This document shows, piece after piece, positions 1 through 64,000 of a stretch of DNA of 64,000 nt. The translations under genes were made by a program, and so were the position numbers. Within the stretch, counting starts at the first letter, position 1. Every line of letters starts with the position of its first letter. The DNA comes from Myxococcales bacterium. Lineage in GTDB: Bacteria; Myxococcota_A; Polyangia; Polyangiales; Ga0077539. The stretch covers positions 74,984 through 138,983 of the forward strand of contig JAEUKH010000018.1 in NCBI GenBank assembly GCA_016792845.1. Reading direction: 5' to 3'. The notes under the pieces were generated by a model. That model made no database searches, was not told where the DNA came from, and was given only the letters and a program-made list of their open reading frames with translations.

Positions 1-1
1 C

Positions 2-1150
2 CACGGTCGCGAGACCGAGAGCTTCGTCAAAGAGGCCATCGCGGGCCTTGAGGGCGCGCCCTTTGTGGTGCCCGTGAACGAGGCCGGGGCGAGCGTTTAC
101 TCGGCCTCGGATGTGGCCCGCGAGGAGTTTCCGGACCTCGATGTGACGGTGCGGGGCGCTATCTCGATCGCGCGTCGCTTGCAAGACCCGCTGGCCGAGC
201 TGGTCAAGGTTGACCCCAAGTCGATCGGCGTCGGGCAATACCAGCACGACGTGTATCAGCCCCTGCTCGCCAAGAAGCTCGACGAGGTGGTCGAGAGCTG
301 CGTCAACAGCGTGGGCGTCGAGCTCAACACCGCGAGCGCGCCACTCTTGGCGCACGTCGCCGGCATCGGCCCCACCCTCGCGCGCCGCATCGTCTCGCAC
401 CGCGAGGTGAACGGCCCCTTCGCCACCCGCGACGACGTGCGCGACGTGACCGGGCTCGGGCCCAAGACCTACGAGCAGTGCGCGGGCTTTTTGCGCATCC
501 ATGGGGGGCAGAACCCCCTCGACGCGAGCGCCGTTCACCCCGAGCGCTACCCCGTGGTCGAGACCATGGCCCGCGACCTCGGCACCGACGTCTCGGCGCT
601 GGTGGGCAACCCCGCCCTCGCGGCGAAGATTCAGTGGCAGCGCTACGTCGACGGCGCGCTCGGCGAGTTCACCCTGCGCGACATCGTCGAAGAGCTGAAG
701 AAGCCCGGGCGAGACCCCCGCGCGACCTTCGAGCCCCCCAAGTTTCGCGACGACGTCCGCACGATGGAAGACCTCAAGGTCGGGATGAACCTCGAAGGCG
801 TGGTCACCAACGTCACCGCCTTCGGCGCCTTCGTCGACGTGGGGGTGCACCAAGACGGCCTCGTTCACCTCTCGCAGCTCTCAGACCGCTTTGTGCGCGA
901 GCCCTCGGAGGTGGTCAAACCGGGCGACAAGCTCAAGGTGCGGGTGCTCGAAGTCGACCTCGTGCGGAAGCGCATCTCGCTTTCGGCCAAGAGCGGCTCG
1001 CCGACCCAGCAAGGGGCCTACGGTCGCCCCGCGCAGGCTCCCCAAGACCGCCCCCGAGACGGCGGCCGAGGGCCCCAACGCCCCGCGCCGAAGCCGCCCG
1101 CGCAGCCCGCGTTCTCGAACAACCCGTTTCAGAAATTGCTGAAGAAATAA
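2..1150 (+). CDS. tex: Transcription accessory protein Tex, C-terminal part (HhH + S1 RNA-binding domain); the 5' end lies outside the window
   Basis: The reading frame is open from the window edge. The 'GIGPTLARRIVSHR..GPF' HhH motif is followed by an S1 domain ('GMNLEGVVTNVTAFGAFVDVG..DGLVHLSQL'). Stop TAA at 1148-1150. Confidence 0.85.
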   Translation, partial: HGRETESFVKEAIAGLEGAPFVVPVNEAGASVYSASDVAREEFPDLDVTVRGAISIARRLQDPLAELVKVDPKSIGVGQYQHDVYQPLLAKKLDEVVESCVNSVGVELNTASAPLLAHVAGIGPTLARRIVSHREVNGPFATRDDVRDVTGLGPKTYEQCAGFLRIHGGQNPLDASAVHPERYPVVETMARDLGTDVSALVGNPALAAKIQWQRYVDGALGEFTLRDIVEELKKPGRDPRATFEPPKFRDDVRTMEDLKVGMNLEGVVTNVTAFGAFVDVGVHQDGLVHLSQLSDRFVREPSEVVKPGDKLKVRVLEVDLVRKRISLSAKSGSPTQQGAYGRPAQAPQDRPRDGGRGPQRPAPKPPAQPAFSNNPFQKLLKK

Positions 1151-1156
1151 GCCTCG

Positions 1157-1221
1157 CGCGCTGTTGAACAGTGTTCAACTCAGCGGCCGGGGCGCTGTTG
1201 AACAGTGTTCAACTCAGCGGC
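1157..1221. repeat. Two tandem copies (period ~35 bp) of a 30-bp unit, each holding the 17-bp palindrome GTTGAACAGTGTTCAAC. They fill the 63-bp gap between the convergent tex and methyltransferase stops.
   Basis: Direct read: gcgctgttgaacagtgttcaactcagcggc at 1157-1187 and again at 1192-1221. The second copy overlaps the methyltransferase stop codon (TGA, 1216..1214). Confidence 0.8.
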
Positions 1222-2359
1222 GACCTTCGACAAGGCTCATCACCGGGCCCGCGAAGACGCGGCCCTTCTTGAAGCCCGCCGCGGCGAGGAGCGCTTCGAG
1301 CTCGGCGAGGCTCCGCTCGCGGCCCCCTTCGCAGGCCACGAGCATCTGGAGGTCTGACATCGGGCCGAAGCGATCGTGGGTGACCCGGGGCACCGGGGCT
1401 TCGCAGAGCAACACCCGTTGGCCTTCGGTCATCGCGGCGGCCACCCGCGAGAGGATGGTGACGCAGGCCGCGTCGCCCCAGTCGTGCAGCACGTTCTTCA
1501 AGAGGTAGAGCTCAGACCCGGGCGGCACGTGCTCGAAGAAGCTCGCCTCGGTGAGCGTGCAGCGCCCTCGTACGCCTCGCGCCGCCAGGAGCGGCTCGGC
1601 CGAGGCCAAGACCCCCGCGCCCTCGGCGAGGGTGCCCCGAAGGTGCGGGTGACGGAGCAGGATCTCAGACAACAAAATGCCCCGACCGCCGCCCACGTCG
1701 CACACGCTCGACACCTCGTCGAAGGGGTAGCGCCGAGCGACCCACGGGGCCGAGAGCGCGGTGAGGCCCATCATGCAGTGCGCGAAATTCTCTCGCTCGT
1801 CGGGGTGCGCGTCGAACCACTGCCAGACGCTCATGCCGTGGGCCGACGAGAATGCGTCGCGCCCGGTGCGCAGGCTCTCGTCGAAGTGTCGCCAGGCGCG
1901 CTGGTTGCTGTCGCTGCTCCAGTAGTTGACCCACTCGGCCATGCGCGAGACGCCGCCAGATTTGAGCACCCGCGAGTGGGCGTTGTGCGCGAAGCGGCCG
2001 TCGGGCCCGAGGGTGAAGATCCCCTCGCTGGCCAGGGCCCGCATCGCGCGGTAGAGCGCGTCGGCGTCGAGGCCGCAGGCCGCCGCGAGCGAGGCCGCCT
2101 CGGCGGGGGCCTCACCGAGCGCGTCAAAGACGCCAGCCCGCACGAGGGCGCCGAGCACGAAGGCGCTGCTCTGGGCCGCCGTCTTTTCGAGCACCATGAG
2201 CTCGGGCGGGGTGAGCCGGTCGAGCACCCGTTGGAGCCCCTCGCGCGCCCAAAGCACCGAGCGAACGAGCCAATCGGGAGGCGGCGGGGGGAGCCATTTC
2301 GGCGACAGTGACACACGCGAAGGCGGCGGCACGGGCCGTCGCAGAGAAGCCTGAACCAT
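1214..2359 (-). CDS. Class I SAM-dependent O-methyltransferase (family 2 OMT with N-terminal dimerisation domain)
   Basis: SAM-binding motif 'CDVGGGRG' followed by an OMT-like C-terminal region ('LLKNVLHDW..D..C..IL'). Protein-like composition versus the antisense frame. Confidence 0.8.
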   Translation of the reverse strand: MVQASLRRPVPPPSRVSLSPKWLPPPPPDWLVRSVLWAREGLQRVLDRLTPPELMVLEKTAAQSSAFVLGALVRAGVFDALGEAPAEAASLAAACGLDADALYRAMRALASEGIFTLGPDGRFAHNAHSRVLKSGGVSRMAEWVNYWSSDSNQRAWRHFDESLRTGRDAFSSAHGMSVWQWFDAHPDERENFAHCMMGLTALSAPWVARRYPFDEVSSVCDVGGGRGILLSEILLRHPHLRGTLAEGAGVLASAEPLLAARGVRGRCTLTEASFFEHVPPGSELYLLKNVLHDWGDAACVTILSRVAAAMTEGQRVLLCEAPVPRVTHDRFGPMSDLQMLVACEGGRERSLAELEALLAAAGFKKGRVFAGPVMSLVEGRR

Positions 2360-2372
2360 CAGGCCCGCGACT

Positions 2373-3098
2373 CTACACGAGCCCCGCCCGGGTCATGGCC
2401 TCTCTCCACGCGGGCCGCGGGTCGAGACCGAGGGCCTCGAAGCGCGGGAGGTAGTCTCGCTCGAAGCACCGCGCGAGCACCGCCTGGTAGGCGCCCGGCG
2501 CCATCAGCCCCCATCGGCGATCGTCGGCGTCGAGGGTGTCACGCCCGCGGGCCTCGCGCGGCGCGTAGCTCGCCCAGAGGCGCGAAAACCAGCCGGGGAG
2601 CTCGCGCTCGATCAGGCCCCGGGCCGACGCCGCGTACGGGGTCTCAAGGAGCCAGCCGAGGGCGCTCCACCCGAAATCGCGGTGCCGCACTTCATCACGC
2701 AAGATCCGGTCGAGGGCCCGGCGCGCGACCTCGACCTCGCAGCCCTCGCGGAGGCTTCGAAACAGCGGCACCGCCACGGTCTCGCCGAGGCAGAACACAT
2801 CGACCGTGAGGCGCGTCACGGCGGCCTCTAGGGGCTCACGGGCGGGCGCCTCGATGGCGAGGCTCTCACGCGCGAGGCGCGGGCCCGCGGCGCCCCCTGC
2901 GGCCGCGTAGACCTCCATGCTGAGGGTGGCGTGGTCGACCTCATCGGCGGCGATCTGGAGCCCCGCGAGGATGAGATCGGGCGAGGCCCCGATCTGCGTC
3001 AGCCACAGCGTCAAATGCTGTGTGATCGCGCTCGAACGGTACTCAGCCTCGACGCGCTGGAGCCACTCACGCTGCACCGCCGCACTCGCACCCTCCAT
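2373..3098 (-). CDS. Ferritin-like (di-iron carboxylate, DUF455/MiaE-like) domain protein. Start placed at internal ATG 3098 because the upstream part of the ORF is low-complexity overlap.
   Basis: Two ExxH motifs ('ADEVDHATL', 'DEVRHRDFGW') typical of the ferritin-like superfamily. The ORF upstream of Met114 is Arg/Pro/Thr-rich junk. A lipoprotein gene ends 8 nt upstream (operon). Confidence 0.6.
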   Translation of the reverse strand: MEGASAAVQREWLQRVEAEYRSSAITQHLTLWLTQIGASPDLILAGLQIAADEVDHATLSMEVYAAAGGAAGPRLARESLAIEAPAREPLEAAVTRLTVDVFCLGETVAVPLFRSLREGCEVEVARRALDRILRDEVRHRDFGWSALGWLLETPYAASARGLIERELPGWFSRLWASYAPREARGRDTLDADDRRWGLMAPGAYQAVLARCFERDYLPRFEALGLDPRPAWREAMTRAGLV

Positions 3099-3105
3099 GG
3101 CCCGC

Positions 3106-3822
3106 TCAGCCTGCGTCGACCGGCGGCGGATTGCAACTGCCGTAACCCAGCCGCCAGGCGCCCCCGACGCAGCTGGCGACGCCCACGTTGGCTGGGGTGG
3201 TGCAGGGGTTGTAGTAACACATCGCCTCGCCCGAGCAGGCCGCGCCCTCGGCGGGCGGCGACGACGGGCACACGGGCGGCGGGGGGTCGCCTGCGTCGAC
3301 CGGCGGGGGGCCCGCGTCGACCGGCGGGGGGTTGCACGACGCGTGCAGGAGCTGCCACGCGCCGTTCGTGCATTGGGCTTGGGCGACGTTGGCGATGTTC
3401 TGACACGAGTCGTAGCTGCAGTTGAGGGCGCCGACACACGACGCGCCCGCGGCGGGCGGCGTGGCGGGGCAGGTCGGCGGCGGGGGGTTGCAGGTCGAGG
3501 TGAAGTTCTGCCAACGGCTGTCGAGGCAGCGGAAGCTCTGCGGGTACGTCGGGCTGTTCGACGGCGGGCAGTTGAAGGGCGTGCCGTAGTTGCAGTCGAC
3601 CGTCGCGGCGAGCGCGCAGGTGGTGCCCGCGGCAGGCGCAGCGCTCGGGCACCCCGGCGAGGGCACGTCGGTCACCGCAGGGCGATCGCTGGTGTTCGGC
3701 ACGTCGCCCGACACGCCCCCATCGGCCGGCGCAGAGATCGTGTCGCCGCAGCCCGCGAGCATGGCCGCGCCCGCCGCGAAGGTCACCACGAAGGGCGAAC
3801 GGAGCACCTTTTGCTGTTTCAT
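3106..3822 (-). CDS. Lipoprotein with three tandem ~50-aa cysteine-rich repeats of unknown family
   Basis: Signal peptide plus lipobox 'MLAGC'. A repeated pattern CP..P(A/P)..G..C......C.Y..C......A.C..GAW.L....CNPPP occurs three times. Confidence 0.6.
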   Translation of the reverse strand: MKQQKVLRSPFVVTFAAGAAMLAGCGDTISAPADGGVSGDVPNTSDRPAVTDVPSPGCPSAAPAAGTTCALAATVDCNYGTPFNCPPSNSPTYPQSFRCLDSRWQNFTSTCNPPPPTCPATPPAAGASCVGALNCSYDSCQNIANVAQAQCTNGAWQLLHASCNPPPVDAGPPPVDAGDPPPPVCPSSPPAEGAACSGEAMCYYNPCTTPANVGVASCVGGAWRLGYGSCNPPPVDAG

Positions 3823-3961
3823 ATCCGCTCGGCACTACAAGCCTTGTGCCAGGCGAAACCAAAGCAAATTCAGCGCTTTGGCACGGCACACTCTGACACA
3901 CGCGGAATTCCGCGCAGGCCGCTTGCGGTTTTGGCGCGACGGCCCCACGCAAGGCCGCTGC

Positions 3962-4703
<742 letters not shown>

Positions 4704-4714
<11 letters not shown>

Positions 4715-5663
4715 CGCCGGGGTCGCTCCGCTCGCCCATTCGGGTGGGGGGCGCGAGGGGCCCGCGGGCCAGCGCGGCGCGATAGACCTCGAGCTTTTTG
4801 GCCAGGGCGGCGCACATCTCGGGGTGAAACCCGCCGAGCTGCTGGGCCGCGTTGGCGATGTCGACCTCGGCGGCGAGCTGGCCCTCGGTGATGGCCACGA
4901 GGAGCGCCGCGGCCACGGCGGTCTCTTCGGGGTTCGCGAGCACCAGGGCGGCCTCGTGGAGGATCTTGTCCCAGATGTCGCCGACGCCCCATTGTTTGGC
5001 CCTCGGCGCATCGGGAATGAGAAAGAAGACGTGCCACCTCTTCTGGAGCGTCTCGACCGTCGTGTAGATGTCGCTGACCTCGGCGGGGGCCGCGCCGAGC
5101 ACCTTCGTCATCACCGCGCGGTCGCTGCGCGAGAAGGGCGGCTCATCACCCGTGATGAAGAAATAGCCCTTTTTACCGCGCTTCTCGAAGGCATCGGCGG
5201 CCACATGGTGCGCCCCGAAATACATCGCGAGGTCGTACGACTCGCCGAGCCCGCCGCCCTCGCCTTCGAGGTGAATGCGCGAGAGCCACTGGTCGATGGC
5301 GTGGGCCTCGCTCTCAAACTGCCCCACCTGGAGGGGCGAGCGGTCGGTGTGGCCGTTGCCGACGGCCATGAAGCACACCTGGGCGTCGGGCAACACCGCG
5401 GTCACCTTCTGCATGAATTTGGGCATCGTGCGCGTGGCGAGCCCGTGCGGGATCTGCCCCATCGAGCCGCTCACGTCGAGGGCGAAGACCACCGGCACCG
5501 AGTGCGGGTGCGCCTCGCTGTCGCGGGCCTCGCGGGTCTTCACGCCGTGCGGGTTCATGCTCTGGTGGCAGGCCCTCTGGGTGAACACCTCTTCGGCTGA
5601 CTGATCGGCGCGCTTCGCCGTAAAGGCCTCGTGGGCCTCGAAACTGTACTGCCCATACCCCAT
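4704..5663 (-). CDS. von Willebrand factor A (VWA) domain protein
   Basis: MIDAS motif 'VVFALDVSGSM' (DxSxS). Convergent with terC and overlaps it by 11 nt. Confidence 0.7.
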
Positions 5664-5729
5664 TGGTCGCAGACTCCCTTCGAGAGGGCGCCGAGTCTAC
5701 ACCGCGCGGCCGCGCTGCGAAGGGGCGCC

Positions 5730-8700
5730 TCACCCGTGGGTCGACGCGGCGCCGAGGAGGGCGTCGAGGTCTTCAGGGGTGAGCCCCGCGAGGGCCCCGC
5801 CGCCGTCGGCGATGACCGCGTCGGCGAGGCCGCGTTTGCGCTCTTTGAGCAGCATGATGCGGTCTTCGACGGTGCCGAGCGCGATGAGGCGGTACACCGT
5901 GACGGGGCGCTCCTGGCCCATGCGGTGGGCGCGGTCGGTGGCCTGGTCTTCGACGGCGGGGTTCCACCAAGGGTCGCAGTGGATGACGGTGTCTGCGGCG
6001 GTGAGGTTGAGCCCTGTGCCGCCGGCCTTGAGCGAGATCAAGAACAGCGGCGCGTCGCCCTGTTGAAAGCGCTCGACCACGGCGTCACGGTCGACGGTGC
6101 CGCCGTCGAGGTATTCGTACCGCAGACCGCGCGCGTCGAGGTCGCGCCGCCAGAGTGACAGCAGCTCGACAAACTGCGAGAACACCAGCACCCGCCGGCC
6201 CTCTTCGACCAAGGCGTCGACCAGTTCGAGAAAGGCCTCTCGCTTCGACGACGCCTCGGCCGGCGCCTTCGGGTCGACGAGCCTCGGGTCACACGCCATC
6301 TGCCGCAAGCGCAAGAGCGCCGTGAGCACCGCGAGGCCGCTGCGCCCGAGCCCCTGGGCGGCGATCTTCACCGCGAGCTCTTGTCGTAGCGCCTCGCTGA
6401 GCGTGTCGTAGCGCCGCTTCTGCTCGGCGTTGAGCTCGACCTCGCAGTTGATCTCTTCTTTCGGCGGCAGCTCGGTGAGCACCTCGCGCTTGCGCCGCCG
6501 CAAGAGAAAGGGCCGCACGAGGCTCCTGAGCCTGTGGGCCTCGACCCCGTGGGGTTCGAGCGCGATGGGGCGCTCGTACCGATTCGCGAAGGCCCTGGCC
6601 GAGCCCAGCATCCCCGGGTTCACGAGGTCGACGATGGCCCAGAGCTCGGCCAGTCGGTTCTCGACCGGCGTGCCTGTGAGGGCCAGGCGAAACACCGCGT
6701 CGAGCTCCCGCGCGGCCTGCGCGCTCTGGGCCCCGGCGTTCTTCACCTGTTGCGCCTCGTCGAAGACCACCGCGCGAAAGCGAAGCGTGCGCAGGGTGCC
6801 GAGGTCGCGCCGCAGGAGCGCGTAGGTGGTCACCACCAGGTCGACTCCCGCGATCACCTGCGCGTCGCGGGTGCGGTCGCTGCCGTGCAAGAGCAGCGTC
6901 TTGAGCGCGGGCGTGAAGCGTCGGGCCTCGCGCAGCCAGTTGCCCGCCACGCTCGTCGGCGCCACCACGAGGCTCACCTGCGAGCCCTCGTCTTCGCGCC
7001 ATCGCTCGAGCATGGCCAGCGTCGTGAGGGTCTTGCCGAGGCCCATGTCGTCGGCGAGCACGGCCCCCGCCCCGAGGGCGTGCACCCATTGCAGCCACGC
7101 AAGACCCTGCTGCTGATAGGGGCGCAGGGTTGCGCAGATGCACGACGGCATGCGGGGCGTCTCGGCGATCACTTCAGACTTCAGCCGCTCGCGGAGCGCA
7201 GCGACCTCGGCGTCGACCTCGGTGGCGAGGCCGAGCTCGCTCCACACGTTGAGGCGCCCGAGCTGGTGCGGCGACAGCTTCGCCGTGAGGGTGCCCGCGA
7301 CGGCCTTGAGCTTGCCAAACTCTTCGGTCTCTTCGAGGAGCGAGAGCACCTGCTGGCTGATCTCGGCCACCGAGCCGTCATCGAGGGCGACCCAGTTGCG
7401 CTTGTTGCGGAGCGCCGTCTTGAGCGCCTCGACGTCGGCCTGCACGACCCCGGCCTCGAAGGTGAGCGAGGTGTCGAGGAGCCCCTCGACCAAGGCCACC
7501 CGCGCCGTCGCGCGCACCGCAGGGCGCACCGTGACGCGCTCGAGCCCCGCGGCGAACTCGACCGTGACGCGCCCCTCGGTTTGGGCGCGGTATCGCGGCA
7601 GGAGGGTCGTCCAAAACAGGGCGGCCTGGGCGTCGCGGGCGGGGTATCCGCGGTGCTCGTCGCTCCACGCGAGCCCGAGGGCCTCGACCGTCGCCCGCGC
7701 TTCGCGTTCGAGCTCGACATCACGACGGAGCTCGTCGTCGGCGCTGAGCTTCTCGTCGGGCACGAGGGTCAGGGTGCGGGTCGCGTACACCGCGTCGAGG
7801 CGCAGCACCAGGTCGAGCGGGCGCCCCTCGATGCGCAGCACGAAGCTCGGCGTCTCGCGCGCCGCGAGGCCCACGCTCTCGGGCGGCGGGAGCTTCGCCT
7901 TGCCCCGGAGCAGCTTCGACAACGCCTGCCAGGTGCGCCCCGCCTCGCCTTGCGGAATGGGCACCACCGGGCGTCGATGCACCGCCTCGGCGAAGCTCAT
8001 GTCGACCTCGCGATGCACCGCCGCGGCCACCCCCAGCGCGGGCACCACGACGTAGGGCAACGCGCCCGCGAAGAACAGCGCCTCGTGGGCCGGAACATCG
8101 AAGCCCCCGTCGCCCTCGACGTACCAACGCCCGAGCATCGCGTCGAGCTCAACGCTGGCCTCGTGACGGCCCCCAGGGCGCACCGGGCCGAGCACCCCAG
8201 GCGTCTCAGGGCGCGCCTCGGGCACTCGCTGATCGGGCGCGAGGAGACGCGACGACACGCGCTCGCGCTGCACCCGCACCCGCGCCGCGCCGGGGGCGAA
8301 TCGCAGCCCCCGATCGAGGCCTTCGAGTTGCGTCTCGCGGCCTGACTTTTCGAGCAGGTCGAGCAAGAGCCCGGTCACCCTCGCCTCGGCCAACATGCCC
8401 TTCTTGCCGTCGGCGCGCGGGCGCCCGAGGGCGCAGAGCATCCGGTCGTCGGACGAGAGCCCCGAGACCTCGTCGCTCGCGACGATGCGATTGCGCGCGT
8501 GACGGAAGCGAAAATGGAGCACGGGCTCGTCGGCCGCGGGGCGCGTCGCGAGGGCGTAATCGCGGCCGCCGTCGGTGAACGAGAGCTCGAGCGCCACGGG
8601 GCCTTCGATGCGCCGCGCGGCCGACGACGGCGCCCACACCGACGCGCTCTCGATCACCTGAAGCTCACCCAGGAAGGCCGCGCGGCGCGCCTTGAGGTCG

Positions 8701-9101
8701 AGCCATACGGGGTCGGGCACTTCGCCCGCGGCGAGGGCCGCGCGCAGCGGCTCTGAGGCGCCGAGGTCGAGCAAGAGCGCGCACACATGGGCGCAAGGCA
8801 GCGGCGCACCGCACGAGCACGCGCACGCCGGCCCGAGCCCCGCGCCGCCGACGGGCTGAAAGCCGAAGCTCGTCGCAGCGCGCAAGGTCTCGCTCCGCCA
8901 CGCGTACTGCGGCCCTAAACGGCGCGACGCGAGCGGCCCGAGCTCGACCGTGGCGCGGAGCTGAAGCGCTGACTCCAACCGCGGCGGCGCGGGGTAACGC
9001 CAGGTGCGCTCGAAGAGCGTCAGCGCCTCGCCGAGCCCGACGAGTTGCACCACACGCGGGGTGCTCAGCCCCAACCACGGAGAAGATTCGTCAGGCATCA
9101 C
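5730..9101 (-). CDS. SNF2-family helicase with N-terminal SWIM zinc finger
   Basis: SWIM finger 'CACSCGAPLPCAHVCALL'. SNF2 motifs 'LADDMGLGKT' and 'DEAQQVKN'. C-terminal helicase motif 'GGTGLNLTAADTVIHCDPWWNPAVEDQATDRAHRMGQ'. Confidence 0.85.
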   Translation of the reverse strand: MMPDESSPWLGLSTPRVVQLVGLGEALTLFERTWRYPAPPRLESALQLRATVELGPLASRRLGPQYAWRSETLRAATSFGFQPVGGAGLGPACACSCGAPLPCAHVCALLLDLGASEPLRAALAAGEVPDPVWLDLKARRAAFLGELQVIESASVWAPSSAARRIEGPVALELSFTDGGRDYALATRPAADEPVLHFRFRHARNRIVASDEVSGLSSDDRMLCALGRPRADGKKGMLAEARVTGLLLDLLEKSGRETQLEGLDRGLRFAPGAARVRVQRERVSSRLLAPDQRVPEARPETPGVLGPVRPGGRHEASVELDAMLGRWYVEGDGGFDVPAHEALFFAGALPYVVVPALGVAAAVHREVDMSFAEAVHRRPVVPIPQGEAGRTWQALSKLLRGKAKLPPPESVGLAARETPSFVLRIEGRPLDLVLRLDAVYATRTLTLVPDEKLSADDELRRDVELEREARATVEALGLAWSDEHRGYPARDAQAALFWTTLLPRYRAQTEGRVTVEFAAGLERVTVRPAVRATARVALVEGLLDTSLTFEAGVVQADVEALKTALRNKRNWVALDDGSVAEISQQVLSLLEETEEFGKLKAVAGTLTAKLSPHQLGRLNVWSELGLATEVDAEVAALRERLKSEVIAETPRMPSCICATLRPYQQQGLAWLQWVHALGAGAVLADDMGLGKTLTTLAMLERWREDEGSQVSLVVAPTSVAGNWLREARRFTPALKTLLLHGSDRTRDAQVIAGVDLVVTTYALLRRDLGTLRTLRFRAVVFDEAQQVKNAGAQSAQAARELDAVFRLALTGTPVENRLAELWAIVDLVNPGMLGSARAFANRYERPIALEPHGVEAHRLRSLVRPFLLRRRKREVLTELPPKEEINCEVELNAEQKRRYDTLSEALRQELAVKIAAQGLGRSGLAVLTALLRLRQMACDPRLVDPKAPAEASSKREAFLELVDALVEEGRRVLVFSQFVELLSLWRRDLDARGLRYEYLDGGTVDRDAVVERFQQGDAPLFLISLKAGGTGLNLTAADTVIHCDPWWNPAVEDQATDRAHRMGQERPVTVYRLIALGTVEDRIMLLKERKRGLADAVIADGGGALAGLTPEDLDALLGAASTHG

Positions 9102-9136
9102 GCGAAGGCCCGCGAGTGTATGCCCAACACCCGCCG

Positions 9137-9826
9137 TTACGAACCGCTAAACCAGTCTCGCCCCGGACCCACCAGAAAGCCGATGAAGGCCCCGACCACC
9201 ACGGCCATCACGATCAAGAGCACCGAGGTGCGGGTCGAGGGCGCGGGGGCGCGGCTCCAAGTGCGACGCAAGAGGCGCTTCACGGCCACGCGAACCAAGA
9301 GCGAATCGGAGCCCGCGCCGAGCATCTTCGCGAGGGCCTCGCGGGCGACCTTCTCGGCGTCGGCGCGCGACTTCGCAGGCGCCTCGGTGCCTGGCAGGGG
9401 CTCGGTCTCGCGCAGCGCGATGGCGTACACGAGCGAGAGCGCGGGGCTCATGGCCTCGCTCGCGAACACGGGGTCGAGAAAGTTTTTCACCTTTTGCCAC
9501 TGGTTTTGCCCCGCGAGAGCCTCGACCGTGGCCATGCGCACCTGGGTCGCCTCGTGCGCGTCAAAGAGCGGCAAATCGGTGGGCAAGACCTCAACCTCGC
9601 GGAGCGCGTCGGCCCCCAACGCGGGCTCTGAGGCGCCCAGAAGCGCGCCCTCTTCACCCTGCCCGCGCGGCGCCCCTTCGCTGCGACGCATCGTGCCCGT
9701 CGCCTCAAGCGCCTCAGCCGGAACCCGCGGCGGCCCCGGCACCACGCCCCCCCGCAGCACCGCATCAAACACCGCGGCCTCGTCGACATCGGCCCCGTCA
9801 GAATCGCGCCTACGCTCAGCCGCCAT
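9137..9826 (-). CDS. Hypothetical protein with a C-terminal transmembrane helix
   Basis: It fits exactly between the TPR-peptidase stop and the SNF2 start in a co-directional array. No recognisable domain. Confidence 0.4.
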   Translation of the reverse strand: MAAERRRDSDGADVDEAAVFDAVLRGGVVPGPPRVPAEALEATGTMRRSEGAPRGQGEEGALLGASEPALGADALREVEVLPTDLPLFDAHEATQVRMATVEALAGQNQWQKVKNFLDPVFASEAMSPALSLVYAIALRETEPLPGTEAPAKSRADAEKVAREALAKMLGAGSDSLLVRVAVKRLLRRTWSRAPAPSTRTSVLLIVMAVVVGAFIGFLVGPGRDWFSGS

Positions 9827-9881
9827 GCGGGTCGCCTCCTCGGCTCAGAACGCTCTTTTCTATCGCCCCGCGGCGCGCGGT

Positions 9882-12656
9882 TCAACGCCTCGACGCGGGC
9901 GCGGGCGCTGCGAGCGGCGCTGTGGGGTTCTGCCCTGCGCGAAGTTCGGCCATGCGCGCACGAATGGCCGCCGCGTCGTCGGGCGCCATCGCGAGCGCGG
10001 TCTCGTACATTCTCAAACTGTCGTCGCGGCGTTGTGATTGCGCGAGGGCGTGAGCGACCCGCAAGGTCAGCCCCAGATTCTCGGGGTCGAGCTCGATGAG
10101 CGGTGTCTGAAGTTCAGCCACCTCGGGCCAGCGCCGCGCCTCGCTGAGGCCCTCGATGAGCGCCCCGAGGGCCTCGCGGTGGTGCTGATCGCGTCGCACC
10201 ACCTCAGCCAGCGCGGCGAGCCGCTCGCGAGGCATCGCGGCGGGGTCGAGGGCCTCGGCGAGCGACCACCACGCGTCGCCCTGGGTCGGGTCGAGGGCCG
10301 TAAGCCTTTCGAGCGCCCGACGCGCCCGCGGGCGATCTCCGAGGCGCGACGCGACCCGCGCCTCAAGGCTCCGAAGGGCGGGGCCGTCGAGCCCTTGCGC
10401 GAAGAGCGCCTCAAGGTCGGCGAGCGCCTCACGCGGAGCCTCCCCTTGGGCGCCCATGAGGGCCCTCAGGTACCGCGCGAGGGGCTGCGTCGCGTCGAGG
10501 GCGAGGGCCGCGTCGAGCTCACTCCGCGCCGCGTCGCGCTCGCCGTGGGTGAAGCGCGCGGCGGCGAGCTCGGCCCGCGCCTCGGCAACGCGCGGCGACG
10601 CTTCGGCCGCGCGCGCAAAGGGCTCGATCGAGGCGAAGCGCTCGAGGTCGGGGTCGAAATGCGCGCGGTACCGGGGCCCGAGGCGCGCTTCGAGGTCGCG
10701 CCGAAAGGCCGCGTCGAGGGCGTCGACCGAGACCCCGAGCGAGGCCTCGAGCGCCTCGGCGGTGCTCGCCCCTTCGGCGAACCGCGGCAGCGCCGAGGCC
10801 ACACGCTCGAAGCCGTATTGCGCGATCATGAAGGCCATGAGCTGCGAGGCGGCGTAGTAGGCCACCAACATCGCGCGGCCCGAGCGGGCGTGGGTAAACG
10901 CGCGGTTGAAGCTGGCCACCGTGGGCAGCCGTTGGCCCCGCAGCGCGGCCCAGAGCGCGGGGTCTTCTTCGCGGGCCCAACGCGGGTGACCGTGAAAGGC
11001 CTCCCACTCGCTCAAGCCCTCGGTGAACCAGCGCGGCACCCTTGAGCGCGAGCGCTGAATCGCGAAGACGTGGGCGAGCTCGTGCCACACGATCTGCGAC
11101 CAGTTGAAGGCCCCGGCCCGGGGCGAGAGCGCCGTCACCACGCGCCCGAAGCACACCCCCTGGACGCCGATCTCAGGCTCGCCCGCGGTGCGCACGGCGA
11201 AGTCTTCTTCGCGGGCGTAGAGCTCGATCGAGAGCGGCCCCTCGGGGGTAAACCCGTACCGCGCCACCATCTCGTCGTAGGCGGCGCCGAGCATCGCGGG
11301 CACATACCGCCGCAGCACCGGCGCCTCGTCACGGTGGTACCGCACCCGAAAGGGCCCCACGGTGTCGACCACGTAGCCCGCGGGGAGCGTCTGCTCATAG
11401 AAGTTCAAGAGGTTCGACGCGCGCACGTTGTAGCGGTTGGCCGCGAAGCTCAACCGCAGCGCCGCGACGCCGCCGGCCTCGTCGCCCACCCTCAGGCGGT
11501 TGAAGCCGTAGAGCGCGTTGACCCGCGAGGCGAGCCGCGGGTCGCCCGCAAACACGGGCAGGCTCAGGGCCTCTCGCATCAGCGTCGCGGCCTCGTCGTA
11601 GCGGTGCTCCCAGTCGGCGAAATCGCCCAGGGCCTCTTCGACCGCCGCGCTGCGGGGCGCCTCGCGCCGACACGCCGCGAGGGCCGCCGCGAGGGCGTCT
11701 CGGTCGTTGCGGTGAAAGGCCAGCAGCGCGCGCCCGATCGCCAGGTCGAGCCCCCGCGGGTTCACCCGCTCCGACGCCGCGAAGTGTTGCACCGCACCCG
11801 CAACGTCGTCGTCGCGGAGCGCCACCATGCCGCGCACCGCGAGCCCCGCCGCGTGCCGGGGGTTGATCGCCAGGAGCGCGTCAAGGTCGGCCGCCGCCCG
11901 GGTGAGGTCGTGGTTCGAGGTGAGCCTCAGCCGCGCGCGCAAGAGCAGCGCCTCGGGGTGCCGAGGCTGCGCCGCGAGCACCGCCGTGACGGCCTCGCCC
12001 GCGGGCGCGTAGTCTTCGGTGGTCATCATCAGTGCGGCCTGGGTGAGGTTGGCCTCGCCGTGCGAGGGCGCCACCGCGAGGGCCTCGTTGAGCGCCGTCG
12101 CGGCGTTGCGGAGCGCCCCGAGCGCCCAGGTCGCCTCGGCCACCGCGGTGAGAAAATTCGCGTCGCCGAGCACACCCGGCGGCCCCGCGGCGCGCGGCGC
12201 GGCGTCGTTGTACGCATCGATCAAGGGGTTGGCGACCTCGCGCAGCACCTCACGCGACGCGCGCACCGCCAGCACGCGCAAGAGCCTCGCGCGGGCGAGA
12301 TCGCTCGGCCGACCCGGCGCCCGGGCGATGGCGGCCTCCCACGCCGCGCGGGCCTCTTCGGGGCGCCCCGTGGCCCATTCGAGCTCACCGAGCACGGTCA
12401 ACGCGCGAACCCCCTCGGGGCCTCGCACAAGCGGCGTCAGGAGCGCCCGCGCGAGCTCGTAACGCCCCGTGGCGAGCCGCCCCTCGGCCATCAACACCTG
12501 CGCGACGGCGCGGTCGCCTCCGCGCGCCGCGAGGCCCAATCGCTCGACCTCGTCGTAGGCCCCACGCGCGAGCGCGCCGCGGATCGCGACGGGGTCGGCG
12601 GCGGCCACGCGTGACGCGAAGAGCACCGCCAGCGCGACGCCCCCGCCCCGGGTCAC
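9882..12656 (-). CDS. TPR-repeat protein with an HEXXH(+E) zinc-metallopeptidase-like domain. Probable GTG start at 12656 overlapping the upstream stop (GTGA).
   Basis: 'WHELAHVFAIQ...FTEGLSEWEAF' gluzincin motif. Multiple TPR-like Ala/Leu-rich repeats. The putative signal peptide 'VTRGGGVALAVLFASRVAAADP' begins right at the YqgE stop. Confidence 0.7.
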   Translation of the reverse strand: MTRGGGVALAVLFASRVAAADPVAIRGALARGAYDEVERLGLAARGGDRAVAQVLMAEGRLATGRYELARALLTPLVRGPEGVRALTVLGELEWATGRPEEARAAWEAAIARAPGRPSDLARARLLRVLAVRASREVLREVANPLIDAYNDAAPRAAGPPGVLGDANFLTAVAEATWALGALRNAATALNEALAVAPSHGEANLTQAALMMTTEDYAPAGEAVTAVLAAQPRHPEALLLRARLRLTSNHDLTRAAADLDALLAINPRHAAGLAVRGMVALRDDDVAGAVQHFAASERVNPRGLDLAIGRALLAFHRNDRDALAAALAACRREAPRSAAVEEALGDFADWEHRYDEAATLMREALSLPVFAGDPRLASRVNALYGFNRLRVGDEAGGVAALRLSFAANRYNVRASNLLNFYEQTLPAGYVVDTVGPFRVRYHRDEAPVLRRYVPAMLGAAYDEMVARYGFTPEGPLSIELYAREEDFAVRTAGEPEIGVQGVCFGRVVTALSPRAGAFNWSQIVWHELAHVFAIQRSRSRVPRWFTEGLSEWEAFHGHPRWAREEDPALWAALRGQRLPTVASFNRAFTHARSGRAMLVAYYAASQLMAFMIAQYGFERVASALPRFAEGASTAEALEASLGVSVDALDAAFRRDLEARLGPRYRAHFDPDLERFASIEPFARAAEASPRVAEARAELAAARFTHGERDAARSELDAALALDATQPLARYLRALMGAQGEAPREALADLEALFAQGLDGPALRSLEARVASRLGDRPRARRALERLTALDPTQGDAWWSLAEALDPAAMPRERLAALAEVVRRDQHHREALGALIEGLSEARRWPEVAELQTPLIELDPENLGLTLRVAHALAQSQRRDDSLRMYETALAMAPDDAAAIRARMAELRAGQNPTAPLAAPAPASRR

Positions 12657-13234
12657 GCAGAGCCCCCGCGGCTCGTAAAGGCCCCCGGCGCGATGCCGAC
12701 GCTGCGCTTGTAGGCCCGCTCCCACAGCTGCTCGGGCGAGGTCTCGAGGATCATCTCGGCGTCGACGCCGACCGGCAGCCAGACCCCCTCGGCGATCTCG
12801 CCCTCGAGCTGCCCCGGGCCCCAACCGGCGTAGCCGAGAAAGAGCCGAAAGTCTTTGTCTTGCGAGAGCATGAGCTCACGCAGCGCGTCCATGTCGCCGG
12901 TGACGGCGAGGGCTTCGTTGACGGCGATTTCGCCCTCCCACGGGCTCTCTTCGCGTCGGTAGAGCACCCACCCGGTGGCCCCCGCGACGGGCCCGCCCAC
13001 CCGCGCCGGGAGCGCGAAGGCCCCCGCCTCGACGAGGGTCACCGCCTCGGGCACGAGCCCCGCCGTAGTGAGCAGCGACGCGACGGGTTCGAGCCCGCGA
13101 CCGTTGACCACCCAGCCGAGCGCGCCCTCTGCGTCGTGCCGCGCGAGGAGCACCACCGTCCGTTCAAAGTTTGGGTCGCCCAAGCGCGGCGCGGCCAACA
13201 ACAATCCCGGTGCGAGGCTCTGTGATTTTGTCAT
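12653..13234 (-). CDS. YqgE/AlgH family protein (UPF0301/DUF179)
   Basis: The conserved N-terminus 'LAPGLLLAAPRLGDPNFERTVVLL..HD..GA.G.V.N' is typical of YqgE/AlgH. Confidence 0.8.
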   Translation of the reverse strand: MTKSQSLAPGLLLAAPRLGDPNFERTVVLLARHDAEGALGWVVNGRGLEPVASLLTTAGLVPEAVTLVEAGAFALPARVGGPVAGATGWVLYRREESPWEGEIAVNEALAVTGDMDALRELMLSQDKDFRLFLGYAGWGPGQLEGEIAEGVWLPVGVDAEMILETSPEQLWERAYKRSVGIAPGAFTSRGGSA

Positions 13235-13324
13235 GCGGAGCGCGGGGGTGCGTACCGAGACGGCCCACGGTCACCGCGACCCGCCGCCTCTGCAACACAC
13301 CCGCGGGAGTCTACGCCACGGGCC

Positions 13325-14869
13325 TCACTCGGGCACGTCTTCTCCGCGCGCGACCCGCTCGTCGCGCTCGGCCTCGATCACCGAGAGAAAGGGGTGCGCG
13401 CAGTCGGGGTCAAACTGCGAGCCCGCGCAGCGCGAGATCTCTTTCGTCGCGACCTCGTGCGGGAGCGCCTTGCGATAGCTCCGGTCTGAGGTCATCGCGT
13501 CGTAGGTGTCGGCCACCGAGATGATCCGCGCGATCAACGGGATGTCTTTCGCCGCGAGGCCCACCGGGTAGCCCTTACCGTCCCACCGCTCGTGGTGGCA
13601 GTAGACCCCCGGCACGAGCTTGTGCAGAAACTTGATCGGCTCAAGGATCTCGCGGCCGAAGCCCGGGTGCTGCTTGAAGATCGCGTACTCTTGCGGCGAC
13701 AGCTGCCCGGGCCGGTTGAGGTTCAGCACGCACCCGATCTTGCCGATGTCGTGCATGAGCGCGGCCTGCCGCACGATCTCGATGTCGTCGGCCGCGAGCC
13801 CGAGATTCTTCGCGAGCAGCGCCGCATAGTAGGCCACGCGGTCTGAGTGCCCGGCGGTGTAGCGATCCATCTTGTCGATGGCGCGCGCGAGGCCCTGAAT
13901 GGTCTGGTTGAAGGTCGCCTGGAGGTCTTCGTAGAGCCGCGCGTTCTCGATCGCCGCCGCGGCCCGAGAGCCGATCGCGTGGAGGAGCTTGCGCTGCCCC
14001 TCATCAAAGCGGCGCGCCCGCTGGAGCCCCACCACCACGACGTAGCCTACCACCTCGTTGCGCACCCGCAGCGGCGTCGCCATCAGCGCGTACGCCACGA
14101 AGCGCTCGCTCGGAGCGCTGAAGAACTGAACGACCCGCGGGCCCGACACGTTCAGCACGCTCTCGCTGCGAAAGTGATCGCCGAGCGACTCGAGGTCGAG
14201 CTCGAGGGTCTGGAGCGCCGTCGCGTGCTCGACGAACGAGCGCCCCACCCGGCGCATGCGCTCGAAGAACGCCCCCTCCTGGCTGCGAAACGCCACCATC
14301 GTGAGGTCGGCGTCGACGTCATGAACCGCGGCGTCGCCCACCGTGGTGAGCACCTCTTCGAGCGAGAGCGAGGCCGCGATGGCCTCACCCACTTTGTAGA
14401 GCGACAGCGCCTCTTTGAGCCGCATGTTCTCAGCTTCGAGGCGCCGCTTCTCTAGCCCGCGCTGAAGCAGGTGGACCACCTCTTCGATGCGAAAGGGCTT
14501 GAGCACATAGTCGTAGGCGCCGCGCTTCATCGCGTCGATGGCGGTCTCGACGGTGCCGAAGGCCGTCATGATGACGGTCACCACCCTCGGCCATCGCGCG
14601 CGCAGATGTTCGAGCAATTCGAGCCCGCCCATCTCGGGCATTTTCAGATCGCTGAGCACAAGATCGTACTCGTTCAGCTCAAGCTCGCGCAGGGCCTCGC
14701 GACCGTTGGGGGCCGTGCGTACCCTGAAGCCTTCGAGCGAGAGAAAATCAGCGAGAATCTCGCGAATCATCTGCTCGTCATCGACCACCAGCACGCGCGG
14801 CGCCGAATCATGGGCGCTCTCATCCATCGGGTGAGCATCAGTCTCGCCGCGTTGCGAGGCCCGCGTCAA
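13325..14869 (-). CDS. Response regulator with REC + GAF + HD-GYP (c-di-GMP phosphodiesterase, RpfG-like) domains
   Basis: REC domain 'VLVVDDEQMIREI...LVLSDLKMPEMGG'. HD-GYP motifs 'HDIGKIG' and 'HHERWDGKGYP'. Confidence 0.85.
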   Translation of the reverse strand: MTRASQRGETDAHPMDESAHDSAPRVLVVDDEQMIREILADFLSLEGFRVRTAPNGREALRELELNEYDLVLSDLKMPEMGGLELLEHLRARWPRVVTVIMTAFGTVETAIDAMKRGAYDYVLKPFRIEEVVHLLQRGLEKRRLEAENMRLKEALSLYKVGEAIAASLSLEEVLTTVGDAAVHDVDADLTMVAFRSQEGAFFERMRRVGRSFVEHATALQTLELDLESLGDHFRSESVLNVSGPRVVQFFSAPSERFVAYALMATPLRVRNEVVGYVVVVGLQRARRFDEGQRKLLHAIGSRAAAAIENARLYEDLQATFNQTIQGLARAIDKMDRYTAGHSDRVAYYAALLAKNLGLAADDIEIVRQAALMHDIGKIGCVLNLNRPGQLSPQEYAIFKQHPGFGREILEPIKFLHKLVPGVYCHHERWDGKGYPVGLAAKDIPLIARIISVADTYDAMTSDRSYRKALPHEVATKEISRCAGSQFDPDCAHPFLSVIEAERDERVARGEDVPE

Positions 14870-14888
14870 CGCTCACCTTTCGACAAAC

Positions 14889-16607
14889 TCACCCCACCGT
14901 CTCGGGGCGCGGCGCGGGGCCCTCTTCGCGCGGCGCGTTCGGCAGCCGCGGCCCTGGCCCAGGCTCGGGGCGCGGGGTCGGCGCGTCGGGCACGCCGCCG
15001 TTCTGCAAGATCGCCGGCTCGGCGTTGAAGGTGCCGCACTGACGGTTGTTGCGATGAAAGCTCCACCGCAAATAGACCCGGTGATCGCCCGACAGGATCG
15101 CCGCCGGCGCGTCGCCGTAGGGCCCCGAGCGCCGCACGGCGTTGAGCGCGGCCACGTCAAAGGGCAGCACTCCGCTCGTGCGAACCACCCCCACGCGGTG
15201 CACCGACCCGTCGCGCTCGAGCACGATCTCAAGGGTCGTGGCGAGGTTCATGTCATTCATCGGCGAGTCGCTCGGCCCCGCGGCGAGCCCCGCCAAGAAG
15301 GTGTCGGCGAAGAGGCGATGAATCCGCCGATGCATCGCCGTGATGTACTCGGCGAAGGGCGAGGCCGCCGTGCGCAGCGCCGTCTGATTGCCCACCCGGA
15401 TCGAGGGCGTAAAATTCTCGATCGCTTCGCGGGTCTGACGCCAGTTCTCGGCGTAGCTGCCCCGGGCCTCGCTGCGCCGCTCGGCCGCGATGCGCTGCAT
15501 TCGGTCGAGCTCTTGGGCGCCGTACACCGACGCGAAGGTCGAGAAGCTCGGCAAGAGCGCCGCCAAGGCCCGCGACGCGCCCATGCCGCGAACCCCGACG
15601 TGGTCGCCGCCGTGGCCCTCATCGCCGCCGTGGCCGCCCGCCGCGCCCGCCGCGCCCCCAGCACCCGCCGCGCCGCCGCCTTGGCTCCCCTGGGCCCCCC
15701 CCGCGCCCCCTTGGCCCACCGCGACCACCACCTCGCCGTCGCCCGTGGCCGTGGGCGTCGGGTCGCCGTGGGTGCCGCTGCGCCCTCCCTCGGCCGCGGC
15801 CGCGCCGCTCGGCCCCGAGGCGCCGTTGCGAGGCCCCGCCGCGCGGTCTTGCGAGGCCCGCTGGTTGCCGCTCTGCGACGCCGTGCCGGGCCGATCGGGG
15901 CGCGCCGCGGGAGAGGTCACCGCCGCGGTGGGGCGCTGCGACGCCGTCGCCACCCGCGGGCTCTGCTCAGGGTGCGGTGACTCATCAGGGACGGCGTTGC
16001 GGTCGCCCTCACGGTCGCGCGAATCGGCCGAGCGGTCGCGGTTGGCGTTGCCCGGCCTCGGGTCGCTGCTGCTCCGCGGAGCACCCCCCACCTGCGGCGC
16101 AGGGTCGTCGCGGTTGAGGTTGCGCACCGCCGCCACGGTCTCTTCTTCGACGTTGCGGTTGTCTTGCGCGAGAAAGTGCGGGTCGTCAGGCCGCGCCTCG
16201 GCGGTGGCGCTCCGCTGGTGCACAAACTGCCGGTTGGGCAAGGCCCGCGGCGGAGGCGGCGGAGGCGGCGGCTGGAGCACCGACGGCATCGGCACCACCA
16301 CCCGCGGCGCGGGCGCGGGCGGCGTGGGCGCGGGGGCCTCAGGCCGAGCACGCTCTGGTGTCGCGCGCGCCCCAGGAGGCTGAACCGTCGGCGCGTTCGG
16401 CGCCACGGGCTGAGGCGTCTGCGTGGGTTGCGTAAACTCGAACTCGACCTCGCTCACCCCGGGCGTCGCCGCCCCCAACGCGGCAGGCTGCGGCTGCGAG
16501 GCGTAACGGTCTGCGAGGGTCTCGGTGCCCCGAAAAAAGCCGAGGTGGAGCAACAGCGACACGCTCGCCCAGAGGTACAACGGGATGAGCAGCTCGCCGC
16601 GACGCAC
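14889..16607 (-). CDS. Putative TonB-family protein: N-terminal membrane anchor, a very long Pro/Gly-rich spacer and a TonB-C-like domain
   Basis: N-terminal TM segment 'LLIPLYLWASVSLLLHLGFF'. Long Pro-rich tract (PPPPPPPP). C-terminal 'GSVHRVGVVRTSGVLPFDVAALNAVRRSGPYGDAP' resembles the TonB C-terminal fold. Confidence 0.5.
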   Translation of the reverse strand: MRRGELLIPLYLWASVSLLLHLGFFRGTETLADRYASQPQPAALGAATPGVSEVEFEFTQPTQTPQPVAPNAPTVQPPGARATPERARPEAPAPTPPAPAPRVVVPMPSVLQPPPPPPPPRALPNRQFVHQRSATAEARPDDPHFLAQDNRNVEEETVAAVRNLNRDDPAPQVGGAPRSSSDPRPGNANRDRSADSRDREGDRNAVPDESPHPEQSPRVATASQRPTAAVTSPAARPDRPGTASQSGNQRASQDRAAGPRNGASGPSGAAAAEGGRSGTHGDPTPTATGDGEVVVAVGQGGAGGAQGSQGGGAAGAGGAAGAAGGHGGDEGHGGDHVGVRGMGASRALAALLPSFSTFASVYGAQELDRMQRIAAERRSEARGSYAENWRQTREAIENFTPSIRVGNQTALRTAASPFAEYITAMHRRIHRLFADTFLAGLAAGPSDSPMNDMNLATTLEIVLERDGSVHRVGVVRTSGVLPFDVAALNAVRRSGPYGDAPAAILSGDHRVYLRWSFHRNNRQCGTFNAEPAILQNGGVPDAPTPRPEPGPGPRLPNAPREEGPAPRPETVG

Positions 16608-16652
16608 GGTACCCGACTGCCTAGCACCCGCAGGGCCCCATCGGCAATCGAC

Positions 16653-17258
16653 TCACCGCGAGCCCCCCGCGCGAAACCACGACGGCAACGTCACCGTCAC
16701 CCTCACCTCAAAGCCCCGGAGCGCCGCGTCGAGCACCTCGCGACGCGACCCGCGCGGCGTCTCAGCCCGCAGCTTCGCCATCGCCAACGAGAACGCGCCC
16801 ACGGGCTCGGCGAGCCCCGCGGCGAGACCGTCGCGCAGCCGCCGGAGGAGCCCAGGGCTCTGCCCTCCAGAGGCAAAACCCATTGAAATTACACCGAATT
16901 CTGCCGTCGCAAGGTTACTGAGCGAGCAGCTCTCGGGTTGATCGATGGCGCAAAAGAGCACCCCCCTCGCCTCACAGTCGGCGAAGAGCGCGGCGGCCCG
17001 CGCGGGGTCGCCGGGGGCGAGCATCACCACGCGAAAGGGCCCGCCGGGCGCGTCGAGCGAGAACGGGGCGCGCTGCACCGAGACCCCCGCGAGGCCGCCG
17101 AGGGCTTGCGCGACGGGGCCCGCGGGCGCGCACTCGTAGACCTCGACCCTGGCCCCCGCGAGGGCGAGCTTTGACGCCTTGGCGAGCACCTCGGCGTCGT
17201 CACCGATCACCGCGCAGCGGCGGCCCTCAAGCACGAGGCCAGCGAGAAAGGTCTTCAT
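16653..17258 (-). CDS. Precorrin-2 dehydrogenase / sirohydrochlorin ferrochelatase (SirC / CysG N-terminal domain family). Start placed at internal ATG 17258.
   Basis: 'MKTFLAGLVLEGRRCAVIGDDAEVLAKASKLALAGARVEV' and 'VVMLAPGDPARAAALFADCEARGVLFCAIDQPE' align with the E. coli CysG N-terminus. The upstream ORF portion is Arg-rich shadow. Confidence 0.65.
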   Translation of the reverse strand: MKTFLAGLVLEGRRCAVIGDDAEVLAKASKLALAGARVEVYECAPAGPVAQALGGLAGVSVQRAPFSLDAPGGPFRVVMLAPGDPARAAALFADCEARGVLFCAIDQPESCSLSNLATAEFGVISMGFASGGQSPGLLRRLRDGLAAGLAEPVGAFSLAMAKLRAETPRGSRREVLDAALRGFEVRVTVTLPSWFRAGGSR

Positions 17259-17336
17259 CGGGGTGTCACGCGCGGCGCGAGCATCGCATGTCGAGGCTTG
17301 TTGTGGGCGCCGCTCGAAGCGTAGAAACAACGCCGC

Positions 17337-18452
17337 ATGAGACGAGACGGCGTGACCGCGAGCAAAGAGTGGGAGGCCTTCGCGGGGCCCTCGACCCCGA
17401 CCGAGCGACTCCGGGCGGCCTACCTGGCGGCGCGCCCCGACGCGGCGCGGCTCCATCGCATCACGGCGCCCATCGAGCCGCCGCCCGAGGGGTGTGTGGC
17501 GGCGCTCCCGTCGACGGGTGCCCCTGAGCGGGCGGCCCTCGAAGCCGAGGGTTCGGCGCGCATCGCCGCGGGCGAGCTCGGGGTGGTGATCTTGGCGGGC
17601 GGCATGGCGACGCGCTTCGGCTCGGTGATCAAGGCCCTGGCCGAGGTCTTCGTGGGCGAGGAGTCTCGCTTCATCGACGGCAAGCGCGCTGACCTCGCGC
17701 GTTGGGGCGGCACGGTGAGGGCCGCGCTGATGACCAGCTTCTCGACCCACCGGGGCATCTCTGAGGTGATCGCGGCCGAAGGCCTCTCGGGGGTCTTCGA
17801 GCTCTTTCCGCAGTACGCGGCGGCGCGGATGACGCCCGAGGGTGCCCCCTTCTACGACGACGACGGCACCGTCTCGGGCTACGCCACGGGCCACGGCGAT
17901 CTCGCCGAAGCGATGGTGGCCTCGGGCCTCGTCGCGTCGTGGCGCGCGGCGGGGGTTCGCACGATCTTGATGTCAAACGTCGACAACCTCGGCGCCACCA
18001 TCGAACCCGCCCTCTACGCGCAGCACCGACGCTCGGGCTGCGCCATCAGCGTCGAGCTCGTGGCCAAGCGCCCAGGCGACCGTGGCGGGCTGCCCGTTCA
18101 GCTCGACGGGCGCCTCGTCTTGGCCGAGGCCTTTCGGCTGCCGCAGGGCTTCCCCAGTGAGCACTTTCCGCTGTTTAACACCAACACCTTGTGGATCGAC
18201 CTTGAGGCCCTCGAAGCCAGCGCCACCGCGACCACCCCGTGGACGTGGTGCGTCGCCGAAAAGAAGGTCGACGGCCGCGACGCCGTGCAGTTCGAGCGCC
18301 TCGTGGGCGAGCTCACCTGGTGGCACGACACCGCCTACGTTCAAGTGCCCCGCGACGGCGCCGCGTCGCGCTTCATCCCCGTGAAAGACGTCGAAGACCG
18401 CGAGCGCTACGCCGCCGAGCTGCGGGCCGTCTGGTCACGCTTTCTGCGCTGA
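17337..18452 (+). CDS. UDP-sugar pyrophosphorylase (UTP--glucose-1-phosphate uridylyltransferase, UGPase/UAP family)
   Basis: Nucleotidyltransferase motif 'GVVILAGGMATRFG'. The 'LMTSFSTH' and 'NVDNLGA' blocks are typical of the UDPGP family. Confidence 0.75.
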   Translation: MRRDGVTASKEWEAFAGPSTPTERLRAAYLAARPDAARLHRITAPIEPPPEGCVAALPSTGAPERAALEAEGSARIAAGELGVVILAGGMATRFGSVIKALAEVFVGEESRFIDGKRADLARWGGTVRAALMTSFSTHRGISEVIAAEGLSGVFELFPQYAAARMTPEGAPFYDDDGTVSGYATGHGDLAEAMVASGLVASWRAAGVRTILMSNVDNLGATIEPALYAQHRRSGCAISVELVAKRPGDRGGLPVQLDGRLVLAEAFRLPQGFPSEHFPLFNTNTLWIDLEALEASATATTPWTWCVAEKKVDGRDAVQFERLVGELTWWHDTAYVQVPRDGAASRFIPVKDVEDRERYAAELRAVWSRFLR

Positions 18453-19433
18453 CGCCGCGGGCCACGAGAGCACCGCGAGGGCCGCCACCAAGAGCGCAGC
18501 GCCGAGCCACTCACCGCGCCCCGGGAGCCGCGCCAGGCCGAGCGCCCACATCACCGAAGCGCCCACCACCCCCGCCAAGACGCTCGACGCGCGGTTCACC
18601 GGCACCGAGAAAGAGTTCTCGCGACGGTCGAGCAAGATGAGCCCGCCGAACACACCCGTGAGCTGCGAGAAGACCCCGATCAAGATCAGCACCCAGCCCA
18701 CAGTCTGACCCCAGTACGCGCTGAACCCCTCTCGGAGCCGCGACGACGCGTCGCCCTGCCCCGCCCACGCCCAGACGCTCAGCGCCAGCAGAGAGAGCGG
18801 CGAGGCCACGAGCTGCTCTTCCACAAAGAAGCGACGGCTCTGCCCAGCGTCACGCTGCTTCGCCGCCCGGGTCATCACCTGAAGCCGCACGAAATACGCC
18901 GCGAGGTAGACCCCGATGTCGACCGCCGCCGCGAAGGGGAGCGCGAAACCGCGACGCCCCCAGAACACCACCCCGAGCGAGCCGAGGGTCAGCGCCAACG
19001 CGACCCAACTGCGGGCCGCGATGCGGCGCCCGCTCAGCCCGTCGACCGCCGGCGCCACCAGCAAGACGCCCCCGCGCATGAGCAGCATCGCGAACACCAC
19101 CGAGACGCCCTCGAAGGTGTACGCGAGGGTCGTCGTCACCAAGATCGCCGCGGTGCAGAGCCCCGAGAGCGCCGTCACCCCGCGCGGTCGCGGCAAACGC
19201 TGCGCGCCCTCGGCGCCCCGCGACGCCTCGTGCCACCAGCCCGTCGCGAGCAGAAACACCGCCATCGCGACGGTCGACGCGAGCACCGTCAGGGGCAACA
19301 CCACCAGGCCGTCAAGGCGCGGCCCGAAGACCCCCGACGAGAGCGCCTTGGTGAGCGCGGCGTAGGGCACATAGGCCGCGAAATAGCCGAAGGCCCACCA
19401 CCAGATCGAAGGCCCTTCGGCGCGCGCGTTCAT
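18435..19433 (-). CDS. Polytopic integral membrane protein (~10 TM), unknown family
   Basis: Hydrophobic helices throughout. Start taken at 'MNARAEG'. Convergent with, and slightly overlapping, the UGPase 3' end. Confidence 0.55.
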   Translation of the reverse strand: MNARAEGPSIWWWAFGYFAAYVPYAALTKALSSGVFGPRLDGLVVLPLTVLASTVAMAVFLLATGWWHEASRGAEGAQRLPRPRGVTALSGLCTAAILVTTTLAYTFEGVSVVFAMLLMRGGVLLVAPAVDGLSGRRIAARSWVALALTLGSLGVVFWGRRGFALPFAAAVDIGVYLAAYFVRLQVMTRAAKQRDAGQSRRFFVEEQLVASPLSLLALSVWAWAGQGDASSRLREGFSAYWGQTVGWVLILIGVFSQLTGVFGGLILLDRRENSFSVPVNRASSVLAGVVGASVMWALGLARLPGRGEWLGAALLVAALAVLSWPAASAQKA

Positions 19434-19501
19434 CAGAAGGGAGGCTCGCACAAAGCGGGCCGGGCGGAGGGGCCCGAAGCGTAGACCGAGGCGCCCCAAA
19501 C

Positions 19502-19525
19502 GAAGAGGGCCTCGGTTGAGGCCCT
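19502..19525 (-). terminator. Perfect GC-rich hairpin (10-bp stem AGAGGGCCTC / GAGGCCCTCT, 4-nt loop) just downstream of the small minus-strand ORF
   Basis: Direct read of the inverted repeat at 19502-19525. Confidence 0.6.
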
Positions 19526-19534
19526 CTCAGTCAC

Positions 19535-19684
19535 TCACTTGGCGGTCTCGGTCGGCGCCGCAACCTCGATGTGGATCGGGAAGGCCGGGGTGCCGTTGGC
19601 GCGTCGGGCGCGCTTGTTGACCTTGCCGTTGGTGGTTTTCTTGCGACGACGAATGCGGTTGGTTTGCTGCGTAAACGAGACCAT
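19535..19684 (-). CDS. Small, highly basic 49-aa ORF (MVSFTQQTNRIRRRKKTTNGKVNKRARRANGTPAFPIHIEVAAPTETAK). It is absent from the ORF track because it is under 60 aa.
   Basis: ATG at 19684 and TGA at 19537-19535, followed immediately by the hairpin. AT-richer codons than the surroundings. No confident family match. Confidence 0.3.
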   Translation of the reverse strand: MVSFTQQTNRIRRRKKTTNGKVNKRARRANGTPAFPIHIEVAAPTETAK

Positions 19685-19777
19685 GTTCAATCCTTCATGC
19701 AAAGGCGGTAGTACACCAGGAATGAGGGGCGCGGATGCTACCCGAGCTTACACCCCTCGTCAACCCTCAGCCCCACA

Positions 19778-21514
19778 TCATCGCGGAGGCAAGATCACGT
19801 ACGGGTACACCAGCGTCTGAGAGGGCTGACGAAACCGCGGGAAGCGCGCCCGACGTACCACCCCTTCGATGCACTCTGCCACCGGGGTGCCCGAAAATTG
19901 CCCCGAGACGCTGGCGTTCGAGACCGAACCCTCGTTCGAGATGGTCAACGAGACCGGCGCCGTGCCAGTTTGGCCGTTGGCGCAGCTCCGCACAGCGCCA
20001 TTCAACCCCCCGAGGACGCTCGTGACCTGCGCGCGGGTCAAGCGCTCGGGCAGCGCCTCGGCCGGAGCCGCCGCCGGGGCCGCCGCCTGAGGCCCAGGGG
20101 CCACGCGGTTCATCAAATCGTCGACCGAGTTGCCGCCCCCTCGCGCCGGTGCCGGGGTCGGAGCGGGTGCCGCCGCGGGTGCCGCCGCGGGTGCCGCCGC
20201 GGGTGCCGGGCGCGCCGCCGGAGCCGGTGCCGCCGCCGCCGCCGCTGGAGCCTGAGCGGGCGCGGGTGCCGCCGCCGGAGCCGGTCGGGGCGCAGCCGCG
20301 GGGGTCGCCGTCGGCGCGCTCGGCCCTGCCGCCACGCGGGCCCGGGTCGGTGCCGCCGTGCGGCTCTCAGCGTGGGAGTTGGCCACCACCGCGGGCGCCG
20401 CGGGCGCTGCCGGGGGCGCGGGAGGCTCCACAGGTGCCGCCATCGCTTGGGCCGTCGGCGCCGCCACGGGCTCGGGGCTCGGAGCGGGCTCGGGGCTCGG
20501 AGCGGGCGCATTGCTGGGTGCAGACTCGGCCTCGGCGCGCGCCGGGTCAGCCGACGCGCCGGTCGGCGCCGCGGGCGCTGCGGGTGCGACGGTCGATGTA
20601 CCTTCGGGTTGGGCCGCCGAGGGCTGCGCGTTGGTGTTTGCCGGAGCCTCGACCGACGAGGCCGCGGTGGGCGACGCGTCGCGGGTCTGGTTGTAGATCA
20701 AGAAGGCCGCCGCGGTGACCACCACGCCGCCGATCATGCCCATGAAGCCGCCGCCCTTTCGGGCAGGCTCGGCCTCGACCGCCGCGGCCCGGGTCGCCGC
20801 TGCGGGCGCCGCTGCGGCCTTGGGCTTCACCATCACGTCGTCGGTCTTGGCGGGCTTCTTGTCGGCCTTGGCCTCGGGCTTCTTCTCGTCGGCCTTCTTC
20901 TCGCTCTTGGCCTCGCTCTTGGCCTCGCTCTTGGCCTCAGCCTTGGGCTCGGCCTTCGGCGCCTCGACCTTCTCGGCCGTCGGAGCCGGAACCGAAGCGC
21001 GCGACAACGCGGCGAGGCTCTTGATGTCAACGATGCCCGAGCTGGTCTCATCGACCTCGTCGGTGATCGACGGACCCACCGAGCGAGGGGCCGTCGTCGG
21101 CAAGGCCCCGGGACCGATGCTCGTCCGCGTGAGGGCCGTCAGGGCCGCGAGGTCATCGTCGTTGTCGTGGGACTCGCTCATGGTCAAATCTTTCTCCATC
21201 ACGGTATTTACCGGGTCTTCATCCAAAAATTTCGGAGCCGCAAAGACGTCGAGCGCGTCACCATCAACACCGCCGCGCGGCTTGACCTTGGCCTGCGGCT
21301 GCGCGAGCGCCGCGACAATTTTCTCGATCGACGCTTCACCGCGCTCGGCCCGGCGAGGCCAACCCTTCAACCCGCGCTCGAGCGCATAGAGGCCCTCAAG
21401 AAAGGCCTTCGCACCGGGTTCATCTTCGAGGGCGCGCATCACCTCGGGGTCTGCGGGCCCATCGGCCGGCAGATCAAGGCTGGCTGCGATCCGTCGTTGA
21501 AGCTCATCGTCCAC
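19778..21514 (-). CDS. Putative anti-sigma factor or membrane protein paired with the ECF sigma: cytoplasmic N-terminal part, one TM helix, Pro/Ala-rich linker and a Cys-containing C-terminal domain
   Basis: It lies immediately downstream of and overlapping the ECF sigma gene. TM segment 'GGGFMGMIGGVVVTAAAFLIY'. Very long PA-rich low-complexity stretch. C-terminal globular domain with two Cys. Start is uncertain (GTG 21514 or ATG 21439). Confidence 0.55.
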   Translation of the reverse strand: MDDELQRRIAASLDLPADGPADPEVMRALEDEPGAKAFLEGLYALERGLKGWPRRAERGEASIEKIVAALAQPQAKVKPRGGVDGDALDVFAAPKFLDEDPVNTVMEKDLTMSESHDNDDDLAALTALTRTSIGPGALPTTAPRSVGPSITDEVDETSSGIVDIKSLAALSRASVPAPTAEKVEAPKAEPKAEAKSEAKSEAKSEKKADEKKPEAKADKKPAKTDDVMVKPKAAAAPAAATRAAAVEAEPARKGGGFMGMIGGVVVTAAAFLIYNQTRDASPTAASSVEAPANTNAQPSAAQPEGTSTVAPAAPAAPTGASADPARAEAESAPSNAPAPSPEPAPSPEPVAAPTAQAMAAPVEPPAPPAAPAAPAVVANSHAESRTAAPTRARVAAGPSAPTATPAAAPRPAPAAAPAPAQAPAAAAAAPAPAARPAPAAAPAAAPAAAPAPTPAPARGGGNSVDDLMNRVAPGPQAAAPAAAPAEALPERLTRAQVTSVLGGLNGAVRSCANGQTGTAPVSLTISNEGSVSNASVSGQFSGTPVAECIEGVVRRARFPRFRQPSQTLVYPYVILPPR

Positions 21515-22118
21515 GCGATCCTCCAGCCGTCTCGGGCGCTTCAAGGCCAGAGAGCACTGCGTCGGGCAACGCCTCGCGGAGCCGACGCCGCGCCTCGTGA
21601 ACACGCCACGCTACGGTGCCTTCGCTACAACCCAGGATCCCGGCAATGTCTTTGTAAGGAATCTGCTCGACGCACGCGAGCACCACCGTCGTGCGCAGCG
21701 ACTCGCTCAGCGAATCAAGCGCTTCGGCCAACCTGCGGTACGACTGCGCCTGCTCAGACGATTGCGCCGGGTCACTCCCCTCGGCCGCCGGCTCGGGCAG
21801 CCGCGGGTCATCGATGTCAGCCGTGACCCGCTTGCGCTGCCGCCGGAGGTTCAACGACACGTTGACACAGATGCGGTAGAGCCAGGTAAACAGATCGGCG
21901 CGACCGTCGAATCGGTCGATGGCGCGAAAGGCCCGCAAGAAGGTCTCTTGGGTCACGTCGTCGGCGTCGCCCGCGTTGCCGGTGAGCTGCACGGCGAGGC
22001 GGTACACGCGGCGGTGGTGCTTCCGAACGAGCTGCCCGAAGGCGGCCTGGTCGCCTTGGCGGGCACGGTCGAGCCACTGTTTCTCGTGTTGGTCGGAGCG
22101 ATCGTCCGGGGTGGTCAT
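21504..22118 (-). CDS. ECF (sigma-70 family group 4) RNA polymerase sigma factor
   Basis: Region 2 '[35 protein letters not shown]...[10 protein letters not shown]'. Region 4 '[30 protein letters not shown]'. Confidence 0.9.
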
Positions 22119-22345
22119 TGGGTCTCTTCGATCCGACGCCTGAAGTGCCCATCGGTTCTCTCGGGCGAGGCGATCGACCCGTTTGCACTTCTCAGCGGCC
22201 GCGAAGCTACCCCAAGCCTCGCCGAAATCACAACCCCGTCACCGACCCTCGCGTACGACGCCCCATGACAGCGCGCGAGAGAGACTCTACCTTCGCCCCC
22301 GACGTCGCCGTTCGCGGCCCACAAACACCAGAAAGCACAGCGCCG

Positions 22346-23281
22346 ATGCCCACCCCCACCGACCTCGCGGCCGACATTGTTCGCCTGAAAAAAGAACGCA
22401 ACGCGGTGCTCCTCGCGCACTACTACGTCGACGGCGAGGTGCAAGACGTCGCTGATTTTGTAGGCGATTCGTTGCAGCTCTCGCAGGCCGCGCAGAAGAC
22501 CCAGGCCGACGTGATCGTCTTCGCGGGGGTTCACTTCATGGCCGAGACGGCCAAGATCTTGAACCCGAGCCGCAAGGTGGTCTTGCCCGACCTCGACGCG
22601 GGCTGCTCGCTCGCCGAGGGCTGCCCGGGCGACAAATTCGCGGCCTTCACCGCGCGCCACCCCGACCACTACGTGCTCTCGTACATCAACTGCTCGGCCG
22701 AGGTGAAGGCGCTCTCAGACTGCATCGTCACCAGCTCGAACGCCGAGAAGATCGTGCGAAGTGTGCCCGAAGGGCGGCCCATCATCTTCGCCCCTGACAA
22801 GAACCTCGGGGCCTACCTCGCCCGCAAGACGGGCCGCGACATGCTGATGTGGCGCGGCAGCTGCATCGTCCACGAGACCTTCTCAGAGCGGAAGATCATC
22901 GCCCTCCAGACCCGGCACCCCGACGCCGAGCTCATCGCGCACCCCGAGTGCGAGCCCGCGATCCTGGCGCACGCCCGCTTCATCGGCTCGACCAGCGCGC
23001 TCTTGAAATACACCCAGACCGCCGCGGCCAGGCGCTTCATCGTGGCCACCGAGACGGGCATCCTTCACCAGATGAAGAAATCGTCGCCCGACAAAGAGTT
23101 CATCGCCGCGCCCCCCGACGCGAACTGCGCCTGCAACGACTGCCCGTTCATGAAGAAGAACAGCCTCGAAGCCGTGCACCGCGCGCTCGAAACGCTCGAG
23201 CCCGAGCTCACCCTCGACGAGGGGCTCCGCGTGAAGGCCCTTCGCCCCATCGAGCGGATGCTGGAGCTCTCAGCGAGCTGA
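22346..23281 (+). CDS. nadA: Quinolinate synthase NadA
   Basis: '[42 protein letters not shown]' and '[11 protein letters not shown]' Fe-S cysteines. ATG at 22346 follows a low-complexity 5' extension. Confidence 0.9.
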
Positions 23282-23848
23282 GCCGCGCACGCCCCGGGCG
23301 CTGGCCTCGACCACGGCCCGCTCGGGGTTCGCGATGACCTCGCGCCCCACCAGGCGCCCCTCGCCCGCGGCCTCTGCCCCCGCCTCGACCGCCGCCTCGA
23401 CGTCAGAGAGCGCGCCGGTCAGCACGACGTAGCCCTTGCCCCCGATGCCCCGCGCGAGGTGCATGTCGACCAGGCTCACGGCGGCACACTTCAGCGCCGC
23501 ATCGGCCGCGCGGATGGTGGCCGCGAGGGTCTCAAGCTCGAGCACGCCGACCGAGCCCTCGGGGCGCGAGCGCACGAGGCCCTCGCAGAGCGCCCGCATC
23601 ACCGCCTCGTGGGCGTACGCGAGGTAGGTGTGGTCGATGCGCGAGGCGTCGCTCACGGTGATGGCCGCGTCGAGCGCTTCTTCGATCTCGGCCTCGCCGC
23701 CGGCGAAGGCGATCCAGTAGCGGCCCGGGGTGATCGGCTCGGCGTAGAGCACCGTGACCGGGCTGCGCTTGTCGAGCGCATCGAGCACGAGGTACCCCCT
23801 CGCAATCGACGCAATCTCTACAATCGCCAAGGCCGGCCCGTCGCTCAC
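23270..23848 (-). CDS. Bacterial microcompartment shell protein, tandem BMC-domain type (BMC-T)
   Basis: Two PF00936-like halves: '[26 protein letters not shown]...[21 protein letters not shown]' and '[28 protein letters not shown]...[28 protein letters not shown]'. Compare PduA 'GDVGAVKAATDAGAAAA'. Confidence 0.75.
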
Positions 23849-23928
23849 AGAAACTCTCTCGGCGGTACCACGCCCCGCCCGACGGGCACAAGCGCGCGTG
23901 TGCCCGTGCTACACCTTCGGCGCCTCTC

Positions 23929-24432
23929 ATGAACATCGTCTGTGAGCGTTGTCGCCTCCAAGATGCGCGCTTCGCGGCTGGCTCGCCCTGCCCGCGCTGC
24001 GGGGCCCCGATGCGGGCCTGGCCTGCGCCCTTCGGCCAAGGGGCACCGACGCAGGCCCCCGCCCAGGCGGTGACCCAGGCCGTCGACCCGCGGCTCGTGG
24101 CGGCGGTCGCACAAGGCCAGTGGCCCGGCACCGACCCCGCGCCGCACCGCCCACCGCATCAACACACGGCGCACCCGATCAACGCGGTGAAGCTCGGGGC
24201 CGACGCGATGGCCTCGGTGGTCTTGAGCCTCGCCGCGACGGTGCTCTGTTGCGCCAACGTCGTCGCCCTTTGGGCGCTCGTCACCAGCGTCAGGGCGTAC
24301 CTCGCCACCAACAGCGACGACCTCGCGCGGGCCGAGGGGCTCTGCCGTCAGGCGCGGCGCCGGAGCCGGGTCGGGGCCTTCTTCAGCGCGCTCTATCTGG
24401 GCGCCATTGTGGTCTATTACTTCTTCGGGTGA
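23929..24432 (+). CDS. Hypothetical protein: N-terminal double CxxC zinc-ribbon plus two C-terminal TM helices
   Basis: 'CERCRLQD...CPRCGAPM' and the hydrophobic C-terminus 'ASVVLSLAATVLCCANVVALWALV...ALYLGAIVVYYFFG'. Divergent from the BMC-T gene. Confidence 0.4.
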   Translation: MNIVCERCRLQDARFAAGSPCPRCGAPMRAWPAPFGQGAPTQAPAQAVTQAVDPRLVAAVAQGQWPGTDPAPHRPPHQHTAHPINAVKLGADAMASVVLSLAATVLCCANVVALWALVTSVRAYLATNSDDLARAEGLCRQARRRSRVGAFFSALYLGAIVVYYFFG

Positions 24433-24441
24433 AGCGCACCG

Positions 24442-25842
24442 ATGCACTCGTCTACTGCGCGCCTTGAGGCGCTCGTCGCGGCCTTCGGCTCCGACCTCAT
24501 CAGCACCGACCCCTCAGACCTCATCGAACTCGGCCGCGATTGGACGCGGGTGCACACCCCCGCCCCGCTCGCCATCGCGCTCCCGCGGAGCGCCGCCGAG
24601 GTCGCCGCGCTCATGCGCTTCTGCGACGCCCACGACCTCAAGGTGGTGCCCTCGGGCGGGCGCACGGGCCTCGCGGCGGGCGCCGTGGCGGCCTCGGGCG
24701 AACTGGTGATCTCGCTCTCTCGCATGCGCGCGATGGCTCCGGTCGACCGCCTGGGCAACACGGTGCGGGTCGAGGCCGGCGCCGTCACCGCGGCGGTGCA
24801 CGCCCACTGCGCCGAGGTCGGCCTCACCTGGCCGGTCGATTTCGCCTCCAAGGGCTCGTCGCAGGTCGGCGGCAACATCGCCACCAACGCCGGCGGCGTG
24901 AAGGTGATCCGCTACGGCCTCACCCGAAACTGGGTCTTGGGCCTCGAAGTGGTCACCGCCCAGGGCGAAATTCTCTCGCTCAACGGGGCGCTTGAGAAGA
25001 ACAACACCGGCACCGACCTCAGGCAGCTCTTCATCGGCAGCGAAGGGACCCTCGGCATCATCACCGCGGCCACGCTGAAGCTCGTGGCCCTGCCGCGCCG
25101 TCACGACGTGATGATCTTCGCGGTGCCCGACGTCGCCGCGGTGGTGCGGCTCTTCCGCGCCGTGCGCGAGGCGCCCATGGTGCTCTCGGCCTTCGAGTTC
25201 TTCAGCGAGGCGTGCAGGCTCCGGGTCGAGCGGCACCGCCACCTTCGGCCGCCCTTCGACGGGCGCTACGCGTACTATGTGCTCGTCGAGTTTGAGAACA
25301 GCGACCGCGACGCCGTCGAGACCTGGGCCGCCGGGCTCTTCGAGGGCGACCTCGTCGAAGACGGCGTGGTGGCCCAAGACGCCTCGCAAGGGGCCGCGTT
25401 CTGGGCCCTCCGCGAGTCGATCTCTGAGAGCCTGTCAGGCACGGGCTTCCCTTACAAGAATGACATCGCGCTGCCCATCGCGGGGCTCGAGGCCTTCGTC
25501 GACGCGCTCGAGGCGCTCCTCCTGCGCGGGTACCCGGCCTTCGAGGTGTGCCTCTTCGGGCACCTCGGCGACGGCAACCTCCACGTCAACCTGATGAAGC
25601 CCGACGCGATGTCGCGCGAGGCCTTCATCGCCGCCGCGAAGGTCTGCGATCAGAGCATGTTCGCCCTGGTCGAGGCCCACCGCGGGAGCGTCTCGGCCGA
25701 GCACGGCATCGGGCTCTTGAAGCGTGACGCCTTGCGCTTCTCGCGAAGCCCGGCCGAGCTGGCGATGCTGCGCGCGGTGAAGCGCGCCCTCGACCCGAAG
25801 AACCTCTTGAACCCCGGCAAGGTCTTCGACCTCGATCAGTAG
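24442..25842 (+). CDS. FAD-linked oxidase (GlcD / D-lactate / D-2-hydroxyglutarate dehydrogenase family)
   Basis: FAD_binding_4 region ('VVPSGGRTGLAAGAV', 'GGNIATNAGG'). C-terminal FAD-oxidase_C region 'SAEHGIGLLKRDAL'. Confidence 0.85.
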   Translation: MHSSTARLEALVAAFGSDLISTDPSDLIELGRDWTRVHTPAPLAIALPRSAAEVAALMRFCDAHDLKVVPSGGRTGLAAGAVAASGELVISLSRMRAMAPVDRLGNTVRVEAGAVTAAVHAHCAEVGLTWPVDFASKGSSQVGGNIATNAGGVKVIRYGLTRNWVLGLEVVTAQGEILSLNGALEKNNTGTDLRQLFIGSEGTLGIITAATLKLVALPRRHDVMIFAVPDVAAVVRLFRAVREAPMVLSAFEFFSEACRLRVERHRHLRPPFDGRYAYYVLVEFENSDRDAVETWAAGLFEGDLVEDGVVAQDASQGAAFWALRESISESLSGTGFPYKNDIALPIAGLEAFVDALEALLLRGYPAFEVCLFGHLGDGNLHVNLMKPDAMSREAFIAAAKVCDQSMFALVEAHRGSVSAEHGIGLLKRDALRFSRSPAELAMLRAVKRALDPKNLLNPGKVFDLDQ

Positions 25843-27062
25843 GTCGTGCGGGTGCGAATGCTCGTGGGCAGCGCGCTCATGGCCTGACGCACGGCCTCTG
25901 AGACGTCTTTTTCGAGGTCCATGATGAGGTACCCGATGTTGGCGTCGGTGCCGAGCACCTGGGCGTGGATGTTGGCGTCGAGGTCGCTCACGATGCGGTT
26001 GATGTCGCGCAAGACGCCCGGCACATTGCGGTGAACGTTGATGACCCGGTGCGTGCCCACGCTGCGCCCGAGCTCAATCTGGGGGAAGTTGACCGCGCCC
26101 ACGGTGCTGCCAAAATCGAGGTACCGAATGAGGCTCGTGGCCACCTCGCGACCGATCGAGGCTTGGGCCTCCGCGGTCGAGCCGCCGATGTGCGGCGTCA
26201 GAATCACGTTCGGCGCGTTCTGAAGCGCCGTCACGAACCCGCGCCCGTTCGCCTCGGGCTCCTCAGGGAAGACGTCGACCGCGGCCCCGCCGAGCTTGCC
26301 CTCGCGCAAGATCTGACCGAGCGCCTCGATGTCGACCACGGTGCCCCGCGACGCGTTGAGGAGCGAGGCCCCGTTCTTCATCTTCGCCAGCTCGCTAGGC
26401 CCCATCATGCCGCGGGTCTGCGGCGTCTCGGGCACATGGAGGGTCACAAAATCGCTCTGTTCGAGCAGCGCTTCGAGGCTCTCAAGCGGCCGGTTGTTGC
26501 CCATCGGGAGCCGCGTCGCCACGTCGTAGAAGACCACCCGCATGCCCATGGCCTCGGCGAGCACCCCCACCTGCGAGCCGATGTGACCGTAGCCCACGAT
26601 GCCGAGGGTCTTGCCGCGCACCTCGACCGAGCCCGTGGCCACCTTCTTCCACTCGCCGGTGTGCATCTCTCGAATGCGGTCGCCGAGCTGACGGGCCAGC
26701 ATCACCACCTCGGCGATGATGAGCTCGGCCACGCTGCGGGTGTTGCTAAACGGCGCGTTGAACACCGGCACCCCGCGCGCGTTGGCCACGCCGAGATCGA
26801 CCTGGTTGGTGCCGATACAAAAACACCCGAGGGCCAAGAGGTCGTTCGCCTCCGAGAGCGCCGACGCCGTCACCCGGGTCTTCGAGCGGATGCCAAGAAT
26901 GTGAACCCCGCGGAGCTTCTCGCGCAGCGCCTCCTCGCCGAGGGCCCCCGAGAGCGCCTCGACCTCGCACCCCGCCGCGCGAAACATCTCGTGCGCCGAG
27001 GGGTGGATGTTTTCGAGCAAGAGCACCCGCAACGCGCCCAAATTACCTTGAGAACCGCTCAT
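25836..27062 (-). CDS. serA: D-3-phosphoglycerate dehydrogenase (SerA) with C-terminal ACT domain
   Basis: NAD-binding 'GKTLGIVGYGHIGSQVG'. Catalytic 'NASRG..VD'. C-terminal ACT region. ATG at 27062 follows an Arg/Gly-rich shadow extension. The 3' end overlaps the convergent GlcD-like gene by 7 nt. Confidence 0.9.
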   Translation of the reverse strand: MSGSQGNLGALRVLLLENIHPSAHEMFRAAGCEVEALSGALGEEALREKLRGVHILGIRSKTRVTASALSEANDLLALGCFCIGTNQVDLGVANARGVPVFNAPFSNTRSVAELIIAEVVMLARQLGDRIREMHTGEWKKVATGSVEVRGKTLGIVGYGHIGSQVGVLAEAMGMRVVFYDVATRLPMGNNRPLESLEALLEQSDFVTLHVPETPQTRGMMGPSELAKMKNGASLLNASRGTVVDIEALGQILREGKLGGAAVDVFPEEPEANGRGFVTALQNAPNVILTPHIGGSTAEAQASIGREVATSLIRYLDFGSTVGAVNFPQIELGRSVGTHRVINVHRNVPGVLRDINRIVSDLDANIHAQVLGTDANIGYLIMDLEKDVSEAVRQAMSALPTSIRTRTTY

Positions 27063-27097
27063 CTTGCGGCTGGGGTTAGGCCCGAAGATGCGCCGCG

Positions 27098-28102
27098 TCA
27101 AGCGACTTTCGCCCCGCCCTTTCGGAGCGTCTCGACCCCCAACATCACCCACGCCGGCGCGAGCACCGCGAAGAGCCCCGCGAAGATGCGGAGCTCGTTC
27201 AAGTTGCCCACCTTGAGCATCGCCACAAACCACAGCGGGCAGAGCCACACCGCGCGGCGCGTGAAGCGATCTCGCAGCCCCGAGAGCCCCCCAAGGAGCG
27301 GCACCCACAGCGCGCCGAACACACCCAGAAGCCGCACCGCGAAGGCCGGCGAGGCGAGCGCCCTGAGGTTGTCGTCGAGGTGCTCCTCGTAGAGCCCCTC
27401 GCCGTGACCGCGGTAGTGCCAGGCCAGCGCGAGCTTGACCGCCACCCAGGCGAGGGCCATCACCGTCGGCGGCACGAGGAGCCGACGCGGAGGCGTGTCG
27501 CTCGGGCGCGTCACCACCCACAAGACCGCCAAAAACGCGCTGCTCTCTTTCACCAGCGTCGCCGCGACGAAGGCCGGGTAGAAGGCCCGCCACCGCTCGG
27601 CCCGCAAGAGCATCATGCAGCCGAAGAGGCACGCCATCTCGGGGAGATCCCACGGCAGGTAGATCACCCGGCGCTGCCCCATGGCCTCGCCGAGCTGCGC
27701 GAAAGAGAACGGCATCACCCAAAGCACCAGCGGCAAGACCACCAGCGAGAAGCGCCGCGCGGCGTCGCGGGGGATCGTTTCTGAGTGTGACTCAAGAAGT
27801 GTCTCGACGTGCCGAGAGAACATCAGCCCGAGGGCCGCCACCGAGAGGCCGTCGAGGCACCCGAAGGCCGCCCGCGGGCTCAGCCCGAGCGCCACGAGGC
27901 CGCGCCCGAGCCACACCACCCCGATGCGGTATTGAAAGGGCGTCGGCGCGGTGCCGTCGAGGAGCGCCCGGCGCCCCACCACCGGCCACTCGAAGCTCAT
28001 GGCGTCACGCATGAACACCACAAACAAGGCCATCAAGACCAAGAGCGCGGCCCGCAACACCGCCACACGATCGGGCCGCCACCCTCTGACGAGGTCATTC
28101 AT
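27098..28102 (-). CDS. Polytopic integral membrane protein, unknown family
   Basis: Continuous hydrophobic helices. Start MNDLVRG at 28102. Confidence 0.55.
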   Translation of the reverse strand: MNDLVRGWRPDRVAVLRAALLVLMALFVVFMRDAMSFEWPVVGRRALLDGTAPTPFQYRIGVVWLGRGLVALGLSPRAAFGCLDGLSVAALGLMFSRHVETLLESHSETIPRDAARRFSLVVLPLVLWVMPFSFAQLGEAMGQRRVIYLPWDLPEMACLFGCMMLLRAERWRAFYPAFVAATLVKESSAFLAVLWVVTRPSDTPPRRLLVPPTVMALAWVAVKLALAWHYRGHGEGLYEEHLDDNLRALASPAFAVRLLGVFGALWVPLLGGLSGLRDRFTRRAVWLCPLWFVAMLKVGNLNELRIFAGLFAVLAPAWVMLGVETLRKGGAKVA

Positions 28103-28181
28103 CGCAGCGGTCGATTCAACACCGTTTCGGGCCTAGGCCGCGCTGCAAAGCGACCGCGGCGCGGTGTAGTCTCGGCGCCCC

Positions 28182-29402
28182 GTGAAGCCGCTCGACCCCG
28201 CCGTGCTTGAGTTCTGGTTCGACTACACCTGCCCCTACGCGTACCTCGCGAGCGTCGCGGTGTCGGGGCTCGCGGCGCGCACCGGGCGCACCCTGCGCTG
28301 GCGCCCGATGCTGCTCGGCGGGGTGTTCCGCGCCCTCGACGTGCCGCAGCGCCTCTTCGCCACCGTGGGCCCGGCGAAGGCCGCCCACACCGCCCGCGAC
28401 CTCGAACGTCAGGCCGCCCTCCTCGGCGTCGGGTTGGGCTTCCCCGCCGAGCACCCGCAGCGCTCGGTCGAGGCCCTCAGGGTGACCCTCGCCACGGGCT
28501 GCGACCCGCGGGTCATCGCAGGCTTCTTCGCGCGGTACTGGGTCGACCGGGCCCCCATCTCGACCCCCGAAGGCGTCACCGCCGTGCTCGAAGGCGCCGG
28601 GTACGGCCCCGCCGAGGTCGCCCGATACCGCGAGGCCGCCGAGGCGCCCGAGGCCCGCGAGGCCCTGAGGGCCGCCACCGACGAGGCCATCGCCCTCGGC
28701 ATCTTCGGCGCGCCGGCCTTCCGTCACGATGACGCTTCCATCTACTGGGGCGCCGACCGCATGATCTTGCTCGAACCGCGACCCGACCCGACACCTCACC
28801 CGAGCCCCCGCACCATGCCCCACACCCTCGAAGTCTTTTTCGATTTCTCGTCACCCTACGCGTACCTCGGGCAAACCCAGGCCGAGGCCCTCGCGGCCCG
28901 CACCGGCGCGACCCTCGTGTGGCGCCCCATCCTCCTCGGCGGGCTCTTCAAAGCCATCGGCCAAGCCATGGTGCCCATGCAGACCTGGAGCGCCGCGAAG
29001 CAACAGCACACCCTCGTCGACATGGGCCGGTGGGCCGCGCACTGGCAGGTGCCCTTCCGCTTCCCTGACAACTTCCCGTTCAACTCGGTCAAGGCGCTGC
29101 GCGTGTGGCTGGCGCTGCCCGAGGCGCGACGCGACGCCTTCCGTCAGGCCGCGTACAACGCCGCGTGGGCCGACAACCGCGACCTCACCAGCGACGCCGT
29201 CCTCGCCGACCTCATCGGCGACGACGCTGAGGCCATCCTCGCGCGCACCCAAGACGCCGACATCAAACAACAGCTCATCGACAGCACCCAAGACGCTGTC
29301 GCCCGCGGCGTCTTCGGGGCCCCCACCTGGATCGTCGACAAGACCGAGCTCTTCTGGGGCCAAGACCGCCTCCCCTTGGTCGAACGCGCCCTCGCGGGCT
29401 GA
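28182..29402 (+). CDS. Tandem-duplicated DsbA-like thioredoxin-fold protein (2-hydroxychromene-2-carboxylate isomerase / FrnE family, two domains)
   Basis: Two homologous halves, each starting 'LEFWFDYTCPYAYLA' / 'LEVFFDFSSPYAYLG' and ending 'IFGAPAF..DD...WGADR' / 'VFGAPTWIVDKTELFWGQDR'. Confidence 0.8.
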   Translation: MKPLDPAVLEFWFDYTCPYAYLASVAVSGLAARTGRTLRWRPMLLGGVFRALDVPQRLFATVGPAKAAHTARDLERQAALLGVGLGFPAEHPQRSVEALRVTLATGCDPRVIAGFFARYWVDRAPISTPEGVTAVLEGAGYGPAEVARYREAAEAPEAREALRAATDEAIALGIFGAPAFRHDDASIYWGADRMILLEPRPDPTPHPSPRTMPHTLEVFFDFSSPYAYLGQTQAEALAARTGATLVWRPILLGGLFKAIGQAMVPMQTWSAAKQQHTLVDMGRWAAHWQVPFRFPDNFPFNSVKALRVWLALPEARRDAFRQAAYNAAWADNRDLTSDAVLADLIGDDAEAILARTQDADIKQQLIDSTQDAVARGVFGAPTWIVDKTELFWGQDRLPLVERALAG

Positions 29403-29420
29403 GCGCCACCGGGGCCGGGC

Positions 29421-32291
29421 GTGCACTTCGAACACCCCCTCGCCCTCGCCCTGCTCGCGCTCGCCCTCGGCCTCACCTGGGCCTCGGCGACGAGCCCCCT
29501 CAGCCCCCTCCGGCGCTTCTCGCGCGGCCGTCGGTACGCGCTCCTGGTCGCGCAGACCCTCTGCCTCGGCGCCCTCGCGCTGGCGCTGAGCGAGCCGAGC
29601 CTCCGTCACACCCGACACCCACGCGCCGTGCTCCTCGTGCTCGACCGCTCGCGCTCGACCGATCACGTCGAGGGCCTCGCGACGCGGCTCCCGGTCTGGC
29701 TCCGCGAAGCCACCCGCGGCGCCCGCCCCGGCGATCGCCTCGGCCTCGTCGAGTTCGCCGCCACCGCCCACACCACCCTCGCGCCCGGCCCGGTGATCGA
29801 AGACCAGCCGCCGCCGGTCGGTGCGCTGACCCAGTCGCGCGACGCGAGCGCCCTCCGCGACGCGCTCCTGCACGCCCTCGGCGCGCTCCCGCACGACGCC
29901 GAAGGCCGCCTCGTGCTCCTCAGCGACGGCGACGAGACCCACGGCAGCGCCCTCGACGCCGCCACCCTGGCCGCCGCGGCGGGCGTCCCGGTCGACGTGC
30001 TCCCGCTCCTCCGACCGCCGCGCCGCGACGTGGCCGCGCGTCGGCTCCGCGCCGTCGACCGGGTGAGCCCCGGGAGCCCCGTCGATCTGGCCTTCGTGCT
30101 CCACAGCGACGTGGCCGTCGGCGCCACGGTGACCCTCCGCCGCGACGGGCAACCCCTCGGTCGAGAGCACATCGCGCTCAGGCCCGGCGAAGAGGTGATC
30201 CACCTCCGTGACACGCCCCTCGAAGCGGGGCTCCATCGGTACGAGGCGCGGGTCGAGAGCGACATTCCTGAGTTAGACTCAGTCAGCGGCAACGAGGCCG
30301 CGTACGCCTTCGTGCGGGTCACCGGCGAGGCCCGGGCCCTCGTGGTGGCCGGGCGCGCCGCAGAGGGCGGCGGCGAGGCCCTCGCCGAGGCGCTCCGCAG
30401 GGCTGGCATCGTCACCGACCGGGTGGGCCCCGGTGAGGCCCCCGGGAGCCCCGGCGCGTGGGCCCGCTACGACCTCGTCGCCCTTGACGACGTGCGCGCC
30501 CGTGAGCTCGACCCCGCCGCGCGCGCCACCCTCGGAGAGGCCGTGCGCACCCTCGGGTTGGGGCTCCTCATGGCAGGCAGCGACCGCGCCTTCGGCCCCG
30601 GCGGTTGGGCCGGAACCCCCGTCGAGGCCGTGCTGCCGGTGACCCTCGACCTGCGCAATCATCGCACCCGCGGCGACGTGGCGTTGGTGATCGTCATCGA
30701 CCGCTCGGGCTCGATGGCCGAAGGCACCCGCGACGGCCGCTCGAAGCTCACCCTCGCCAACGAGGGCGCCGCGCGGGCCGCGGGGCTGCTTCACCCCACC
30801 GACCTCGTCGCCATCGCCCACGTCGACACCGAGGTCAGCTGGACCCTCCCCCTCCGCCGCGCCGACGACACCGAGACCATCACCCGCCGCGCGCGCGGCG
30901 CCGGCATCGGCGGCGGCGGGATCTTCACCGAGGTCGCCCTCGACGCCGCCTACGCGCTCTTGCGCACGCAGCGCGCCACGGTGCGCCACGTCTTGCTCCT
31001 CGCCGACGGCGACGACGCCGAGAACAGCGAGGCCTGCGCCCAGCGCGCGCGCCAGGCCGCCGCGACGAGCATCACCACCAGCGTGGTCGCCATCGGACGC
31101 GGCCACGACGAGCCCCACCTCGCCGCCATCGCCCGCGAAGGGCTCGGGCGGTACTACCTCACCGAAGACGCCCGCAGCCTGCCCGAGATCTTCACCGAAG
31201 ACACCGCGCTGAGCGCGCGAAACCCCCTCCGCGAGTCGCCCTTCGTGCCGCGCTTCGTGCGCGCCTCGACGCTCACCCGGGGCGTCGACCTCGGGCGCCT
31301 GCCGACCCTCGACGGCTACGTCGTCACCGAGCTCCGCCCCCGCGCCGAAGCCCTCGCCCTCGCCCTCGACGACGACCCATGGCTCGCGCGTTGGGAGGTC
31401 GGAGCCGGGCGCGCCGCGGCCCTCACGAGCGACCTCGACGGGCGCTGGAGCGCTGACTTCCTCCGCTGGCCAGGAAGCGGCCCCTTGATGGGCCAGCTCG
31501 GCCGCTGGCTCCTCCGGGGCGTGCGCGACCATGACCTCAGGGTGACCGCCCGCAGCGACGGCGCCGTCATCACCGTCGAGGCCGAGGCCGAGAGCGCCCT
31601 CGGCGGCTTCGACTCGACCCGCGAGCTCGAAGCCCACCTGCTCTCACCCGGAGGCGTCACCACCCGCGTGCCCCTCACGCCGACCGCCCCCGGCCGCTAC
31701 GACGCCCGCATCGACGCCGCCCGCCCGGGCACCTGGCTCGTCTCGGTGATCGACCCGAGCCGCGGCCTCGTCGGCGTCACCGGCGCCGAGGTCGTCTCCT
31801 CGGCCGAGCTCAACGCCCACCCCGGCAACGAAGCCCTCCTGGCGGCCATCGCCGACCGCACCCAGGGCGCCCTCAGGCGCGACCTCAACCGACTCTACGA
31901 CGGCCCGCGGCGGCCCTTCGTCACGCAGCGCCCGCTCAGCCCCGCGCTCCTCGCCCTCGCCCTCGCGGCGGCCCTCGTCGCAGCGACCCTGCGGCGCGTG
32001 CCCGAGGGCGCCCTCGCCCGGCTGCGGCGCCCCAAGACCGGCCCGGCGCCCATTCCTGAGTCTGACTCAGCGACCCCGCAAGGCGCCCTCCTCGACCGGG
32101 TGCGCGAAGCCCGACGCGGGCCATCCGCTGCGACGCCGGCTGCGCAGCCTGGGCGCACGCCGAGCGGCCCGGCCGAGGGCGCCGTGCAGCCCCCCGACAC
32201 GCCCGCGGGGCCGCCTCCTGAGGCCCCCAAAGGCCCGGCCGCGGGCCTCGACGCCCTGGTCGCCCAGAAGCGCGCCCGCCGTCAGGGGTGA
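29421..32291 (+). CDS. Large membrane-anchored VWA-domain protein (N-terminal double-TM anchor, BatA-like architecture)
   Basis: N-terminal two TM helices. Internal VWA MIDAS 'VALVIVIDRSGSMAEG'. ~950 aa. It contains two in-frame copies of the CTGAGT-N3-ACTCAG palindrome. Confidence 0.75.
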   Translation: MHFEHPLALALLALALGLTWASATSPLSPLRRFSRGRRYALLVAQTLCLGALALALSEPSLRHTRHPRAVLLVLDRSRSTDHVEGLATRLPVWLREATRGARPGDRLGLVEFAATAHTTLAPGPVIEDQPPPVGALTQSRDASALRDALLHALGALPHDAEGRLVLLSDGDETHGSALDAATLAAAAGVPVDVLPLLRPPRRDVAARRLRAVDRVSPGSPVDLAFVLHSDVAVGATVTLRRDGQPLGREHIALRPGEEVIHLRDTPLEAGLHRYEARVESDIPELDSVSGNEAAYAFVRVTGEARALVVAGRAAEGGGEALAEALRRAGIVTDRVGPGEAPGSPGAWARYDLVALDDVRARELDPAARATLGEAVRTLGLGLLMAGSDRAFGPGGWAGTPVEAVLPVTLDLRNHRTRGDVALVIVIDRSGSMAEGTRDGRSKLTLANEGAARAAGLLHPTDLVAIAHVDTEVSWTLPLRRADDTETITRRARGAGIGGGGIFTEVALDAAYALLRTQRATVRHVLLLADGDDAENSEACAQRARQAAATSITTSVVAIGRGHDEPHLAAIAREGLGRYYLTEDARSLPEIFTEDTALSARNPLRESPFVPRFVRASTLTRGVDLGRLPTLDGYVVTELRPRAEALALALDDDPWLARWEVGAGRAAALTSDLDGRWSADFLRWPGSGPLMGQLGRWLLRGVRDHDLRVTARSDGAVITVEAEAESALGGFDSTRELEAHLLSPGGVTTRVPLTPTAPGRYDARIDAARPGTWLVSVIDPSRGLVGVTGAEVVSSAELNAHPGNEALLAAIADRTQGALRRDLNRLYDGPRRPFVTQRPLSPALLALALAAALVAATLRRVPEGALARLRRPKTGPAPIPESDSATPQGALLDRVREARRGPSAATPAAQPGRTPSGPAEGAVQPPDTPAGPPPEAPKGPAAGLDALVAQKRARRQG
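30263..30282. repeat. Palindromic element copy a (cattcCTGAGTtaGACTCAG), inside the VWA gene, in frame (..DIPELDSVS..)
   Basis: Direct read. Family core CTGAGT-N3-ACTCAG. Confidence 0.7.
32051..32070. repeat. Palindromic element copy b (cattcCTGAGTCTGACTCAG), inside the VWA gene, in frame (..PIPESDSAT..)
   Basis: Direct read. Confidence 0.7.
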
Positions 32292-32322
32292 CGGAGCGCG
32301 GCCCATCGGGTAAAGACCAGCC

Positions 32323-33102
32323 ATGTTGCTGGTGATCGATGTGGGCAACACCAACACGGTGTTGGGGGTGTACGCCGACGGCGTCTTGCGCGAAGATTTT
32401 CGCATTGAGTCGGCCCGCGGCAAGACCGCCGACGAGTACGGGGTCTTGCTGAGGGCGATGCTCGAGCTGCGGGGCATCAAGGCCGCAGACATCACCGACA
32501 GCGCGTTGGCGAGCGTGGTCCCGGCGCTCACTGAGACCTTCGTGCGCACGGTGAAGCGAGCCTTCGGGCACGACCCCATGGTGGTCGGGCCGGGCATCCG
32601 CACCGGCATGCCGATCCTCTACGAGCAGCCCCGCGAGGTCGGGGCCGACCGCATCGTCAACGCGGTGGCCGCGTATGAGCGCGTGAAGTCGGGCCTGATC
32701 GTGGTCGATTTCGGCACCGCCACGACCTTCGACGTGGTCTCGCCCAAGGGCGAATACCTCGGCGGGGTCATCTCGCCGGGCATCCAGATCTCGGCCGACG
32801 CCTTGTTCTCTCGGGCCGCCAAGCTGCCCCGGGTCGAGATCGCGCGGCCCCAGAGGGTGCTCGGGCGCAACACCCAACACGCCATGCAGAGCGGCATCGT
32901 GCTCGGGTATGTGGGCCTCGTCGACGGCATCGTCGCGCGGCTCCAAGACGAGATGGGCTTCCCGTGCCGCGTGTTCGCCACCGGCGGCCTCGCGCGGCTC
33001 ATCGCGCCCGAGTCAAAGTGCATCGAGACCGTCGACGACAACCTCACCCTCGACGGGCTCCGCATCCTCTGGGAGCGCAACCGCGCGAACACCGCGGCGT
33101 GA
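32323..33102 (+). CDS. coaX: Type III pantothenate kinase CoaX
   Basis: 'MLLVIDVGNTNTVLGVY', 'GADRIVNAVAA', 'IVVDFGTATTFDVV' conserved blocks. Confidence 0.9.
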   Translation: MLLVIDVGNTNTVLGVYADGVLREDFRIESARGKTADEYGVLLRAMLELRGIKAADITDSALASVVPALTETFVRTVKRAFGHDPMVVGPGIRTGMPILYEQPREVGADRIVNAVAAYERVKSGLIVVDFGTATTFDVVSPKGEYLGGVISPGIQISADALFSRAAKLPRVEIARPQRVLGRNTQHAMQSGIVLGYVGLVDGIVARLQDEMGFPCRVFATGGLARLIAPESKCIETVDDNLTLDGLRILWERNRANTAA

Positions 33103-34091
33103 GGGCGCGGCTCGGCAGGCTCGTCGCCCTCGGCGCGCTGAGCCTCGTCGCCGCCGCGCTGGCCCTCCACGTAGGCGCGGCGCCGCTCTCGTGGGCCCGG
33201 GCGCTGCGCGACCCCCAGAGCTTCGACGCCGCCATCGCCGAGGCCCGGAGCGCCCGGGTCACCCTCGGATACGTCGCAGGCGGCGCCCTCGCCCTGGTGG
33301 GCGCGGCCTTCCAGGCCCTCTTTCGCAACCCCCTCGGCGACCCCTACGCCCTCGGCGTGAGCGGCGGCGCCGCGCTCGGAGCGACCCTCGCCGTGCTCGC
33401 CGGCGCCGCCGCCGCCCTCGTGCCCCTGGCGGCCTTCGTCGGCGCGCTCTGCGCGATGCTGGCGGTGCTGGTGACCGCGCGGGCCTCGGGGCGGGTGGGC
33501 GCAGAGGGGCTCCTCCTCGCAGGGCTCGTCTCGAACGCCATCACCAACGCGGCCCTCTCGTTTCTGCGGAGCCTCGTCTCGAACGGCCGCGCCCAGGAGA
33601 CCCTCTCGATCCTCCTAGGCGCCATCGCCGAGGAGCCCTGGGCCCGCGTCGGCCTCGTCTCGGTCTTCGCGGCCGTCGGCGCCCTCGCGCTGGTCAGCCT
33701 CGCCAAGCCGCTGAACCTCCTCGCCCACGGCCCCGACACCGCGGCGAGCCTCGGCGTGTCGGTGCCCAGGGTCGAGCTCGCGGTCTTTACGGCCAGCTCG
33801 CTCGTGGTCGCCGCCGTGGTCAGCGTGGTGGGCCTCGTGCCCTTTGTGGGGCTGATCGTGCCGCAGTACGCGCGGCGCTGGGTCGGGGCCGACCACAGGC
33901 TCCTCTTGCCCGCGAGCTTCTTCGCGGGCGCGACCTTGCTCGTCATCGCAGACACCGCCGCCCGGGCCCTGTTCACCTGGGTCGGGAGCGAGCCCCCGGT
34001 CGGCGCCCTCACGGCCCTCGTCGGCGGCCCGGTGTTTCTCACGATGTTGCGCAGACTGGGCGATTCGCGGCACGCTAGCGCCCCCCGATGA
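33099..34091 (+). CDS. FecCD-family ABC transporter permease (iron-siderophore/B12 type). GTG start overlaps the coaX stop (GTGA).
   Basis: Polytopic hydrophobic sequence with 'LGDPYALGVSGGAALGATLAVL' and 'GLVPFVGLIVPQYARRWVGADHR' typical of the BtuC/FecCD family. No ATPase or binding-protein gene lies adjacent. Confidence 0.8.
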   Translation: MRARLGRLVALGALSLVAAALALHVGAAPLSWARALRDPQSFDAAIAEARSARVTLGYVAGGALALVGAAFQALFRNPLGDPYALGVSGGAALGATLAVLAGAAAALVPLAAFVGALCAMLAVLVTARASGRVGAEGLLLAGLVSNAITNAALSFLRSLVSNGRAQETLSILLGAIAEEPWARVGLVSVFAAVGALALVSLAKPLNLLAHGPDTAASLGVSVPRVELAVFTASSLVVAAVVSVVGLVPFVGLIVPQYARRWVGADHRLLLPASFFAGATLLVIADTAARALFTWVGSEPPVGALTALVGGPVFLTMLRRLGDSRHASAPR

Positions 34092-34390
34092 GCACCCCCG
34101 AAGAGCAGGTGTTGGCCGACACCTTCAAGAACGTCCTCGCTGGCTTTGCAGGGCAGACCGTCGAGCGCCGCCTGCGCCTCCGGCTCCAAGAGCCGGGCGA
34201 CCATCAGCGCGACGAGGTCGCGATGTTTCGGCTGCTCCAGAAGGCGTGCCGCGAGTCGACGGAGCTCGCCGCCGCCCTCGAAGCCGCCGAGCTCGGAGCC
34301 GTCGCGAGCATGAACCCCAAGGGCGCCGACCCCCAGGTGGGCCGCCTCGTCAACGCCTTCAACCGCTTCGTCGAGGCGCACTGGCGCTGA
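34088..34390 (+). CDS. Small hypothetical protein (100 aa), translationally coupled to the permease (ATGA overlap)
   Basis: Start ATG overlaps the permease stop. Plausible globular composition. No family recognised. Confidence 0.4.
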   Translation: MSTPEEQVLADTFKNVLAGFAGQTVERRLRLRLQEPGDHQRDEVAMFRLLQKACRESTELAAALEAAELGAVASMNPKGADPQVGRLVNAFNRFVEAHWR

Positions 34391-34394
34391 GTGC

Positions 34395-34409
34395 CTGAGT
34401 CTGACTCAG
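34395..34409. repeat. Palindromic element copy c (CTGAGTCTGACTCAG), intergenic. It lies 5 nt after the small-ORF stop and 5 nt before the stop of the convergent Cys-rich lipoprotein gene.
   Basis: Direct read. Confidence 0.7.
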
Positions 34410-34413
34410 TTTG

Positions 34414-35058
34414 TCAGCGCGGGCACTGGGCGTGGGCCATCTCGCAAGCCTCGGGCGTCTGCGCGAGGCGGTCGCAGTGGGCGCCCTCGCAGTTGCAGCC
34501 TCCGACACCTTCGCAGCGCTGCCCGCGCCACGCGTACCCGAAGAAGGCCGGGCAAAGGCCCTCGCCGCGCGCGTCTTGCGGAGCGCACGCAGGGTCGCCC
34601 GCGTCGACCGACTGCGCGCAGGCCCCGCGCTGGCGGTACGGGCGCCCCGGGCAGCTGCCCGACGCCTGAAAGGTCTCGCCGTCGCACCCGCAATAGGTCG
34701 CCAGGTCTTCGGTGCACGCCCGCAGCGCAACGCAGCGCCACGCCACGCCGCAACCCTCGGCCCCGTCGCACATCTGCCCGTTCGGACACTCGGCGCTCGA
34801 CCGGCACGAGACCGTCGGCCCCGCGTCAACACACGCCAGCGCCGTGCACGCGAGGAGCCCCCCCTGACACGCGCAGCTGTTGCACCCGTCGGGAGACCCG
34901 CAGCGCTGCCCTTCGACGCACACATAGCCCCCCGGCCCCCTGCACACCGCGGCGTCGGCCGCCGCGTCACCCGTCGCGCCGCTGTCGGCCGCCCCGCCCG
35001 AGATCACCCCGCTGCACCCCAGCGTCGAGAGCCACACCCACAACATCGCGCGCTTCAT
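34414..35058 (-). CDS. Cysteine-rich secreted lipoprotein
   Basis: Signal peptide plus lipobox 'MLWVWLSTLGC' starting at ATG 35058. About 30 Cys in 190 aa. The upstream part of the track ORF is shadow. Confidence 0.55.
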   Translation of the reverse strand: MKRAMLWVWLSTLGCSGVISGGAADSGATGDAAADAAVCRGPGGYVCVEGQRCGSPDGCNSCACQGGLLACTALACVDAGPTVSCRSSAECPNGQMCDGAEGCGVAWRCVALRACTEDLATYCGCDGETFQASGSCPGRPYRQRGACAQSVDAGDPACAPQDARGEGLCPAFFGYAWRGQRCEGVGGCNCEGAHCDRLAQTPEACEMAHAQCPR

Positions 35059-35147
35059 CACCGTCTCACCTCGCCTCGTTGGCACAGCCTGGCCCATCTT
35101 CTTCGGGGCGCTGGGGTCACAATGAGAAGCGCGTGCCATCGGCCTCG

Positions 35148-35162
35148 CTGAGTCTGACTCAG
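35148..35162. promoter_or_regulatory. Palindromic element copy d (CTGAGTCTGACTCAG) in the divergent promoter region between the Cys-rich lipoprotein gene and the TetR gene, 55-70 bp upstream of the TetR ATG. Candidate operator.
   Basis: Direct read. Position is typical of a TetR autoregulatory operator. Confidence 0.5.
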
Positions 35163-35215
35163 GGGTGACGCCGACGCCTTGCGAAGGGGCCCCGAGGCCG
35201 CTACGGTGCGACGCC

Positions 35216-35857
35216 ATGGCAACGGGGGTTGGGCAAGGGCGAGGGCGTCTCGGGCGCCCCGGGCAGAGCGCGGCCACGCTGACCGCCGGCGCCTTCGCGC
35301 TGCTCGGCGAGGTGGGCGTGGCGGGGCTCACCATGCGCGCGGTGGCCGAGCGGGCAGGGGTGAGCGAGGCCGCGGTCTTTCACCATTTCGCGAACAAAGA
35401 GGCGCTCCTCTGGGCCCTCGCGGGCGAAGTCGAGCGGCGCGAGAGCGAGCACCTCATGGCGGCGGTGGCCGAGGCCGAAGGGGGCCCCGAGGCCCTCGCC
35501 GCGATGCTCAAGGCCATGGTTCACTTTTACCGCGAGGCGCCGACGCTCTTCGAGCTGCGGTACGGGCTGCGGCTCAGCTTCTGCGCCCGCCCCGAGGGGG
35601 CCAAGGCGGGTCGCCCCTCACCCCTCGCCAAGGCCCTCTTCGGGAGCCTTGAGGCCCGCTTCCACAGCGACACCCACCGCGTGCCGGGTCGTCTCAAGGC
35701 GCGGTCGCTCGTGCGCCTCGTTCACGCCTTGGCTTTGGGGCTCTGCCAGCAAGAGGCCCTCGATCGGGTCGAGGGGGCGACGGTCGCCGCCGAGCGCGAG
35801 GCCCGGCTCAGCGCGGCCCTCAAGGTGCTCGCATTGGCGCTCGGGTCACATTCCTGA
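35216..35857 (+). CDS. TetR-family transcriptional regulator
   Basis: HTH 'LTMRAVAERAGVSEAAVFHHFANKEALL'. ATG 35216 gives the typical ~17-aa tail before helix 1. A palindromic element lies 55-70 bp upstream and another overlaps its stop codon. Confidence 0.8.
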   Translation: MATGVGQGRGRLGRPGQSAATLTAGAFALLGEVGVAGLTMRAVAERAGVSEAAVFHHFANKEALLWALAGEVERRESEHLMAAVAEAEGGPEALAAMLKAMVHFYREAPTLFELRYGLRLSFCARPEGAKAGRPSPLAKALFGSLEARFHSDTHRVPGRLKARSLVRLVHALALGLCQQEALDRVEGATVAAEREARLSAALKVLALALGSHS

Positions 35858-35868
35858 GTCACACTCAC
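35854..35868. repeat. Degenerate palindromic element copy e (cattcCTGAGTCaCACTCAc) overlapping the TetR stop codon at the convergent TetR/uvrD junction
   Basis: Direct read. It shares the ATTCC 5' flank with copies a and b. Confidence 0.55.
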
Positions 35869-37892
35869 CCGCGGCGGGCGCGCAGGGCCTCCATGGCCTG
35901 GCGAAACGACTTCATCTGCGCGGCGATGTCTTGGGGCGCGAGGGGCGCCTGAGAGTCATACTGCACGGTCTCAAGGGTGCCCTCGGGGAGGCCCTCGAAC
36001 TTCAGAAAGCGCGACGGCGCGGTGGCCCGGGCGGGGCCGCGGCCTGAGCGGGTCTTGGCGCGCACGAGGTAGAGCTGCTCCTTCGCGCGGGTGACGCCGA
36101 CGTAGAAGAGCCTGCGCTCTTCGCCCGCGTCGATGGTGGCCAAGACGTCGGTGGCCTTGGGGCTGTCGGTGCGCGAATGGGGGATGATGCCCTCGTCGCA
36201 GCCGATGAAGAACACCGTGCCGAACTCGAGCCCCTTCGACCCGTGGAGGGTCGAGAGCGTCACCCGGTCGGTGTCTTCTTCTTCGTTCGAGCCGAAATTG
36301 AGCATCATGCGCGCGAGCACGGTGCTCGACTCGCCGACCCCGCGCGCCTCTGATTTCTCAAGGCTCTTGAAGAAGTAGTCGACGTTGCCCCAACGCTTGC
36401 CCGCGGCGATGGCGGTGGGCCCGGCGGCGATGATGTCTTCCTTCAGCTTGACCGCGACCGCCGTCTGCTGCGCCACGTCGTGGAGGGTGTTGTTCTTCTC
36501 AAGCGAGGCCCGGGCCCCGCGCACGATGCCCACGAACCCGCGAATCGACTCCTTGATCGACGGCGACAGGTCTTCGAGGATGTCTGCGCGCTCGCAGGCC
36601 GCGAAGAGCGAGATGCCACGCACGAGGGCGCTGCGCTCGAGCCGCGCGATGGTGACCTCGCCGATGCCGCGGGTTGGGTAGTTGATCACCCGACGCAGCG
36701 AGATCTCGTCTGAGGGGTGCACCGCGAGGCGGAGGTACGCGATGAGGTCTTTCACCTCGCGGCGCTCGTACACGCTCGTGCCGCCGATGAGGCGATAGGG
36801 GATGTTGGCCAGCCGCAGCGCCTCTTCGACGCCCCGCGAGAGGAGGTTCGAGCGATACAGCACCGCGATCTCGCGGCGCTTGTACCCGTCACGGAGGAGC
36901 TTCTGCGTCACCTCCATGACAAATTTGATCTCGCCCTCGTTCGAGTCACACTCGACGATTTTGCAGGGCTCGCCGCCCGGCTTGTCGGTGAAGAGGCGCT
37001 TGGGGTAAGCCCGAACCTGGCCCTCCATCACGGCGTTCGAGAGGTCGAGGATGGGCCGACGCGAGCGGTAGTTCTGTTCGAGCGCGAGGGTCTTGGCGCC
37101 CGGAAAGTGCTTGCCGAAATCGATGACGTTCGAGATGTCGGCGCCGCGCCAGCCGTAGATCGACTGGTCGTCGTCGCCCACGCAGAACACATTGCCGGCC
37201 TCGCCGACGAGCGATTTTACGAGCAAGAGCTGCGCGCGGTTGGTGTCTTGAAACTCGTCGACGAGCATGAACCGCACGCGGCGACGCCACGCCTCGCGGG
37301 CCGACGCGTCGTCGGTCAGGTGCTTGAGCGGCCAGAGGATCAGGTCGTCGAAATCGAGAGCCTTGAGCCGCTTGAGAGCCGCCTCATACCGAGGGAAGAC
37401 CCAGTCTGCCACCTCGTCGTACTCGTTGCCGCCGTCGATGACGAGCTCGGCCGGGGTGCACATGCAGTTCTTGGCGCCCGAGATGCGGGCCACGATGGCC
37501 GCCACGTCGAGGCGTTTGACGTCGCCCTTGTGGTCGCGCAGAAGCTCTTTGACGAGGCCCGAGCAGTCGGCGCCGTCGTACACGACGAAGGCCTCGCCGC
37601 GCGGCATTTCGCGGCGCACGATCTCGCCGCCGAGGGCGTGAAAGGTGCTGATCCAGACCTCTTTGGCGGGCGGCCCGACGAGGTGCTCGAGCCGCTCTCG
37701 CATCTCTTGAGAGGCCTTGTTCGTAAAGGTCACCGCGAAGATCGCCCGGGCCGGGACGCCCGACAAGATCAGCCGCTCCATGCGCTGGGTGATCACCCGG
37801 GTCTTGCCGCTCCCGGCGCCCGCGAGCACCAGAGCCGGGCCGGTGCCATGTTCGACCGCAGCCTTCTGCGCAGGGTTCAGTGGGATGCCCAT
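35865..37892 (-). CDS. UvrD/PcrA/Rep-family ATP-dependent DNA helicase
   Basis: Walker A 'AGAGSGKTRVITQR'. Motifs 'FVDEFQDTN', 'VGDDDQSIYGWRGA', 'TLHGSKGLEF', 'YVGVTRA'. ATG at 37892 follows an Arg-rich shadow. Confidence 0.9.
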   Translation of the reverse strand: MGIPLNPAQKAAVEHGTGPALVLAGAGSGKTRVITQRMERLILSGVPARAIFAVTFTNKASQEMRERLEHLVGPPAKEVWISTFHALGGEIVRREMPRGEAFVVYDGADCSGLVKELLRDHKGDVKRLDVAAIVARISGAKNCMCTPAELVIDGGNEYDEVADWVFPRYEAALKRLKALDFDDLILWPLKHLTDDASAREAWRRRVRFMLVDEFQDTNRAQLLLVKSLVGEAGNVFCVGDDDQSIYGWRGADISNVIDFGKHFPGAKTLALEQNYRSRRPILDLSNAVMEGQVRAYPKRLFTDKPGGEPCKIVECDSNEGEIKFVMEVTQKLLRDGYKRREIAVLYRSNLLSRGVEEALRLANIPYRLIGGTSVYERREVKDLIAYLRLAVHPSDEISLRRVINYPTRGIGEVTIARLERSALVRGISLFAACERADILEDLSPSIKESIRGFVGIVRGARASLEKNNTLHDVAQQTAVAVKLKEDIIAAGPTAIAAGKRWGNVDYFFKSLEKSEARGVGESSTVLARMMLNFGSNEEEDTDRVTLSTLHGSKGLEFGTVFFIGCDEGIIPHSRTDSPKATDVLATIDAGEERRLFYVGVTRAKEQLYLVRAKTRSGRGPARATAPSRFLKFEGLPEGTLETVQYDSQAPLAPQDIAAQMKSFRQAMEALRARRG

Positions 37893-38002
37893 CGTTGCCC
37901 CCGACGCCGCTACCCCGAGCCGCACCGAAGGTCGAGTTTTGTGACCGAGCGCACAGCCCCCCCTTTCGCGCCACCGCGACCTGTCGGTACCCTCTCGGGT
38001 GC

Positions 38003-39154
38003 GTGTACGCCCTCGCTCGGTCGGTCTGTGTCGTCTTCGCTGCGACCGCGATGACAGCCTGTTCGCTCGTGCGCGACCCGGCCCTGCCCGTCGTACGCGA
38101 CGCCCAGGCCGTCGCACCGCCACGCGACCAGGGCTCGGCTGAGTCAGACTCAGAAATTGCCGACCTCGGCCTCGACGCCCCCCTCGACGGCGGCTCCGAT
38201 GCGCCCCCCGACCTCGCGAACGACCTCGCGAACGACCTCCCGAACGATGCACCGGCTGACGCGCAGGCCGACACCCCGAGCAGCGACGCGGGCCTCGACG
38301 CTGACGTCCTGCCCCTCGATGCGCCCCGCGACACGGGCTTCGACATCACCGTCGCGCCCCCCGACGGCGGCTACGTCGTCAGGCTCGGAGACGCGAGCGC
38401 CGACTGCCCAGCGTTTGTGCCCCGCGACGCGACCGCGGCCGCGGCCATCCCCGCCGCCTGCGGCTTCAACGGCGACAGCGGCACCGTCTACCCCGCGCGC
38501 GGCGCCGCGGGGTACTGCAACGCCGACCCCGCGGCGGGGTGCCAGCCCTGCGCCGAGACGTGGCAGATCTTCGACGACCCCGTCGCCCTCACCACCGCCG
38601 CGCCGCTCGGCGGCTACGGCGACGGTTGCTTCGCGGCCGCGGCGCGCCCCCCCGACGTCACCCTCGGCGGCTGGAGCGCACTCTCGGGGTATCCGCTCTG
38701 TTACACGCGGAATTCGCGCATCGCCCCGGGCACCAGCTGCCAGCGGGTGGCCCAGAGGGTCTACTTTCACACGCGGCTCCATTTCGGGGCCCTGCGCCCC
38801 GACGAGAACGTCGAGGGCCTGATCGAATTCCTCTCGGGCCGCGTCGATGACGCGCTCTTCGCGACCTTCGTCTACCGCGACGGCGCGACGCTCAGCCCGC
38901 CGTCGCTCCGCATGTGGATCGAGACCAACTTCACTACCCCGTGCTCTGAAGAGGCCCAGCGTCAGACCGGCGGGTGCCGCGACACCCCCGATCGCCTCCG
39001 CCGTGTGGGTGCCCGCGTGCCCCTGCCGCCCGGCGCCACAGACCTCTACCTCACCCTCATCGACGCCTGCGAGGGCAACCAGGAGCTTCGGCATTTCGAG
39101 CTGCTCTATGCGGGTCGCGGCATGCCGCAGTGCCCCGCCGATCGCGATCGCTGA
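38003..39154 (+). CDS. Secreted hypothetical protein or lipoprotein: Asp/Ala/Pro-rich N-terminal region plus a Cys-containing C-terminal domain
   Basis: GTG 38003 gives the signal-like 'VYALARSVCVVFAATAMTAC'. Divergent from uvrD across a 110-bp gap. It contains one in-frame palindromic element copy at 38139-38153. Confidence 0.5.
   Translation: MYALARSVCVVFAATAMTACSLVRDPALPVVRDAQAVAPPRDQGSAESDSEIADLGLDAPLDGGSDAPPDLANDLANDLPNDAPADAQADTPSSDAGLDADVLPLDAPRDTGFDITVAPPDGGYVVRLGDASADCPAFVPRDATAAAAIPAACGFNGDSGTVYPARGAAGYCNADPAAGCQPCAETWQIFDDPVALTTAAPLGGYGDGCFAAAARPPDVTLGGWSALSGYPLCYTRNSRIAPGTSCQRVAQRVYFHTRLHFGALRPDENVEGLIEFLSGRVDDALFATFVYRDGATLSPPSLRMWIETNFTTPCSEEAQRQTGGCRDTPDRLRRVGARVPLPPGATDLYLTLIDACEGNQELRHFELLYAGRGMPQCPADRDR
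38139..38153. repeat. Palindromic element copy f (CTGAGTCAGACTCAG, inverted orientation), in frame inside the secreted-protein gene (..SAESDSEI..)
   Basis: Direct read. Its reverse complement carries the AATTTC flank, resembling CATTCC. Confidence 0.7.
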
Positions 39155-39295
39155 GCGCCGCCCGGGCCTCGACCCCGCACCGCGTCGCGGATTTGTTCAA
39201 GAACGGGGCACGGCGCTTGGCACGCGCTTCGTGGTGGCGGTAGTGTCGCGCGCAACGTCTGGGGCGCTGTTTCTGCCCTGCGGGAGCTTTCTCAT

Positions 39296-40849
39296 ATGGT
39301 TCACCCACGTCATCTCTTGATCGCCGCGCTCGCGGCGAGCGCCCTCGGTTGCGGTGGTTCGGTGGTCACCGGTCGTGACAGCGACGCGGCCGCGGGCGAT
39401 GTGCCGACCCAGGTCGACACGGGCTCGTTCATCGACGCTGGCGCTGACGTGGGCCCCGCGATCGACACGGGCTTCGACGCAGGCCAGCCCGACACCCGGG
39501 TGCCGCGCTGCGGTGACGGCATCCTCGACCCCGGCGAGAGCTGCGACGACGCCAACAACCGCGACGGCGACATGTGCTCGGCGATGTGCCGCTTCGAGGC
39601 GCGCTGCGGCGACAACATGGTGCAATCGTCGTTGGGCGAGCTCTGCGACGACGGCAACAATTTCTCGGGCGACGGCTGCCGCTCAGACTGCCGCTCGACC
39701 GAGCGCTGCGGCAACATGATCGTCGACACCGCGGTGGGCGAGGTCTGTGACGGCACCCCCAACTGCGGCCCAGACTGCCGCACCATCGTGTCGTGCGGCA
39801 ACGGCCGCGTCGAGCCCGGCGAGCAGTGCGACGACGGCAACACCACCCGGTGGGACGGTTGCGGCCCCGATTGTCGCCGCGAGCAGGCCCTCGGCATCAA
39901 CCGCCTCTCGATCGTGACGAGCGGGCAGATGCTGGGCTGCGATTTCTCGGGCGACGGCCGCCCCGACAACGCCTTCGGCGGCGCCCTCGGGCCCGCGGGC
40001 GGCATCCTGAACTCGTTCATCTCGAGCGCCGTCACCAACGGCCAGGTGCTCATTCAGCTCGGCTTTTTGAACCTCACCGACCCGCTCGGGCAGAACCTCC
40101 CGAACGCGCGGGTGGGCTGGGTGCTCGGCGCCGACGCCGACAACGACGTGGCCAACAACGGCATCCCCGGCAACCCGCGCTTCGTGCAGCGCGCCTCGCT
40201 GAACGCGATGACCCTCTTGCCGCAGGCCTCGTTCCAGAGCACGAGCTTGATGGGGCGCCTCGCGGGCGGGCCCGAAGACATTCGCCTCGCGCTCGGGGCT
40301 GGGCCCATCGGTGACTTCAACTTCCGTGTGCTCCGCGGGCGCATCAGCGGCACCCTCGTGGCCGACACCACCAACGAGCGTATCACCGAGCTGCGCTCGG
40401 GCGTGCTCTGCGGGGCCATCCCCGCGAACGACCTCGCGATGCTGCAAAACCCCGCGGGCATGCTGCCCGGCGGCGGCGGCGGCGGCATGATGGCCATGTC
40501 GAGCTTCCTCGAACTCCTCGTCGGCGGCCAGCGCGTGCTCGTGGTCAACATCGGCCCCCAGCAGCCCGACATCGACCTCGACGGCGACGGGCTCGAGCGC
40601 TACGAAGCCACCATGGGCTCGGGCAACCGCCCGCCCGAGATCACGGCCTGCATCGACGGCAACGGCACGCGCATCCCGGGCCGCCAGTGCCAGCTCGACC
40701 CCCGCATGGCCGACGGCTTCTCAGCGGCCTTCCAGCTCGGCGCCGAATGGATCACCCTCCGCGGCATCACCGACCGCACCACCGGCGGCGGCGGCATGGG
40801 GGGCGGCCGGGCCGACGCCGGGGCGGCCCCGGGCGACACCGGCCCCTGA
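39296..40849 (+). CDS. Lipoprotein with four Myxococcus-type cysteine-rich repeats and a C-terminal domain of unknown function
   Basis: Lipobox 'ALGCGGS'. Four repeats of the pattern CG(D/N)G..(D/E).GE.CDDGN...GDGC..DC. Gly-rich C-terminal tail. Confidence 0.75.
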   Translation: MVHPRHLLIAALAASALGCGGSVVTGRDSDAAAGDVPTQVDTGSFIDAGADVGPAIDTGFDAGQPDTRVPRCGDGILDPGESCDDANNRDGDMCSAMCRFEARCGDNMVQSSLGELCDDGNNFSGDGCRSDCRSTERCGNMIVDTAVGEVCDGTPNCGPDCRTIVSCGNGRVEPGEQCDDGNTTRWDGCGPDCRREQALGINRLSIVTSGQMLGCDFSGDGRPDNAFGGALGPAGGILNSFISSAVTNGQVLIQLGFLNLTDPLGQNLPNARVGWVLGADADNDVANNGIPGNPRFVQRASLNAMTLLPQASFQSTSLMGRLAGGPEDIRLALGAGPIGDFNFRVLRGRISGTLVADTTNERITELRSGVLCGAIPANDLAMLQNPAGMLPGGGGGGMMAMSSFLELLVGGQRVLVVNIGPQQPDIDLDGDGLERYEATMGSGNRPPEITACIDGNGTRIPGRQCQLDPRMADGFSAAFQLGAEWITLRGITDRTTGGGGMGGGRADAGAAPGDTGP

Positions 40850-40858
40850 CCAAATTTC

Positions 40859-41461
40859 ATGAAGTTTCAACATGTTATACCGCTGTTACTCACCGCCTCG
40901 CTGACGGGCTGTGGTGACAGCGGCCCCGACGCGTCAGCCCTCGGCGACGGCGGCGCGGGGGCGTGGGTCGCCATCGCCGGCGGTTCTTGTAACGCGCGCG
41001 AGCGTCGCTACGCCGAGCTCGCCTCGCCGCACGTCGAGCCTGACGCAGGCGCCATCGCGTGGCTCTCGAACCCGCCCTCCTCGGGCCCGCACTACGGCCA
41101 GTGGGCGCGCTGGGGGGCCCGGGCCAACATCGCCCGCGGATACTGGGTTCACAACCTTGAGCACGGCGGCGTGGTGTTCGTGCATCGCTGCACCAGCGGC
41201 ACCTGCGACGGCGTGCAGTCGCAGCTCGTCGCGGCGACGCAGGGCTTTCCGAACGATTCGGCGTGCAGGCCCACCGAGACCGAGCCCGCCCGCATCCGGG
41301 TGATCGTCACCAACGACGCTGAGATCGAAGCGCCGGTGATGGGCGCGGCTTGGGGCTGGGTCTACGCCGCCGACTGCGTCGACCCCGCGTCGATGCGAAG
41401 CTTCTTCACCGCCCACGTCGGGCGCGCCCCCGAAGATTTCTGCTTCGAGGGCTCGATCTAA
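40859..41461 (+). CDS. DUF3105-family lipoprotein
   Basis: Lipobox 'LTGC'. 'PPSSGPHYGQWARWG..YW..NLEHGGVVFVH' is characteristic of DUF3105. AT-rich codons in the signal peptide. Confidence 0.7.
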   Translation: MKFQHVIPLLLTASLTGCGDSGPDASALGDGGAGAWVAIAGGSCNARERRYAELASPHVEPDAGAIAWLSNPPSSGPHYGQWARWGARANIARGYWVHNLEHGGVVFVHRCTSGTCDGVQSQLVAATQGFPNDSACRPTETEPARIRVIVTNDAEIEAPVMGAAWGWVYAADCVDPASMRSFFTAHVGRAPEDFCFEGSI

Positions 41462-41477
41462 CGCCGCACGATTTCGC

Positions 41478-42941
41478 CTATTTTGCGCGGGTGATGGCGG
41501 CCATCACTTCGCGGTACCGCGCCGCCATCGAGAGCCCCGAGAGGCCCTCTGACCAGGCCTCGGGGCCGAGCGCGTAGAGGGCCCCGACGTGGCCTCTAAG
41601 GCCGTCGCCCGCGCTGGGGTTGCGCCACCAGTCGTCGTCGAAGCGGTCTCGCATCGCCCCGAACAACAACGACTCGACCGCGGCGCCGCGGGCACGCGCG
41701 GCCCATCGGTCGCCCCAGAACGAGCTGCGGTCGAGCGCGCGCCCCGCGATCACCACCGCCCAGGCGGGGTCGAGGCGCACCCGCCAGGCCCGCTCGATGG
41801 CCTCGACGAAGCGCGTCGCGAGCTCGGCCTCGCGCGACATCACCGCGTGGGCGTACGCTGCGAGCGCGGCGTCACGGCGCACGCGCAACACCTCGGCGTG
41901 GAGCGCTTCGAGCATCATCCGTTCGCGGGTCGCGCCCTCGACGCCGAGAGCCCGGGTGAGCCACACCCGGTCGAAGACGAGGCGCCGCCCGAGCGCATGA
42001 AAGGCCCACGGCGCCGCGCGGTCGAGGCCGCGACGGTGACCCGGCGAGGGCCCGCCCGAGAGGTTCATCGACAGGGCCGCGCTCATGGCGCCGAGCACCT
42101 CGGCGGCGTACCAGCCGGCCACCCCAGGGCGCCCCGCCACCACCGCCGAGCGGCCCGCTTCGAGCCCCCAGAAGCCGACACCTTCGGCCTCGGCGCGGCT
42201 GCGAAGCAGGCCCGAGCGCACCCCGCCGACGGCTCCGCCGAGCCCCAACCCGAGGCCCCACCGCGCAGCCTCCTCGGCCCAGATCGCAGACGGAAAGCCG
42301 CGCGCCACAGCGGGCGCCGCGAGGCTCCGGAGGCGGTCTCCGAGGGTGAGCCGCAGCGGGTCGACCCCCTCGGCCCGCAGCACCGCCGCGTCGAGCTCGT
42401 GCAAGAGGTCGTCGGTCGCATCGAGCGTCGGCGCCGGGTCAAAGGCCCCAAAGCCCACCCGCGCGACCACCGGCGCCTCAAGCGCCGCGAGCCCCTCACG
42501 CAGCGCCTCGACGGCCACGCGCGCCGCCCGACGGAGCCCCCCGAGCTCGGCCTCGGCGCCCTTCAAGAGCGCCTCTCGGCGGGCGCGGTTTGCGTCACCC
42601 AACGACACCGACGCGACGACATCAAAGCGCACCGCCGGACGCTGCGGCCTCAGCGTCAACGACACCGCCCCCCGCGCCGCATCATACGCGGCACGCGCGC
42701 GACGGGTCGCATACACCAACGCGGCCTCGCCGAGGAGCGTCGCCCGGTGCGCATCGAAGACCGCGATGGCCGCGGCGTCACGCGCGAAGCCGGCGCCGTT
42801 GACCCGAGGCCCCTCGCCGGGCCCCTCGCCGCGTGCGAGCCAGAGCGCGTCGCGGGCCTCTTCGTTCAAGAGCGCCTCGGCGGCGAGCTCGCGCGCTTCG
42901 AGCGAATGCGGAGTGGCTCTCATCACACCCTCTCGCCTCAC
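41478..42941 (-). CDS. Hypothetical protein, translationally coupled (ATGA) downstream of the radical-SAM gene
   Basis: Start overlaps the radical-SAM stop. Ala/Arg-rich but protein-like composition. No recognised motif. Confidence 0.5.
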   Translation of the reverse strand: MRREGVMRATPHSLEARELAAEALLNEEARDALWLARGEGPGEGPRVNGAGFARDAAAIAVFDAHRATLLGEAALVYATRRARAAYDAARGAVSLTLRPQRPAVRFDVVASVSLGDANRARREALLKGAEAELGGLRRAARVAVEALREGLAALEAPVVARVGFGAFDPAPTLDATDDLLHELDAAVLRAEGVDPLRLTLGDRLRSLAAPAVARGFPSAIWAEEAARWGLGLGLGGAVGGVRSGLLRSRAEAEGVGFWGLEAGRSAVVAGRPGVAGWYAAEVLGAMSAALSMNLSGGPSPGHRRGLDRAAPWAFHALGRRLVFDRVWLTRALGVEGATRERMMLEALHAEVLRVRRDAALAAYAHAVMSREAELATRFVEAIERAWRVRLDPAWAVVIAGRALDRSSFWGDRWAARARGAAVESLLFGAMRDRFDDDWWRNPSAGDGLRGHVGALYALGPEAWSEGLSGLSMAARYREVMAAITRAK

Positions 42942-44440
42942 GAGGCGTCTTCAGAGGCCTTGACCACCATGAGCTTGCGGCGCTTGCCCGGCACGACCCC
43001 TGCGGCCTCGAAGGCCTTTCGGTAATCAGCGAAGCGCCCCCCTGCGCGCATCGCGTCGTACACCGCACGCCCCGCGCGCTCGCCGCCTTGCGCGAGCACC
43101 CACTCGATCCACGCCCAGCGGGCGCTCGTCGGGCGCACATCGGCCCGGCCCTTGAGCCCCTTTCGCAGCCGGTCAAGACGCCCCTCGACCACCTCGATGC
43201 CCGCGAACGGGAGCCCATCAAGCGGCGTCTTTCGCTTCGACACAAAGGGCGCGATGCCGAGCGCGATCGGGTTCACCTTCGAGAGCTGCGTCACGAACGC
43301 CACGCACTCATCGATGTCTTCGTCGGTCTCGCCCGGGAGCCCCACCATCAAATAGAGCTTCAAGGTCTGCATCTGGTGCGCCCGCGCGAGGGCCGCGGCG
43401 CGCTCGAGGTGCTTCACCTTGGCGTGGCGCTCGAGCATCGCGCGGAGCCGCTCGCTCGGCCCATCCATCGCGGTGGTGAGGGTGCGATACCCGCCGCGCT
43501 TCAGCGCGCCCACGAAGGCGTCGGTCAGACGGTCTGGGCGGAGGCTCGACAGCCCCACGCCCCGCCCCTGATCGGCCAGCGTGTTGACGAGCTCGACGAT
43601 CTTCGGATGATCGCTCACCGCGGCCCCGACGAGGCCCACCTTCTTCGCGTCGTCGGGGATGATCGACAGGATCTTCTCGATCGGCGCGAGCCGCATGCCC
43701 CCGTTGGTCGAGCGGCGCATCACGCAGTACTGGCACCCCCGCGAGCAGCCCCGCTCGGTCTCGATCAAGAACATGTCTGACAGCTCGGTGTCGGGCGTCA
43801 TGATCTGCGCGTAGGCGGGCAGGAGCTCGTCGCGGGCCTTGGCCACCGGGGGCAGCGCCTCGCCGTGCAGGCCCGGCACCCAGACGTGGTCGATCTCAGC
43901 GAGTTTGCGCTCGCGTTGGGCCCGGTCGTGGGTCGACAAGAGCACGTCGAAGACCTGGTGCACCACGTCTTCGGCCTCGCCGATGATCACCGCGTCGACG
44001 TACGCCGCGAGGGGAACGGGGTTCGAAAAGGTCAGCGGCCCCCCGCACAAGATAAACGGGTACCGCCCGCCCTCGCGGTCTTCACGAAAGACCGGAACCC
44101 CCGCCAACTCAAGCGCCTGAAGCATCGTGCCGAGCTCACCCTCGTACGCGACCGAGAGCGCGATCACCGGGCAATCGCCCACCGGACGCTGCGACTCATA
44201 GGTCAAGAGCGGCTCCCGCGACTGCAAGGCCCCCGCGACGTCGTCGGGCAAGAACGCGCGCTCCGCCACCATCTCGGGCCGCTCGTTGAGCGCCCGGTAC
44301 ATCAGCTGAAACCCGAGCGAGCTCATGCCGACCGAGTAGGGCGACGGGTAGAGCAGCGCGACCCGATCGGGCGCATCGCGGAAGAGGGTGCCCCGCTCGC
44401 GGGCGAGGCGCTGGCGAATGATGTCTCGTTGGCTTGGCAC
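42938..44440 (-). CDS. B12-binding (class B) radical SAM domain protein
   Basis: N-terminal B12-binding-like region. Radical SAM Cys triad 'ERGCSRGCQYC'. ~500 aa. Confidence 0.85.
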   Translation of the reverse strand: MPSQRDIIRQRLARERGTLFRDAPDRVALLYPSPYSVGMSSLGFQLMYRALNERPEMVAERAFLPDDVAGALQSREPLLTYESQRPVGDCPVIALSVAYEGELGTMLQALELAGVPVFREDREGGRYPFILCGGPLTFSNPVPLAAYVDAVIIGEAEDVVHQVFDVLLSTHDRAQRERKLAEIDHVWVPGLHGEALPPVAKARDELLPAYAQIMTPDTELSDMFLIETERGCSRGCQYCVMRRSTNGGMRLAPIEKILSIIPDDAKKVGLVGAAVSDHPKIVELVNTLADQGRGVGLSSLRPDRLTDAFVGALKRGGYRTLTTAMDGPSERLRAMLERHAKVKHLERAAALARAHQMQTLKLYLMVGLPGETDEDIDECVAFVTQLSKVNPIALGIAPFVSKRKTPLDGLPFAGIEVVEGRLDRLRKGLKGRADVRPTSARWAWIEWVLAQGGERAGRAVYDAMRAGGRFADYRKAFEAAGVVPGKRRKLMVVKASEDAS

Positions 44441-44560
44441 GATGTGATTTCTGCGACGCTTGATAGGCCAGGCCGTGGCAGCTCGGCAAGCGACGGGGCC
44501 CCAAAGCGCACGGGCGGTTGCGCGCCCGCCGTCGCTTTTGTTAGTGCTCGGGGTGGCCGT

Positions 44561-45112
44561 ATGTTGAAGAACGCCGTCAGGGTAGGGTCGATGCTGGTCT
44601 TGGGCGGGCTGGCCGCGTGCTCAGGGGCCGGGCCCTACGGGCACGCCCGCACCTATGTCGAGACCGACGCCGAGCGCGGGTACGTCGCCCGGGCCGAAGA
44701 GCCTGTGTACGACGAGGTGCGGCGCATGCCCGAGCAGTACCAGGGGCGGCTCTTGACCTTCTTCGGGGTCGTGACCGATGTCGCGCCGGGCCCTGAGGGC
44801 ACCCTGCGCGTGGCGCTCCAGCAGCGCACCCATCAAGAGCGCCATCTCTGCGAAGACGAGAGCGACGGCACCTGCCGGGTGACCATCAACGCCCGCGACG
44901 GGGGGCCCCTCACGGCGGTGCTCAGCCTCCGTGGCGAAGACCGCGACGGCGAACGGCGGCTTCAACAGAACAGCCTCGTGCGCGTGTTTGGTTCTGTGAC
45001 GCCGGGCGAGTATGATGCGAATGGCGGCCCGGTGCTCCGGGTCGAGTGGTATCGTCACTGGCCGCGGGGCGAATACGTCACGACGCAGAGCGCGGGTGTG
45101 ATGCGGCGTTGA
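44561..45112 (+). CDS. Small lipoprotein
   Basis: 'MLKNAVRVGSMLVLGGLAAC' signal plus lipobox. The upstream part of the track ORF is antisense shadow of the radical-SAM gene. Confidence 0.55.
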   Translation: MLKNAVRVGSMLVLGGLAACSGAGPYGHARTYVETDAERGYVARAEEPVYDEVRRMPEQYQGRLLTFFGVVTDVAPGPEGTLRVALQQRTHQERHLCEDESDGTCRVTINARDGGPLTAVLSLRGEDRDGERRLQQNSLVRVFGSVTPGEYDANGGPVLRVEWYRHWPRGEYVTTQSAGVMRR

Positions 45113-45248
45113 CGCGGTGGGCCGTGAACGGGGCATAACGAGGGCGGGCAGATTTTTGTTCCGCCGTCGGATGAAGCGTCGAAAGTGTCAGCACGTTAGA
45201 GCGGCACGCATCGTGCGAAGGCCGGGCGAACGAAGGAGTTTGGAGCCT

Positions 45249-45644
45249 ATGATGAAGATTCGCAGTCTTGCAGTTTCAGCGGCGTTGATGATGGCCTTTG
45301 GGTCAGGCTGTGTGATCGTCGATGACACCGACCCGACCCCGACGGTGCCTGGCGCCTACGAGGGCTGCTCGGGCGTCGGCTCGGCGTGCCTCGACGGCAC
45401 CACCTGCCTCACCTCGCCCATCGTCTCGACCCCTGGCGTGTCGGCCTCGCTCTGCACGCGGCGCTGCGTTCCGGGCGCCCAGTGCCCGAGCTCGGCCGGT
45501 CGGCCCACCAGCTGCGTGGTGCAGGCGGGCGCCTCCGAGGGCACCTGTTACGAGAACTGCGCATCGAACGTCGACTGTCGCGTGGGCACGGTCTGCCGCA
45601 GCATCGCGGGCGGCCCGAGCATCTGCGTGCCCCCGGTCTCGTGA
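45249..45644 (+). CDS. Small Cys-rich lipoprotein (paralogue 1 of a tandem pair)
   Basis: GGAG RBS 5 nt before ATGATG. 'MMKIRSLAVSAALMMAFGSGC'. 12 Cys. AT-rich codons in the signal peptide. Confidence 0.55.
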   Translation: MMKIRSLAVSAALMMAFGSGCVIVDDTDPTPTVPGAYEGCSGVGSACLDGTTCLTSPIVSTPGVSASLCTRRCVPGAQCPSSAGRPTSCVVQAGASEGTCYENCASNVDCRVGTVCRSIAGGPSICVPPVS

Positions 45645-45725
45645 TCTGACGCCCCTCCGCTTCGACCGCGCGTCTGCAACTTCCCGTCTCGACGTCGGCC
45701 CGGTGAGGGTGGTACCCGCGTAGGG

Positions 45726-46166
45726 GTGCCACGGCCTCACTGGCGATGGGTCTTCACCTTGCTCCTGCTCGGGTGCGGCGACGAGACCGGCTCACCCAAG
45801 AGCTACGACCGCTGCAACCCCGGCGACCTCTGCGGTCTCGGCACGGCCTGTCTGCGGGCGCCCTTCACCGCGGGTCCGAGGCCGCTCACGCTCTGCACCT
45901 ACAGCTGCCAGTCTGACACCGATTGCCCTGGGTTTTCAGCGCGATGCGTCTTGGGCGACGACGGCTCGGGGCCCGTCACCCGCTGCGTCCGGAGCTGCGA
46001 CGACGACGACGACTGCCGCGCGGGCACCCGCTGCCGCAGGGTGAGCACCGCCCAGGGCGTGGCCTCGTACTGTGTGCCCGAAGAGGGCGACCGCGCGTGC
46101 ACCCAGACCGCCGATTGCGCGCCCTTTCTGGCGAGCTGCGAGTCGGGGCGCTGCGCCTGGCGCTGA
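45726..46166 (+). CDS. Small Cys-rich lipoprotein (paralogue 2 of a tandem pair)
   Basis: GTG start. 'WRWVFTLLLLGC' lipobox. Cys spacing similar to the upstream paralogue. Confidence 0.55.
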   Translation: MPRPHWRWVFTLLLLGCGDETGSPKSYDRCNPGDLCGLGTACLRAPFTAGPRPLTLCTYSCQSDTDCPGFSARCVLGDDGSGPVTRCVRSCDDDDDCRAGTRCRRVSTAQGVASYCVPEEGDRACTQTADCAPFLASCESGRCAWR

Positions 46167-46174
46167 GCCGGGGC

Positions 46175-46924
46175 TCAGCCTTCGAGCCGCGCGAGCTCGT
46201 CTTCGGTGAGGTCGAAGTTCGCGAAGACGTTCTGAACGTCGTCGTGGTCTTCGAGCACGTCGATCAGCCTGAGCACCTGTTCGGCGTCTTTGCCCTCGAT
46301 CTGCACGACGTTCTTCGCGACCTGCGCGAGCTGCGACGATTTCACCTCGATCTTGGCCTCTTCGAGGGCGCCCCGCACCACGTCGACCACCGAGGGCCCC
46401 GTGCTCACGAGCCACTCGTCGCCGACGTCGACGAGGTCTTCGGCCCCGGCGCCGAGCGCGACCTCGAAGAGCTGCTCTTCGGTGGCGGCCTTCTTGGCGA
46501 GGCGAATCTGCCCTTGGCGGTCGAAGGCCCACGAGGCGGTGTTGCTCGTGCCGAGCACGGCGCCACACTTCTCGAAGATCTTGCGAATTTCGGCCACCGT
46601 ACGGTTACGGTTGTCGGTCAGCGCTTCGATGATGAACAGCGTGCCCCCAGGGCCCGTGCCCTCGTAGGTGAGCTCTTCGTAGGCGACCCCTTCGAGCTCG
46701 CCGGTGCCGCGCTTGATGGCCTTCTGAATGTTGTCAGTCGGCATGTTCTCGGCGCGGGCCGTGTCGACGGCCTTGCGGAGCCGCGGGTTGCCGTTCGCAT
46801 CGCCGCCGCCCAGGCGCGCCGCGACGGTGATCTCTTTGATGAGCTTCGTCCAGGCTTTGCCCTTCTTGGCATCGGCAGCGCCTTTTTTACGCTTGATGGT
46901 CGACCAACGTGAATGTCCGCTCAT
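46175..46924 (-). CDS. YebC/PmpR-family probable transcriptional regulator (DUF28)
   Basis: 'MSGHSRWSTIKRKKGAADAKKGK..TKLIKEI' conserved N-terminus. ATG at 46924. Confidence 0.9.
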   Translation of the reverse strand: MSGHSRWSTIKRKKGAADAKKGKAWTKLIKEITVAARLGGGDANGNPRLRKAVDTARAENMPTDNIQKAIKRGTGELEGVAYEELTYEGTGPGGTLFIIEALTDNRNRTVAEIRKIFEKCGAVLGTSNTASWAFDRQGQIRLAKKAATEEQLFEVALGAGAEDLVDVGDEWLVSTGPSVVDVVRGALEEAKIEVKSSQLAQVAKNVVQIEGKDAEQVLRLIDVLEDHDDVQNVFANFDLTEDELARLEG

Positions 46925-47105
46925 GATGTGAGAACCTCGAAATCGTGGCACCCGCCCAGGGCAGGTCTGCGCCCCCGCGAAGGGTCGGCGAAGGTACCTC
47001 ACACCCGCGAAACCGCGCAAGACAAGCCATTCGCGAAAAGGGCGCGGGGCCCGCGCTTTCTCTTTGACGGTGACGCGCGCCCTGTGGTTGTATCCGCATC
47101 CCGCT

Positions 47106-47186
47106 GCGAGGATGGCGGAATGGCAGACGCACTAGCTTGAGGTGCTAGCGGGTAACTCCGTGGGGGTTCAAGTCCCCCTCCTCGCA
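47106..47186 (+). tRNA. tRNA-Leu (anticodon GAG), copy 1
   Basis: GCGAGGATGGCGGAATGGCAGACGCACTAGCTTGAGGTGCTAGCGGGTAACTCCGTGGGGGTTCAAGTCCCCCTCCTCGCA. 7-bp acceptor stem. Anticodon loop TTGAGGT. Long variable arm. T-arm GGGGGTTCAAGTCCCCC. Close to E. coli tRNA-Leu. Confidence 0.85.
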
Positions 47187-47190
47187 CTCT

Positions 47191-47224
47191 TGAGAGCCTT
47201 GAATCAGCGATGGTTCAAGGCTCT
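47191..47224 (+). terminator. Perfect 12-bp-stem hairpin (GAGAGCCTTGAA..TTCAAGGCTCTC) after tRNA-Leu copy 1
   Basis: Direct read of the inverted repeat. Confidence 0.6.
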
Positions 47225-47338
47225 CGGCTTTTGGGCCCCTCCGATGGGGTGTCTGCCCGCGTCTGCCTCGGGCTTCGTCGCGTCGCTGTCGATTGTGCTT
47301 GACGGTCTGTGTGCGAGGCTTCAGTCTCCGCATCCCGC

Positions 47339-47419
47339 TGCGAGGATGGCGGAATGGCAGACGCACTAGCTTGAGGTGCTAGCGGGTAACTCCGTGGGGG
47401 TTCAAGTCCCCCTCCTCGC
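47339..47419 (+). tRNA. tRNA-Leu (anticodon GAG), copy 2, identical to copy 1
   Basis: Same 81-nt sequence. Part of a ~233-bp tandem duplication that includes the upstream leader 'tccgcatcccgctgcgagg' and the downstream hairpin. Confidence 0.85.
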
Positions 47420-47425
47420 ACTCTT

Positions 47426-47459
47426 GAGAGCCTTGAATCAGCGATGGTTCAAGGCTCTC
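47426..47459 (+). terminator. Second copy of the 12-bp-stem hairpin after tRNA-Leu copy 2
   Basis: Direct read. Confidence 0.6.
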
Positions 47460-47488
47460 AGCCTTTGGGCCAACGTACGGAGGCATCG

Positions 47489-48343
47489 GTGGTGTCGCAG
47501 GTCTGGTGGTTGGTCGATGCCGCGGGCGAGCGTGCGGGGCGTCTGCACGCGGTGCCCGTGTCGGCGCAGCATGTCGGCTTGATGCTTCGGCCCGAACCCG
47601 AGGCCCGCCGCGCGCCGACCCTCGACGCGACCCGAGAGGCTTTGGCGCGCATGCACGCGTGGGCGCGCGAGGGCGGCCGGGCGGCGCTTGAGGCGCGGGT
47701 GCAGACCGAGCGCGAGGGGCAGCGCTTCGCGGCCTTCGCAGAGGTCGCAGACGAGGCGCTCCGCGGGGCTGACTTTGTCGAAGACGGCGGCCGGTGGGAG
47801 TTCTCGGCCTCGCTCGAAGACCCGCGCTTTCGCGAGACCATCGCGCGCTTTGACCGCGGGCCCCTGCGCTGGCAGGTGCTCACCCTCGGCCACGACGACG
47901 CCTTCGCGCGGGCGGCGGGGCTCCTCACGGCGACCGCTGCGGGCGACCCGGGCAGCGACGACGACGACGACGCGGTCGCGTTCTTGGCGGCGCTCCGCGA
48001 CGCGCCGGGCGAGGCCCTCGAGGTCATCGTGGGCTGCCTCGACGCGCAAGACCGCACGCTCGCCGTGGTGCAGGTCGCGGGGCCCTCGGCGACGGGTCGG
48101 GTGGTCTATCTCGGCGTCACCCCTTCGTGTCGGGGGCTCAAGCTCGGGCGACAAGCCTGGGCCCACGCCCTCGCGCGGCTCGGGGCCCTCGGGGCGCGGC
48201 ACTACGTCGGCGGCACACACCGCGACAATCGCCCCATGCTCTCGCTCTTCGGCGCCTTCGGTCTTGAGGCCAACCAGGCGCTCCGGCGCTATCGCCTTCG
48301 AACGAGCGCGGGCGCATTGCCAGCGGGCCGCCGTGGCCCCTAA
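47489..48343 (+). CDS. Putative GNAT-family acetyltransferase domain protein (start uncertain)
   Basis: Protein-like frame versus a clearly junk antisense frame. C-terminal 'VVYLGVTPSCRGLKLGRQAWAHALARL' resembles the GNAT acetyl-CoA-binding motif. The 5' end of the track ORF overlaps the tRNA terminator, so the true start is downstream. Confidence 0.5.
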   Translation: MVSQVWWLVDAAGERAGRLHAVPVSAQHVGLMLRPEPEARRAPTLDATREALARMHAWAREGGRAALEARVQTEREGQRFAAFAEVADEALRGADFVEDGGRWEFSASLEDPRFRETIARFDRGPLRWQVLTLGHDDAFARAAGLLTATAAGDPGSDDDDDAVAFLAALRDAPGEALEVIVGCLDAQDRTLAVVQVAGPSATGRVVYLGVTPSCRGLKLGRQAWAHALARLGALGARHYVGGTHRDNRPMLSLFGAFGLEANQALRRYRLRTSAGALPAGRRGP

Positions 48344-48352
48344 GGTTGCGGG

Positions 48353-49135
48353 GTGCTGAGCGTCGCGTGGGTCGAGGCCTTGTCGCCCTGGCGCCTCTTC
48401 GGCGGGGTGCTCGGGCTTTGGGTGTTGGTCTCTGCGCTGGCCTCGGCGCTGGGCTTTCTGGCCGAACGGGCGCTGCGCACGAAGACCCTCTTCGCGGTGC
48501 CGCGCTTCGCCGGGCAGTACCGCTTCGAGCTCTTGGGGAGCGCCGTCTTCGTGCTCACCGCCTCGGCCGCGGTGACCCTCGCGCTCTCGCGGCGCTGGGT
48601 GCATTTTTCGGCCTCGACGCCGCGCGACCACCTCGTGACCTTCGCGTCGATGACCCTGGGGTTTCAGGTCTTTTACTGGTTCGCCCACCGGGCCATGCAC
48701 CACCGCCGGCTGGTGTTCTTGCACCGCTGGCATCACCGCTCGCAGGTCACGACGCCCTTGACCGGGCAGTCGACCAGCCTGGGCGAGGCGCTGGTCTGGC
48801 AGCTCGGCTACGTGGGCCTCGCGGCGCTGTTGGCGCGGGCGTTACCGTTCACCTTTGAGGGCTGGGTGGGCTACCTGGTCTTCAACGTGTTCGGCAACGT
48901 CTTCGGGCACAGCAACATCGAGCCGACGGCCCCCGTCGCGGCCACCCGGTGGGCGACCTGGTTCGCCAACGCGTTCATCTACCACGCGCTCCATCACGCC
49001 CGGTGGACGGGGCACTACAGCTTTCAATCAGCCCTGATGGATCGCCTCATGGGCACCGAGTGGCCCGACTGGCCCGCGCTGTACGCCCAGATCGTCGCCG
49101 GGCGCCCGCTCACGTCGCTCAAGGCCCGCGGCTGA
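48353..49135 (+). CDS. Fatty-acid hydroxylase superfamily / sterol desaturase-family membrane enzyme
   Basis: Three His boxes 'HRAMHH', 'HRWHHRS', 'HALHH' in a polytopic membrane protein. Confidence 0.75.
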   Translation: MLSVAWVEALSPWRLFGGVLGLWVLVSALASALGFLAERALRTKTLFAVPRFAGQYRFELLGSAVFVLTASAAVTLALSRRWVHFSASTPRDHLVTFASMTLGFQVFYWFAHRAMHHRRLVFLHRWHHRSQVTTPLTGQSTSLGEALVWQLGYVGLAALLARALPFTFEGWVGYLVFNVFGNVFGHSNIEPTAPVAATRWATWFANAFIYHALHHARWTGHYSFQSALMDRLMGTEWPDWPALYAQIVAGRPLTSLKARG

Positions 49136-49222
49136 ATAGCTCGCGCACGATTTTCGTCGAAGCTTTTCACCCGCTGGGCGACCATCGGGATTCACTGAAT
49201 GAGCTTGAGAGAGGGGCGATCC

Positions 49223-49570
49223 ATGGCGAAGTCTGCGAAGCGTGAATGGGCTGCGTGTTTTGGGGTGTTGGCGCTCTTGGTCGGCGTCGGCACGGTCACC
49301 ACCTTCGCGGCGCCCCGAAGGGCCCAAGCGCAGCAGCAGCCCGCGCGCACCCCCGAGCAGATCTTCAACCGCGCCTGCGGCCGGTGTCACCCGGGCGGGG
49401 GCGAAGACATCGGCCCCGACATTCACAACGCCAACAAGACCGTCGAGCAGATGACCACCATCATTCGCAACGGCACCAAGCGCATGCGGCCCATCACCCC
49501 GGCGCGCCTGAGCGACCCCGACCTCGAAGCCATGCTGCCCTACCTCCGCAGCCTGCACGCCGTGCACTGA
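49223..49570 (+). CDS. Small secreted c-type cytochrome
   Basis: Signal peptide 'AACFGVLALLVGVGTVTTFAAP'. Single heme-binding motif 'CGRCH'. Confidence 0.65.
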   Translation: MAKSAKREWAACFGVLALLVGVGTVTTFAAPRRAQAQQQPARTPEQIFNRACGRCHPGGGEDIGPDIHNANKTVEQMTTIIRNGTKRMRPITPARLSDPDLEAMLPYLRSLHAVH

Positions 49571-49623
49571 GAGGCGCGCGCCGCGGGTTGCCTTCGCGGC
49601 ACACCTGTGGCCCGATCGCCGGA

Positions 49624-50232
49624 ATGGTGCCCCAACCCCTCGCCTTCGCCCTCGGCGCCCTCTCTTGGACGGCGGCCGAGTACGCGCTCCACCGTTTTGT
49701 CGGGCACGGGCCGAAGCTGCGCGTCCCCGAGGGGCTCGCGGCGCGGCTGAGCCCGCAGGGGCTCCTCGCGGGGTTTAACGCCGAGCACCTCGCTCACCAC
49801 GCCAACCCGCAGTATTTTGCGCCCACCGCGCACAAGCTCGCCGCCGCCGGGGTGGTGATCACGGGCCTCTACGCCCTCGGCCGCCCGCTCACCTCGCCCG
49901 CCACGGCGCGCGCCTTCGCTCTCGGCTTCGGGGTGTTCTTCGGGGGCTACGAGCTGCTCCACCGTCGCATCCACACGCACCCGCCGCAGACGGCCTACGG
50001 GCGCTGGCGACGGCAGCATCACCTTCAGCATCACCATCGCTCGCCCCGCGACAACCACGGGGTCACCCACAACCTCTTCGATGTGCTCGGCGGCACCGCG
50101 GTCGCCCTCGGGCGCGTGAAGGTGCCCCGTCGCCAGGCGCCCGGGTGGATGCTCACCCCCGACGGCGAGCTCAAGCCCGAGTACAGCGCCGCGTACGAGC
50201 TCGTCGGCACCCGCCCCGAGGCGCAGGGGTGA
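49624..50232 (+). CDS. Fatty-acid hydroxylase superfamily protein (CrtZ / sterol-desaturase-like, ~200 aa)
   Basis: His-rich motifs 'HRFVGH', 'EHLAHH', 'HRRIHTH', 'HHLQHHH' in a membrane protein. ATG at 49624. Its stop overlaps the start of the next gene (TGATG). Confidence 0.6.
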   Translation: MVPQPLAFALGALSWTAAEYALHRFVGHGPKLRVPEGLAARLSPQGLLAGFNAEHLAHHANPQYFAPTAHKLAAAGVVITGLYALGRPLTSPATARAFALGFGVFFGGYELLHRRIHTHPPQTAYGRWRRQHHLQHHHRSPRDNHGVTHNLFDVLGGTAVALGRVKVPRRQAPGWMLTPDGELKPEYSAAYELVGTRPEAQG

Positions 50233-51347
50233 TGTTTCACAGACGTTTCATCGCGTTTCATCTGGCGCTGAGCCTCGCCGGCTGCGCGGAGCCCGAGCCT
50301 GCCGCCGTCGACGCCGCGGGGGCGCTCGGCGACGCGGCCCTCGACGACCTCGGGGCCCCCGACGACGACGCGGCCTCGCGCTGCCCGGCGCGCCCCGAGG
50401 CTCCCGCGGCGTGGCGCCCGGGGCCGTCGCGCGGGCCTCAAGATGACAGCCTTCGGGTGAACCACCTCCAGGTCGAGGGCACCCACAACAGCTACCACCT
50501 GCGGCCCCCGAGGGTGATCGCCGAGTGGGACTACGCCATGGAGCCCCTCGACGTTCAGCTCGGTCAGCAAGGGGTCAGGGCCCTCGAGCTCGACCTCCGG
50601 TGGGACGCGACCTGCGAGCGTTTCAGAGTGTTTCACCTCCCGGGCCTCGACGCCCGCTCGACCTGCGACGCCTTCGTCGAGTGCCTCGCCGTCGTGCGCG
50701 ACTGGTCACACGCGCACCCCGGCCACCATGTGCTCTTCGTGCAGCTCGAACCCAAAGACAGCTGGGACGCTGAGACCGCCGAGCGGCGCCTCGTCGCCAT
50801 GGAGCGCGAGATCGTCTCGGTGTTTCACCGCGACCAGATCGTGACGCCGGGTGAGGTCCAGGGCGCGGCGCCGAGCCTCCGCGCGGCTGTCACGACCCGC
50901 GGCTGGCCGACCCTCGGCGAGACCCGCGGCCGGGTGCTCTTCTTCATCGACCGCAGCGACAGCCTCCGAGAGGTGTACACCCACGGCGGGCGCGACCTCG
51001 CCGGGCGCCTCGCCTTCATCGACGCCGAACACGACGCGCCCTACGCCGCCGTGCGGGTGCTGAACAACCCCGCCCACGCGGCCCTCGCGGCGGCCCTCGA
51101 CGCCAACTTCCTCGTGCGCGTCTTCAGCTGGACCGCCGGCGCCGCGCCCCTCACCGACCAGGAGCGCGACCTCGCCTTCGCCTCCGGCGCTCACATCGTC
51201 AGCACCGATTACCCCGGCGCCATGGCCCGCGATGGCCGCCCGGGCATCGCCGTGCCCGACGGCGCCCCCTCACGCTGCAACCCCGTCACCGCCCCGCGCG
51301 GATGCGCCGCAGCCGCCCTCGAAGCGCTCGGCGATGCGGGGCGATGA
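50232..51347 (+). CDS. PLC-like phosphodiesterase (Ca-dependent PI-PLC X-domain-like) lipoprotein
   Basis: Lipoprotein signal 'MFHRRFIAFHLALSLAGC'. 'LQVEGTHNSYHL' matches the PI-PLC-like TIM-barrel catalytic His motif. The gene is bracketed by GTTTCA x3 (5') and TGAAAC x3 (3') arrays. Confidence 0.65.
   Translation: MFHRRFIAFHLALSLAGCAEPEPAAVDAAGALGDAALDDLGAPDDDAASRCPARPEAPAAWRPGPSRGPQDDSLRVNHLQVEGTHNSYHLRPPRVIAEWDYAMEPLDVQLGQQGVRALELDLRWDATCERFRVFHLPGLDARSTCDAFVECLAVVRDWSHAHPGHHVLFVQLEPKDSWDAETAERRLVAMEREIVSVFHRDQIVTPGEVQGAAPSLRAAVTTRGWPTLGETRGRVLFFIDRSDSLREVYTHGGRDLAGRLAFIDAEHDAPYAAVRVLNNPAHAALAAALDANFLVRVFSWTAGAAPLTDQERDLAFASGAHIVSTDYPGAMARDGRPGIAVPDGAPSRCNPVTAPRGCAAAALEALGDAGR
50234..50260. 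repeat. GTTTCA x3 direct repeats (spacing 11 and 10 bp) at the 5' end of the PLC-like gene
   Basis: Direct read: GTTTCAcagacGTTTCAtcgcGTTTCA. AT-rich island inside the signal-peptide codons. Confidence 0.7.
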
Positions 51348-51372
51348 AACAAATCTGAAACACAGATGAAAC
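51345..51372. repeat. TGAAAC x3 direct repeats (spacing 11 and 11 bp) immediately after the PLC-like gene stop. This is the inverted counterpart of the 5' array.
   Basis: Direct read: TGAAACaaatcTGAAACacagaTGAAAC. Confidence 0.7.
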
Positions 51373-51475
51373 ATCATGCGAGATCGCGCCCGACGGCGAC
51401 ATGCGCGCGCTGTCGCACGAATACGGAGGTAGAAGACGATCTCCGGCACGCCACGCGCATCGCGGCGGTTGACCC

Positions 51476-52636
51476 ATGAGACACCGGCTCGCATCGCTTG
51501 GCTTCGCGGTCTTCATCTGCGCCGCGGCGTCGGCCCGCGCGCAGGGCACCGTCGAGCCCATCGGCACCCTCGAAGGTGACTATCGCCGCCATTCGCATGA
51601 ATTTGAAGGGCGCGACGGCTTCGTCATCCGCCGCGCGCGGGCGGGGCTGCGGTTTCGGCCGAGCGAGCGCTTCGACCTCAGGCTCGTGGCCGAGCTCGCG
51701 CGGGCGACGCCGGGCATCCTCGACGCGTTCGGCGCCGTACGGCTCATCGAGGGCTTTGAGCTCAACGTCGGGTACTTTCGTAACCCCAACATGCTCACCG
51801 GGCGCGACGAGCGCGCATGGATGACCCCCGTGCCCGAGCGCGCGATGATCACCGCGGCGCTCTGGCCGAACCGAGACCTGGGCTTCGAGGTGCATTGGTT
51901 TCCGCGGCGATGGCCTGTCGAGGTGTGGGCGCGGGCGGGCAACGGCGTGTCGAACCCGCTCGGGCCCGAAGACAGCACTCCGACGGCGGTGCTGCGGGTC
52001 GACGGGGCCTTCGGGCGGCTCCACGCCTGGGGTTCGCGCGGGCAGCGCTTGGGCTTGAGGGTGGGCGCCGCGGTAATGCGCGGCGATGCGCCCGAGCGCC
52101 CCGGGCCCGCGGGCGTCACCGAGATGGGGTTTCAGTTCTTCAGGCCCGTGACCATCGTGGGCGCGCGGCTCACCATGACGGGCCACCTGCGCGCCGTGGC
52201 GGGGCCGGTTCAGCTCACCGTCGAGGGCGGGTGGGAGCGCGACGCCCGCGCCCGCGACACCGACGACAACCCGCTCACGCCGCGCGACCCCGTCGGCGCG
52301 ATCGACACCTACGGCGCCATGGGCGAGCTCTCGTGGATGCTCACGGGCCACCACCGCGTGTCGGGCGAGTGGCCGTGGAGCCCGCGTCAAGACCGCCCCT
52401 ATGGGGCCATCGAGCTCGCCGCGCGGTTCGAACGGAGCTGGTTCGCGCAGGGCGCCGACGACGTGCCCGGCGGGGGCGTCGCCGCGGCGGCGGGGGCCCT
52501 CCGCTGGTGGCCCAATCGCTGGTCAGGGCTCGCGCTGGCGGTGTACCTCCATCGCTTCGACCGAGCCCCCCTCGAAGCCCCCGCGCAGACCTCGGGGTGG
52601 AATGCCGTGCTCAGGGCGGTCGTTCGGGTGCCATGA
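51476..52636 (+). CDS. Putative outer-membrane beta-barrel protein (phosphate-selective porin O/P-like)
   Basis: Signal peptide 'LGFAVFICAAASARAQG'. Alternating amphipathic beta-strand-like composition. C-terminal aromatic residues. The assignment is tentative. Confidence 0.5.
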   Translation: MRHRLASLGFAVFICAAASARAQGTVEPIGTLEGDYRRHSHEFEGRDGFVIRRARAGLRFRPSERFDLRLVAELARATPGILDAFGAVRLIEGFELNVGYFRNPNMLTGRDERAWMTPVPERAMITAALWPNRDLGFEVHWFPRRWPVEVWARAGNGVSNPLGPEDSTPTAVLRVDGAFGRLHAWGSRGQRLGLRVGAAVMRGDAPERPGPAGVTEMGFQFFRPVTIVGARLTMTGHLRAVAGPVQLTVEGGWERDARARDTDDNPLTPRDPVGAIDTYGAMGELSWMLTGHHRVSGEWPWSPRQDRPYGAIELAARFERSWFAQGADDVPGGGVAAAAGALRWWPNRWSGLALAVYLHRFDRAPLEAPAQTSGWNAVLRAVVRVP

Positions 52637-53454
52637 AGACCCTCCGGGCCCTCGCCGCGCTGCTCTTGGGCCTTTGGTTCGTGTCGGGGCTCCTCTTGTT
52701 CGTGTTTCAGCGACGTTTCATCTTCGCCTCGCCCGGCCCTACGGTGGCGCCGGTGGCCCCCGGGGCGCGCCGCCTCGACCTCGCGACGGGGGCCGGCTGG
52801 TCGGTCACGGCGCTGCACTGGCCGGCGCCGCGGGGGCACCGCACGGTGGTTCATTTTCACGGCAACGGCGAGCAGCTCGCGTGGCAGCGCGAGATGGCCG
52901 AGGCCTGGCGCGCCGCCGGCTACGGCGTGGTCGCGATGGAGTACCCGGGCTACGGCGTCATGGCCGACGTGGCCCCCTCGGAGGGGGCGCTGCTCAGAGC
53001 GGCTGAAACGCTGTTGCAACATCTTGAAACATCACCCGAGACCCCGAGCGAGCGCTTGATCTTGCAGGGCTTCTCGCTCGGCACCGGGGTGGCGATCGAG
53101 ATGGCGCGGCGCGGTCACGGCGGGGCCTTGGTGCTGCTCGCGCCCTACACCTCGATGCGCGAGATGGCGGCCCAACGGATGCCCCTTTGGCCCACCGGCT
53201 TGATGCTCCTCGACCGCTTCGAGAGCGCGTCGCGAGCGCCCGGGGTGCGGCAGCCCGTGCTCTTGCTCCACGGCGCCGAAGACACCCTGATCTTGCCCGA
53301 AATGAGCGAGCGCCTCGCGCGGCGCTTTCGCCGGGCCGAGCGGGCGGTGATCGACGGCGCGGGGCACAACGACCTCTTCGCCCGGGGCACCCCTGAGATC
53401 GTGGCGCGGTTGGCGCGCTTCGCCCCGCCCGTGATCGACGCCGCGGCGCGATGA
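52633..53454 (+). CDS. Alpha/beta-hydrolase (BEM46-like, N-terminal membrane anchor). ATGA overlap with the porin-like gene.
   Basis: 'LLLFVFQRRFIFASP' anchor motif. Nucleophile elbow 'GFSLGTG'. 'VVHFHGNGE' box. Confidence 0.8.
   Translation: MKTLRALAALLLGLWFVSGLLLFVFQRRFIFASPGPTVAPVAPGARRLDLATGAGWSVTALHWPAPRGHRTVVHFHGNGEQLAWQREMAEAWRAAGYGVVAMEYPGYGVMADVAPSEGALLRAAETLLQHLETSPETPSERLILQGFSLGTGVAIEMARRGHGGALVLLAPYTSMREMAAQRMPLWPTGLMLLDRFESASRAPGVRQPVLLLHGAEDTLILPEMSERLARRFRRAERAVIDGAGHNDLFARGTPEIVARLARFAPPVIDAAAR
52703..52720. repeat. GTTTCAgcGACGTTTCATC, a second GTTTCA pair, 17/19 identical to the segment at 50234-50252. It lies inside the hydrolase gene.
   Basis: Direct read. Confidence 0.6.
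53004..53030. repeat. TGAAAC / TGCAAC / TGAAAC array (spacing 11-12 bp), the inverted partner of the 52703 repeat. It lies inside the hydrolase gene.
   Basis: Direct read: TGAAACgctgtTGCAACatctTGAAAC. Confidence 0.6.
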
Positions 53455-53461
53455 GCGGCGT

Positions 53462-53707
53462 CTACGGCACGAGGGCGATGCAGTGGTAGATGCCGCGGCG
53501 GAGGGTGCAGCGGTTCGACCCGCCGCCGCGACGCATGGCCTCGATGCGGCGTTGGGGCTGGCAGCTTCGGGTGATGGTGGGGGGGCTGCGATCCATCGGG
53601 GTGCCCGAGCCGCGTCGAAAGATCACCGCGACGCGCCCCGGCGGGCAGTCAGGCCAGGCCCACAGGGTGCTCGGCACGAGGCAGAGGGCGAGCCAGGCGA
53701 GCCTCAC
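53462..53707 (-). CDS. Small secreted Cys-containing protein (~81 aa). GTG start overlaps the NMO stop (GTGA).
   Basis: 'VRLAWLALCLVPSTLWAWP' signal-like N-terminus. Four Cys. It lies within a longer track ORF whose upstream part is NMO antisense. Confidence 0.3.
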   Translation of the reverse strand: MRLAWLALCLVPSTLWAWPDCPPGRVAVIFRRGSGTPMDRSPPTITRSCQPQRRIEAMRRGGGSNRCTLRRGIYHCIALVP

Positions 53708-54663
53708 AGCCCGGCCCCGGGGATGCCCCGCACCGTGTCGACGTACTCGCGAATGAGGTCGTCGACGATCTCGCCGATGGGCTTGATCTCTTTGGCGAGG
53801 GCGACCCCTTGACCGGCGCTCCAGATGTCGCGCCAGCGCTTCGAGGCGCCGCCCTCGATGGCCTTCTGCACGGCCGCTTGCACGGCGGCCTTGTCGGCCC
53901 CGGGGGCGTCTTCGAGCCCGGGGATGGTCTCTCGCAGAAAGTTGGCGTGAACGCCGCTCACGGCGTCGGTGTAGACGATGGCCTCGGGGTTCGAGTTGAC
54001 CGTAAGGGCCTTGTAGCGCGGCTCGGCCCCGCACTCGGTCGAGGCGATGAAGCGCGTGCCCATGTACGCGAGCTCTGCCCCGAGGGTGAGGGCCGCCGCG
54101 ACCTGACGCCCGGTGGCGATGCAACCCGCTGCGATCACAGGTACTTTCAGGTGCTCGCGGAGGTACGGGTACAGCACGAAGGGTGAGGTCGAGCCCGCGT
54201 GGCCGCCGGCCCCCGCGGCGACGCCGATGATGCCGTCGGCCCCGGCCTCTTGCGCCTTGAGGGCGTGCTTGAGGTTGATCACGTCGTGAAAGACGGTGAC
54301 GCCCTTCTCGTGGGCGCGGCGCGCGAGCTCGGTGGGGTTGCCGTAGCTGGTGATGATCACGGGCACCCGCGCGTCGAGGCAGGCCTCGAAGTCTTGCTCA
54401 AGGCGCTCGGGCTCGGTCAAGCGGATGGTGAGGTTGATCGCGAAGGGGCGATCGGTGCGCGCGCGGATGAAGTCGAGGGCCTCGCGAAACTGCGCGTGGG
54501 TGCGGAGATTCAGCGAGGGCATCGAGCCGAGGATGCCGGCCTCGGCGGCGGCCACGATCATCTCTTTGTTCGAGATCAAGAACATCGGCGCGCACACCAC
54601 CGGGAAGCGCAGCCCCAGCTTCTTCGAGAGCGCGGTCTGGATCGTAGGCAAGCTCGTGGTCAT
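53704..54663 (-). CDS. Nitronate monooxygenase (2-nitropropane dioxygenase family, FMN-dependent)
   Basis: 'FPVVCAPMFLISNKEMIVAAAEAGILG', 'GADGIIGVAAGAGGHAG', 'VPVIAAGCIATGRQVAAALTLGAE'. ATG at 54663. Confidence 0.85.
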   Translation of the reverse strand: MTTSLPTIQTALSKKLGLRFPVVCAPMFLISNKEMIVAAAEAGILGSMPSLNLRTHAQFREALDFIRARTDRPFAINLTIRLTEPERLEQDFEACLDARVPVIITSYGNPTELARRAHEKGVTVFHDVINLKHALKAQEAGADGIIGVAAGAGGHAGSTSPFVLYPYLREHLKVPVIAAGCIATGRQVAAALTLGAELAYMGTRFIASTECGAEPRYKALTVNSNPEAIVYTDAVSGVHANFLRETIPGLEDAPGADKAAVQAAVQKAIEGGASKRWRDIWSAGQGVALAKEIKPIGEIVDDLIREYVDTVRGIPGAGL

Positions 54664-54871
54664 CGTCGGCTCATGGGCAGAGGGTTGCGAGGTGCGCGGG
54701 CGCCGAGAGTAGGCGCGAACGCGATCGACTTCATAGACTCTCGTGTCACTTCTTCGAGCCTCGCCGCGCGGCACGGGGGCGGCGCCCGAGGGGGTGCGGA
54801 GGGGCCCTTCGGCCGAGGGCGAGGGCGCGCAGCGAGCGCGAGGGGTGCTATGGGTGGGTCGGAGGCGAGCA

Positions 54872-55774
54872 GTGAGCGATTCAACGGTCTTTCGGGTGCG
54901 GGTTGACGGTCGGCCGCGTGACCTCGGCGGCTTCTCGGTGACCCGGGTGTTGCCGGCGATGGGGTGCAGGGCCGTGGGGCCGTTTGTGTTCCTCGATGAG
55001 ATGGGGCCGGCGGTGTTCGCGGCGGGCAAGGGCATCGATGTGAGGCCGCACCCGCACATCGGGTTGAGCACCGTGTCGTTCTTGTTTGAGGGTGAAATTG
55101 TGCACCGTGACAGCCTCGGGGTGAAGAAATCGATCACCCCCGGCGCGGTGAATTTGATGACCGCCGGGCGGGGCGTCACACACTCCGAGCGCAGCAGCGA
55201 GGCCGCCCGCGCCGCGGGGCAACGCTTGCACGGGTTGCAGTTCTGGGTAGCCCTTCGGCAGGAGCACGAAGACGACGCGCCGGGCTTCTGGCACTACCCC
55301 GCGAGCGAGATCCCGAAGGGCGAGGTCGCCCCGGGCGTCGAGGCCACTGTGGTGGTGGGCGAAGCCGCGGCGATGCGCTCGCCCGTGGTGCACCCCAGCG
55401 AGCCCCTCTTGGTGATCTTCGACATGGCCCCCGGGGCGGTGATGGTGTTGCCCGCACGCCCGCTCGAGCTCGCCCTCACCGTGGTCGACGGCGCCGTCGA
55501 GGTCAACGGCGAGGCCCTCGCGCCGCATACCTTGGGCGTCCTCTACGACGACCGTGAGGTCACCGTGCGCGCCTGCGAGCCCTCGCGCGTCGCCCTCTTC
55601 GGCGGCCCCCACCTCGACGGCCCTCGCTTCATCGAGTGGAACTTCGTCGCCACCACCCAGGCCCGCATCGAGGCCGCCAAGACCCGCTGGCGCGCCCGCG
55701 AGTTCGCCCCCGTGCCGGGCGACGAGGTCGAGTTCATCCCCCTGCCCGAGGCGGGCCCTCAGACGGGCCACTAG
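54872..55774 (+). CDS. Pirin-family protein (cupin)
   Basis: GGAGG RBS 7 nt before GTG. 'GPFVFLDEMGP', 'HPHIGLSTVSFLFEGEIVHRDSLG', 'LMTAGRGVTHSE' conserved pirin blocks. Confidence 0.85.
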   Translation: MSDSTVFRVRVDGRPRDLGGFSVTRVLPAMGCRAVGPFVFLDEMGPAVFAAGKGIDVRPHPHIGLSTVSFLFEGEIVHRDSLGVKKSITPGAVNLMTAGRGVTHSERSSEAARAAGQRLHGLQFWVALRQEHEDDAPGFWHYPASEIPKGEVAPGVEATVVVGEAAAMRSPVVHPSEPLLVIFDMAPGAVMVLPARPLELALTVVDGAVEVNGEALAPHTLGVLYDDREVTVRACEPSRVALFGGPHLDGPRFIEWNFVATTQARIEAAKTRWRAREFAPVPGDEVEFIPLPEAGPQTGH

Positions 55775-57212
55775 CCCGACGTCGCACCACCGCGGGGACG
55801 CCGCCCCGAGGCCGAAGCGTCGCAAAATTGTCGACCACGATCTCGCGCCCGGGGTCGACCTCGAAGTGCCACCGCCGCAAGAGCGTCGCCAACACCAAGG
55901 GCCCTTCGAGCATCGCGAAGTGCGCCCCGATGCAGAACCGAGGCCCGGCGCTAAACGGCAAATAGGCAGCCTTGGGCCGCTCGGCCTCGCGCTCGGGCAA
56001 CCAACGATCAGGGTCAAACCGCTCAGGCTCGGGGTAGAGACTCTCGCGGTAGTGCATCGCGTAGATGCTCACGAACACCAGGGCCCGCGGAGGCAGAGAA
56101 ACACCTGCGATTTCAACGGCTTCGAGCGTCCGCCGGGGCATCATCATCAGCGGCGGGTAGAGCCTCAGGGCCTCTTTGAACACCCGGGTGCAGAACGCGA
56201 GGCGCTCGGGCTGCCAGGCGGTGATGGGGCCCTCACCGAAGGCCAGGGCCTCGTCGACGGCCCGGGCCATGAGCTCGGGGTTTCGTGAGAGGAGGTAGAA
56301 CGACCACGCGAGCGCCGTCGCGGTGGTCTCGTGGCCCGCGACGAAGAGCGTCACGGCCTCGTGTCGCACCTGGGCGTCGCTCATCGATTCGCCGCTGCCG
56401 TCAGGGTCTTTCGCCGTGAGGAGCCGCGTCAGAAGGTCGTTGCGCGTAAACCCGTGCCGCCGACGCTCGTCGATCATGCCCTGGATGCGCTCTTCGAGCA
56501 CCCGCACCGCCGCGCGCAGCTTCGGGTCGCGCGAGGTCGGCAAGAGGAAGGGCGAGGCGAAGCGCGCGTGCAGCGATTGGAGCGCGCGACGCGGACGCCC
56601 GGCGGTCGCCGACGCGAGGCTCGCGGTGGCGTCGAGGGCCAGCACATGGGCCACGAGGCCCAGGCTCGTGAGGTTGTCGTTGACCCACGCGAGGCAGGTG
56701 GTGAGCGCCTCGCCGAGCGCGTCGGCCTCGTCAAAGGTGTCGACGTCGAAGAGCGATTTGCCCACCACCGACATCGCGATGCGGGTGGTCTCGTGGGCCA
56801 GGTCGATGGCCTGCCCCTCATGCATGCGCGAGGCCGCGTGCTCGGCCACGAGGCGCATGGTGTCGGCGTATTGGTGAATCGGCGCGGGCTGAAAGAGCGG
56901 CGCCATCATCTTGCGTTGGCTCCGCCAGAGCGCCCCCTCGGCGGTAAACAAGCCCTGCCCCGCGAGGTCGTTGAGGAGCACCCGAAGCCCCGGCGACTTC
57001 TCAAAGCTCCGCGCCTTGCCCACCAGCACCTCGTGCACCGCCTCAGGCGTACACGGGAAGTACACCGGCAGATGCAGAATGCGGCCGCGCACCAGCGGCT
57101 CTCGGGCCTGGGCGAGGCGACGCTGAAACGCGAGGCGTTCGAGGGTCGTGGGGCCAAAACTGCCGAACAAGCCCGCGTCAGGGAGCCTCGGCAACGCGCT
57201 CAGACTGGTCAT
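55734..57212 (-). CDS. Cytochrome P450
   Basis: I-helix 'AGHETTA'. 'EALRLYPP' (ExxR). Heme loop 'FSAGPRFCIGAHFA'. ATG at 57212. ATGA overlap with the upstream gene. Confidence 0.9.
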   Translation of the reverse strand: MTSLSALPRLPDAGLFGSFGPTTLERLAFQRRLAQAREPLVRGRILHLPVYFPCTPEAVHEVLVGKARSFEKSPGLRVLLNDLAGQGLFTAEGALWRSQRKMMAPLFQPAPIHQYADTMRLVAEHAASRMHEGQAIDLAHETTRIAMSVVGKSLFDVDTFDEADALGEALTTCLAWVNDNLTSLGLVAHVLALDATASLASATAGRPRRALQSLHARFASPFLLPTSRDPKLRAAVRVLEERIQGMIDERRRHGFTRNDLLTRLLTAKDPDGSGESMSDAQVRHEAVTLFVAGHETTATALAWSFYLLSRNPELMARAVDEALAFGEGPITAWQPERLAFCTRVFKEALRLYPPLMMMPRRTLEAVEIAGVSLPPRALVFVSIYAMHYRESLYPEPERFDPDRWLPEREAERPKAAYLPFSAGPRFCIGAHFAMLEGPLVLATLLRRWHFEVDPGREIVVDNFATLRPRGGVPAVVRRRASGPSEGPPRAGG

Positions 57213-59533
57213 CGCGGAGCCGAGGGTACACCCATCGACGACGCCCGAGCGCGCCCCTCGCGGTCGATTCGGTCGCACCAGTCGGCGGCCACGTCGCGCA
57301 GCCCCTGCGGGCGCTCGGGGTCTGCGGCGAGGGCCTCGAAGTCAGCCCGGGCCCGAGGCATTTGCCAGAGATGCCAGTAGCTCGTGCCGCGGATGCGGCG
57401 CGCCTCGGCGCGCACCCGGGGGTCTTCGAGTCGGGCGAGGGTCGCGTCGTCGAGGAGCGCCACCGCGGCCCCGAAGCGCTCGGTGAGAAAGAGCTGCCGC
57501 GCGACGAGGTAGGTCGCCACCGGGTCGCCGGTCGCGCACCGCGCGCGCTCAAGGCCCACCGCAGCGGCCACCGTCGACGCATCGACCGCGCCCCGGCCCA
57601 CGAGGAGGTCGGCCACGGCCTCGGCCAGGAGCCCGCCTCGGCCGAGGGCGCGGCGCTTCAACGAGAGGGTGCGGGCCTCGTCTTCGTCGAGTTGGGCGAC
57701 GGCGATGGCGTTGTACCGCGCGAGGGCCTCGTCGCCCTCACCGTAGCGCCAGACCGCGTCGGCGACGGCGCTCCGGATGCGCTGCCCCGCCGCGGGTCCG
57801 AGCGCCTCAGCCGCCCTCGTCGCGATCTGGTCGGCCTCGGCGAGCTGCCCGCGGCGCACCCGCACGAGGGCGGCGCCGGTGCGGGCCCTGAGGTCGGTGG
57901 GGTCGCGCGCTTGCAGCACCTCGAAGCCCGCGGCGGCCTCGGCGAGCGCGCCCGCGTGCAGCTGCCGCACCGACTGCTCAGAGAGGTCTTCGAGCGCGAA
58001 GGGGCACTCGCGACCGAAGATGCTCGCCCGACGAAAGCGCGTCTGCGCGCGCACGAGCACCCGCTCGGGGGTCTCGACGGTGCGCAAGAACCGATGCCAC
58101 TCAGCTTCGAGGGCGGGCAACGAGGCGCCGTAGACGCCCTCAAAATCGGCCGTCGCGTACAGGCGCTGAAACCGCGCGACGCCGCGGGTGTCGTGGAGCC
58201 AGCGGCAAAACGATCCCGCGGCGGTGTACGCCGTGGCGCTCGCAGACATGAAGAACGCCAGCGACGCCAGCGACGAGACCCGCGGCGCGAGGCCCGCTTC
58301 GAGCATCGCGCGCGACCACTGGTGGGGTGAGCTGTCGCCGCCGTCGCCCTCCCACGCCGCGGCCACGGCGGCCCCTTCGATGAGCCCCGGCACCGGGAGC
58401 CACCGCCCGCGCATGGTGACCCGAAACGGGCCCGACGCCATCGCGCCGGCCACCACATGCGCCAGCTCGTGCTTCAACACCGGGTGCGGAAAGGGCGCAT
58501 ACTGAAGGTACACCTCGCGCCTCCATGGCTTCGCGATGTACGTGTCGGCGGCCCCCATGAGCGCCGCCTTCTGGGCGCTCGACGCGAAGAGAAACACCGT
58601 GATCGGCGCCGCAACGCGCACGCCGTAGAAGTCTTCGAGCTGCGCCACCCTGAGCGCGCAGTCGCGCGCCGTGAGCCACGCCTGCCGCGGGTCGAGGGTG
58701 CGGTCGTAGCGGACGACGCAGCGCCCCGAGGCCGTACTCGCGCCGAGTCGAGAGGCGACCGTCTCAGCGTCGAGGCGGTGCCCGAGCGCAGGCCCCGCGA
58801 GGTACACCCCAAGGCCCAAGGCGAGCCCCGCGAGGCCCGAGACGAGGGTGCCGAGGGTGACGCCTCGCCAGCCCGCTTGCGGCGCCCCGCGAGGCCCCCT
58901 CAGGGCGAGCCTGAGGGCGTGCCCGAGGGCCGCCGCGGCCACGACCCATCCGAGGGTGCCGAGGCGGTAGCTCACCAGGGTCAGACCGACGGGCACACGC
59001 TCGTCGTAGAGGGCCCCCGGGTAGAAGCCGAAGAAGGGATCGTAGGCGAACACGCCGGGGGTTCCGTAGAAGCGCGCGAGGCTCCACACGATGGTCGCCA
59101 GCGGCATGAGGGCGGCGAGCGCCGTCGCCCATCGCGGCCTCTCGATCGCGACCCCCAACGCGTAGCCGAGGAGCCCCGCGAGCACCGCCCCGGGGAGGGG
59201 GATCAGCAGCACGAAGCGCGCCCCCCCGGCGGGCCCGCAGGCCGGCGCCACAAGGCCCCGCGCGAGCACCACCAGGGTCGGCAGCGCCACCCAGAAGAGG
59301 CCCATGAGGGCGGCGACCGCGGGCGAGGTCGGCTGCGCGTGTGCGCGTCGCCCGAGCGCGGCGCCGGTGATCGCGCTCAGCGTGCTCGCGTAGAGCGCCA
59401 CCAAGAGCGAGGCGCCGTAGCCGACGTGGTCTGTGAGGTGGTTGCCCCAACAGAACACGCCGAGCAAAACCCCGAGACCCAGCCCCACCCGCGTACGCCA
59501 CCACGACAGCACCATCGGGCCAAGCGGTAGCAC
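57209..59533 (-). CDS. Membrane protein with an HEXXH metallopeptidase-like motif and a TPR-like C-terminal region. Translationally coupled to the P450 gene.
   Basis: About 8 N-terminal TM helices. 'LKHELAHVVAGAMA'. C-terminal Ala/Arg-rich helical repeats. Confidence 0.65.
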   Translation of the reverse strand: MLPLGPMVLSWWRTRVGLGLGVLLGVFCWGNHLTDHVGYGASLLVALYASTLSAITGAALGRRAHAQPTSPAVAALMGLFWVALPTLVVLARGLVAPACGPAGGARFVLLIPLPGAVLAGLLGYALGVAIERPRWATALAALMPLATIVWSLARFYGTPGVFAYDPFFGFYPGALYDERVPVGLTLVSYRLGTLGWVVAAAALGHALRLALRGPRGAPQAGWRGVTLGTLVSGLAGLALGLGVYLAGPALGHRLDAETVASRLGASTASGRCVVRYDRTLDPRQAWLTARDCALRVAQLEDFYGVRVAAPITVFLFASSAQKAALMGAADTYIAKPWRREVYLQYAPFPHPVLKHELAHVVAGAMASGPFRVTMRGRWLPVPGLIEGAAVAAAWEGDGGDSSPHQWSRAMLEAGLAPRVSSLASLAFFMSASATAYTAAGSFCRWLHDTRGVARFQRLYATADFEGVYGASLPALEAEWHRFLRTVETPERVLVRAQTRFRRASIFGRECPFALEDLSEQSVRQLHAGALAEAAAGFEVLQARDPTDLRARTGAALVRVRRGQLAEADQIATRAAEALGPAAGQRIRSAVADAVWRYGEGDEALARYNAIAVAQLDEDEARTLSLKRRALGRGGLLAEAVADLLVGRGAVDASTVAAAVGLERARCATGDPVATYLVARQLFLTERFGAAVALLDDATLARLEDPRVRAEARRIRGTSYWHLWQMPRARADFEALAADPERPQGLRDVAADWCDRIDREGRARASSMGVPSAPR

Positions 59534-59602
59534 AAATACAGCAACGCCCCAGAGCGTCGGGTGACCCTCTGAGGCGTTGTCGATCGGCGCGGCGTTGAGG
59601 GC

Positions 59603-62008
<2,406 letters not shown>

Positions 62009-62158
62009 AGTGCGCGAACCGTAGAAAACCCCGCCCCACCGCGCAAGTGTCGAAACACCGCCGCCCCCCTCCGGGTCGCAATTCTCGGCCGGCGTGCCCC
62101 CCGATTGGGCAGTGTGCAAGGCACGGCGGGGGCCCGGCGTCGCCCCCGCGTCGCGACG

Positions 62159-63247
62159 CTATTGACCTCGGCGACCGGTCATGGTGCCCCCGAGCGAGAG
62201 CCGCTCGCGCACCGCGTTGCGCTGCCGCTCTTTGTACTCGGCGTGGCTCGCCTCGCCCTGCTCGTTGGCCTCGGCGGCGACCTTGTCGACGAGCTGAAAC
62301 TCGACCAGCACGAAGACCACCTTGCCGAGACTCCGGGCGGCCTCTGGGGCCCGCGCGATGGCCTCGTCGGGGATGCGCACGGGGATGTCGACCACGAAGT
62401 GAATCACCCGGTAGCTGCGGGCGCTGAACTTGTTGTCGACCACGTCGGCGGTGGCGCCGACCTTGTTCGGGTGCGCGAGCGGGTGCCCGAGGAGCGTGTC
62501 GACGTTGGCGTAGCGCGCCCGCAAGGCCACCGGATCGACCAGCGTGTTCTTGCTCTCACCCGGGATCACAAAGTTAAACGGGAAGAGCCGCCGCGAGAGG
62601 TAGTTCAGCACCGCGAGGGTGTCGTCGGGGGTCTGCGTCACCACCCGAAACCTGAGCTTGTCGTACACCTGCGCGGCGATGTTCTCGCTCTTCGAGAGGA
62701 GCTTCGTATAGAGCGAATCGCGGCTCTTGCGCCCCCCCATGAACTCGGCGATGGGCAGCCGCAGCGACATCATCTCGCCCATCACGCCGAAGATCTTGGC
62801 CTCGACCAGGCCGAACACCTGGGCGTCGCTCATGGGCACCATGTACAAGAGCTCGCGCCCCTGCAAATGGTGGATGGTGTGTATCGCCTTCAAGATCACG
62901 CAGGCGCACACCTGACGGTGGCCGCGGGTGCTCGCCAGCTTCAAGAGCCCAAAGATGTCGAGCTCGGCCACCCCCCGAGGGATGGGGTACTCGAAGGTGC
63001 GCCGCAGGTACTCGATCGACTCGTGCTGGATCGACGCGACCCGCGCCATGTCGTCGGCGTCGTCAGGGTCGAAGCCCTGCACCCGCAGAAACTCTGCGAT
63101 CTCGTCGTCGGTCTCGAAGTAGAGCCGCTGCCAGTCGATGACCGAACCACCCCGCAGGATGTTCCACACCGACTCCATGTCGCCGAGGGTGAAGCGCTCG
63201 ACGCTGCGGTACGCGACCGGCTCGCTCATGGCGCGATCTTCGCTCAA
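62159..63247 (-). CDS. RelA/SpoT-homologue (RSH) synthetase-domain protein, small-alarmone-synthetase-like, with a ~170-aa N-terminal domain of unknown function
   Basis: Matches against E. coli RelA synthetase motifs: 'GGRKSRDSLYTKLLSK' (GRPKHIYSIWRKM), 'YDKLRFRVV' (FDVRAVRIV), 'YRVIHFVV' (YQSIHTVV), 'VEFQLV' (VEVQIRT), 'SHAEYKE' (HWKYKE). Confidence 0.65.
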   Translation of the reverse strand: MSEDRAMSEPVAYRSVERFTLGDMESVWNILRGGSVIDWQRLYFETDDEIAEFLRVQGFDPDDADDMARVASIQHESIEYLRRTFEYPIPRGVAELDIFGLLKLASTRGHRQVCACVILKAIHTIHHLQGRELLYMVPMSDAQVFGLVEAKIFGVMGEMMSLRLPIAEFMGGRKSRDSLYTKLLSKSENIAAQVYDKLRFRVVTQTPDDTLAVLNYLSRRLFPFNFVIPGESKNTLVDPVALRARYANVDTLLGHPLAHPNKVGATADVVDNKFSARSYRVIHFVVDIPVRIPDEAIARAPEAARSLGKVVFVLVEFQLVDKVAAEANEQGEASHAEYKERQRNAVRERLSLGGTMTGRRGQ

Positions 63248-63249
63248 AC

Positions 63250-63453
63250 TCAGCCGTTCGACTGCGTTGAACCGACCGCCTCGCCCTTCGGCGCCTCAGC
63301 GCCTCGACGCCCCAACTGAAGGGTGCCCACGAAGAGAAACACGCTCACCCCGAGGGCCATCGCGTTGCCCCACGGCGCGTGCTCACACCCCATCAAAACC
63401 ATCGGTACCGCCAGCACAAGGGCGAACGCTCGCCGAGATTGCATCGTCTGCAT
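63250..63453 (-). CDS. Tiny two-helix membrane ORF immediately upstream of, and overlapping (ATGA), the RSH-like gene
   Basis: 'MQSRRAFALVLAVPMVLMGC...ALGVSVFLFVGTLQL'. Its stop at 63250-63252 overlaps the RSH ATG at 63247. Confidence 0.35.
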   Translation of the reverse strand: MQTMQSRRAFALVLAVPMVLMGCEHAPWGNAMALGVSVFLFVGTLQLGRRGAEAPKGEAVGSTQSNG

Positions 63454-63672
63454 CACTCCATCAAAACGGGTCAAACCAACCGTCTGTGGCGCAGGCACCG
63501 CACACTGGTGCGCCCTGCACAATCTCAAGAAAGCCAGCGCTCGGCTGAGTAAGCGGCCCGCACTCTTAGGCGAAGTCGCAAGCCCACTTCAAGCCCTTGT
63601 GTGCCCTCTCGGGGCTGTCACACGACGTTTTCTTGACTTGACAACGCAACAGTGTGAGCCCCTCTCGCAGCC

Positions 63673-64000
63673 ATGAAGCGCCCACTCGTCGTCGCGGTCG
63701 CCAATCAGAAGGGCGGGGTCGGCAAGACCACCACCGCCGTCAACCTCGCCGCAGCCCTCGCGATGAAGGGCTTTCGCACCCTCCTCGTCGACATGGACAT
63801 TCAGGGCAGCGCCTCGGCCACCCTGGGCTTGAGCCCTGTCGACGAGTCGTGCGTCGATGTCGCGCGGGTGCTCCTCGACGAGCGCCCGCTCGAAGACGCG
63901 ATCTGCGAGACCCACCTCGCGAACCTCTCGCTGGCTCCTGCTGGCGAGCGCATGGCCATGGTCGACCTGCACCTCGCCTCGGCCTACGGGCGCGAGCGGG
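63673..64000 (+). CDS. ParA/Soj-family ATPase (partial, 3' end outside the window)
   Basis: '[26 protein letters not shown]' deviant Walker A. Confidence 0.85.

Follow-up and report, generated by a model that had tools for sequence, protein, structure and literature searches.

Within the window, by which we mean the whole 64-kb stretch of DNA that was analysed, one gene encodes a shell protein of bacterial microcompartments (BMC) with two domains in tandem, here called Ts. Very probably this gene is an unexceptional satellite belonging to a kind of organelle that is already known, the HO-type BMC, the remaining shell genes of which would be found elsewhere in the same genome. The simplest reading of the sequence comparisons is that one ancestral operon was split at two points, between AldDh and Ts and between BMC-P and AldDh, within one uncultured Polyangiales clade, and the window organism appears to carry the form of the split that lies between AldDh and Ts. 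The features of the locus are collected in Table 1.

Table 1. Features of the Ts locus, numbered along the whole window.
Feature	Position	Strand	Basis or remark
ECF sigma factor gene	21504..22118	-	Pfam Sigma70_r2/r4_2/ECF; second marker of the presumed ancestral downstream flank
nadA (quinolinate synthase)	22346..23281	+	PF02445, E 1e-119; marker of the presumed ancestral downstream flank
BMC-Ts gene, 192 aa, GTG start	23270..23848	-	Two non-permuted tandem BMC domains; orthologue of Hoch_5812
BMC domain 2, aa 99-175, PduA/CcmK-like half, with K120	23324..23554	-	Pfam best stretch
Domain 2 pore loop, R133-G-I-G-G-K-G139	23432..23452	-	Conservation
BMC domain 1, aa 5-89, with edge lysine K27	23582..23836	-	Secondary structure of the model and conservation
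Domain 1 pore loop, P38-I-T40-P-G-R43	23720..23737	-	Alignments to 5DIH, 5DII, and the PduT C38S mutant
Divergent intergenic region, 80 bp, between Ts and the zinc-ribbon ORF	23849..23928	.	Putative promoter site of Ts
Zinc-ribbon/CD225-like small membrane ORF	23929..24432	+	Divergent from the Ts gene
GlcD-like FAD oxidase	24442..25842	+	
serA	25836..27062	-	

Results

Identity, Fold, and Start Site of Ts

An earlier note, made from the letters alone, had described the product as a 192-aa protein with two tandem BMC domains and had named a PF00936 profile search as the check. The ORF is present as described, and the search was significant: Pfam found two PF00936 stretches (E 1.2e-30), with 105.7 bits against a cutoff of 24.5. 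The GC3 of the ORF, 0.89, is typical for genuine genes of the window. The likeness of the second half to PduA and CcmK was also borne out, since this half gave the best Pfam stretch, spanning the full profile (1-75/75), and matched the BMC-H proteins CcmK, PduA, EutM, and CsoS1 at E values from 1e-7 to 1e-3. The top match of Ts among solved structures was the H. ochraceum protein HO-5812 (5DIH, E 2e-28), followed by PduT (3N79, 3PAC).

An AlphaFold2 monomer model of Ts, built from 26 homologues (pLDDT 92.1, pTM 0.88), contains two beta-alpha-beta-beta-alpha-beta units. In domain 1 the modelled strands cover residues 6-12, 32-38, 44-50, and 70-76, and the helices residues 15-28, 52-69, and 81-89. 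Foldseek aligned the model to 5DIH and to 6N06, which is BMC-T1 in the assembled shell, with TM-scores of 0.85-0.86, an rmsd of 1.7 Å, and 42-43% identity. A PII-like or other fold, which the note had given as grounds for abandoning its reading, is contradicted by the two PF00936 domains, by the confidence of the model, and by the Foldseek match to 5DIH. With two non-permuted PF00936 domains in a single chain that falls within ~180-210 aa, the Ts product is a single-layer tandem BMC-T (BMC-Ts).

The public gene calls (P0001, 172 aa) begin 20 codons later than the GTG at 23848. Such a start would cut off the conserved first beta-strand GPALAIVEI (window 23789-23848), and the alignment of homologues supports the 192-aa start, which we preferred for that reason; the 172-aa start is likely a systematic misannotation, judging from the sequences compared. 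An exact-sequence look-up of the 192-aa product gave no match, because the public calls use the start 20 codons downstream. No paper was found in a full-text literature search for 'Hoch_5812'.

Surroundings of the Ts Gene in the Window

The BMC-H, BMC-P, BMC-Tdp, and BMC AldDh proteins of a complete locus (L006) were used as phmmer --max queries against all stop-to-stop ORFs of at least 30 aa, in six frames, over the whole window. The scan struck the Ts ORF alone and everything else scored no better than E 0.2; no other BMC-H, BMC-P, BMC-Tdp, or BMC AldDh was thus found in the 64 kb. The note's statement that no other shell gene lies within at least 20 kb of Ts stands; any such gene would have to lie beyond 23 kb in one direction and beyond 40 kb in the other. 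PF00936 is represented in the 64 kb by the Ts gene alone, and PF03319 by none. By Pfam, about 45 ORFs of the window are ordinary chromosomal or housekeeping genes, with annotations for Tex, an O-methyltransferase, TerC, an SNF2 helicase, a TPR peptidase, a GAF+HD response regulator, a TonB-like protein, UDPGP, DsbA, a VWA protein, pantothenate kinase, TetR, UvrD, a radical SAM protein, YebC, Lon, a P450, pirin, nitronate monooxygenase, the ECF sigma/anti-sigma pair, nadA, a GlcD-like oxidase, and serA. A cluster at 53704-57341, with a nitronate monooxygenase-like gene, pirin on the opposite strand, and a cytochrome P450, has no relation to Ts; the stop-to-stop frames overlap there by ~550 bp.

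The flanking genes named in the note (nadA, the zinc-ribbon membrane ORF, the GlcD-like gene, and serA) were all recovered by coordinates and Pfam. The nadA and Ts genes overlap convergently at their 3' ends by 12 bp. Since Ts is convergent with nadA and divergent from the zinc-ribbon ORF, it would have to be transcribed alone, and we infer that its promoter sits in the 80-bp intergenic region. A purine-rich GAGAGAG lies 7-13 nt ahead of the GTG of Ts. No match to the E. coli sigma-70 consensus was found in the 80 bp, a scan that is uninformative here because this consensus finds about zero matches even in shuffled sequence of 70% GC.

The zinc-ribbon ORF encodes 167 aa (140 aa in public calls), with an N-terminal CxxC...CxxC and a C-terminal membrane part, and its CD225/interferon-induced transmembrane match is weak (E 8e-5, below cutoff). 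It is divergent from Ts in two Ts-only lineages, at 27-31% identity, and missing in the lineages with AldDh and Ts. On the other side, the ECF sigma gene is followed by a gene of 608 aa (19778-21604, minus strand) that has no Pfam match and carries long low-complexity stretches rich in Ala, Pro, and Lys. It is presumably the anti-sigma factor; its place beside the ECF gene is kept across many Polyangiales loci, at just 30-71% identity.

Related Loci and Operon Fission

Homologues of Ts numbered 442 at E <1e-5 among 3,872 candidates scored, almost all from Myxococcota metagenome bins, and genomic context was compared across ~170 related loci. A scan of species-representative genomes with Ts returned 80 loci, the best match being 71% identical. 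Three classes of context were distinguished by tblastn, and reduced contexts were counted only where the flank was long enough. In the canonical class, ~50 loci including that of Hyalangium versicolor, the operon reads Tdp-H-P-AldDh-Ts, and relatives of Ts with 41-62% identity hold its last slot, after AldDh. The same canonical order was found in most metagenome loci and corresponds to Hoch_5816 through Hoch_5812 of H. ochraceum, in which we take Hoch_5813 to be the AldDh. An example is L006, a Polyangiales MAG with a Ts of 61% identity, where BMC-Tdp, BMC-H, BMC-P, AldDh, and BMC-Ts are followed by nadA 9 kb downstream. The window protein belongs to this HO Ts lineage. In the second class, AldDh and Ts occur together (L008, L009, L010, L016, L017, L029, L047), and the 4-10 kb of available upstream flank lack Tdp, H, and P. 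The third class has Ts only (L011, L014, L015, L020-L023, L025, L032, L041, L001-L003, and the window).

When a neighbour-joining tree was built from Ts, the loci of the second and third classes all fell in one clade. This split clade adjoins the canonical Polyangiales loci L006, L026, L027, and L042, with the canonical L018 outside. Because the split loci form one clade beside canonical loci, the lone Ts state is derived from the operon state. The flanks tell where each part stayed: nadA and then the ECF sigma gene lie 3-9 kb downstream of Ts in the canonical Polyangiales loci L006, L018, L026, and L027, the order Ts-nadA-ECF-antisigma is the same in canonical and split loci, and the upstream BKACE/ECH/carboxyltransferase flank stays with the Tdp-H-P half. 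Among the Ts-only relatives, the arrangement of ECF sigma and nadA convergent with Ts, small ORF, GlcD, and serA is kept in P0001 (99-100% identity) and in P0005 (71%), and in neither does another shell gene lie within 10 kb of Ts.

A functional tie of Ts to nadA, GlcD, or serA was considered and rejected: nadA and the ECF gene are an inherited flank and the GlcD/serA side is a new junction. The position of nadA in the canonical loci marks it as a flank marker and not as a functional partner.

The closest relatives of Ts outside the myxobacteria (36-43% identity) were in L084 and L085 (Vibrio sp.), L066 (Planctomycetota), and L035 (a Coxiellaceae MAG). All four lie near BMC-H and BMC-P, and those of L066, L084, and L085 also near AldDh. 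The same Ts lineage is thus present in shell loci outside Myxococcota.

Complementary Halves and a Putative Main Locus

Scanning metagenomes with the Tdp of L006 gave mostly canonical operons, with complementary halves among the closest matches. The 210-kb contig L092 and L090 carry Tdp-H-P without AldDh or Ts; in L091 the set is Tdp-H-P-AldDh, and 10 kb of sequence there hold no Ts. The Tdp of L092 was then the query of a protein search followed by context look-ups. In two MAGs the halves were found on separate contigs. MAG JAWKRB01 has Tdp-H-P (P0141) on JAWKRB010000011 and AldDh with Ts (L008) on JAWKRB010000014. In MAG CAYUSB01, contig CAYUSB010000020 (P0158) reads BKACE-ECH-carboxyltransferase, then Tdp-H-P-AldDh, then unrelated genes, and CAYUSB010000019 (L011) reads serA-GlcD-zinc ribbon-Ts-nadA-ECF, which is the synteny of the window, with a Ts that is 71% identical. 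Run SRR8863431 likewise contains both halves, Tdp-H-P-AldDh and a Ts locus of the window type.

A further Tdp context, P0135, reads BKACE-ECH-carboxyltransferase, Tdp-H-P, a 409-aa gene, a 596-aa gene on the opposite strand, and AldDh, with no Ts after AldDh. The Ts of the window (P0001, 99-100% identical) occurs in 10 Logan runs, and all seven runs listed for P0135 (SRR29844862, SRR29844867, SRR29844875, SRR10555725, SRR12425352, SRR12425353, and SRR12425364) are among them. The GC content of the putative main-locus contigs is 0.69-0.70, compared with ~0.70 for the window, and no overlap was found when these contigs were compared with the 64-kb window by blastn.

The AldDh of the putative main locus L170, which lies outside the window, has 481 aa and matches PF00171 at E 1e-36. 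Its N-terminus, MRPNDPRVDEIVALVVDRLKKQG, is followed by a linker and looks, by inspection, like an amphipathic encapsulation peptide. This AldDh shares 87% identity with the CAYUSB enzyme, 82-85% with the AldDh proteins adjacent to Ts in the second class, and 74-76% with those of canonical Polyangiales; the Tdp of L170 shows 89-91% identity within the split loci and 84-87% when compared with canonical ones. The affinities of AldDh and Tdp thus show the same grouping as Ts. L170, L187, and L168 each showed a single BMC-P and a single Tdp, while HO shells are described with three BMC-P.

Taken together, the separate halves in CAYUSB01 and JAWKRB01 and the co-occurrence in seven of the seven listed runs uphold the earlier proposal that the gene is a satellite BMC-T. 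We are fairly confident that the window organism carries a main locus of the L170 type and that Ts is a shell component of that locus. The link for the window organism is made through bins of sister MAGs, which can be chimeric, and through run co-occurrence rather than through one contig, and co-occurring contigs could in principle derive from two related organisms; a main locus in the window organism's own genome is what we infer from them.

In L170 (11320-14336; also L171-L174 and L176), the 409-aa gene on the operon strand and the 596-aa gene on the opposite strand lie between BMC-P and AldDh. Neither has a Pfam match and both are missing from all other HO loci examined; they would represent an insertion particular to this lineage, or else a new gene for an accessory factor or for cargo. 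An unusual neighbourhood was seen in L168 (11351-15789, JAWKRB01) and L169 (11388-15878, JAXLYH01), where Tdp-H-P is followed on the same strand by mreC-mreD-PBP2-rodA.

Conservation of Satellite Copies and Other Readings of the Lone Gene

The edge lysines K27 and K120 are invariant in 68 family members. G134, I135, G136, G137, and K138, as well as P41-G42, are kept in satellite and main-locus copies alike, and all family-invariant residues are present in the window Ts. In a column-by-column comparison of 22 split-clade with 46 canonical Ts sequences, the split clade kept nearly every family-conserved position and was relaxed at only one. The dN/dS of close satellite pairs is 0.07-0.23, against 0.06-0.33 for main-locus pairs; we disregarded the values for distant pairs (window against others, 0.23-0.58), since at a GC3 of ~0.9 their dS is saturated or biased. 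The reading frame of Ts is intact in more than 20 independent split-clade lineages. The satellite copies of Ts are still under purifying selection.

That selection, together with a lone context kept across several lineages, the lack of any further shell gene in 64 kb, and the 12-bp overlap with nadA, might also be expected of a true orphan, a BMC-T that outlived the loss of the other shell genes and took on a microcompartment-independent role as a scaffold, as a former of sheets or tubes, or in NAD synthesis beside nadA. We regard this as quite improbable. Complementary Tdp-H-P(-AldDh) loci occur in the same MAGs and in all seven listed runs that hold the window Ts, the edge lysines and pore loops are conserved equally to those of main-locus copies, and the adjacency of nadA was inherited from loci in which it already lay downstream of Ts.

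The pore loops bear on a second reading, in which Ts would be a PduT/EutT-type electron conduit with a [4Fe-4S] cluster at the trimer pore that passes electrons across the shell. Ts is similar to PduT over its full length (3N79, E 9e-28; TIGR02526, E 5e-30), and its loops I-x-P-G-K/R-Y and GIGGKG are similar to the PduT loops. However, T40 aligns with the cluster-binding Cys38 of PduT and with Ser56 of HO BMC-T1, and none of the 68 family members has anything but Ser or Thr at position 40, so that a native Fe-S centre is not expected. The full-length alignment to TIGR02526 scored 104.4 bits against an equivalog cutoff of 250.3, and HO BMC-T1 itself needed an engineered S56C to bind a cluster (5DII, by its PDB title). 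Lacking a pore cysteine, the Fe-S reading was ruled out, and we give it hardly any credence. A decaying remnant of the broken operon, no longer expressed or useful, is just as hard to credit, for although Ts is cut off from its operon and the 80 bp upstream show no recognisable sigma-70 promoter, the intact frames, the low dN/dS, the GC3, and the retained family-invariant residues led us to reject a pseudogene.

Discussion

The reading that we prefer is that Ts is a BMC-Ts tile, of the PduT-like clade, of an HO-type aldehyde-oxidising metabolosome. Three copies of Ts would form a pseudohexamer that takes hexagon positions in the facets beside BMC-H hexamers, and the central pore of the trimer would be lined by T40-P41-G42 and G136-G137-K138. 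The shell would enclose an acylating AldDh that bears an encapsulation peptide at its N-terminus. That Ts trimerises and is built into the shell is suggested by analogy, from the H. ochraceum shell structures 5V74 and 6N06 and the catalogue; the conservation of K27 and K120 and the fold match of the model, which is of a monomer only, to 6N06 are consistent with trimer tiling. Ancestrally, Ts would have been the last cistron of Tdp-H-P-AldDh-Ts. A rearrangement would have broken this operon in one uncultured Polyangiales clade, in the window lineage between AldDh and Ts. Ts would have stayed at the nadA and ECF sigma/anti-sigma flank as a monocistronic satellite, and Tdp-H-P...AldDh would have stayed at the BKACE/ECH/carboxyltransferase flank, elsewhere in the chromosome.

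HO BMC-T1 (Hoch_5812; 5DIH, 6N06) is the closest known protein. Both have two tandem non-permuted PF00936 domains in ~190-205 aa, it is the best match in sequence and structure (TM 0.86), its relatives hold the same last operon slot after AldDh, and both have Ser or Thr for Cys at the pore. In contrast, Hoch_5812 stands in the main locus and the window Ts is a single-gene satellite beside nadA, and the corner motif of the window Ts is I-A-N-P-E/D rather than I-A-R-P. In the catalogue, Hoch_5816 appears under HO-T2 (main) and Hoch_5812 under HO-T1 (main) (Sutter 2021, PMC8217296). Of the three genes that the note had named for comparison, Ts is an orthologue of the single-layer, PduT-like Hoch_5812, and not of the satellite Hoch_3341 or of Hoch_5816, both of them double-stacking Tdp proteins. 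With PduT/EutT-like proteins (3N79, 3PAC; TIGR02526) Ts shares the tandem-BMC fold, the length, and similar pore-loop motifs, but it lacks the cluster-ligating Cys and is of the HO type, not PDU.

The HO-type BMCs comprise 41 catalogued loci with a shell set of one H, three P, two Tdp, and one Ts; their conserved enzyme, an AldDh, bears an encapsulation peptide at its N-terminus, and a class II aldolase is often present as well (PMC8217296). The view that the cargo of this class is undescribed is thus too sweeping, although it holds for the substrate (PMC8217296). Sugar-phosphate or nucleic-acid catabolism has been suggested for the organelle (Sutter 2021, PMC8217296). Satellite BMC loci have been described (Axen 2014, PMC4207490; Sutter 2021, PMC8217296), and the window locus is like them in having a shell gene only, with a main H and P locus that is distal in sister MAGs. 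HO Ts genes have already been flagged '(sat)' in Archangium gephyra (A0A2W5SVI9) and in Deltaproteobacteria ADurb.Bin058 (A0A1V6H4U5) (PMC8217296), and the origin of the HO type I satellite by fission of the main locus was described in Sutter 2021 (PMC8217296). In the main text of that work, the HO fission concerns two BMC-P and the aldolase, whereas the break of the window lineage lies between AldDh and Ts; in sister lineages it lies between P and AldDh, and the split is common to the whole uncultured Polyangiales clade, unlike the HO fission in Sutter 2021. HO-type BMCs, satellite loci, fission as their origin, and satellite HO Ts genes are therefore already known. Added here are the orthology to BMC-T1 and not to the Tdp satellites, a clade-wide split with two breakpoints, and the retention of the nadA/ECF flank by Ts.

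The result for Ts leaves the substrate of the HO organelle unrevealed. The 409-aa and 596-aa genes of the putative main locus may encode cargo or accessory factors of a new kind, and if this were true they might hint at the substrate of the HO microcompartment. Separate transcription of satellite shell genes has been proposed as a way in which shell composition may be tuned (Sutter 2021, PMC8217296). It is conceivable, if rather unlikely, that the repeated splitting of the HO operon is functional, with Ts (in sister lineages AldDh and Ts) uncoupled so that shell composition or permeability can be set independently. Taken alone the finding has little weight; its use is as a rule for annotation and as a minor point of evolution. 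It documents one uncultured Polyangiales clade in which the model HO operon was split at two points with all of its parts still under selection, and by that rule a lone BMC-domain gene in a myxobacterium would be read as a dispersed part of an HO-type microcompartment and not as an orphan of new function.

Follow-up and report, generated by a model that had tools for sequence, protein, structure and literature searches.

A family of 15-bp palindromes, CTGAGTCTGACTCAG, is present and clustered in the window (the whole 64-kb stretch of DNA that was analyzed), with seven perfect or near-perfect copies grouped around a gene for an orphan TetR-family regulator of an uncultured myxobacterium. The explanation that we prefer, at even odds (a probability of roughly 0.5), is that the palindromes are a multicopy putative operator set of the TetR whose gene lies at the center of the cluster. 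Binding by this protein and the roles of the copies outside promoters are inferred.

Distribution of the palindromes

The core of the family is a perfect 7-N1-7 palindrome, CTGAGTC-T-GACTCAG. CTGAGT-N3-ACTCAG had five exact matches (at 30268, 32056, 34395, 35148, and 38139), versus 0.00 expected from 100 dinucleotide shuffles. Allowing 2 mismatches to CTGAGTCTGACTCAG added two more, at 27781 (CTGAGTGTGACTCAA) and 35854 (CTGAGTCACACTCAC), for a family of four perfect 15-mers, one copy with 1 mismatch, and two copies with 2 mismatches (Table 1). With the center base left free and up to 2 mismatches, 7 sites were found versus 0.23 expected by chance. Matches with 3 and 4 mismatches (9 versus 2.1 expected, and 20 versus 21) were at background level, and thus the family is sharply bounded at seven. 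The seven copies span 27,781 to 38,153, which is 10.4 kb of the window, a clustering with a probability of about 1e-4 under uniform placement. No copy with 2 or fewer mismatches was found in the remaining 54 kb.

The clustered palindromes reported in an earlier note on this DNA are therefore real. However, its count of seven clear copies plus a weak one should be seven in all, two of them with 2 mismatches; the hexamer arms that it ascribed to every copy are exact at five, the copies at 27781 and 35854 having 2 mismatches to the 15-mer; and the weak copy, placed at 27771 to 27786, is actually at 27781 to 27795. The same note described an ATTCC flank on four copies and reversed on a fifth. The flank, as CATTCC, was found on three (30268, 32056, and 35854). 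The reverse-orientation flank at 38139 is ATTTC, the flank at 27781 is GTTTC, and CATTCC is missing from D and E, the two perfect intergenic copies.

Every copy was recovered in independent assemblies of five sequencing runs, and thus the copies are not an assembly artifact. A 99.7%-identical strain had single-nucleotide polymorphisms on either side of copy D (at 34392, 3 bp ahead of it, and at 34410, 1 bp beyond it) and none within any copy, a comparison of low power. An outer 6-bp inverted repeat, CGCTGA/TCAGCG, encloses copy D, and an extra half-site, CTGAGT, is found at 34387 to 34392.

Table 1. Palindrome copies and surrounding features, in window coordinates
Feature	Position	Strand	Match and flank	Context
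Copy A, CTGAGTGTGACTCAA	27781..27795		2 mismatches; T-rich flanks either side	Within 334-aa membrane-protein gene (minus strand), in frame L-E-S-H-S-E; 387 bp upstream of DSBA gene start
Copy B, CTGAGTTAGACTCAG	30268..30282		1 mismatch; CATTCC	VWA gene, in frame IPELDS
Copy C	32056..32070		Perfect 15-mer; CATTCC	VWA gene, in frame IPESDS; 253 bp upstream of coaX start
Copy D	34395..34409		Perfect 15-mer	Fills 23-bp gap between convergent genes (100-aa gene stop, 34388-34390; Cys-rich gene stop, 34414-34416)
Copy E	35148..35162		Perfect 15-mer	Divergent intergenic region; candidate primary operator
Copy F, CTGAGTCACACTCAC	35854..35868		2 mismatches; CATTCC	Between convergent gene ends; TGA (35855-35857) is the TetR stop codon, TCA (35865-35867) the helicase stop codon on the opposite strand
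Copy G	38139..38153		Perfect 15-mer, reverse orientation; AAAT	Lipoprotein gene, codons ~46-50, in frame AESDSEI; 247 bp upstream of helicase start codon
Same-strand gene string	28182..34390	+		Double-DSBA protein, VWA protein, type III pantothenate kinase, FecCD/BtuC-type permease, 100-aa protein; copies B and C internal; ends at copy D
Cys-rich putative lipoprotein, 214 aa	34414..35058	-		Divergent from TetR gene; matches no family
Divergent intergenic region, 157 bp	35059..35215			Holds copy E
TetR-family regulator, 213 aa, orphan	35216..35857	+		Pfam TetR_N
PcrA/Rep/UvrD-type helicase, 675 aa	35865..37892	-		Converges on TetR gene at copy F
Putative lipoprotein gene	38003..39154	+		GTG start; lipobox ...AMTAC; copy G in N-terminal acidic linker

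Copies within coding sequence

Four of the seven copies (A, B, C, and G) are in coding sequence. The in-frame readings previously given for the two VWA copies and for the copy at 38139 were borne out, but these are not the only three because the copy at 27781 is also in frame. The coding copies contain rare codons (ATT, 9%; CCT, 8%; TCT, 5%; TCA, 6%; TTA, 4 of 17,368). Copy B includes ATT, CCT, TCA, and one of those four TTA codons. Sixteen VWA orthologues revealed no indel at copy B; the motif replaces the ancestral codons one for one, with about 8 substitutions in 18 nt, of which one, CCC to CCT, is synonymous. The rare codons and the lack of an indel relative to the orthologues suggest a DNA-level constraint on the coding copies. 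Judged from these alignments, the coding copies arose in place, by changes to existing codons, and are not insertions. They occupy poorly conserved protein segments.

The TetR regulator and its divergent partner

The assignment of the central regulator to the TetR family in the earlier note was correct, but the strand that it implied was not. The predicted fold is canonical and all-helical (pLDDT 79, pTM 0.75), with Tet repressors as the top PDB matches, and in sequence the helix-turn-helix is most like those of TetR classes A, B, and D. Residues 1 to 16 form a disordered, Arg/Gly-rich N-terminal arm. The modeled regulator has a TetR fold together with a divergent-gene context. The copy at 35148 is in the divergent intergenic region, as was claimed, and is the only substantial (7-bp-arm) inverted repeat within it. 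TetR regulators nearly always repress a divergent neighbor when fewer than 200 bp separate the two (PMC3511530), and the 157-bp spacing here fits this rule, which favors the operator explanation. The Cys-rich lipoprotein gene is the most likely direct target of the TetR. A possible promoter, TTGCGA-N17-TACGGT, was read by eye just upstream of the TetR ATG, where a consensus scan made no call.

The arrangement of the other copies also favors an operator set. Copies D and F, at 34395 and 35854, do lie between convergent gene ends, as previously noted. They flank E at 753 bp and 706 bp, and these three most closely spaced copies exactly delimit the TetR gene and its divergent partner and divide one from the other. 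Together with the excess of copies over expectation, the clean gap to background, and the clustering, these features argue for the operator explanation, as do the TetR_N domain, the fold, the relationship of the helix-turn-helix to the Tet classes, the Arg-rich arm, the DNA-level constraint on the coding copies, and the odd length of the dyad, which is shared with tetO (PMC8966031).

The locus resembles the Tn10-type TetR-tetO system in having a divergent repressor/target pair with a short stretch of DNA between the genes, a dyad of odd length centered on a base pair, and a repressor whose helix-turn-helix and overall fold are closest to those of Tet repressors. However, the two operator sequences are not related, the recognition helix is EAAVFHH rather than QPTLYWH, the divergent gene encodes a Cys-rich lipoprotein rather than an efflux pump, and seven sites, at least five of them outside promoters, are spread over 10 kb in place of two adjacent operators. 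The TetR scored 44 bits against the NCBIfam TetR equivalog, below the cutoff of 265. Classical TetR regulators have 1 to 3 operators in a single intergenic region. Here just one copy of the seven, E, is in a clear promoter position, the canonical operator position, which weakens the operator explanation. The same result undercuts the regulon of lipoprotein, ABC permease, and Lon proposed earlier, in which the "Lon" is in fact a PcrA/Rep/UvrD-type helicase. Other observations that count against an operator set are that no TetR orthologue was found outside its own species, that synteny of the locus was not found in relatives, and that the consensus scan found no sigma-70-like promoter overlapping copy E. 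The asymmetric CATTCC flank of B, C, and F, missing at D and E, is a further weakness because a symmetric dimer would not need it. In SimR, an Arg-rich N-terminal arm of a kind that is common in the family binds the DNA minor groove beyond the core operator (PMC3241653). The TetR described here has a similar disordered extension before the helix-turn-helix, and by analogy with SimR and other "TFR arm" regulators such an arm could make minor-groove contacts just beyond the core dyad, a possible explanation of the A/T-rich ATTYC flank, although the flank here is one-sided on most copies and lacking at D and E.

Alternative explanations

A tentative alternative, clearly less probable than an operator set, is that the palindromes are sites for another DNA-binding protein encoded elsewhere, with the TetR gene a bystander. 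The protein might be a global regulator or a chromosome-organizing or landmark protein like those of the ParB-parS, SlmA-SBS, and RefZ-RBM systems. At least five of the seven copies are within genes or at their 3' ends, the sites are densely arrayed (one per 0.7 to 2.5 kb over 10 kb), and the coding sites are kept against codon preference, which is typical of parS-type or landmark sites. Clusters of parS similarly comprise about 7 to 10 short palindromes, many intragenic, within roughly 10 kb. However, the motif is unlike the conserved parS sequence, no parAB is nearby, the 64-kb window has no ParA/ParB, SMC-loader, or replication gene and no origin-like features, and the densest part of the array is centered exactly on the TetR gene pair, whose divergent promoter region itself holds a copy. 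GTGAGT, the half-site of SlmA, is similar to CTGAGT. SlmA and RefZ are TetR-family proteins that use palindromic chromosomal sites, mostly not promoter operators, for nontranscriptional roles (PMC6657595), but those sites span hundreds of kilobases to megabases rather than 10 kb, and the TetR is far below the equivalog cutoffs for SlmA (23 versus 120 bits) and RefZ (20.5 versus 180 bits).

It is unlikely that the copies are a small selfish or neutral repeat without a protein partner of its own, which short-patch gene conversion or templated mutation spread locally and which is tolerated where proteins are unconstrained. The asymmetric 6-nt CATTCC on B, C, and F and the 22 of 25 nt common to C and G look copied rather than convergent, the coding copies occupy poorly conserved segments of proteins, and confinement to about 10 kb would be expected of local conversion. 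Yet the common flank is just 5 to 6 nt and absent from D and E, length is unchanged at copy B, there is no mobile-element hallmark and no transposase or RAYT nearby, and copying does not account for D, E, and F falling precisely at the boundaries of the TetR gene pair. REP, MITE, and Rickettsia palindromic elements are likewise palindromic and multicopy and can sit in frame in coding sequence, but the element here is far shorter (15 to 20 bp), is not an insertion, and is not dispersed across the window. The MITE/REP reading, with its in-frame insertion, is not supported, given that copy B shows no indel and that the element lacks an extended stem, terminal repeats, and a target duplication; of the two interpretations in the earlier note, the operator branch is the better supported. 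There is very little likelihood of an RNA-level hairpin, whether a bidirectional terminator or a signal for processing or stability. D and F are exactly between convergent genes, and D is within a longer interrupted stem (z-score of about -2.3, both strands), but 6 of 8 folded contexts were no more stable than shuffles (z of -1.4 to +1.2), and four copies are in coding sequence and one in a promoter region. A terminator is not supported because the scan was negative at every copy and the stem is only 6 to 7 bp without a U-tract. Equally improbable is a methylation- or restriction-related target (GANTC) or an HspR-type HAIR heat-shock operator. Every perfect copy has a pair of GANTC sites (GAGTC and GACTC), and GANTC is underrepresented in the window (95 versus about 168 expected), but the degenerate copies keep the TGAGT/ACTCA arms rather than the GANTC pair, with one site each retained in A, B, and F, and the window contains no methyltransferase. 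The HAIR half-site is TGAGT/ACTCA, and the likeness pointed out earlier holds to that extent. However, HAIR spacing is N7 rather than N3, the locus lacks chaperone and protease genes, and hspR, dnaK, clpB, and lon are absent. This reading is not supported.

If the palindromes are an operator set of the orphan TetR, the copies would be high-affinity sites at which a dimer sets one helix-turn-helix on each 7-bp arm of CTGAGTC-N-GACTCAG, an odd-length dyad like tetO, and the disordered arm may contact the minor groove of the ATTYC flank present on five copies. Bound at copy E, it would repress its own gene and the Cys-rich lipoprotein gene until a ligand freed it. The adjacency of the TetR gene could be coincidence if many copies exist elsewhere in the genome. 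The array is unusual in that most copies are inside or at the ends of genes, not in promoters. Copies D and F, exactly at the 3' ends of the two genes, and A, B, C, and G, in neighboring coding sequence, would be auxiliary sites; they may act as roadblocks, insulate against read-through from the convergent neighbors, or form a local repressor sink or loop.

Numbers and distribution of the palindromes

Five exact occurrences of CTGAGT-N3-ACTCAG are present in the window (copies B, C, D, E, and G; see the table), and none appeared in dinucleotide-preserving shuffles. Allowing up to two mismatches to CTGAGTCTGACTCAG recovered two further sites, copies A and F. When the core was written as the motif string CTGAGTCNGACTCAG, with ≤2 mismatches allowed and the central base free, seven sites were found versus 0.23 expected. 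Matches with three or four mismatches were at background level, and the family therefore has exactly seven members within the window. The earlier note had counted seven copies plus a weak one. A multi-copy family does exist, but its total is seven with the central base free and ≤2 mismatches, and the weak copy, although real, is located at 27781 rather than where it had been placed. A perfect 7-N1-7 palindrome, CTGAGTC-T-GACTCAG, describes the core best, and copies C, D, E, and G match it without deviation; copy B has one mismatch, and copies A and F have two each. The ATTCC flanks that had been described are present but had been miscounted: three copies have ATTCC, one has a reverse-oriented ATTTC, and one has GTTTC. 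Similarity among the copies stops 5-6 nt outside the core, and no second repeated motif accompanying the copies was found.

The seven copies span 27,781-38,153 (P ~1e-4 for uniform placement of seven sites in such a span). The remaining 54 kb of the window contained no copy, nor did the 2.4 kb past its left end. Assemblies made independently from five sequencing runs, including one of a 99.7%-identical strain, also contain the copies. Runs in which this species occurs include SRR10555725, SRR12425352/53/64, and SRR29844875/76. The exact 15-mer had at least 120 matches in genome contigs, and those listed were isolated singles in unrelated taxa. A 19-mer, ATTYCTGAGTCWGACTCAG, had 15 isolated matches in a metagenome collection that does not include this species, on unrelated, mostly low-GC contigs and with no clusters. 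These isolated matches are at chance level. All 69 matches of the 15-mer in a viral collection were also isolated singles, and there is no sign of a phage or mobile origin. A literature search with the motif yielded nothing but unrelated eukaryotic primer or AP-1 matches. The palindrome pattern is clean and statistically strong, and its source is one uncultured lineage.

Placement of the copies in and between genes

The window DNA of this uncultured myxobacterium is ~71% G+C. Genes were mapped from codon-position G+C, gene calls on matching contigs, and family searches, the last of which identified as a PcrA/Rep/UvrD-type helicase the gene that the earlier note had taken for Lon. No partition, replication, or methyltransferase genes were found in the 64 kb.

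Genes and palindrome copies of the locus, in window coordinates
Feature	Position	Strand
334-aa membrane protein	27098-28102	-
Copy A	27781	
Double-DSBA protein	28182-29402	+
VWA protein	29421-32291	+
Copy B	30268	
Copy C	32056	
Type III pantothenate kinase	32323-33102	+
FecCD/BtuC-type permease	33099-34091	+
100-aa protein	34088-34390	+
Copy D	34395	
214-aa Cys-rich putative lipoprotein	34414-35058	-
Copy E	35148	
TetR-family regulator (TetR)	35216-35857	+
Copy F	35854	
PcrA/Rep/UvrD-type helicase	35865-37892	-
Lipoprotein	38003-39154	+
Copy G	38139	

Copy E is inside the 157-bp divergent region (35059-35215) between the gene for the Cys-rich putative lipoprotein and the TetR gene, and is the sole substantial (7-bp-arm) inverted repeat of that region, which bears out the earlier placement of a site there. 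Copy D occupies the 23-bp gap between the convergent genes for the 100-aa and Cys-rich proteins, and copy F overlaps two stop codons, those of the TetR gene (TGA) and of the convergent helicase gene (TCA). Thus, D, E, and F exactly bracket and separate the divergent pair of TetR and Cys-rich protein genes, with D and F lying 753 and 706 bp from E. The remaining copies, A, B, C, and G, are within coding sequence. A promoter scan of 27-39.5 kb found no sigma-70-like promoter; a TTGCGA-N17-TACGGT promoter candidate, read by eye, lies downstream of copy E.

Copy D is enclosed by an outer 6-bp inverted repeat, CGCTGA...TCAGCG (34381-34419), and has an additional direct half-site, CTGAGT, ahead of it at 34387-34392. 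The strain SNPs closest to any copy, at 34392 and 34410, both fall inside these flanking elements. The same 99.7%-identical strain has a 1.7-kb insertion (3254-4998 of its matching contig, L001) between window positions 28113 and 28120, separating the genes for the 334-aa membrane protein and the DSBA protein. The insertion, ~330 bp from copy A, contains an AbiEii-like protein (faint Pfam match), a small ORF, and no palindrome copies. The DSBA protein is 406 aa long with two DSBA-like domains, an internal duplication that is also detectable as a DNA repeat, D19 (28206 versus 28827). Downstream of the lipoprotein gene, the gene at 39296-40849 encodes myxobacterial cysteine-rich acidic repeats (TIGR02232/DUF4215), and Cys-rich secreted proteins and lipoproteins are abundant around it. 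Elsewhere in the window, a lone gene for a BMC-domain (bacterial microcompartment shell) protein (23270-23848) adjoins nadA, with no other microcompartment genes visible nearby. A 15-nt direct repeat, CAGTGTTCAACTCAG, occurs at 1169-1183 and 1203-1217, 34 bp apart, within the short convergent intergenic region between a Tex-like gene and an O-methyltransferase gene.

An NCBI MAG listed as 'Myxococcales bacterium' has an identical VWA protein, and the nearest relatives are Polyangiales MAGs, at ~55% identity. In three relatives, at 52-57% identity, the VWA locus had neither synteny nor a palindrome copy. In an alignment of 16 VWA orthologues, copy C is within a variable linker and copy B is at a gap-free position. 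At copy B the ancestral-type codons (GAC/ACC)-CCC-GAC-GAC-GAC-(GCG/CAG) are replaced one for one by ATT-CCT-GAG-TTA-GAC-TCA, a change of ~8 substitutions of which one, CCC to CCT, is synonymous. The genome strongly disfavours the codons of the coding copies (ATT, 9% of Ile codons; CCT, 8% of Pro; TCT and TCA, 5% and 6% of Ser), and TTA accounts for 4 of 17,368 codons, one of the four being in copy B. One-for-one replacement with disfavoured codons indicates that the motif overwrote coding sequence already in place and did so under a constraint at the DNA level. A MITE- or REP-type insertion is thereby excluded, and the in-frame insertion that the earlier note had offered as one of its two readings fails on the same alignment. 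The overwriting is compatible with selection for a protein-binding site or with short-patch copying. All four coding copies share the frame GAG-TCN-NAC-TCA (E-S-x-S), one of the two frames left open by the internal TGA of the palindrome; with one frame of three thus closed, this agreement has P ~0.125 and is not significant.

Codon usage in the window (41 genes, 17,368 codons) is odd for a high-GC genome, with TCC making up 1.7% of Ser codons (15 versus 445 TCG). Among Leu codons, CTC accounts for 63% and CTG for 20%.

TetR as the candidate binder and alternative readings

Among the one-component regulators of bacteria, the TetR family is the largest. The most likely explanation for the seven palindromes, to which we assign a probability of about 0.5, is that they are a multi-copy candidate operator set of the orphan TetR. 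Copy E would serve as the operator for autoregulation and for the divergent gene, and the remaining six copies may be auxiliary sites that function in roadblocking, insulation of convergent junctions, or looping or as a repressor sink.

The assignment of the 213-aa product to the TetR family was sound (Pfam TetR_N, E 3e-15). Its HTH matches PDB Tet repressors (phmmer, E 5e-9 over the HTH) and is nearest in sequence to TetR classes A, B, and D. The AlphaFold2 model (pLDDT 78.8, pTM 0.75) has 9 helices, an all-helical C-terminal domain, and the canonical TetR fold, and its best structural matches in Foldseek were TetR(G/B/D), EthR2, FasR, and similar proteins, all with probability 1.00. No orthologues were found outside the species, the best other match having 44% identity over half of the protein. 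The tet operator is an odd-length dyad (PMC8966031), as is the palindrome here. The recognition helix of this TetR differs from those of the Tet repressors, as would fit an operator of different sequence. An empirical rule holds that a TetR regulator represses its divergent neighbour when the two are <200 bp apart (PMC3511530), and the 157-bp intergenic distance of the TetR gene agrees with it. Residues 1-16 of TetR (MATGVGQGRGRLGRPG) are Arg/Gly-rich and predicted to be disordered. In SimR, an N-terminal arm of this kind contacts the minor groove immediately beyond the core operator, and arms like it are widespread among family members (PMC3241653). By analogy, arm-minor-groove contact might explain the A/T-rich flank that five copies carry. 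However, the flank is one-sided and is absent from copies D and E, and the arm idea does not account for either.

It is unlikely, but conceivable, that a different protein binds the palindromes or that they form a chromosomal landmark, much as in the SlmA and RefZ systems, whose proteins are of the TetR family (PMC6657595). The TetR here was rejected as an equivalog of either, with NCBIfam scores of 23.3 bits for SlmA (cut-off, 120) and 20.5 bits for RefZ (cut-off, 180). Myxobacteria are not known to have SlmA or Noc. A ParB-parS cluster was also rejected; the motif is unrelated to parS, and none of the ~41 window genes has a ParA/ParB domain. The likeness to the HspR HAIR element proposed in the earlier note is limited to the half-site, which does match; the spacing in all copies is N3, not N7. 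As an HspR-HAIR operator the palindrome was rejected, with the CTTGAGT-N7-ACTCAAG spacing absent and no GAGT-N(1-9)-ACTC of other spacing in the window, and family searches found no dnaK, clpB, lon, or MerR-type gene in the locus. A LexA-box reading, an idea taken from the adjoining helicase, was dropped on comparison with the Myxococcus LexA box.

We consider it improbable that the palindromes are a locally copied micro-repeat. A mobile palindromic repeat (REP/MITE/RPE-like) was rejected, as there is no extended stable stem-loop, terminal inverted repeat, or target-site duplication. There is very little chance of an RNA-level role: the palindrome contexts fold no better than shuffles, except for copy D with its longer stem. 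An RNA hairpin or intrinsic terminator was rejected; the stem of the palindrome itself is 6-7 bp, half A/T, and without a U-tract, and a terminator scan found no terminators at any copy. A role in methylation appears just as remote. Each perfect copy has two GANTC sites, but the degenerate copies keep the arms, not the GANTC pair. GANTC is ~1.8-fold scarce in the window (95 observed versus 168 expected from block shuffles), and the palindrome copies supply ~11 of the 95.

A bolder form of the TetR operator explanation, which we hold to be quite improbable, is that the array is a ~10-kb nucleoprotein domain rather than a set of promoter operators. The orphan TetR, on seven high-affinity dyads selected into coding DNA against codon preference, would then form a landmark, an insulator, or a looped micro-domain, which would make the array a TetR-based counterpart of ParB-parS or RefZ-RBM.

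Implications for repressor-operator organization

Repressor-operator logic is familiar. What is not is an array of perfect operators that extends over 10 kb, with most of them inside or next to coding sequence and at a rare-codon cost. If TetR binds all seven sites, the locus would be an unusually clear natural case of a one-component repressor with high-affinity operators mostly inside genes and at gene ends, kept at the price of very rare codons. Roles beyond promoter occlusion would be indicated, with roadblocking, convergent-gene insulation, looping, and local repressor concentration as candidates. In practical terms, TetR and its sites would add a new orthogonal repressor-operator pair whose geometry resembles that of tetO. 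Should the sites be those of a different protein, their cluster would represent an uncharacterised chromosomal landmark of Polyangia-type myxobacteria.

Follow-up and report, generated by a model that had tools for sequence, protein, structure and literature searches.

Direct-repeat operators for OmpR/PhoB-type response regulators are known from several bacterial phyla, and they are the closest described systems to the locus reported here. Repression of ompF has been proposed to involve a DNA loop between a remote upstream site, F4, and the sites near the promoter. The Pho regulon includes Pseudomonas plcN and oprP among its members, and B. subtilis PhoP also binds sites within the phoA and pstS coding regions. 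In the PHO box, each direct repeat unit is 11 nt long and combines about 7 conserved with 4 variable positions; the number of units varies, and the regulator binds them head-to-tail (PMC4415409). Here we describe a 2.8-kb stretch of DNA from an uncultured myxobacterium that carries five arrays of the motif RYGTTTCA, with one DNA turn between units, mostly overlying coding sequence. It lies in a contiguous stretch of 64 kb that was analysed as a whole, referred to below as the window.

The genes under the arrays encode a phospholipase C (PLC), a porin and a hydrolase, all on the + strand. The first is a PI-PLC-C1 family lipoprotein gene (50232..51347, 371 aa; Pfam PF16670, E = 3e-61), with its ATG at 50232-50234 and an LAGC lipobox visible in the sequence. 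It is followed by an outer-membrane porin gene of the OprO/OprP type (51476..52636, 386 aa, with a signal peptide) and by an alpha/beta hydrolase gene (52633..53454, 273 aa; Pfam Hydrolase_4, E = 7e-17), whose start overlaps the porin stop as ATGA. The Pfam Porin_O_P score of the porin, 21.1 bits, is barely above the cut-off of 20.9, and a 57% homologue carries the JGI name phosphate-selective porin OprO and OprP. Fatty-acid hydroxylases and two tRNA-Leu genes are found upstream, and an NCBIfam search of the string's seven genes gave no specific name. The G+C content of the array region is ordinary. The same sequence recurs in four independent assemblies, three at 100% and one at 99.4% identity, and is therefore not an assembly artefact.

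Array A (50227..50262, + strand) has three units, GGGTGATGTTTCA-cagac-GTTTCA-tcgc-GTTTCA-tc, with hexamers at 50234, 50245 and 50255. It covers the stop codon of the upstream gene together with the PLC start codon and first 10 codons, and its first hexamer overlaps the start codon. Array B (51345..51376, - strand) reads TGAAAC-aaatc-TGAAAC-acaga-TGAAACATCA on the + strand, with hexamers at 51345, 51356 and 51367. It begins within the PLC stop codon, the TGA of which lies in the first hexamer, and is the only array mainly in non-coding DNA. Inside the PLC gene are array C (50620..50635, + strand; GTTTCA-gagt-GTTTCA, hexamers at 50620 and 50630, in the codons for RFRVFH) and a single site GTGTTTCACC (50820..50829, + strand; hexamer at 50822), a 10-mer identical to the second unit of array C. 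The hydrolase gene holds array D (52702..52722, + strand; TGTTTCA-gcgac-GTTTCATC, hexamers at 52704 and 52715), 71-88 nt into the gene, and array E (53004..53037, - strand), which reads TGAAAC-gctgt-TGCAAC-atct-TGAAACATCACCC on the + strand, with TGAAAC at 53004, TGCAAC at 53014 and TGAAAC at 53025. An earlier sequence-only reading had reported the three GTTTCA copies at the PLC start, the three TGAAAC copies at its end and the second inverted pair in the hydrolase gene, all of which we recovered; array C and the single sites at 50822 and 52129 are additional.

Orientation is uniform within each array and convergent between them, A, C and D pointing one way, B and E the other. The spacings are 11 and 10 bp in A, 10 in C, 11 and 11 in B, 11 in D, and 10 and 11 in E. 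The 19-nt stretch said to be nearly shared by the two 5' arrays is indeed 17/19 identical (GTTTCACAGACGTTTCATC vs GTTTCAGCGACGTTTCATC), and array D matches the first two units of array A at 18/20 nt. The opening 13 nt of array A recur, as a perfect reverse complement, in the last 13 nt of array E. The longest inverted match of A with B is 10 bp (TGATGTTTCA/TGAAACATCA), and beyond the motif cores the arrays do not match. TGAAACATCA ends arrays A, B and E, its three occurrences in the window.

GTTTCA/TGAAAC occurs 25 times in the window, compared to 10.0 +/- 3.3 in shuffles. Fourteen of these copies fall within 50234-53030, or 4.5% of the window (binomial p ~3e-13, for a region picked post hoc). 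Same-orientation pairs at 10-11 bp were observed six times against 0.01 expected, all six in this region, and in an unbiased scan of all hexamers for such pairs GTTTCA reached 614 times the expected number, while the runner-up reached 2.4 times. Three-unit arrays with at most 2 mismatches were found 3 times in the window and not once in 30 shuffles. The extended motif RYGTTTCA (R at -2, Y at -1; reverse TGAAACRY) is present at 13 of the 14 in-region sites and not at the 11 copies elsewhere in the window, a point in favour of operators. The sole exception, an isolated GTTTCA in the porin gene (52129..52134, + strand), has G at position -1. Since the porin homologues L130 and L131 have GTTTCA at a similar offset from the start (+699 and +672, compared to about +653 here), this site is probably a coding coincidence and not part of the array system. 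The arrays are real, stronger than first described, and unique within the 64 kb.

The peptides FHRRFIAF and FQRRFIFA are encoded at the 5' arrays, as had been pointed out together with the suggestion that coding constraint accounts for part of the similarity. As an explanation of the arrays, this suggestion did not hold. When the three genes were recoded synonymously by local codon usage in 3000 simulations, 1.17 hexamers and 0.04 phased pairs were expected where 11 and 4 are observed, and none of the 3000 reached the observed counts. Among all stretches of 8 codons in the PLC gene, the one at array A has the rarest codons, and the signal peptide that it overlaps, MFHRRFIAFH, resembles that of none of 15 homologues. 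Array C relies on two infrequent Arg codons, CGT (8.6% of the total for Arg) and AGA (1.1%); the RFRVFH peptide under it is conserved in the family, so that array C is partly permitted by the protein. At 50820..50829 the window protein has SVFHRD where 13/15 homologues have SVFPR, and the His supplies the CA of the motif. Under array D the protein reads VFQRRFIF vs LLQRR(L/V/I)VF in homologues, with the minority codons TTT, CGA and CGT. In the hydrolase gene, the two stretches with the rarest codons both lie under array E, with AET..LETS in the window protein vs AEA..LEGP in homologues. The arrays have been superimposed on the coding sequence, which pays for them with rare codons and atypical residues.

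What might such arrays be for? The sequence-only reading had likened them to OmpR/PhoB-type sites, and the architecture bears this out: cores of 6-8 bp follow one another head-to-tail every 10-11 bp, two or three to a set. We consider the chances about even that the arrays are head-to-tail operators for a winged-helix response regulator of this type. All five would be bound by one sequence-specific protein, on one helix face, as head-to-tail dimers or oligomers, with RYGTTTCA as the binding unit and a period of 10-11 bp. Array B would be the operator of the porin promoter, and arrays A, C, D and E would be auxiliary sites raising local occupancy. Alternatively, the protein might link arrays to one another (A to B or C, D to E) and thereby tune or shut down the PLC-porin-hydrolase string. 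The binding of a protein, its OmpR/PhoB type, and any looping or cooperativity between arrays are what we infer from this architecture. Array B supports the operator reading in being intergenic, with TGAAAC reading toward the porin gene and its end 104 bp upstream of the porin ATG; the regular spacing and single orientation within each array point the same way. A further parallel is E. coli ompC, where two copies of TGAAACATCT, 21 bp from one another, lie in the region 140-170 bp upstream of the ATG and read toward it, one of them in the OmpR C1 site (PMC2586830). This resemblance, to sites of a protein from a distant phylum, may be fortuitous.

Other observations weigh against the operator reading. 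A simple promoter-operator model needs neither the intragenic placement of four of the five arrays nor the reversed orientation of two. No Trans_reg_C or OmpR-type regulator gene was found among the called genes of the 64-kb window, annotated over all but a few short gaps, in which the only regulators seen are an RR-GAF-HD protein, TetR and YebC; pst/phoU/phoBR and pstS/phoA-type genes are likewise absent from the window, and no ompR/envZ-like genes were seen in it. It is common, and not obligatory, for a regulator or kinase gene to lie beside its operator, and the regulator may be encoded elsewhere. Scans for sigma-70 promoters and terminators gave nothing above background, with none downstream of array B. 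A sigma-54 promoter candidate downstream of array B, at 51444, was rejected, with 3 mismatches and 64 such matches in the window vs 93 expected. Homologues of the PLC, porin and hydrolase at 55-67% amino-acid identity (L001-L005, L130-L136) have neither the arrays nor the same gene order, and the operator reading therefore has no phylogenetic footprint behind it. In the 99.4% strain there are 80 SNPs in 13.4 kb, 0 of them in hexamers vs about 0.5 expected, a divergence too small to inform; the same applies to the 128-bp PLC-porin intergenic region, with 0 substitutions.

We also scanned GTDB genomes and JGI metagenomes for the triple-array pattern, with at least 120 matches in each. Among the matches listed, which do not include the genome studied here, many are perfect tandem repeats. 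Those three-unit arrays that have variable spacers and lie in high-G+C genomes are, among the matches listed, nearly all intergenic, in support of the operator reading, and are often followed, in the TGAAAC direction, by a gene at a distance of 0-175 bp; one listed match, in Polyangium, has three RYGTTTCA units some 130 bp ahead of a gene. The neighbours of the listed arrays include purU-like, desaturase, FtsH, LacI and MerR genes and two sigma-54 activators, with no common regulon. The genes beside similar arrays in other phyla being functionally unrelated, the hexamer alone defines no regulon. A literature search for GTTTCA/TGAAAC direct repeats, or for a Myxococcus/Myxococcota Pho box, found no defined motif.

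A tentative alternative, which we regard as possible though unlikely, is that a different class of DNA-binding protein (architectural or bridging, ParR-type ribbon-helix-helix, or a looping repressor) uses the arrays for local DNA organisation or for silencing of the string, and not for promoter activation. Five arrays in 2.8 kb, mostly intragenic and convergent, would suit such a protein, as would the inverted repeats formed by the outermost units (a perfect 13 bp for A/E, 10 bp for A/B) and the failure to find a regulator gene or a recognisable promoter. Iterons phased at 10-11 bp are also what ParR-type proteins bind at parC of plasmid R1. However, nothing encoding a partition, plasmid or nucleoid protein was seen close by, array B is placed and oriented like a classical operator before the porin gene, and the ordinary G+C content rules the region out as an AT-rich silencing target. 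Full parS sites are lacking too: the idea that TGTTTCAC represents half of a ParB site was abandoned, since the 16-bp palindrome TGTTTCACGTGAAACA does not occur anywhere in the window with up to 3 mismatches.

In a less conventional reading, which we consider rather improbable, control in this myxobacterial lineage would be intragenic and gene-bracketing, and not that of a promoter-proximal operator. A DNA-binding protein would use operator arrays inside the reading frames of its targets, selection for binding would have altered the codons of three proteins and even some of their amino acids, and convergent arrays (A with B/C, D with E) would be bridged into loops that enclose or silence single genes.

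At the level of mRNA, long-range pairing of GUUUCA (A, C, D) with UGAAAC (B, E), or an RNA-binding protein that recognises them, might control translation or stability of the PLC and hydrolase messages. All arrays would be on one putative transcript, array A takes in the PLC start codon, 10 nt of A (UGAUGUUUCA) are complementary to 10 nt of B and E (UGAAACAUCA), and in the minimum-energy fold of 52690-53045 the D unit that comes first is paired with the final unit of E. This is nevertheless very unlikely: the complementarity is confined to the hexamer cores and excludes the spacers, neither the D-E segment (z = -0.67) nor the intergenic region (z = -1.89) has a remarkable folding energy, the only Rfam matches are two tRNAs, and a spacing of 10-11 nt fits the DNA helix and not RNA recognition.

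It had also been proposed that the arrays might be what is left of the terminal inverted repeats of a small mobile element; such a cassette, with several transposase-binding sites at each end, would have brought in the PLC gene. A and B do bracket the PLC ORF exactly, inverted and with three units each; the PLC homologues in relatives are not syntenic, and the two tRNA-Leu genes lie upstream of the string. Yet the D/E pair is within a hydrolase gene that is intact and colinear with 15 homologues, the matches are restricted to motif cores, the flanking bases show no target-site duplication at 50234 and 51372, the called genes of the window include no transposase or integrase, and the G+C content is not deviant. 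With the PLC start and stop codons inside the repeats, the cassette ends would moreover have to be coding. The proposal is thus largely refuted and retains a slim chance at best. We judge highly improbable, too, that TGAAAC and TGCAAC are -35 elements of ECF sigma factor promoters. Bacillus sigma-W and sigma-M use both hexamers, and array E has both variants of this ECF-type box, but three boxes phased at 10-11 bp are not promoter architecture, no -10 of the CGTC/CGTA type lies 16-17 nt downstream of any array B unit (the nearest, CGAC, is at 18 nt), and arrays A, C and D would face antisense. Finally, that coincidence and coding constraint suffice, the hexamers reflecting only Phe-His/Gln and Arg-Phe-Ile codons, has next to no probability and is refuted as the cause of the arrays, for while the family-wide array C peptide, the conserved hydrolase residues Q26-R27 and the offset of the porin site speak for it, the recoding result, the clustering of rare codons at arrays, the non-consensus residues at motif positions, the location of array B mostly outside coding sequence, the RY flank common to in-region sites and a phasing that no other hexamer has all contradict it.

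If the arrays are regulator sites, they provide a recognition motif (RYGTTTCA, 10-11 bp period) for an uncharacterised regulon of uncultured Polyangia-like myxobacteria, in which, to our knowledge, hardly any transcription-factor sites have been described. The kinds of gene present might point to control of the envelope or of phosphate scavenging, and would fit a regulon for phosphate starvation or envelope stress, since the phospholipase C, OprO/P-like porin, hydrolase and upstream fatty-acid hydroxylases resemble such regulons elsewhere. The arrays are also a clear case of selection at the DNA level that has prevailed over codon usage and the choice of amino acids in three neighbouring genes. 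This bears on the amount of regulatory information in bacterial coding sequence, and is a warning for codon-based and dN/dS analyses.

Multi-site transposon ends are another known system for comparison. Those of Mu, Tn7 and Tn402 each hold several transposase-binding repeats, inverted between ends, but of about 20 bp per site, whereas the units here are 6-8 bp at 10-11 bp; the window has neither a transposase nor a target duplication, and one pair is inside an intact gene. The ParR iteron centromeres are alike in having sets of direct repeats spaced at about 11 bp, which in parC form two blocks and are covered in a cooperative manner by a small DNA-binding protein; they differ in that the window is chromosomal and has no partition genes, and that its arrays are intragenic with only 2-3 units each. 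The PHO boxes of E. coli, Streptomyces and Bacillus have other cores (CTGTCAT, GTTCACC and TTAACA-like, respectively, vs GTTTCA), and the window is without pst/phoU/phoBR; the repeat period matches their 11-nt direct units of varying number, and the phospholipase C and OprO/P-like porin resemble Pho regulon members elsewhere. With regard to OmpR sites, the window repeats one hexamer while E. coli alternates TTTACA-like and GAAACA-like half-sites, and its arrays are mostly in coding sequence, two of them inverted, in a myxobacterial host and a window without ompR/envZ-like genes. The OmpR sites of ompC and ompF (C1-C3, F1-F4) are nonetheless alike in their phased half-sites spaced by about 10 bp, bound head-to-tail upstream of a porin gene and facing it, and the ompC half-site TGAAACATCT, present twice, has its counterpart in the TGAAACATCA that the window carries three times.

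The GTTTCA/TGAAAC arrays around the PI-PLC-C1 lipoprotein (PLC) gene are real and statistically extreme. All the hexamers listed in the sequence-only reading were found at their coordinates when checked against the sequence, along with sites it had overlooked: a phased pair at 50620/50630, and single copies at 50822 (+) in the PLC gene and at 52129 (+) in the porin gene. The window contains 25 copies in 64 kb, compared to 10.0 ± 3.3 in shuffles. Fourteen of the 25 fall within 50234-53030, as do 6/6 of the same-orientation pairs with 4-6 nt spacers, for which 0.01 is expected. In a motif-unbiased scan, in which same-orientation pairs at 10-11 bp were counted for all 4096 hexamers, GTTTCA was 614-fold over expectation, and the next hexamer 2.4-fold. 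Three-unit arrays with up to 2 mismatches (≤2) occur exactly three times in the window, as array A (50227-50262, +), array B (51345-51376, -) and array E (53004-53037, -), and not once in shuffles. Arrays C (50620-50635, +) and D (52702-52722, +) have two units each. The array sequence is the same across four independent assemblies from different sequencing runs, and an assembly artefact is therefore ruled out.

The window derives from an uncultured myxobacterium with a G+C content of ~0.70-0.75, from which the array region does not deviate. The array-bearing genes belong to a same-strand string: a GNAT acyltransferase (47489-48343), a fatty-acid hydroxylase (48353-49135), a c-type cytochrome (49223-49570), a second fatty-acid hydroxylase (49624-50232), the PLC lipoprotein (50232-51347), an OprO/P-like porin (51476-52636) and an alpha/beta hydrolase (52633-53454). 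An NCBI entry, 'MAG: hypothetical protein JNK72_06120 [Myxococcales bacterium]', matches the PLC protein at 100% identity; homologues of the protein come from Polyangiales, Sandaracinaceae and Labilithrix. The start of the second hydroxylase is probably 49624 (202 aa), matching the call in Logan contigs. A long ORF, 49246-50232, shares DNA with the cytochrome c gene in a different frame (49199-49623 region), with rare codons throughout until ~49620. The string lies downstream of two identical tRNA-Leu(GAG) genes (47106-47187 and 47340-47421, within 47093-47461, +), each followed by the same hairpin (GAGAGCCTTGAATCAGCGATGGTTCAAGGCTCTC); tRNA and hairpin make up a ~135-bp unit, present in two copies 234 bp apart immediately upstream of the string, and no integrase was found near the pair. 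Elsewhere in the window, a gene at 23270-23908 (-) encodes a BMC-domain (bacterial microcompartment shell) protein, seemingly unusual in a myxobacterium.

With the 14 in-region sites all oriented as GTTTCA, position -2 is a purine and position -1 a pyrimidine in 13 of them, so that the consensus is RYGTTTCA, often with TC next; this preference is absent from the 11 hexamers elsewhere in the window. The sole in-region site breaking the -1 rule is 52129, which may be a coding coincidence, since two porin homologues (on contigs L130 and L131) have GTTTCA at a similar offset from the start, a similarity of offset and not codon-level homology. All three triple arrays begin with TGATGTTTCA; A and E have 13 nt in common (GGGTGATGTTTCA), and A is identical to D at 18/20 nt. 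A, C, D and 50822 point in one direction and B and E in the opposite one, so that the arrays converge in two sets, one around the PLC gene (A/C...B) and one within the hydrolase gene (D...E). All three gene junctions have an array at or near them: A sits where the hydroxylase stop overlaps the PLC start, B reaches from the PLC stop into the spacer ahead of the porin gene, and D is 71 nt beyond the porin/hydrolase overlap. C and E are each ~370-390 nt inside their own gene. The closest hydrolase homologue (60% identity, on the 66% G+C contig L134) carries GATGATGTTTCAC at 436-448, where the second unit of array D would align; this includes, in single copy only, the 10-mer heading A, B and E.

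The sequence-only reading had suggested that part of the array similarity may be coding constraint, which does not explain the pattern. When synonymous codons of the three proteins were resampled with the usage of 25 other window genes (3000 samples), recoding gave 1.17 hexamers compared to 11 observed, and 0.04 phased pairs compared to 4 observed; 0/3000 samples reached either value. No stretch of the PLC gene has rarer codons than array A; in the hydrolase gene the two rarest-codon stretches lie under array E and the fourth rarest under array D. Where 15 hydrolase homologues read LLQRR(L/V)VF, AEA and LEGP, the window's protein reads VFQRRFIF, AET and LETS. In the PLC, SVFHRD replaces the SVFPRE of most homologues, and the signal peptide, MFHRRFIAFH, resembles no homologue's. 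The residues of the proteins thus bend to the motif. A family-conserved peptide (RFRVFH) is found under array C only, which nonetheless uses CGT (8.6% of Arg codons) and AGA (1.1%). Taken together, the recoding, rare-codon and residue data indicate that selection for the pattern, or at the least its origin, was at the nucleotide level, and coincidence is an unlikely reading.

Short identical cores, arranged head-to-tail, one per helical turn and in twos or threes, are the signature of proteins aligned on one face of the DNA, and the OmpR/PhoB-family response regulators are the best-known proteins of this kind. Binding by such a regulator, as proposed in the sequence-only reading, is the best available explanation, and we consider it about as probable as not. 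The main rival reading, in which some other, architectural or bridging protein binds the arrays, is possible but rather doubtful. Array B has a position and polarity like those of an OmpR/PhoB-type operator: alone among the arrays it is mainly intergenic, and its end lies 104 bp from the porin ATG, toward which TGAAAC reads. On this reading the intragenic arrays would have an auxiliary role, in cooperative occupancy, looping or roadblock, for which PhoP sites within B. subtilis phoA/pstS and F4, the distal ompF site, are two precedents. Together, a phospholipase C, an OprO/P-type porin, a hydrolase and lipid hydroxylases would fit, by analogy only, the Pho or envelope-stress regulons of other bacteria. 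Among the called genes of the 64-kb window, none encodes a regulator of this type. Downstream of array B no promoter was recognised: a sigma-70 promoter scan was empty and a sigma-54-like match was at chance level. That the arrays represent ECF promoters is unlikely.

An element acting at the RNA level is also unlikely: GUUUCA and UGAAAC arrays are complementary in their cores only, the folds have ordinary energies (z = -0.67 and -1.89), the Rfam matches are two tRNAs only, and the 10-11 nt period belongs to B-DNA. The inverted pairs had further been proposed as possible remnants of the terminal inverted repeats of a mobile cassette, which is unlikely: the D/E pair sits in a hydrolase gene aligning uninterrupted with its homologues, inter-array matches are confined to the cores, G+C is ordinary, no called gene of the window has a transposase or integrase domain, and the bases adjoining 50234 and 51372 show no target-site duplication. 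Since TGTTTCAC is half of parS, a ParB site was considered as well, but the window has no parS-like palindrome and the idea does not hold.

For each of the three genes, identity to the nearest homologues is only 55-67%; these are not syntenic and have no arrays. A 99.4% strain has zero changes in any hexamer, where only ~0.5 would be expected. In relatives the porin has other neighbours, HTH+PBP_like regulators and, in L130, also a molybdate/tungstate-type ABC transporter; the arrangement in the window is therefore lineage-specific. Such regulators (PBP_like, PF12727) lie beside porin homologues of 57% and 37% identity (L130 1252-7637 and L133 4827-8173), and given these neighbours and the transporter, the porin family may serve oxyanion uptake beyond phosphate.

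Variable-spacer hexamer arrays do occur in other high-G+C genomes. Among the matches listed, which do not include the genome of the window, they are almost always intergenic, in many cases with a gene shortly beyond them in the TGAAAC direction, and the adjoining genes are functionally unrelated; the window is therefore unusual mainly in having five arrays packed into 2.8 kb of largely coding DNA. In Polyangium sp. y55x31 (contig L055, 5866-5892), an intergenic RYGTTTCA x3 array (GCGTTTCAcgaATGTTTCAcgATGTTTCA) directly follows a DsbD_2-family gene, with TGAAAC toward a pyridine-nucleotide-disulphide oxidoreductase gene ~130 bp off, a layout resembling array B. Two unrelated high-G+C contigs carry phased TGAAAC arrays of 3-4 units (L075 1988-2027, gene 2034-3053; L241 9088-9115, gene 7492-9087) that end 0-6 bp from where a gene for a sigma-54 enhancer-binding protein starts; one product is a receiver-less AAA+/HTH_8 protein (Myxococcales MAG), the other a PrpR-type activator.

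The PHO boxes of this regulator family are direct repeats of an 11-nt unit in which seven positions are conserved and four vary; the number of units differs, and they are bound head-to-tail (PMC4415409). The sequence upstream of E. coli ompC, which we checked directly, reads ...TTTACATTTTGAAACATCTATAGCGATAAATGAAACATCTT... and holds two copies of TGAAACATCT at a distance of 21 bp, both oriented toward the ATG from 140-170 bp upstream; the first copy falls in the OmpR C1 site of binding studies (PMC2586830). The end of arrays A, B and E, TGAAACATCA, differs from this half-site by one base. The resemblance concerns how the site would work, and the involvement of an OmpR orthologue does not follow from it. 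Phased direct-repeat operators are a familiar class; what is uncommon here is the depth of their embedding in coding sequence.

What the first reader, a model, noticed from the sequence alone, without database searches (positions are those of the whole stretch)
62159..63453. Small-alarmone-synthetase-like RSH protein coupled to a tiny membrane ORF
The 362-aa protein carries every hallmark motif of the (p)ppGpp synthetase domain (GRxKxxxSxxxK, D..RVV, YxxIHxVV, ExQL, H..YKE). It lacks the HD hydrolase and the TGS/ACT regulatory domains, and instead has a ~170-aa N-terminal domain of unknown function. Its ATG overlaps (ATGA) the stop of a ~68-aa two-helix membrane ORF. Stand-alone RSH synthetases include toxSAS toxins paired with small antitoxins. 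This two-gene, translationally coupled module next to parA has the architecture of a toxin-antitoxin-like or membrane-signal-gated alarmone synthetase, and I do not recognise it as a described family.
Basis: partly seen in the sequence, partly recalled or inferred. Interest (0 to 1): 0.7.

Follow-up and report, generated by a model that had tools for sequence, protein, structure and literature searches.

The report
Divergent RelA/SpoT-like enzyme with tiny lipoprotein partner
A myxobacterial gene for an uncharacterised enzyme (family TIGR04552) that looks like an intact alarmone (ppGpp-type) synthetase sits just downstream of a conserved 67-residue membrane lipoprotein gene; the pair behaves like a conserved chromosomal operon, not a toxin-antitoxin module, and what it makes is unknown.

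Summary
Both genes are real and lie on the minus strand. The enzyme gene is 62159-63229 (356 aa from the ATG; 362 aa from a TTG). The small gene is 63250-63453 (67 aa).

**The enzyme**
- It belongs to the curated but uncharacterised family TIGR04552 (327 bits, cutoff 125).
- ATP-binding Arg/Lys, the Mg-binding Asp (D190) and the catalytic Glu (E310) are kept in ≥96% of 190 family members.
- The first ~100 aa form a helical domain with no structural relative.

**The small gene**
- It has a lipoprotein signal peptide (LMGC), one conserved transmembrane helix and a variable tail.
- It lies directly upstream on the same strand in 67 of 78 informative loci.

**What was wrong**
- There is no ATGA overlap; a 20-nt spacer separates the genes.
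- The family is already catalogued.
- The toxin-antitoxin reading is not supported. The pair is syntenic, clusters by taxon and is absent from plasmids and viral contigs. Ten loci keep an intact enzyme gene with no small gene nearby.

**Best reading:** a chromosomal RSH-type pyrophosphokinase with an unknown acceptor, co-expressed with a membrane micro-lipoprotein.

The parts
62159..63229 (-). TIGR04552-family gene: 356 aa from the ATG, stop codon included. An alternative TTG start at 63247 would give 362 aa.
   Evidence: ORF list. NCBIfam TIGR04552 327 bits against a cutoff of 125. Homologue N-termini align to the ATG start. GC at codon position 3 is 0.92.
62930..63229 (-). N-terminal helical domain (aa 1-100), specific to this family, function unknown.
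62849..62923 (-). Conserved helix GHRQVCACVILKAIHTIHHLQGREL (aa 103-127). C110, H117 and H121 are nearly invariant across the family.
   Evidence: Invariant columns in alignment A1. C110 is kept in 182, H117 in 165 and H121 in 176 of 190 members. Its role is not determined.
62180..62920 (-). RSH (RelA/SpoT) synthetase-fold catalytic region, aa 104-350.
62690..62737 (-). Motif GGRKSRDSLYTKLLSK (aa 165-180): the predicted ATP-phosphate-binding Arg/Lys/Ser motif.
   Evidence: Aligns to RelSeq 239-255, YGRPKHIYSIYRKMRDK. K168 is kept in 187, S172 in 182 and K176 in 185 of 190 members.
62639..62665 (-). Motif YDKLRFRVV (aa 189-197). D190 is the predicted Mg2+-binding catalytic Asp.
   Evidence: D190 aligns to the Asp of RelSeq's FDLIAIR motif, residue 264 by the alignment numbering, and to the Asp of E. 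coli RelA's FDVRAVR. Asp in 186 of 190 members, Glu in the other 4.
62435..62581 (-). Family-specific insertion of about 49 aa (aa 217-265) between the second and third synthetase motifs.
   Evidence: Gap in the E. coli RelA row of the hhalign alignment. The Pfam match spans 169 residues against 109 profile positions.
62387..62416 (-). Motif SYRVIHFVVD (aa 272-281). Y273 is the predicted acceptor-base-stacking Tyr.
   Evidence: Aligns to E. coli RelA NGYQSIHTVV. Tyr in 161 and Phe in 18 of 190 members.
62315..62386 (-). Family-specific insertion of about 24 aa (aa 282-305).
   Evidence: hhalign gap. Short helices at 288-299 in the model.
62285..62302 (-). Motif EFQLVD (aa 310-315). E310 is the predicted catalytic Glu. 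The canonical 'RT' that follows is 'VD' here.
   Evidence: E310 and Q312 align to the E and Q of RelSeq's IEIQIRT motif, residues 323 and 325 by the alignment numbering. E310 is kept in 182, Q312 in 177 and D315 in 180 of 190 members.
62225..62245 (-). Motif HAEYKER (aa 329-335).
   Evidence: Aligns to RelSeq AAHWAYKK and E. coli RelA AAHWKYKE. H329 is kept in 176, Y332 in 179 and K333 in 176 of 190 members.
63230..63249 (-). 20-nt spacer between the small ORF's stop and the enzyme's ATG. There is no overlap.
   Evidence: Sequence read directly.
63250..63453 (-). Small conserved gene, 67 aa: a predicted lipoprotein with one transmembrane helix.
   Evidence: A profile built from 48 copies finds exactly one hit per locus in 76 of 86 related loci, and one in the window. 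At least 1634 database clusters, all named 'hypothetical' where a source names them, with no precomputed Pfam domain on the 120 listed. Gene callers call it independently.
63385..63453 (-). Signal peptide with lipobox LMGC (aa 1-23; Cys23 at 63385-63387).
   Evidence: Lipobox-like pattern in 47 of 48 locus copies and 119 of 120 database hits. The G-C pair is invariant in alignment A2.
63310..63375 (-). Conserved transmembrane helix PWGNAMALGVSVFLFVGTLQLG (aa 27-48), followed by RR.
   Evidence: Gap-free core alignment. The distance from the Cys to the F.GT motif is exactly 17 residues in 119 of 119 hits.
63253..63309 (-). Poorly conserved polar C-terminal tail (aa 49-67), predicted to face the cytoplasm.
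   Evidence: Alignment. Tail length ranges from 13 to 42 residues. The topology is inferred from the positive-inside rule.
63456..63459 (-). GGAG Shine-Dalgarno sequence, 3-6 nt upstream of the small ORF's ATG.
   Evidence: Sequence read directly.
63673..64000 (+). Divergent ParA-like ATPase gene, running off the end of the window. It is conserved context, not shown to be part of the module.
   Evidence: Pfam AAA_31 8.5e-26, CbiA and ParA. A divergent ParA-like gene sits upstream of the small ORF in the 24 closest loci.
59603..62119 (-). Lon protease gene, 39 nt downstream of the enzyme gene on the same strand. It is conserved neighbourhood, in a different orientation elsewhere.
   Evidence: Pfam Lon_C 2e-86 and LON_substr_bdg. 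Lon is adjacent in 37 of 80 loci, usually divergent from the small ORF.

Best explanation
**The enzyme.** The larger gene encodes a cytoplasmic, two-part enzyme of the uncharacterised family TIGR04552.
- Its C-terminal ~250 residues form a divergent but catalytically intact RelA/SpoT-homologue (RSH) synthetase domain.
- By analogy with Rel, RelP and RelQ, it should bind ATP-Mg through R167, K168, S172, K176, K180 and D190.
- Using E310, it should then transfer the beta,gamma-pyrophosphate of ATP to the 3'-OH of an acceptor nucleotide stacked on Y273, producing a (p)ppGpp- or (p)ppApp-type nucleotide.
- Three features suggest an altered acceptor site or altered regulation: two family-specific insertions, the change of the canonical 'RT' to an invariant 'VD', and the unique N-terminal helical domain with its conserved Cys/His helix. 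The product may therefore not be canonical ppGpp.

**The small gene.** The gene immediately upstream encodes a 67-residue pre-lipoprotein.
- After signal peptidase II cleavage at Cys23, it would be a ~45-residue inner-membrane protein.
- That protein would have a lipidated N-terminus, one highly conserved transmembrane helix and a short, variable cytoplasmic tail.
- It is probably co-transcribed with the enzyme. It plausibly tethers or modulates the enzyme at the membrane, or links it to a membrane partner.

**What kind of module this is.** It is a conserved chromosomal module of Myxococcota, not a mobile toxin-antitoxin pair.

**Shown versus inferred.**
- Shown: family membership, fold, residue conservation, conservation of the gene pair, and the lipobox-plus-transmembrane architecture.
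- Inferred: enzymatic activity, product, lipoprotein processing, and any physical or regulatory link between the two proteins.
For: **Family and fold**
- TIGR04552 327 bits against a cutoff of 125. There are 2223 homologues, named 'TIGR04552 family protein' wherever a source names them.
- The AlphaFold2 model has pLDDT 82 and pTM 0.80.
- Every PDB Foldseek hit with E <= 1e-3 is an RSH synthetase.

**Active site**
- Profile alignments map the family motifs onto the RelSeq GRPK...S...K motif, onto the Asp of its FDLIAIR and the Glu/Gln of its IEIQIRT (residues 264, 323 and 325 by the alignment numbering), and onto H..YK.
- All five motifs align in order along E. coli RelA residues 227-360.
- Conservation across 190 diverse members: D190 186 (plus 4 Glu), E310 182, K168 187, K176 185, Y273 161 (plus 18 Phe).

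**The small ORF**
- Its profile hits once per locus in 76 of 86 loci. It is directly upstream on the same strand in 67 of 78 informative loci.
- It forms a family of at least 1634 clusters.
- A lipobox is present in 119 of 120 database hits, with fixed 17-residue spacing to the transmembrane motif.
- It has a GGAG ribosome-binding site, and GC content is highest at the third codon position (0.78), as expected for coding sequence in this genome.

**Chromosomal, conserved character**
- No plasmid hit, no viral-contig hit and no PADLOC hit.
- Sequence clusters follow the taxon labels of the records.
- Synteny with Lon and ParA is conserved.

**Experimental hints from the literature**
- M. xanthus MXAN_4858, which carries a TIGR04552 domain, tolerates transposon insertions and shows a modest aggregation-fitness phenotype (bioRxiv 10.64898/2026.08.28.747804).
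Against: - No biochemical data exist for any member of the family.
- The PF04607 score is just below Pfam's gathering threshold (25.6 against 27). The profile search against PDB sequences reaches only E = 0.033.
- The canonical 'RT' after ExQ is replaced by 'VD', and there are two insertions near the acceptor site. The substrate could therefore differ from GDP/GTP.
- In the small protein, the conserved parts are the transmembrane helix and the short periplasmic stretch. The cytoplasmic tail, the part that could touch a cytoplasmic enzyme, is not conserved. This weakens the idea of direct regulation.
- Ten loci have the enzyme gene with no small ORF nearby (L033, L041, L044, L046, L050, L058, L065, L084, L092, L094), and one has the small ORF without the enzyme gene (L089).
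- One lineage (L093) has lost the lipobox Cys.
- No promoter or terminator was detected above chance, so the operon structure is inferred only from spacing and orientation.
Confidence: 0.55

Rival explanations
1. Toxin-antitoxin module of the toxSAS type. The RSH-like protein would be a growth-arresting toxin, making ppApp or pyrophosphorylating tRNA, and the small ORF its antitoxin.
For: - A stand-alone RSH domain sits beside a small, closely spaced, co-directional gene. toxSAS loci are typically conserved two-gene operons (PMC7229694).
Against: - Ten loci carry an intact enzyme gene with no small ORF in the 5-6 kb of flanking sequence examined. The seven of these that were checked keep all catalytic residues.
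- The gene is syntenic and its clusters follow the taxon labels of the records.
- It is absent from 72,556 plasmids and from viral contigs. The single hit in the phage collection lies in a record whose neighbouring genes look cellular.
- There is no PADLOC hit.
- Its structure is closer to Rel, RelP and RelQ than to toxSAS enzymes.
- The partner is a lipoprotein-like membrane peptide whose conserved part lies within the membrane.
- The genes do not overlap.
Confidence: 0.05
2. A housekeeping RSH-fold transferase whose acceptor is not a free guanine nucleotide. It might act on an RNA or tRNA 3' end, on adenine nucleotides, or on another hydroxyl-bearing metabolite. It would then not be an alarmone synthetase in the classical sense.
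For: - The donor-side residues (Arg/Lys, Asp, Glu) are conserved. The region around the acceptor site carries two family-specific insertions and an invariant 'VD' in place of 'RT'.
- RSH-fold enzymes with tRNA or adenine-nucleotide acceptors exist, such as the CapRel tRNA pyrophosphokinase (7ztb) and Tas1 (PMC11782079).
- The Pfam score is below threshold, which indicates real divergence.
Against: - The stacking Tyr/Phe motif (SYRVIH aligned to GYQSIH) is retained.
- The best structural matches are (p)ppGpp synthetases.
- Nothing in the data points to a specific alternative acceptor.
Confidence: 0.2
3. A non-catalytic nucleotide-binding regulator or pseudoenzyme that uses the RSH fold only to sense ATP or alarmones.
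For: - There is an extra N-terminal domain and a conserved Cys/His helix of unknown role.
- The segment right after the GRK motif (aa 172-189) has low model confidence.
Against: The catalytic Asp and Glu and all phosphate-binding residues are kept in at least 96% of 190 members spanning down to 30% identity. That is the pattern expected of an active enzyme; pseudoenzymes usually lose such residues.
Confidence: 0.08
4. The small lipoprotein is functionally independent of the enzyme. It would be a subunit or regulator of some membrane complex that merely shares a transcription unit and a conserved position with TIGR04552.
For: - Its conserved residues are within the membrane or face the periplasm, while the cytoplasmic tail varies.
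- L089 keeps the small ORF without the enzyme gene. Ten loci keep the enzyme gene without the small ORF.
- Extra genes are inserted between the two in L060, L072 and L080.
Against: - The small ORF is adjacent and co-directional in 67 of 78 loci, spanning more than 20 clusters at 70% identity, even where the rest of the neighbourhood differs. The flanking genes are Lon/ParA in some loci, DUF3570/SH3 in others and YicC/Gmk in others.
- In the window, the ParA-small ORF-enzyme block is inverted as one piece relative to Lon, which keeps the pair together.
Confidence: 0.3

Closest known systems
NCBIfam/TIGRFAM TIGR04552 (and sister model TIGR04562), 'TIGR04552 family protein'
   Same: A full-length match well above the curated cutoffs: 327 bits against 125, and 323 against 140. 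The two-part architecture and ~350-390 aa length are the same in diverse representatives.
   Different: Nothing differs; the protein is a member. The family has no assigned function. The only literature mentions found are MXAN_4858 in a transposon fitness screen and a Bdellovibrio indel.
Small alarmone synthetases RelP/RelQ (B. subtilis YwaC/YjbM, S. aureus RelP)
   Different: - About 100 extra N-terminal residues.
- Insertions of about 49 and 24 aa relative to E. coli RelA.
- 'VD' in place of the 'RT' seen in RelSeq and RelA.
- Only 15-20% identity, and below the Pfam gathering score.
- A conserved membrane micro-protein partner.
- Oligomeric state and allosteric behaviour are unknown.
SYNTH domain of long RSH enzymes (Rel, RelA, SpoT)
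toxSAS toxin-antitoxin systems (CapRel, FaRel, FaRel2, PhRel2) and the Tas1 effector
   Same: A stand-alone RSH domain encoded beside a small co-directional gene (PMC7229694).
   Different: - Not found on plasmids or viral contigs.
- Syntenic, with sequence clusters that follow the taxon labels of the records.
- The partner is a lipoprotein-like membrane peptide.
- The enzyme gene occurs without the partner in ten loci.
DsRel / SAS-TPR (Treponema denticola Tde-SAS)
   Same: A small alarmone synthetase with an added regulatory domain, found in Spirochaetes and Deltaproteobacteria (PMC10434055).
   Different: The domain order and type are opposite. [quoted passage not shown] My initial recollection that TIGR04552 might be DsRel was wrong.

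Membership tests
TIGR04552 family (NCBIfam) | Whole-protein HMM score above the curated cutoff. | tested here: met
   327.1 bits against a cutoff of 125. TIGR04562 gives 323.2 against 140.
RSH superfamily, synthetase (RelA_SpoT, PF04607) domain | Pfam PF04607 score at or above the gathering threshold. | tested here: not met
   25.6 bits against 27, E = 1.5e-5. All 28 aligned family members hit PF04607, with a best E of 3e-7. This is a near miss rather than an absence.
RSH superfamily, synthetase (RelA_SpoT, PF04607) domain | Synthetase fold: a mixed beta-sheet with flanking helices that superposes on Rel, RelP and RelQ. | tested here: met
   [not shown]
RSH superfamily, synthetase (RelA_SpoT, PF04607) domain | ATP-binding GRxK...S...K motif, Mg-binding Asp (the Asp of RelSeq FDLIAIR), catalytic Glu (the Glu of RelSeq EIQIRT), and H..YK. 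| tested here: met
   Alignments to RelSeq and E. coli RelA. These residues are conserved in 176-187 of 190 members.
RSH superfamily, synthetase (RelA_SpoT, PF04607) domain | ATP:nucleotide 3'-pyrophosphokinase activity. | not testable with these tools
   This needs an enzyme assay. No published assay for any TIGR04552 member was found.
Single-domain small alarmone synthetase (RelP/RelQ type) | A protein of about 200-250 aa consisting of the synthetase domain only. | tested here: not met
   The protein is 356 aa, with an extra helical N-terminal region of about 100 aa and two internal insertions.
DsRel / SAS-TPR | N-terminal catalytic domain followed by a C-terminal TPR domain. | tested here: not met
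   The catalytic region is C-terminal and there is no TPR hit. The family definition is taken from PMC10434055.
toxSAS toxin-antitoxin module | The toxin gene is always accompanied by its cognate antitoxin gene. | tested here: not met
   The enzyme gene is intact with no small ORF in the 5-6 kb flanks of L033, L041, L044, L046, L050, L058, L065, L084, L092 and L094. The seven of these checked keep all catalytic residues.
toxSAS toxin-antitoxin module | Patchy, mobile distribution (plasmids, phages, defence islands). | tested here: not met
   No plasmid hit, no viral-contig hit and no PADLOC hit. Synteny with Lon/ParA is conserved, and clusters follow the taxon labels of the records.
toxSAS toxin-antitoxin module | Toxicity of the RSH protein that is neutralised by the neighbouring gene. 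| not testable with these tools
   This needs expression assays.
Bacterial lipoprotein (small ORF) | A signal peptide with a positively charged n-region, a hydrophobic h-region and a lipobox [LVI][ASTVI][GAS]C. | tested here: met
   The window copy reads MQTMQSRRAFALVLAVPMVLMGC. A lipobox-like pattern, tested with a looser rule that accepts more residues at positions -3 and -2, is present in 47 of 48 locus copies and 119 of 120 database hits. The G-C pair is invariant in alignment A2. One exception, L093, lacks the Cys.
Bacterial lipoprotein (small ORF) | Lipid modification by Lgt and cleavage by LspA. | not testable with these tools
   This needs palmitate labelling or a globomycin experiment.

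The most novel reading that the evidence does not exclude
Myxococcota, and some relatives, may carry a second, membrane-coupled nucleotide-messenger system that has not been described. In it, a micro-lipoprotein embedded in the inner membrane would report envelope or surface state to a divergent RSH enzyme. The enzyme's unique N-terminal Cys/His domain and remodelled acceptor pocket would make a non-canonical pyrophosphorylated nucleotide, which would feed into motility and development. This would fit the MXAN_4858 aggregation phenotype and the gene's position next to the glt gliding-motility cluster.
Probability: 0.15. Interest if true: 0.8.

Novelty: new variant of a known kind. Interest (0 to 1): 0.5.

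Why it matters
RSH enzymes control the stringent response. In M. xanthus, starvation triggers aggregation and sporulation.

- A second, widely conserved RSH-type enzyme with an intact active site, a novel N-terminal domain and a dedicated membrane micro-protein would be an untested source of alarmone-like nucleotides. Its distribution covers at least 463 species-representative genomes and 791 clusters at 50% identity.
- This work turns an anonymous family label, 'TIGR04552 family protein', into a concrete and cheaply testable biochemical hypothesis, with catalytic residues named for mutagenesis.
- It also defines a previously unnamed family of small proteins about 60-70 aa long (at least 1634 clusters) with an unusual lipobox-plus-transmembrane-helix design.
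- If the enzyme turns out to be an ordinary ppGpp synthetase, the gain is modest: one more small-alarmone-synthetase subfamily.

Tried and rejected
- **DsRel.** From memory I suspected the family was the DsRel subfamily. I rejected this because DsRel is SAS-TPR, with the catalytic domain at the N-terminus (PMC10434055).
- **Existing RSH classifications.** I could not check whether the Atkinson 2011 or Jimmy 2020 classifications include this family. The 2011 text does not mention Myxococcus, Sorangium or Bdellovibrio, and the 2020 supplements are not held.
- **Defence systems.** PADLOC gave no hit for either protein.
- **Direct PDB sequence search.** phmmer found no hit at E <= 10.
- **RNA elements.** An Rfam scan of 61900-63800, looking for a riboswitch or leader, found only two chance-level matches far below their gathering scores.
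- **Promoters and terminators.** No promoter-like site was found. Two terminator-like sites were found against 1.4 expected by chance.
- **Fusion proteins.** I looked for natural fusions of the small ORF to the enzyme among 180 homologue sequences and found none. The long N-terminal extensions of P0174 and P0182 carry no match to the small-ORF profile and look like mis-called starts.
- **Mobile elements.** There were no plasmid hits and no viral-contig hits. The single 'phage' hit, Microcystis phage MaAM05, is flanked by glyS, gatD and secDF and looks like cellular DNA.
- **Small ORF in Pfam and NCBIfam.** Only insignificant DUF matches appeared, at E about 0.03.
Full report
**Observation**

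The flagged interval holds two co-directional genes on the minus strand.
- The larger ORF runs 62159..63247 (362 aa from a TTG). Homologue N-termini align to the ATG at 63229, giving 356 aa.
- The small ORF is 63250..63453 (67 aa). It has a GGAG ribosome-binding site 3-6 nt upstream, and GC content is highest at the third codon position (0.78), as expected for coding sequence in this 71% GC genome.
- The claimed ATGA overlap does not exist. The small ORF stops at 63252-63250 and the enzyme's ATG is at 63229, leaving a 20-nt spacer.
- A ParA-like gene starts divergently at 63673.
- Lon protease (59603..62119) follows 39 nt downstream on the same strand.

**What the large protein is**

- It is a clear member of the curated but functionally anonymous family TIGR04552: 327 bits against a cutoff of 125, and the sister model TIGR04562 gives 323 bits.
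- The family is large. There are 2223 homologues in the 90% identity database and 791 clusters at 50% identity. Nearly all listed full-length hits are 350-390 aa and align across the whole query.
- Pfam RelA_SpoT hits at E = 1.5e-5 but scores 25.6 bits, just under the gathering score of 27. All 28 aligned members hit it.
- An AlphaFold2 model (pLDDT 82, pTM 0.80) settles the fold:
  - Every Foldseek PDB hit with E <= 1e-3 is a Rel, RelP, RelQ or RelA synthetase domain.
  - CapRel scores 7.7, Tas1 5.8, and unrelated nucleotidyltransferases no more than 7.1.

**Active site**

- A profile search against PDB aligns the family to RelSeq as follows:
  - The GGRK..S...K motif falls on the RelSeq GRPK...S...K motif.
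  - D190 falls on the Asp of FDLIAIR, residue 264 by the alignment numbering.
  - E310 and Q312 fall on the Glu and Gln of IEIQIRT, residues 323 and 325.
  - H329..YK falls on H..YK.
- hhalign against genuine E. coli RelA places all five synthetase motifs in order, including SYRVIH against GYQSIH.
- Conservation across 190 full-length members, down to about 30% identity:

| Residue | Kept in (of 190) |
|---|---|
| D190 | 186 (plus 4 Glu) |
| E310 | 182 |
| K168 | 187 |
| K176 | 185 |
| S172 | 182 |
| Y273 | 161 (plus 18 Phe) |
| H329 | 176 |
| Y332 | 179 |
| K333 | 176 |

- This is the signature of an active enzyme, not a pseudoenzyme.
- The family differs from canonical RSH synthetases in three ways:
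  - an insertion of about 49 aa (217-265);
  - an insertion of about 24 aa (282-305);
  - replacement of the 'RT' after ExQ with 'VD', where D315 is kept in 180 of 190 members.

**N-terminal region**

- The helix 103-127 carries C110, H117 and H121, which are nearly invariant: 182, 165 and 176 of 190. Their role is unknown.

**The small ORF**

- tblastn with the window copy finds it in 50 of 80 fetched genome loci.
- A profile built from those copies finds exactly one hit per locus in 76 of 86 related loci, plus one in the window. There were no extra hits anywhere in about 13 kb x 6 frames per locus.
- Among the 78 loci of L001-L080 with enough upstream sequence, 71 have the small ORF, and in 67 it lies directly upstream on the same strand. 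The gap to the enzyme gene, with starts chosen by my script, is mostly 17-93 nt.
- Gene callers call it independently in several assemblies.
- A database search finds at least 1634 clusters. On the 120 listed, lengths are 59-104 aa (median 64), the name is 'hypothetical' wherever a source gives one, and no Pfam domain is on record.
- The architecture is rigid:
  - a basic n-region and a hydrophobic h-region;
  - a lipobox (VAGC, LGGC, LMGC, LSGC and so on), present in 119 of 120 database hits;
  - exactly 17 residues from the Cys to an invariant F.GT motif inside a 22-residue hydrophobic helix that ends in LGR;
  - a variable tail of 13-42 residues, rich in Ser, Thr, Pro and Ala in the aligned copies.
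- The simplest reading is an inner-membrane micro-lipoprotein with one transmembrane helix and a cytoplasmic tail. Processing and topology are inferred, not shown.
- One lineage (L093) has lost the Cys but keeps the helix.

**Context and evolution**

- In the 24 closest loci the order is [~770-aa membrane protein with HExxH][Lon][ParA-like] on one strand, divergent from [small ORF][TIGR04552].
- In the window, the ParA-small ORF-enzyme block is inverted relative to Lon.
- Other lineages place the pair next to DUF3570/DUF4266/SH3 genes or upstream of DUF507-YicC-guanylate kinase. A Ser/Thr kinase often follows the enzyme gene.
- The pair is therefore the stable unit, and the surroundings vary.
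- Sequence clusters follow the taxon labels of the records: the Sorangium loci, for example, fall in a single cluster.
- There is no plasmid hit, no viral-contig hit and no PADLOC hit. The one 'phage' hit lies in a record whose neighbouring genes are glyS, gatD and secDF.
- Ten loci carry the enzyme gene with no small ORF in the 5-6 kb flanks. They are seven loci that nearly all fall in a Polyangiaceae/Labilithrix-labelled cluster or next to it, plus L084, L092 and L094. The seven that were checked keep every catalytic residue.
- L089 keeps the small ORF but has lost the enzyme gene.

**Interpretation**

- *Best supported (about 0.55).* This is a chromosomal RSH-type pyrophosphokinase that transfers pyrophosphate from ATP to a nucleotide 3'-OH.
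  - The acceptor is uncertain because the acceptor side of the active site is remodelled.
  - It is co-expressed with a membrane micro-lipoprotein that may localise or modulate it.
  - A direct-regulator role for the small protein is weakened by two facts. Its conserved residues lie within the membrane or face the periplasm. And the two genes can occur separately.
- *Toxin-antitoxin reading (about 0.05).* This is disfavoured by the distribution, by the synteny, by the enzyme-only loci, by the partner's membrane nature, and by the closer structural similarity to housekeeping synthetases.
- *Other open alternatives.*
  - a non-guanine or RNA acceptor (about 0.2);
  - a non-catalytic sensor (about 0.08);
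  - a small protein that is functionally independent of the enzyme (about 0.3; this is a separate question from the enzyme's chemistry).

**Comparison with what is known**

- The protein is a member of TIGR04552.
- By fold and residues it belongs to the RSH synthetase superfamily. It fails Pfam's strict threshold by 1.4 bits, and it is not a single-domain RelP/RelQ-type enzyme.
- It is not DsRel/SAS-TPR (PMC10434055).
- No functional study of the family was found. The only mentions are these:
  - MXAN_4858 lies near the G1 glt gliding-motility cluster. It tolerates transposon insertions and shows a modest aggregation-fitness pattern (bioRxiv 10.64898/2026.08.28.747804).
  - An indel in a Bdellovibrio homologue appeared during experimental evolution (PMC9888234).
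- I could not check whether published RSH classifications already contain this clade.

**Verdict**

The protein is RSH-like with a conserved tiny membrane partner, but it is not toxin-antitoxin-like, and it is already catalogued as an uncharacterised family.
- It is a new variant of a known kind, and of moderate interest.
- Its main value is that it makes an anonymous, widespread family directly testable.

Noticed in passing
window 59603-64000, compared with L001-L018, L020, L028, L037, L045, L055, L059: In the closest relatives the order is [~770-aa protein][Lon][ParA-like] divergent from [small ORF][TIGR04552]. In the window, the ParA-small ORF-enzyme block is inverted relative to Lon, which places the enzyme gene 39 nt upstream of Lon on the same strand. 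In L019 the enzyme gene alone appears inverted, so the small ORF is convergent with it.
   Followed up: partly
window 57209-59533 (-): A 774-aa ORF next to Lon has no Pfam hit. Its N-terminal half is hydrophobic and it contains an HELAH (HExxH) motif. It is conserved beside Lon in 33 of 80 related loci, and a homologue shows a faint TPR hit. It may be an uncharacterised membrane metalloprotease.
   Followed up: partly
L090 (MW495066.1, 'Microcystis phage MaAM05', record positions 123414-124631): A homologue with 28% identity over 93% of the query is annotated as hypothetical in a 274-kb 'phage' record. It is flanked by glyS, gatD, secF and secDF, so this stretch looks like cellular rather than phage DNA.
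   Followed up: partly
L089 5001-5195, compared with L086 5801-7098: L089 has the small lipoprotein gene in the same context as L086 (FHA-sigma54 activator, DUF3570, DUF4266, SH3), but no TIGR04552 gene within 5 kb. A 327-aa gene on the opposite strand sits where the enzyme gene would be.
   Followed up: partly
L093 922-1101: This copy of the small ORF keeps the conserved transmembrane core but has Gly in place of the lipobox Cys (FAGG). Lipidation therefore seems to be dispensable in at least one lineage.
   Followed up: no
L060 about 5285-5971; L072 about 5424-5933: An extra ORF lies between the small ORF and the enzyme gene in some loci of the Polyangiaceae/Labilithrix-labelled cluster. It is Pro-rich in both loci and carries a lipoprotein-like signal in L072.
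   Followed up: no
L082/L083, L085, L092, L094 (immediately downstream of the enzyme gene); L087 and L093 downstream: A Ser/Thr protein kinase gene, with PEGA or TPR domains in most cases, recurs directly after the enzyme gene and is often convergent with a 4-nt overlap. In two loci the downstream genes are DUF507, YicC-like, guanylate kinase, PNP_UDP and PfkB. The guanylate kinase is a possible link to guanine-nucleotide metabolism.
   Followed up: no
window 62849-62923 (-), aa 103-127: C110, H117 and H121 lie at positions i, i+7 and i+11 on one helix and are conserved in 182, 165 and 176 of 190 family members. This could be a metal-binding, redox or active-site-lining feature.
   Followed up: partly
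L087 5250-6391: In a 2.57-Mb contig the enzyme gene downstream of the small ORF is split across three frames, with genes of 216 and 91 aa called. This is probably a set of assembly frameshifts or a pseudogene.
   Followed up: partly
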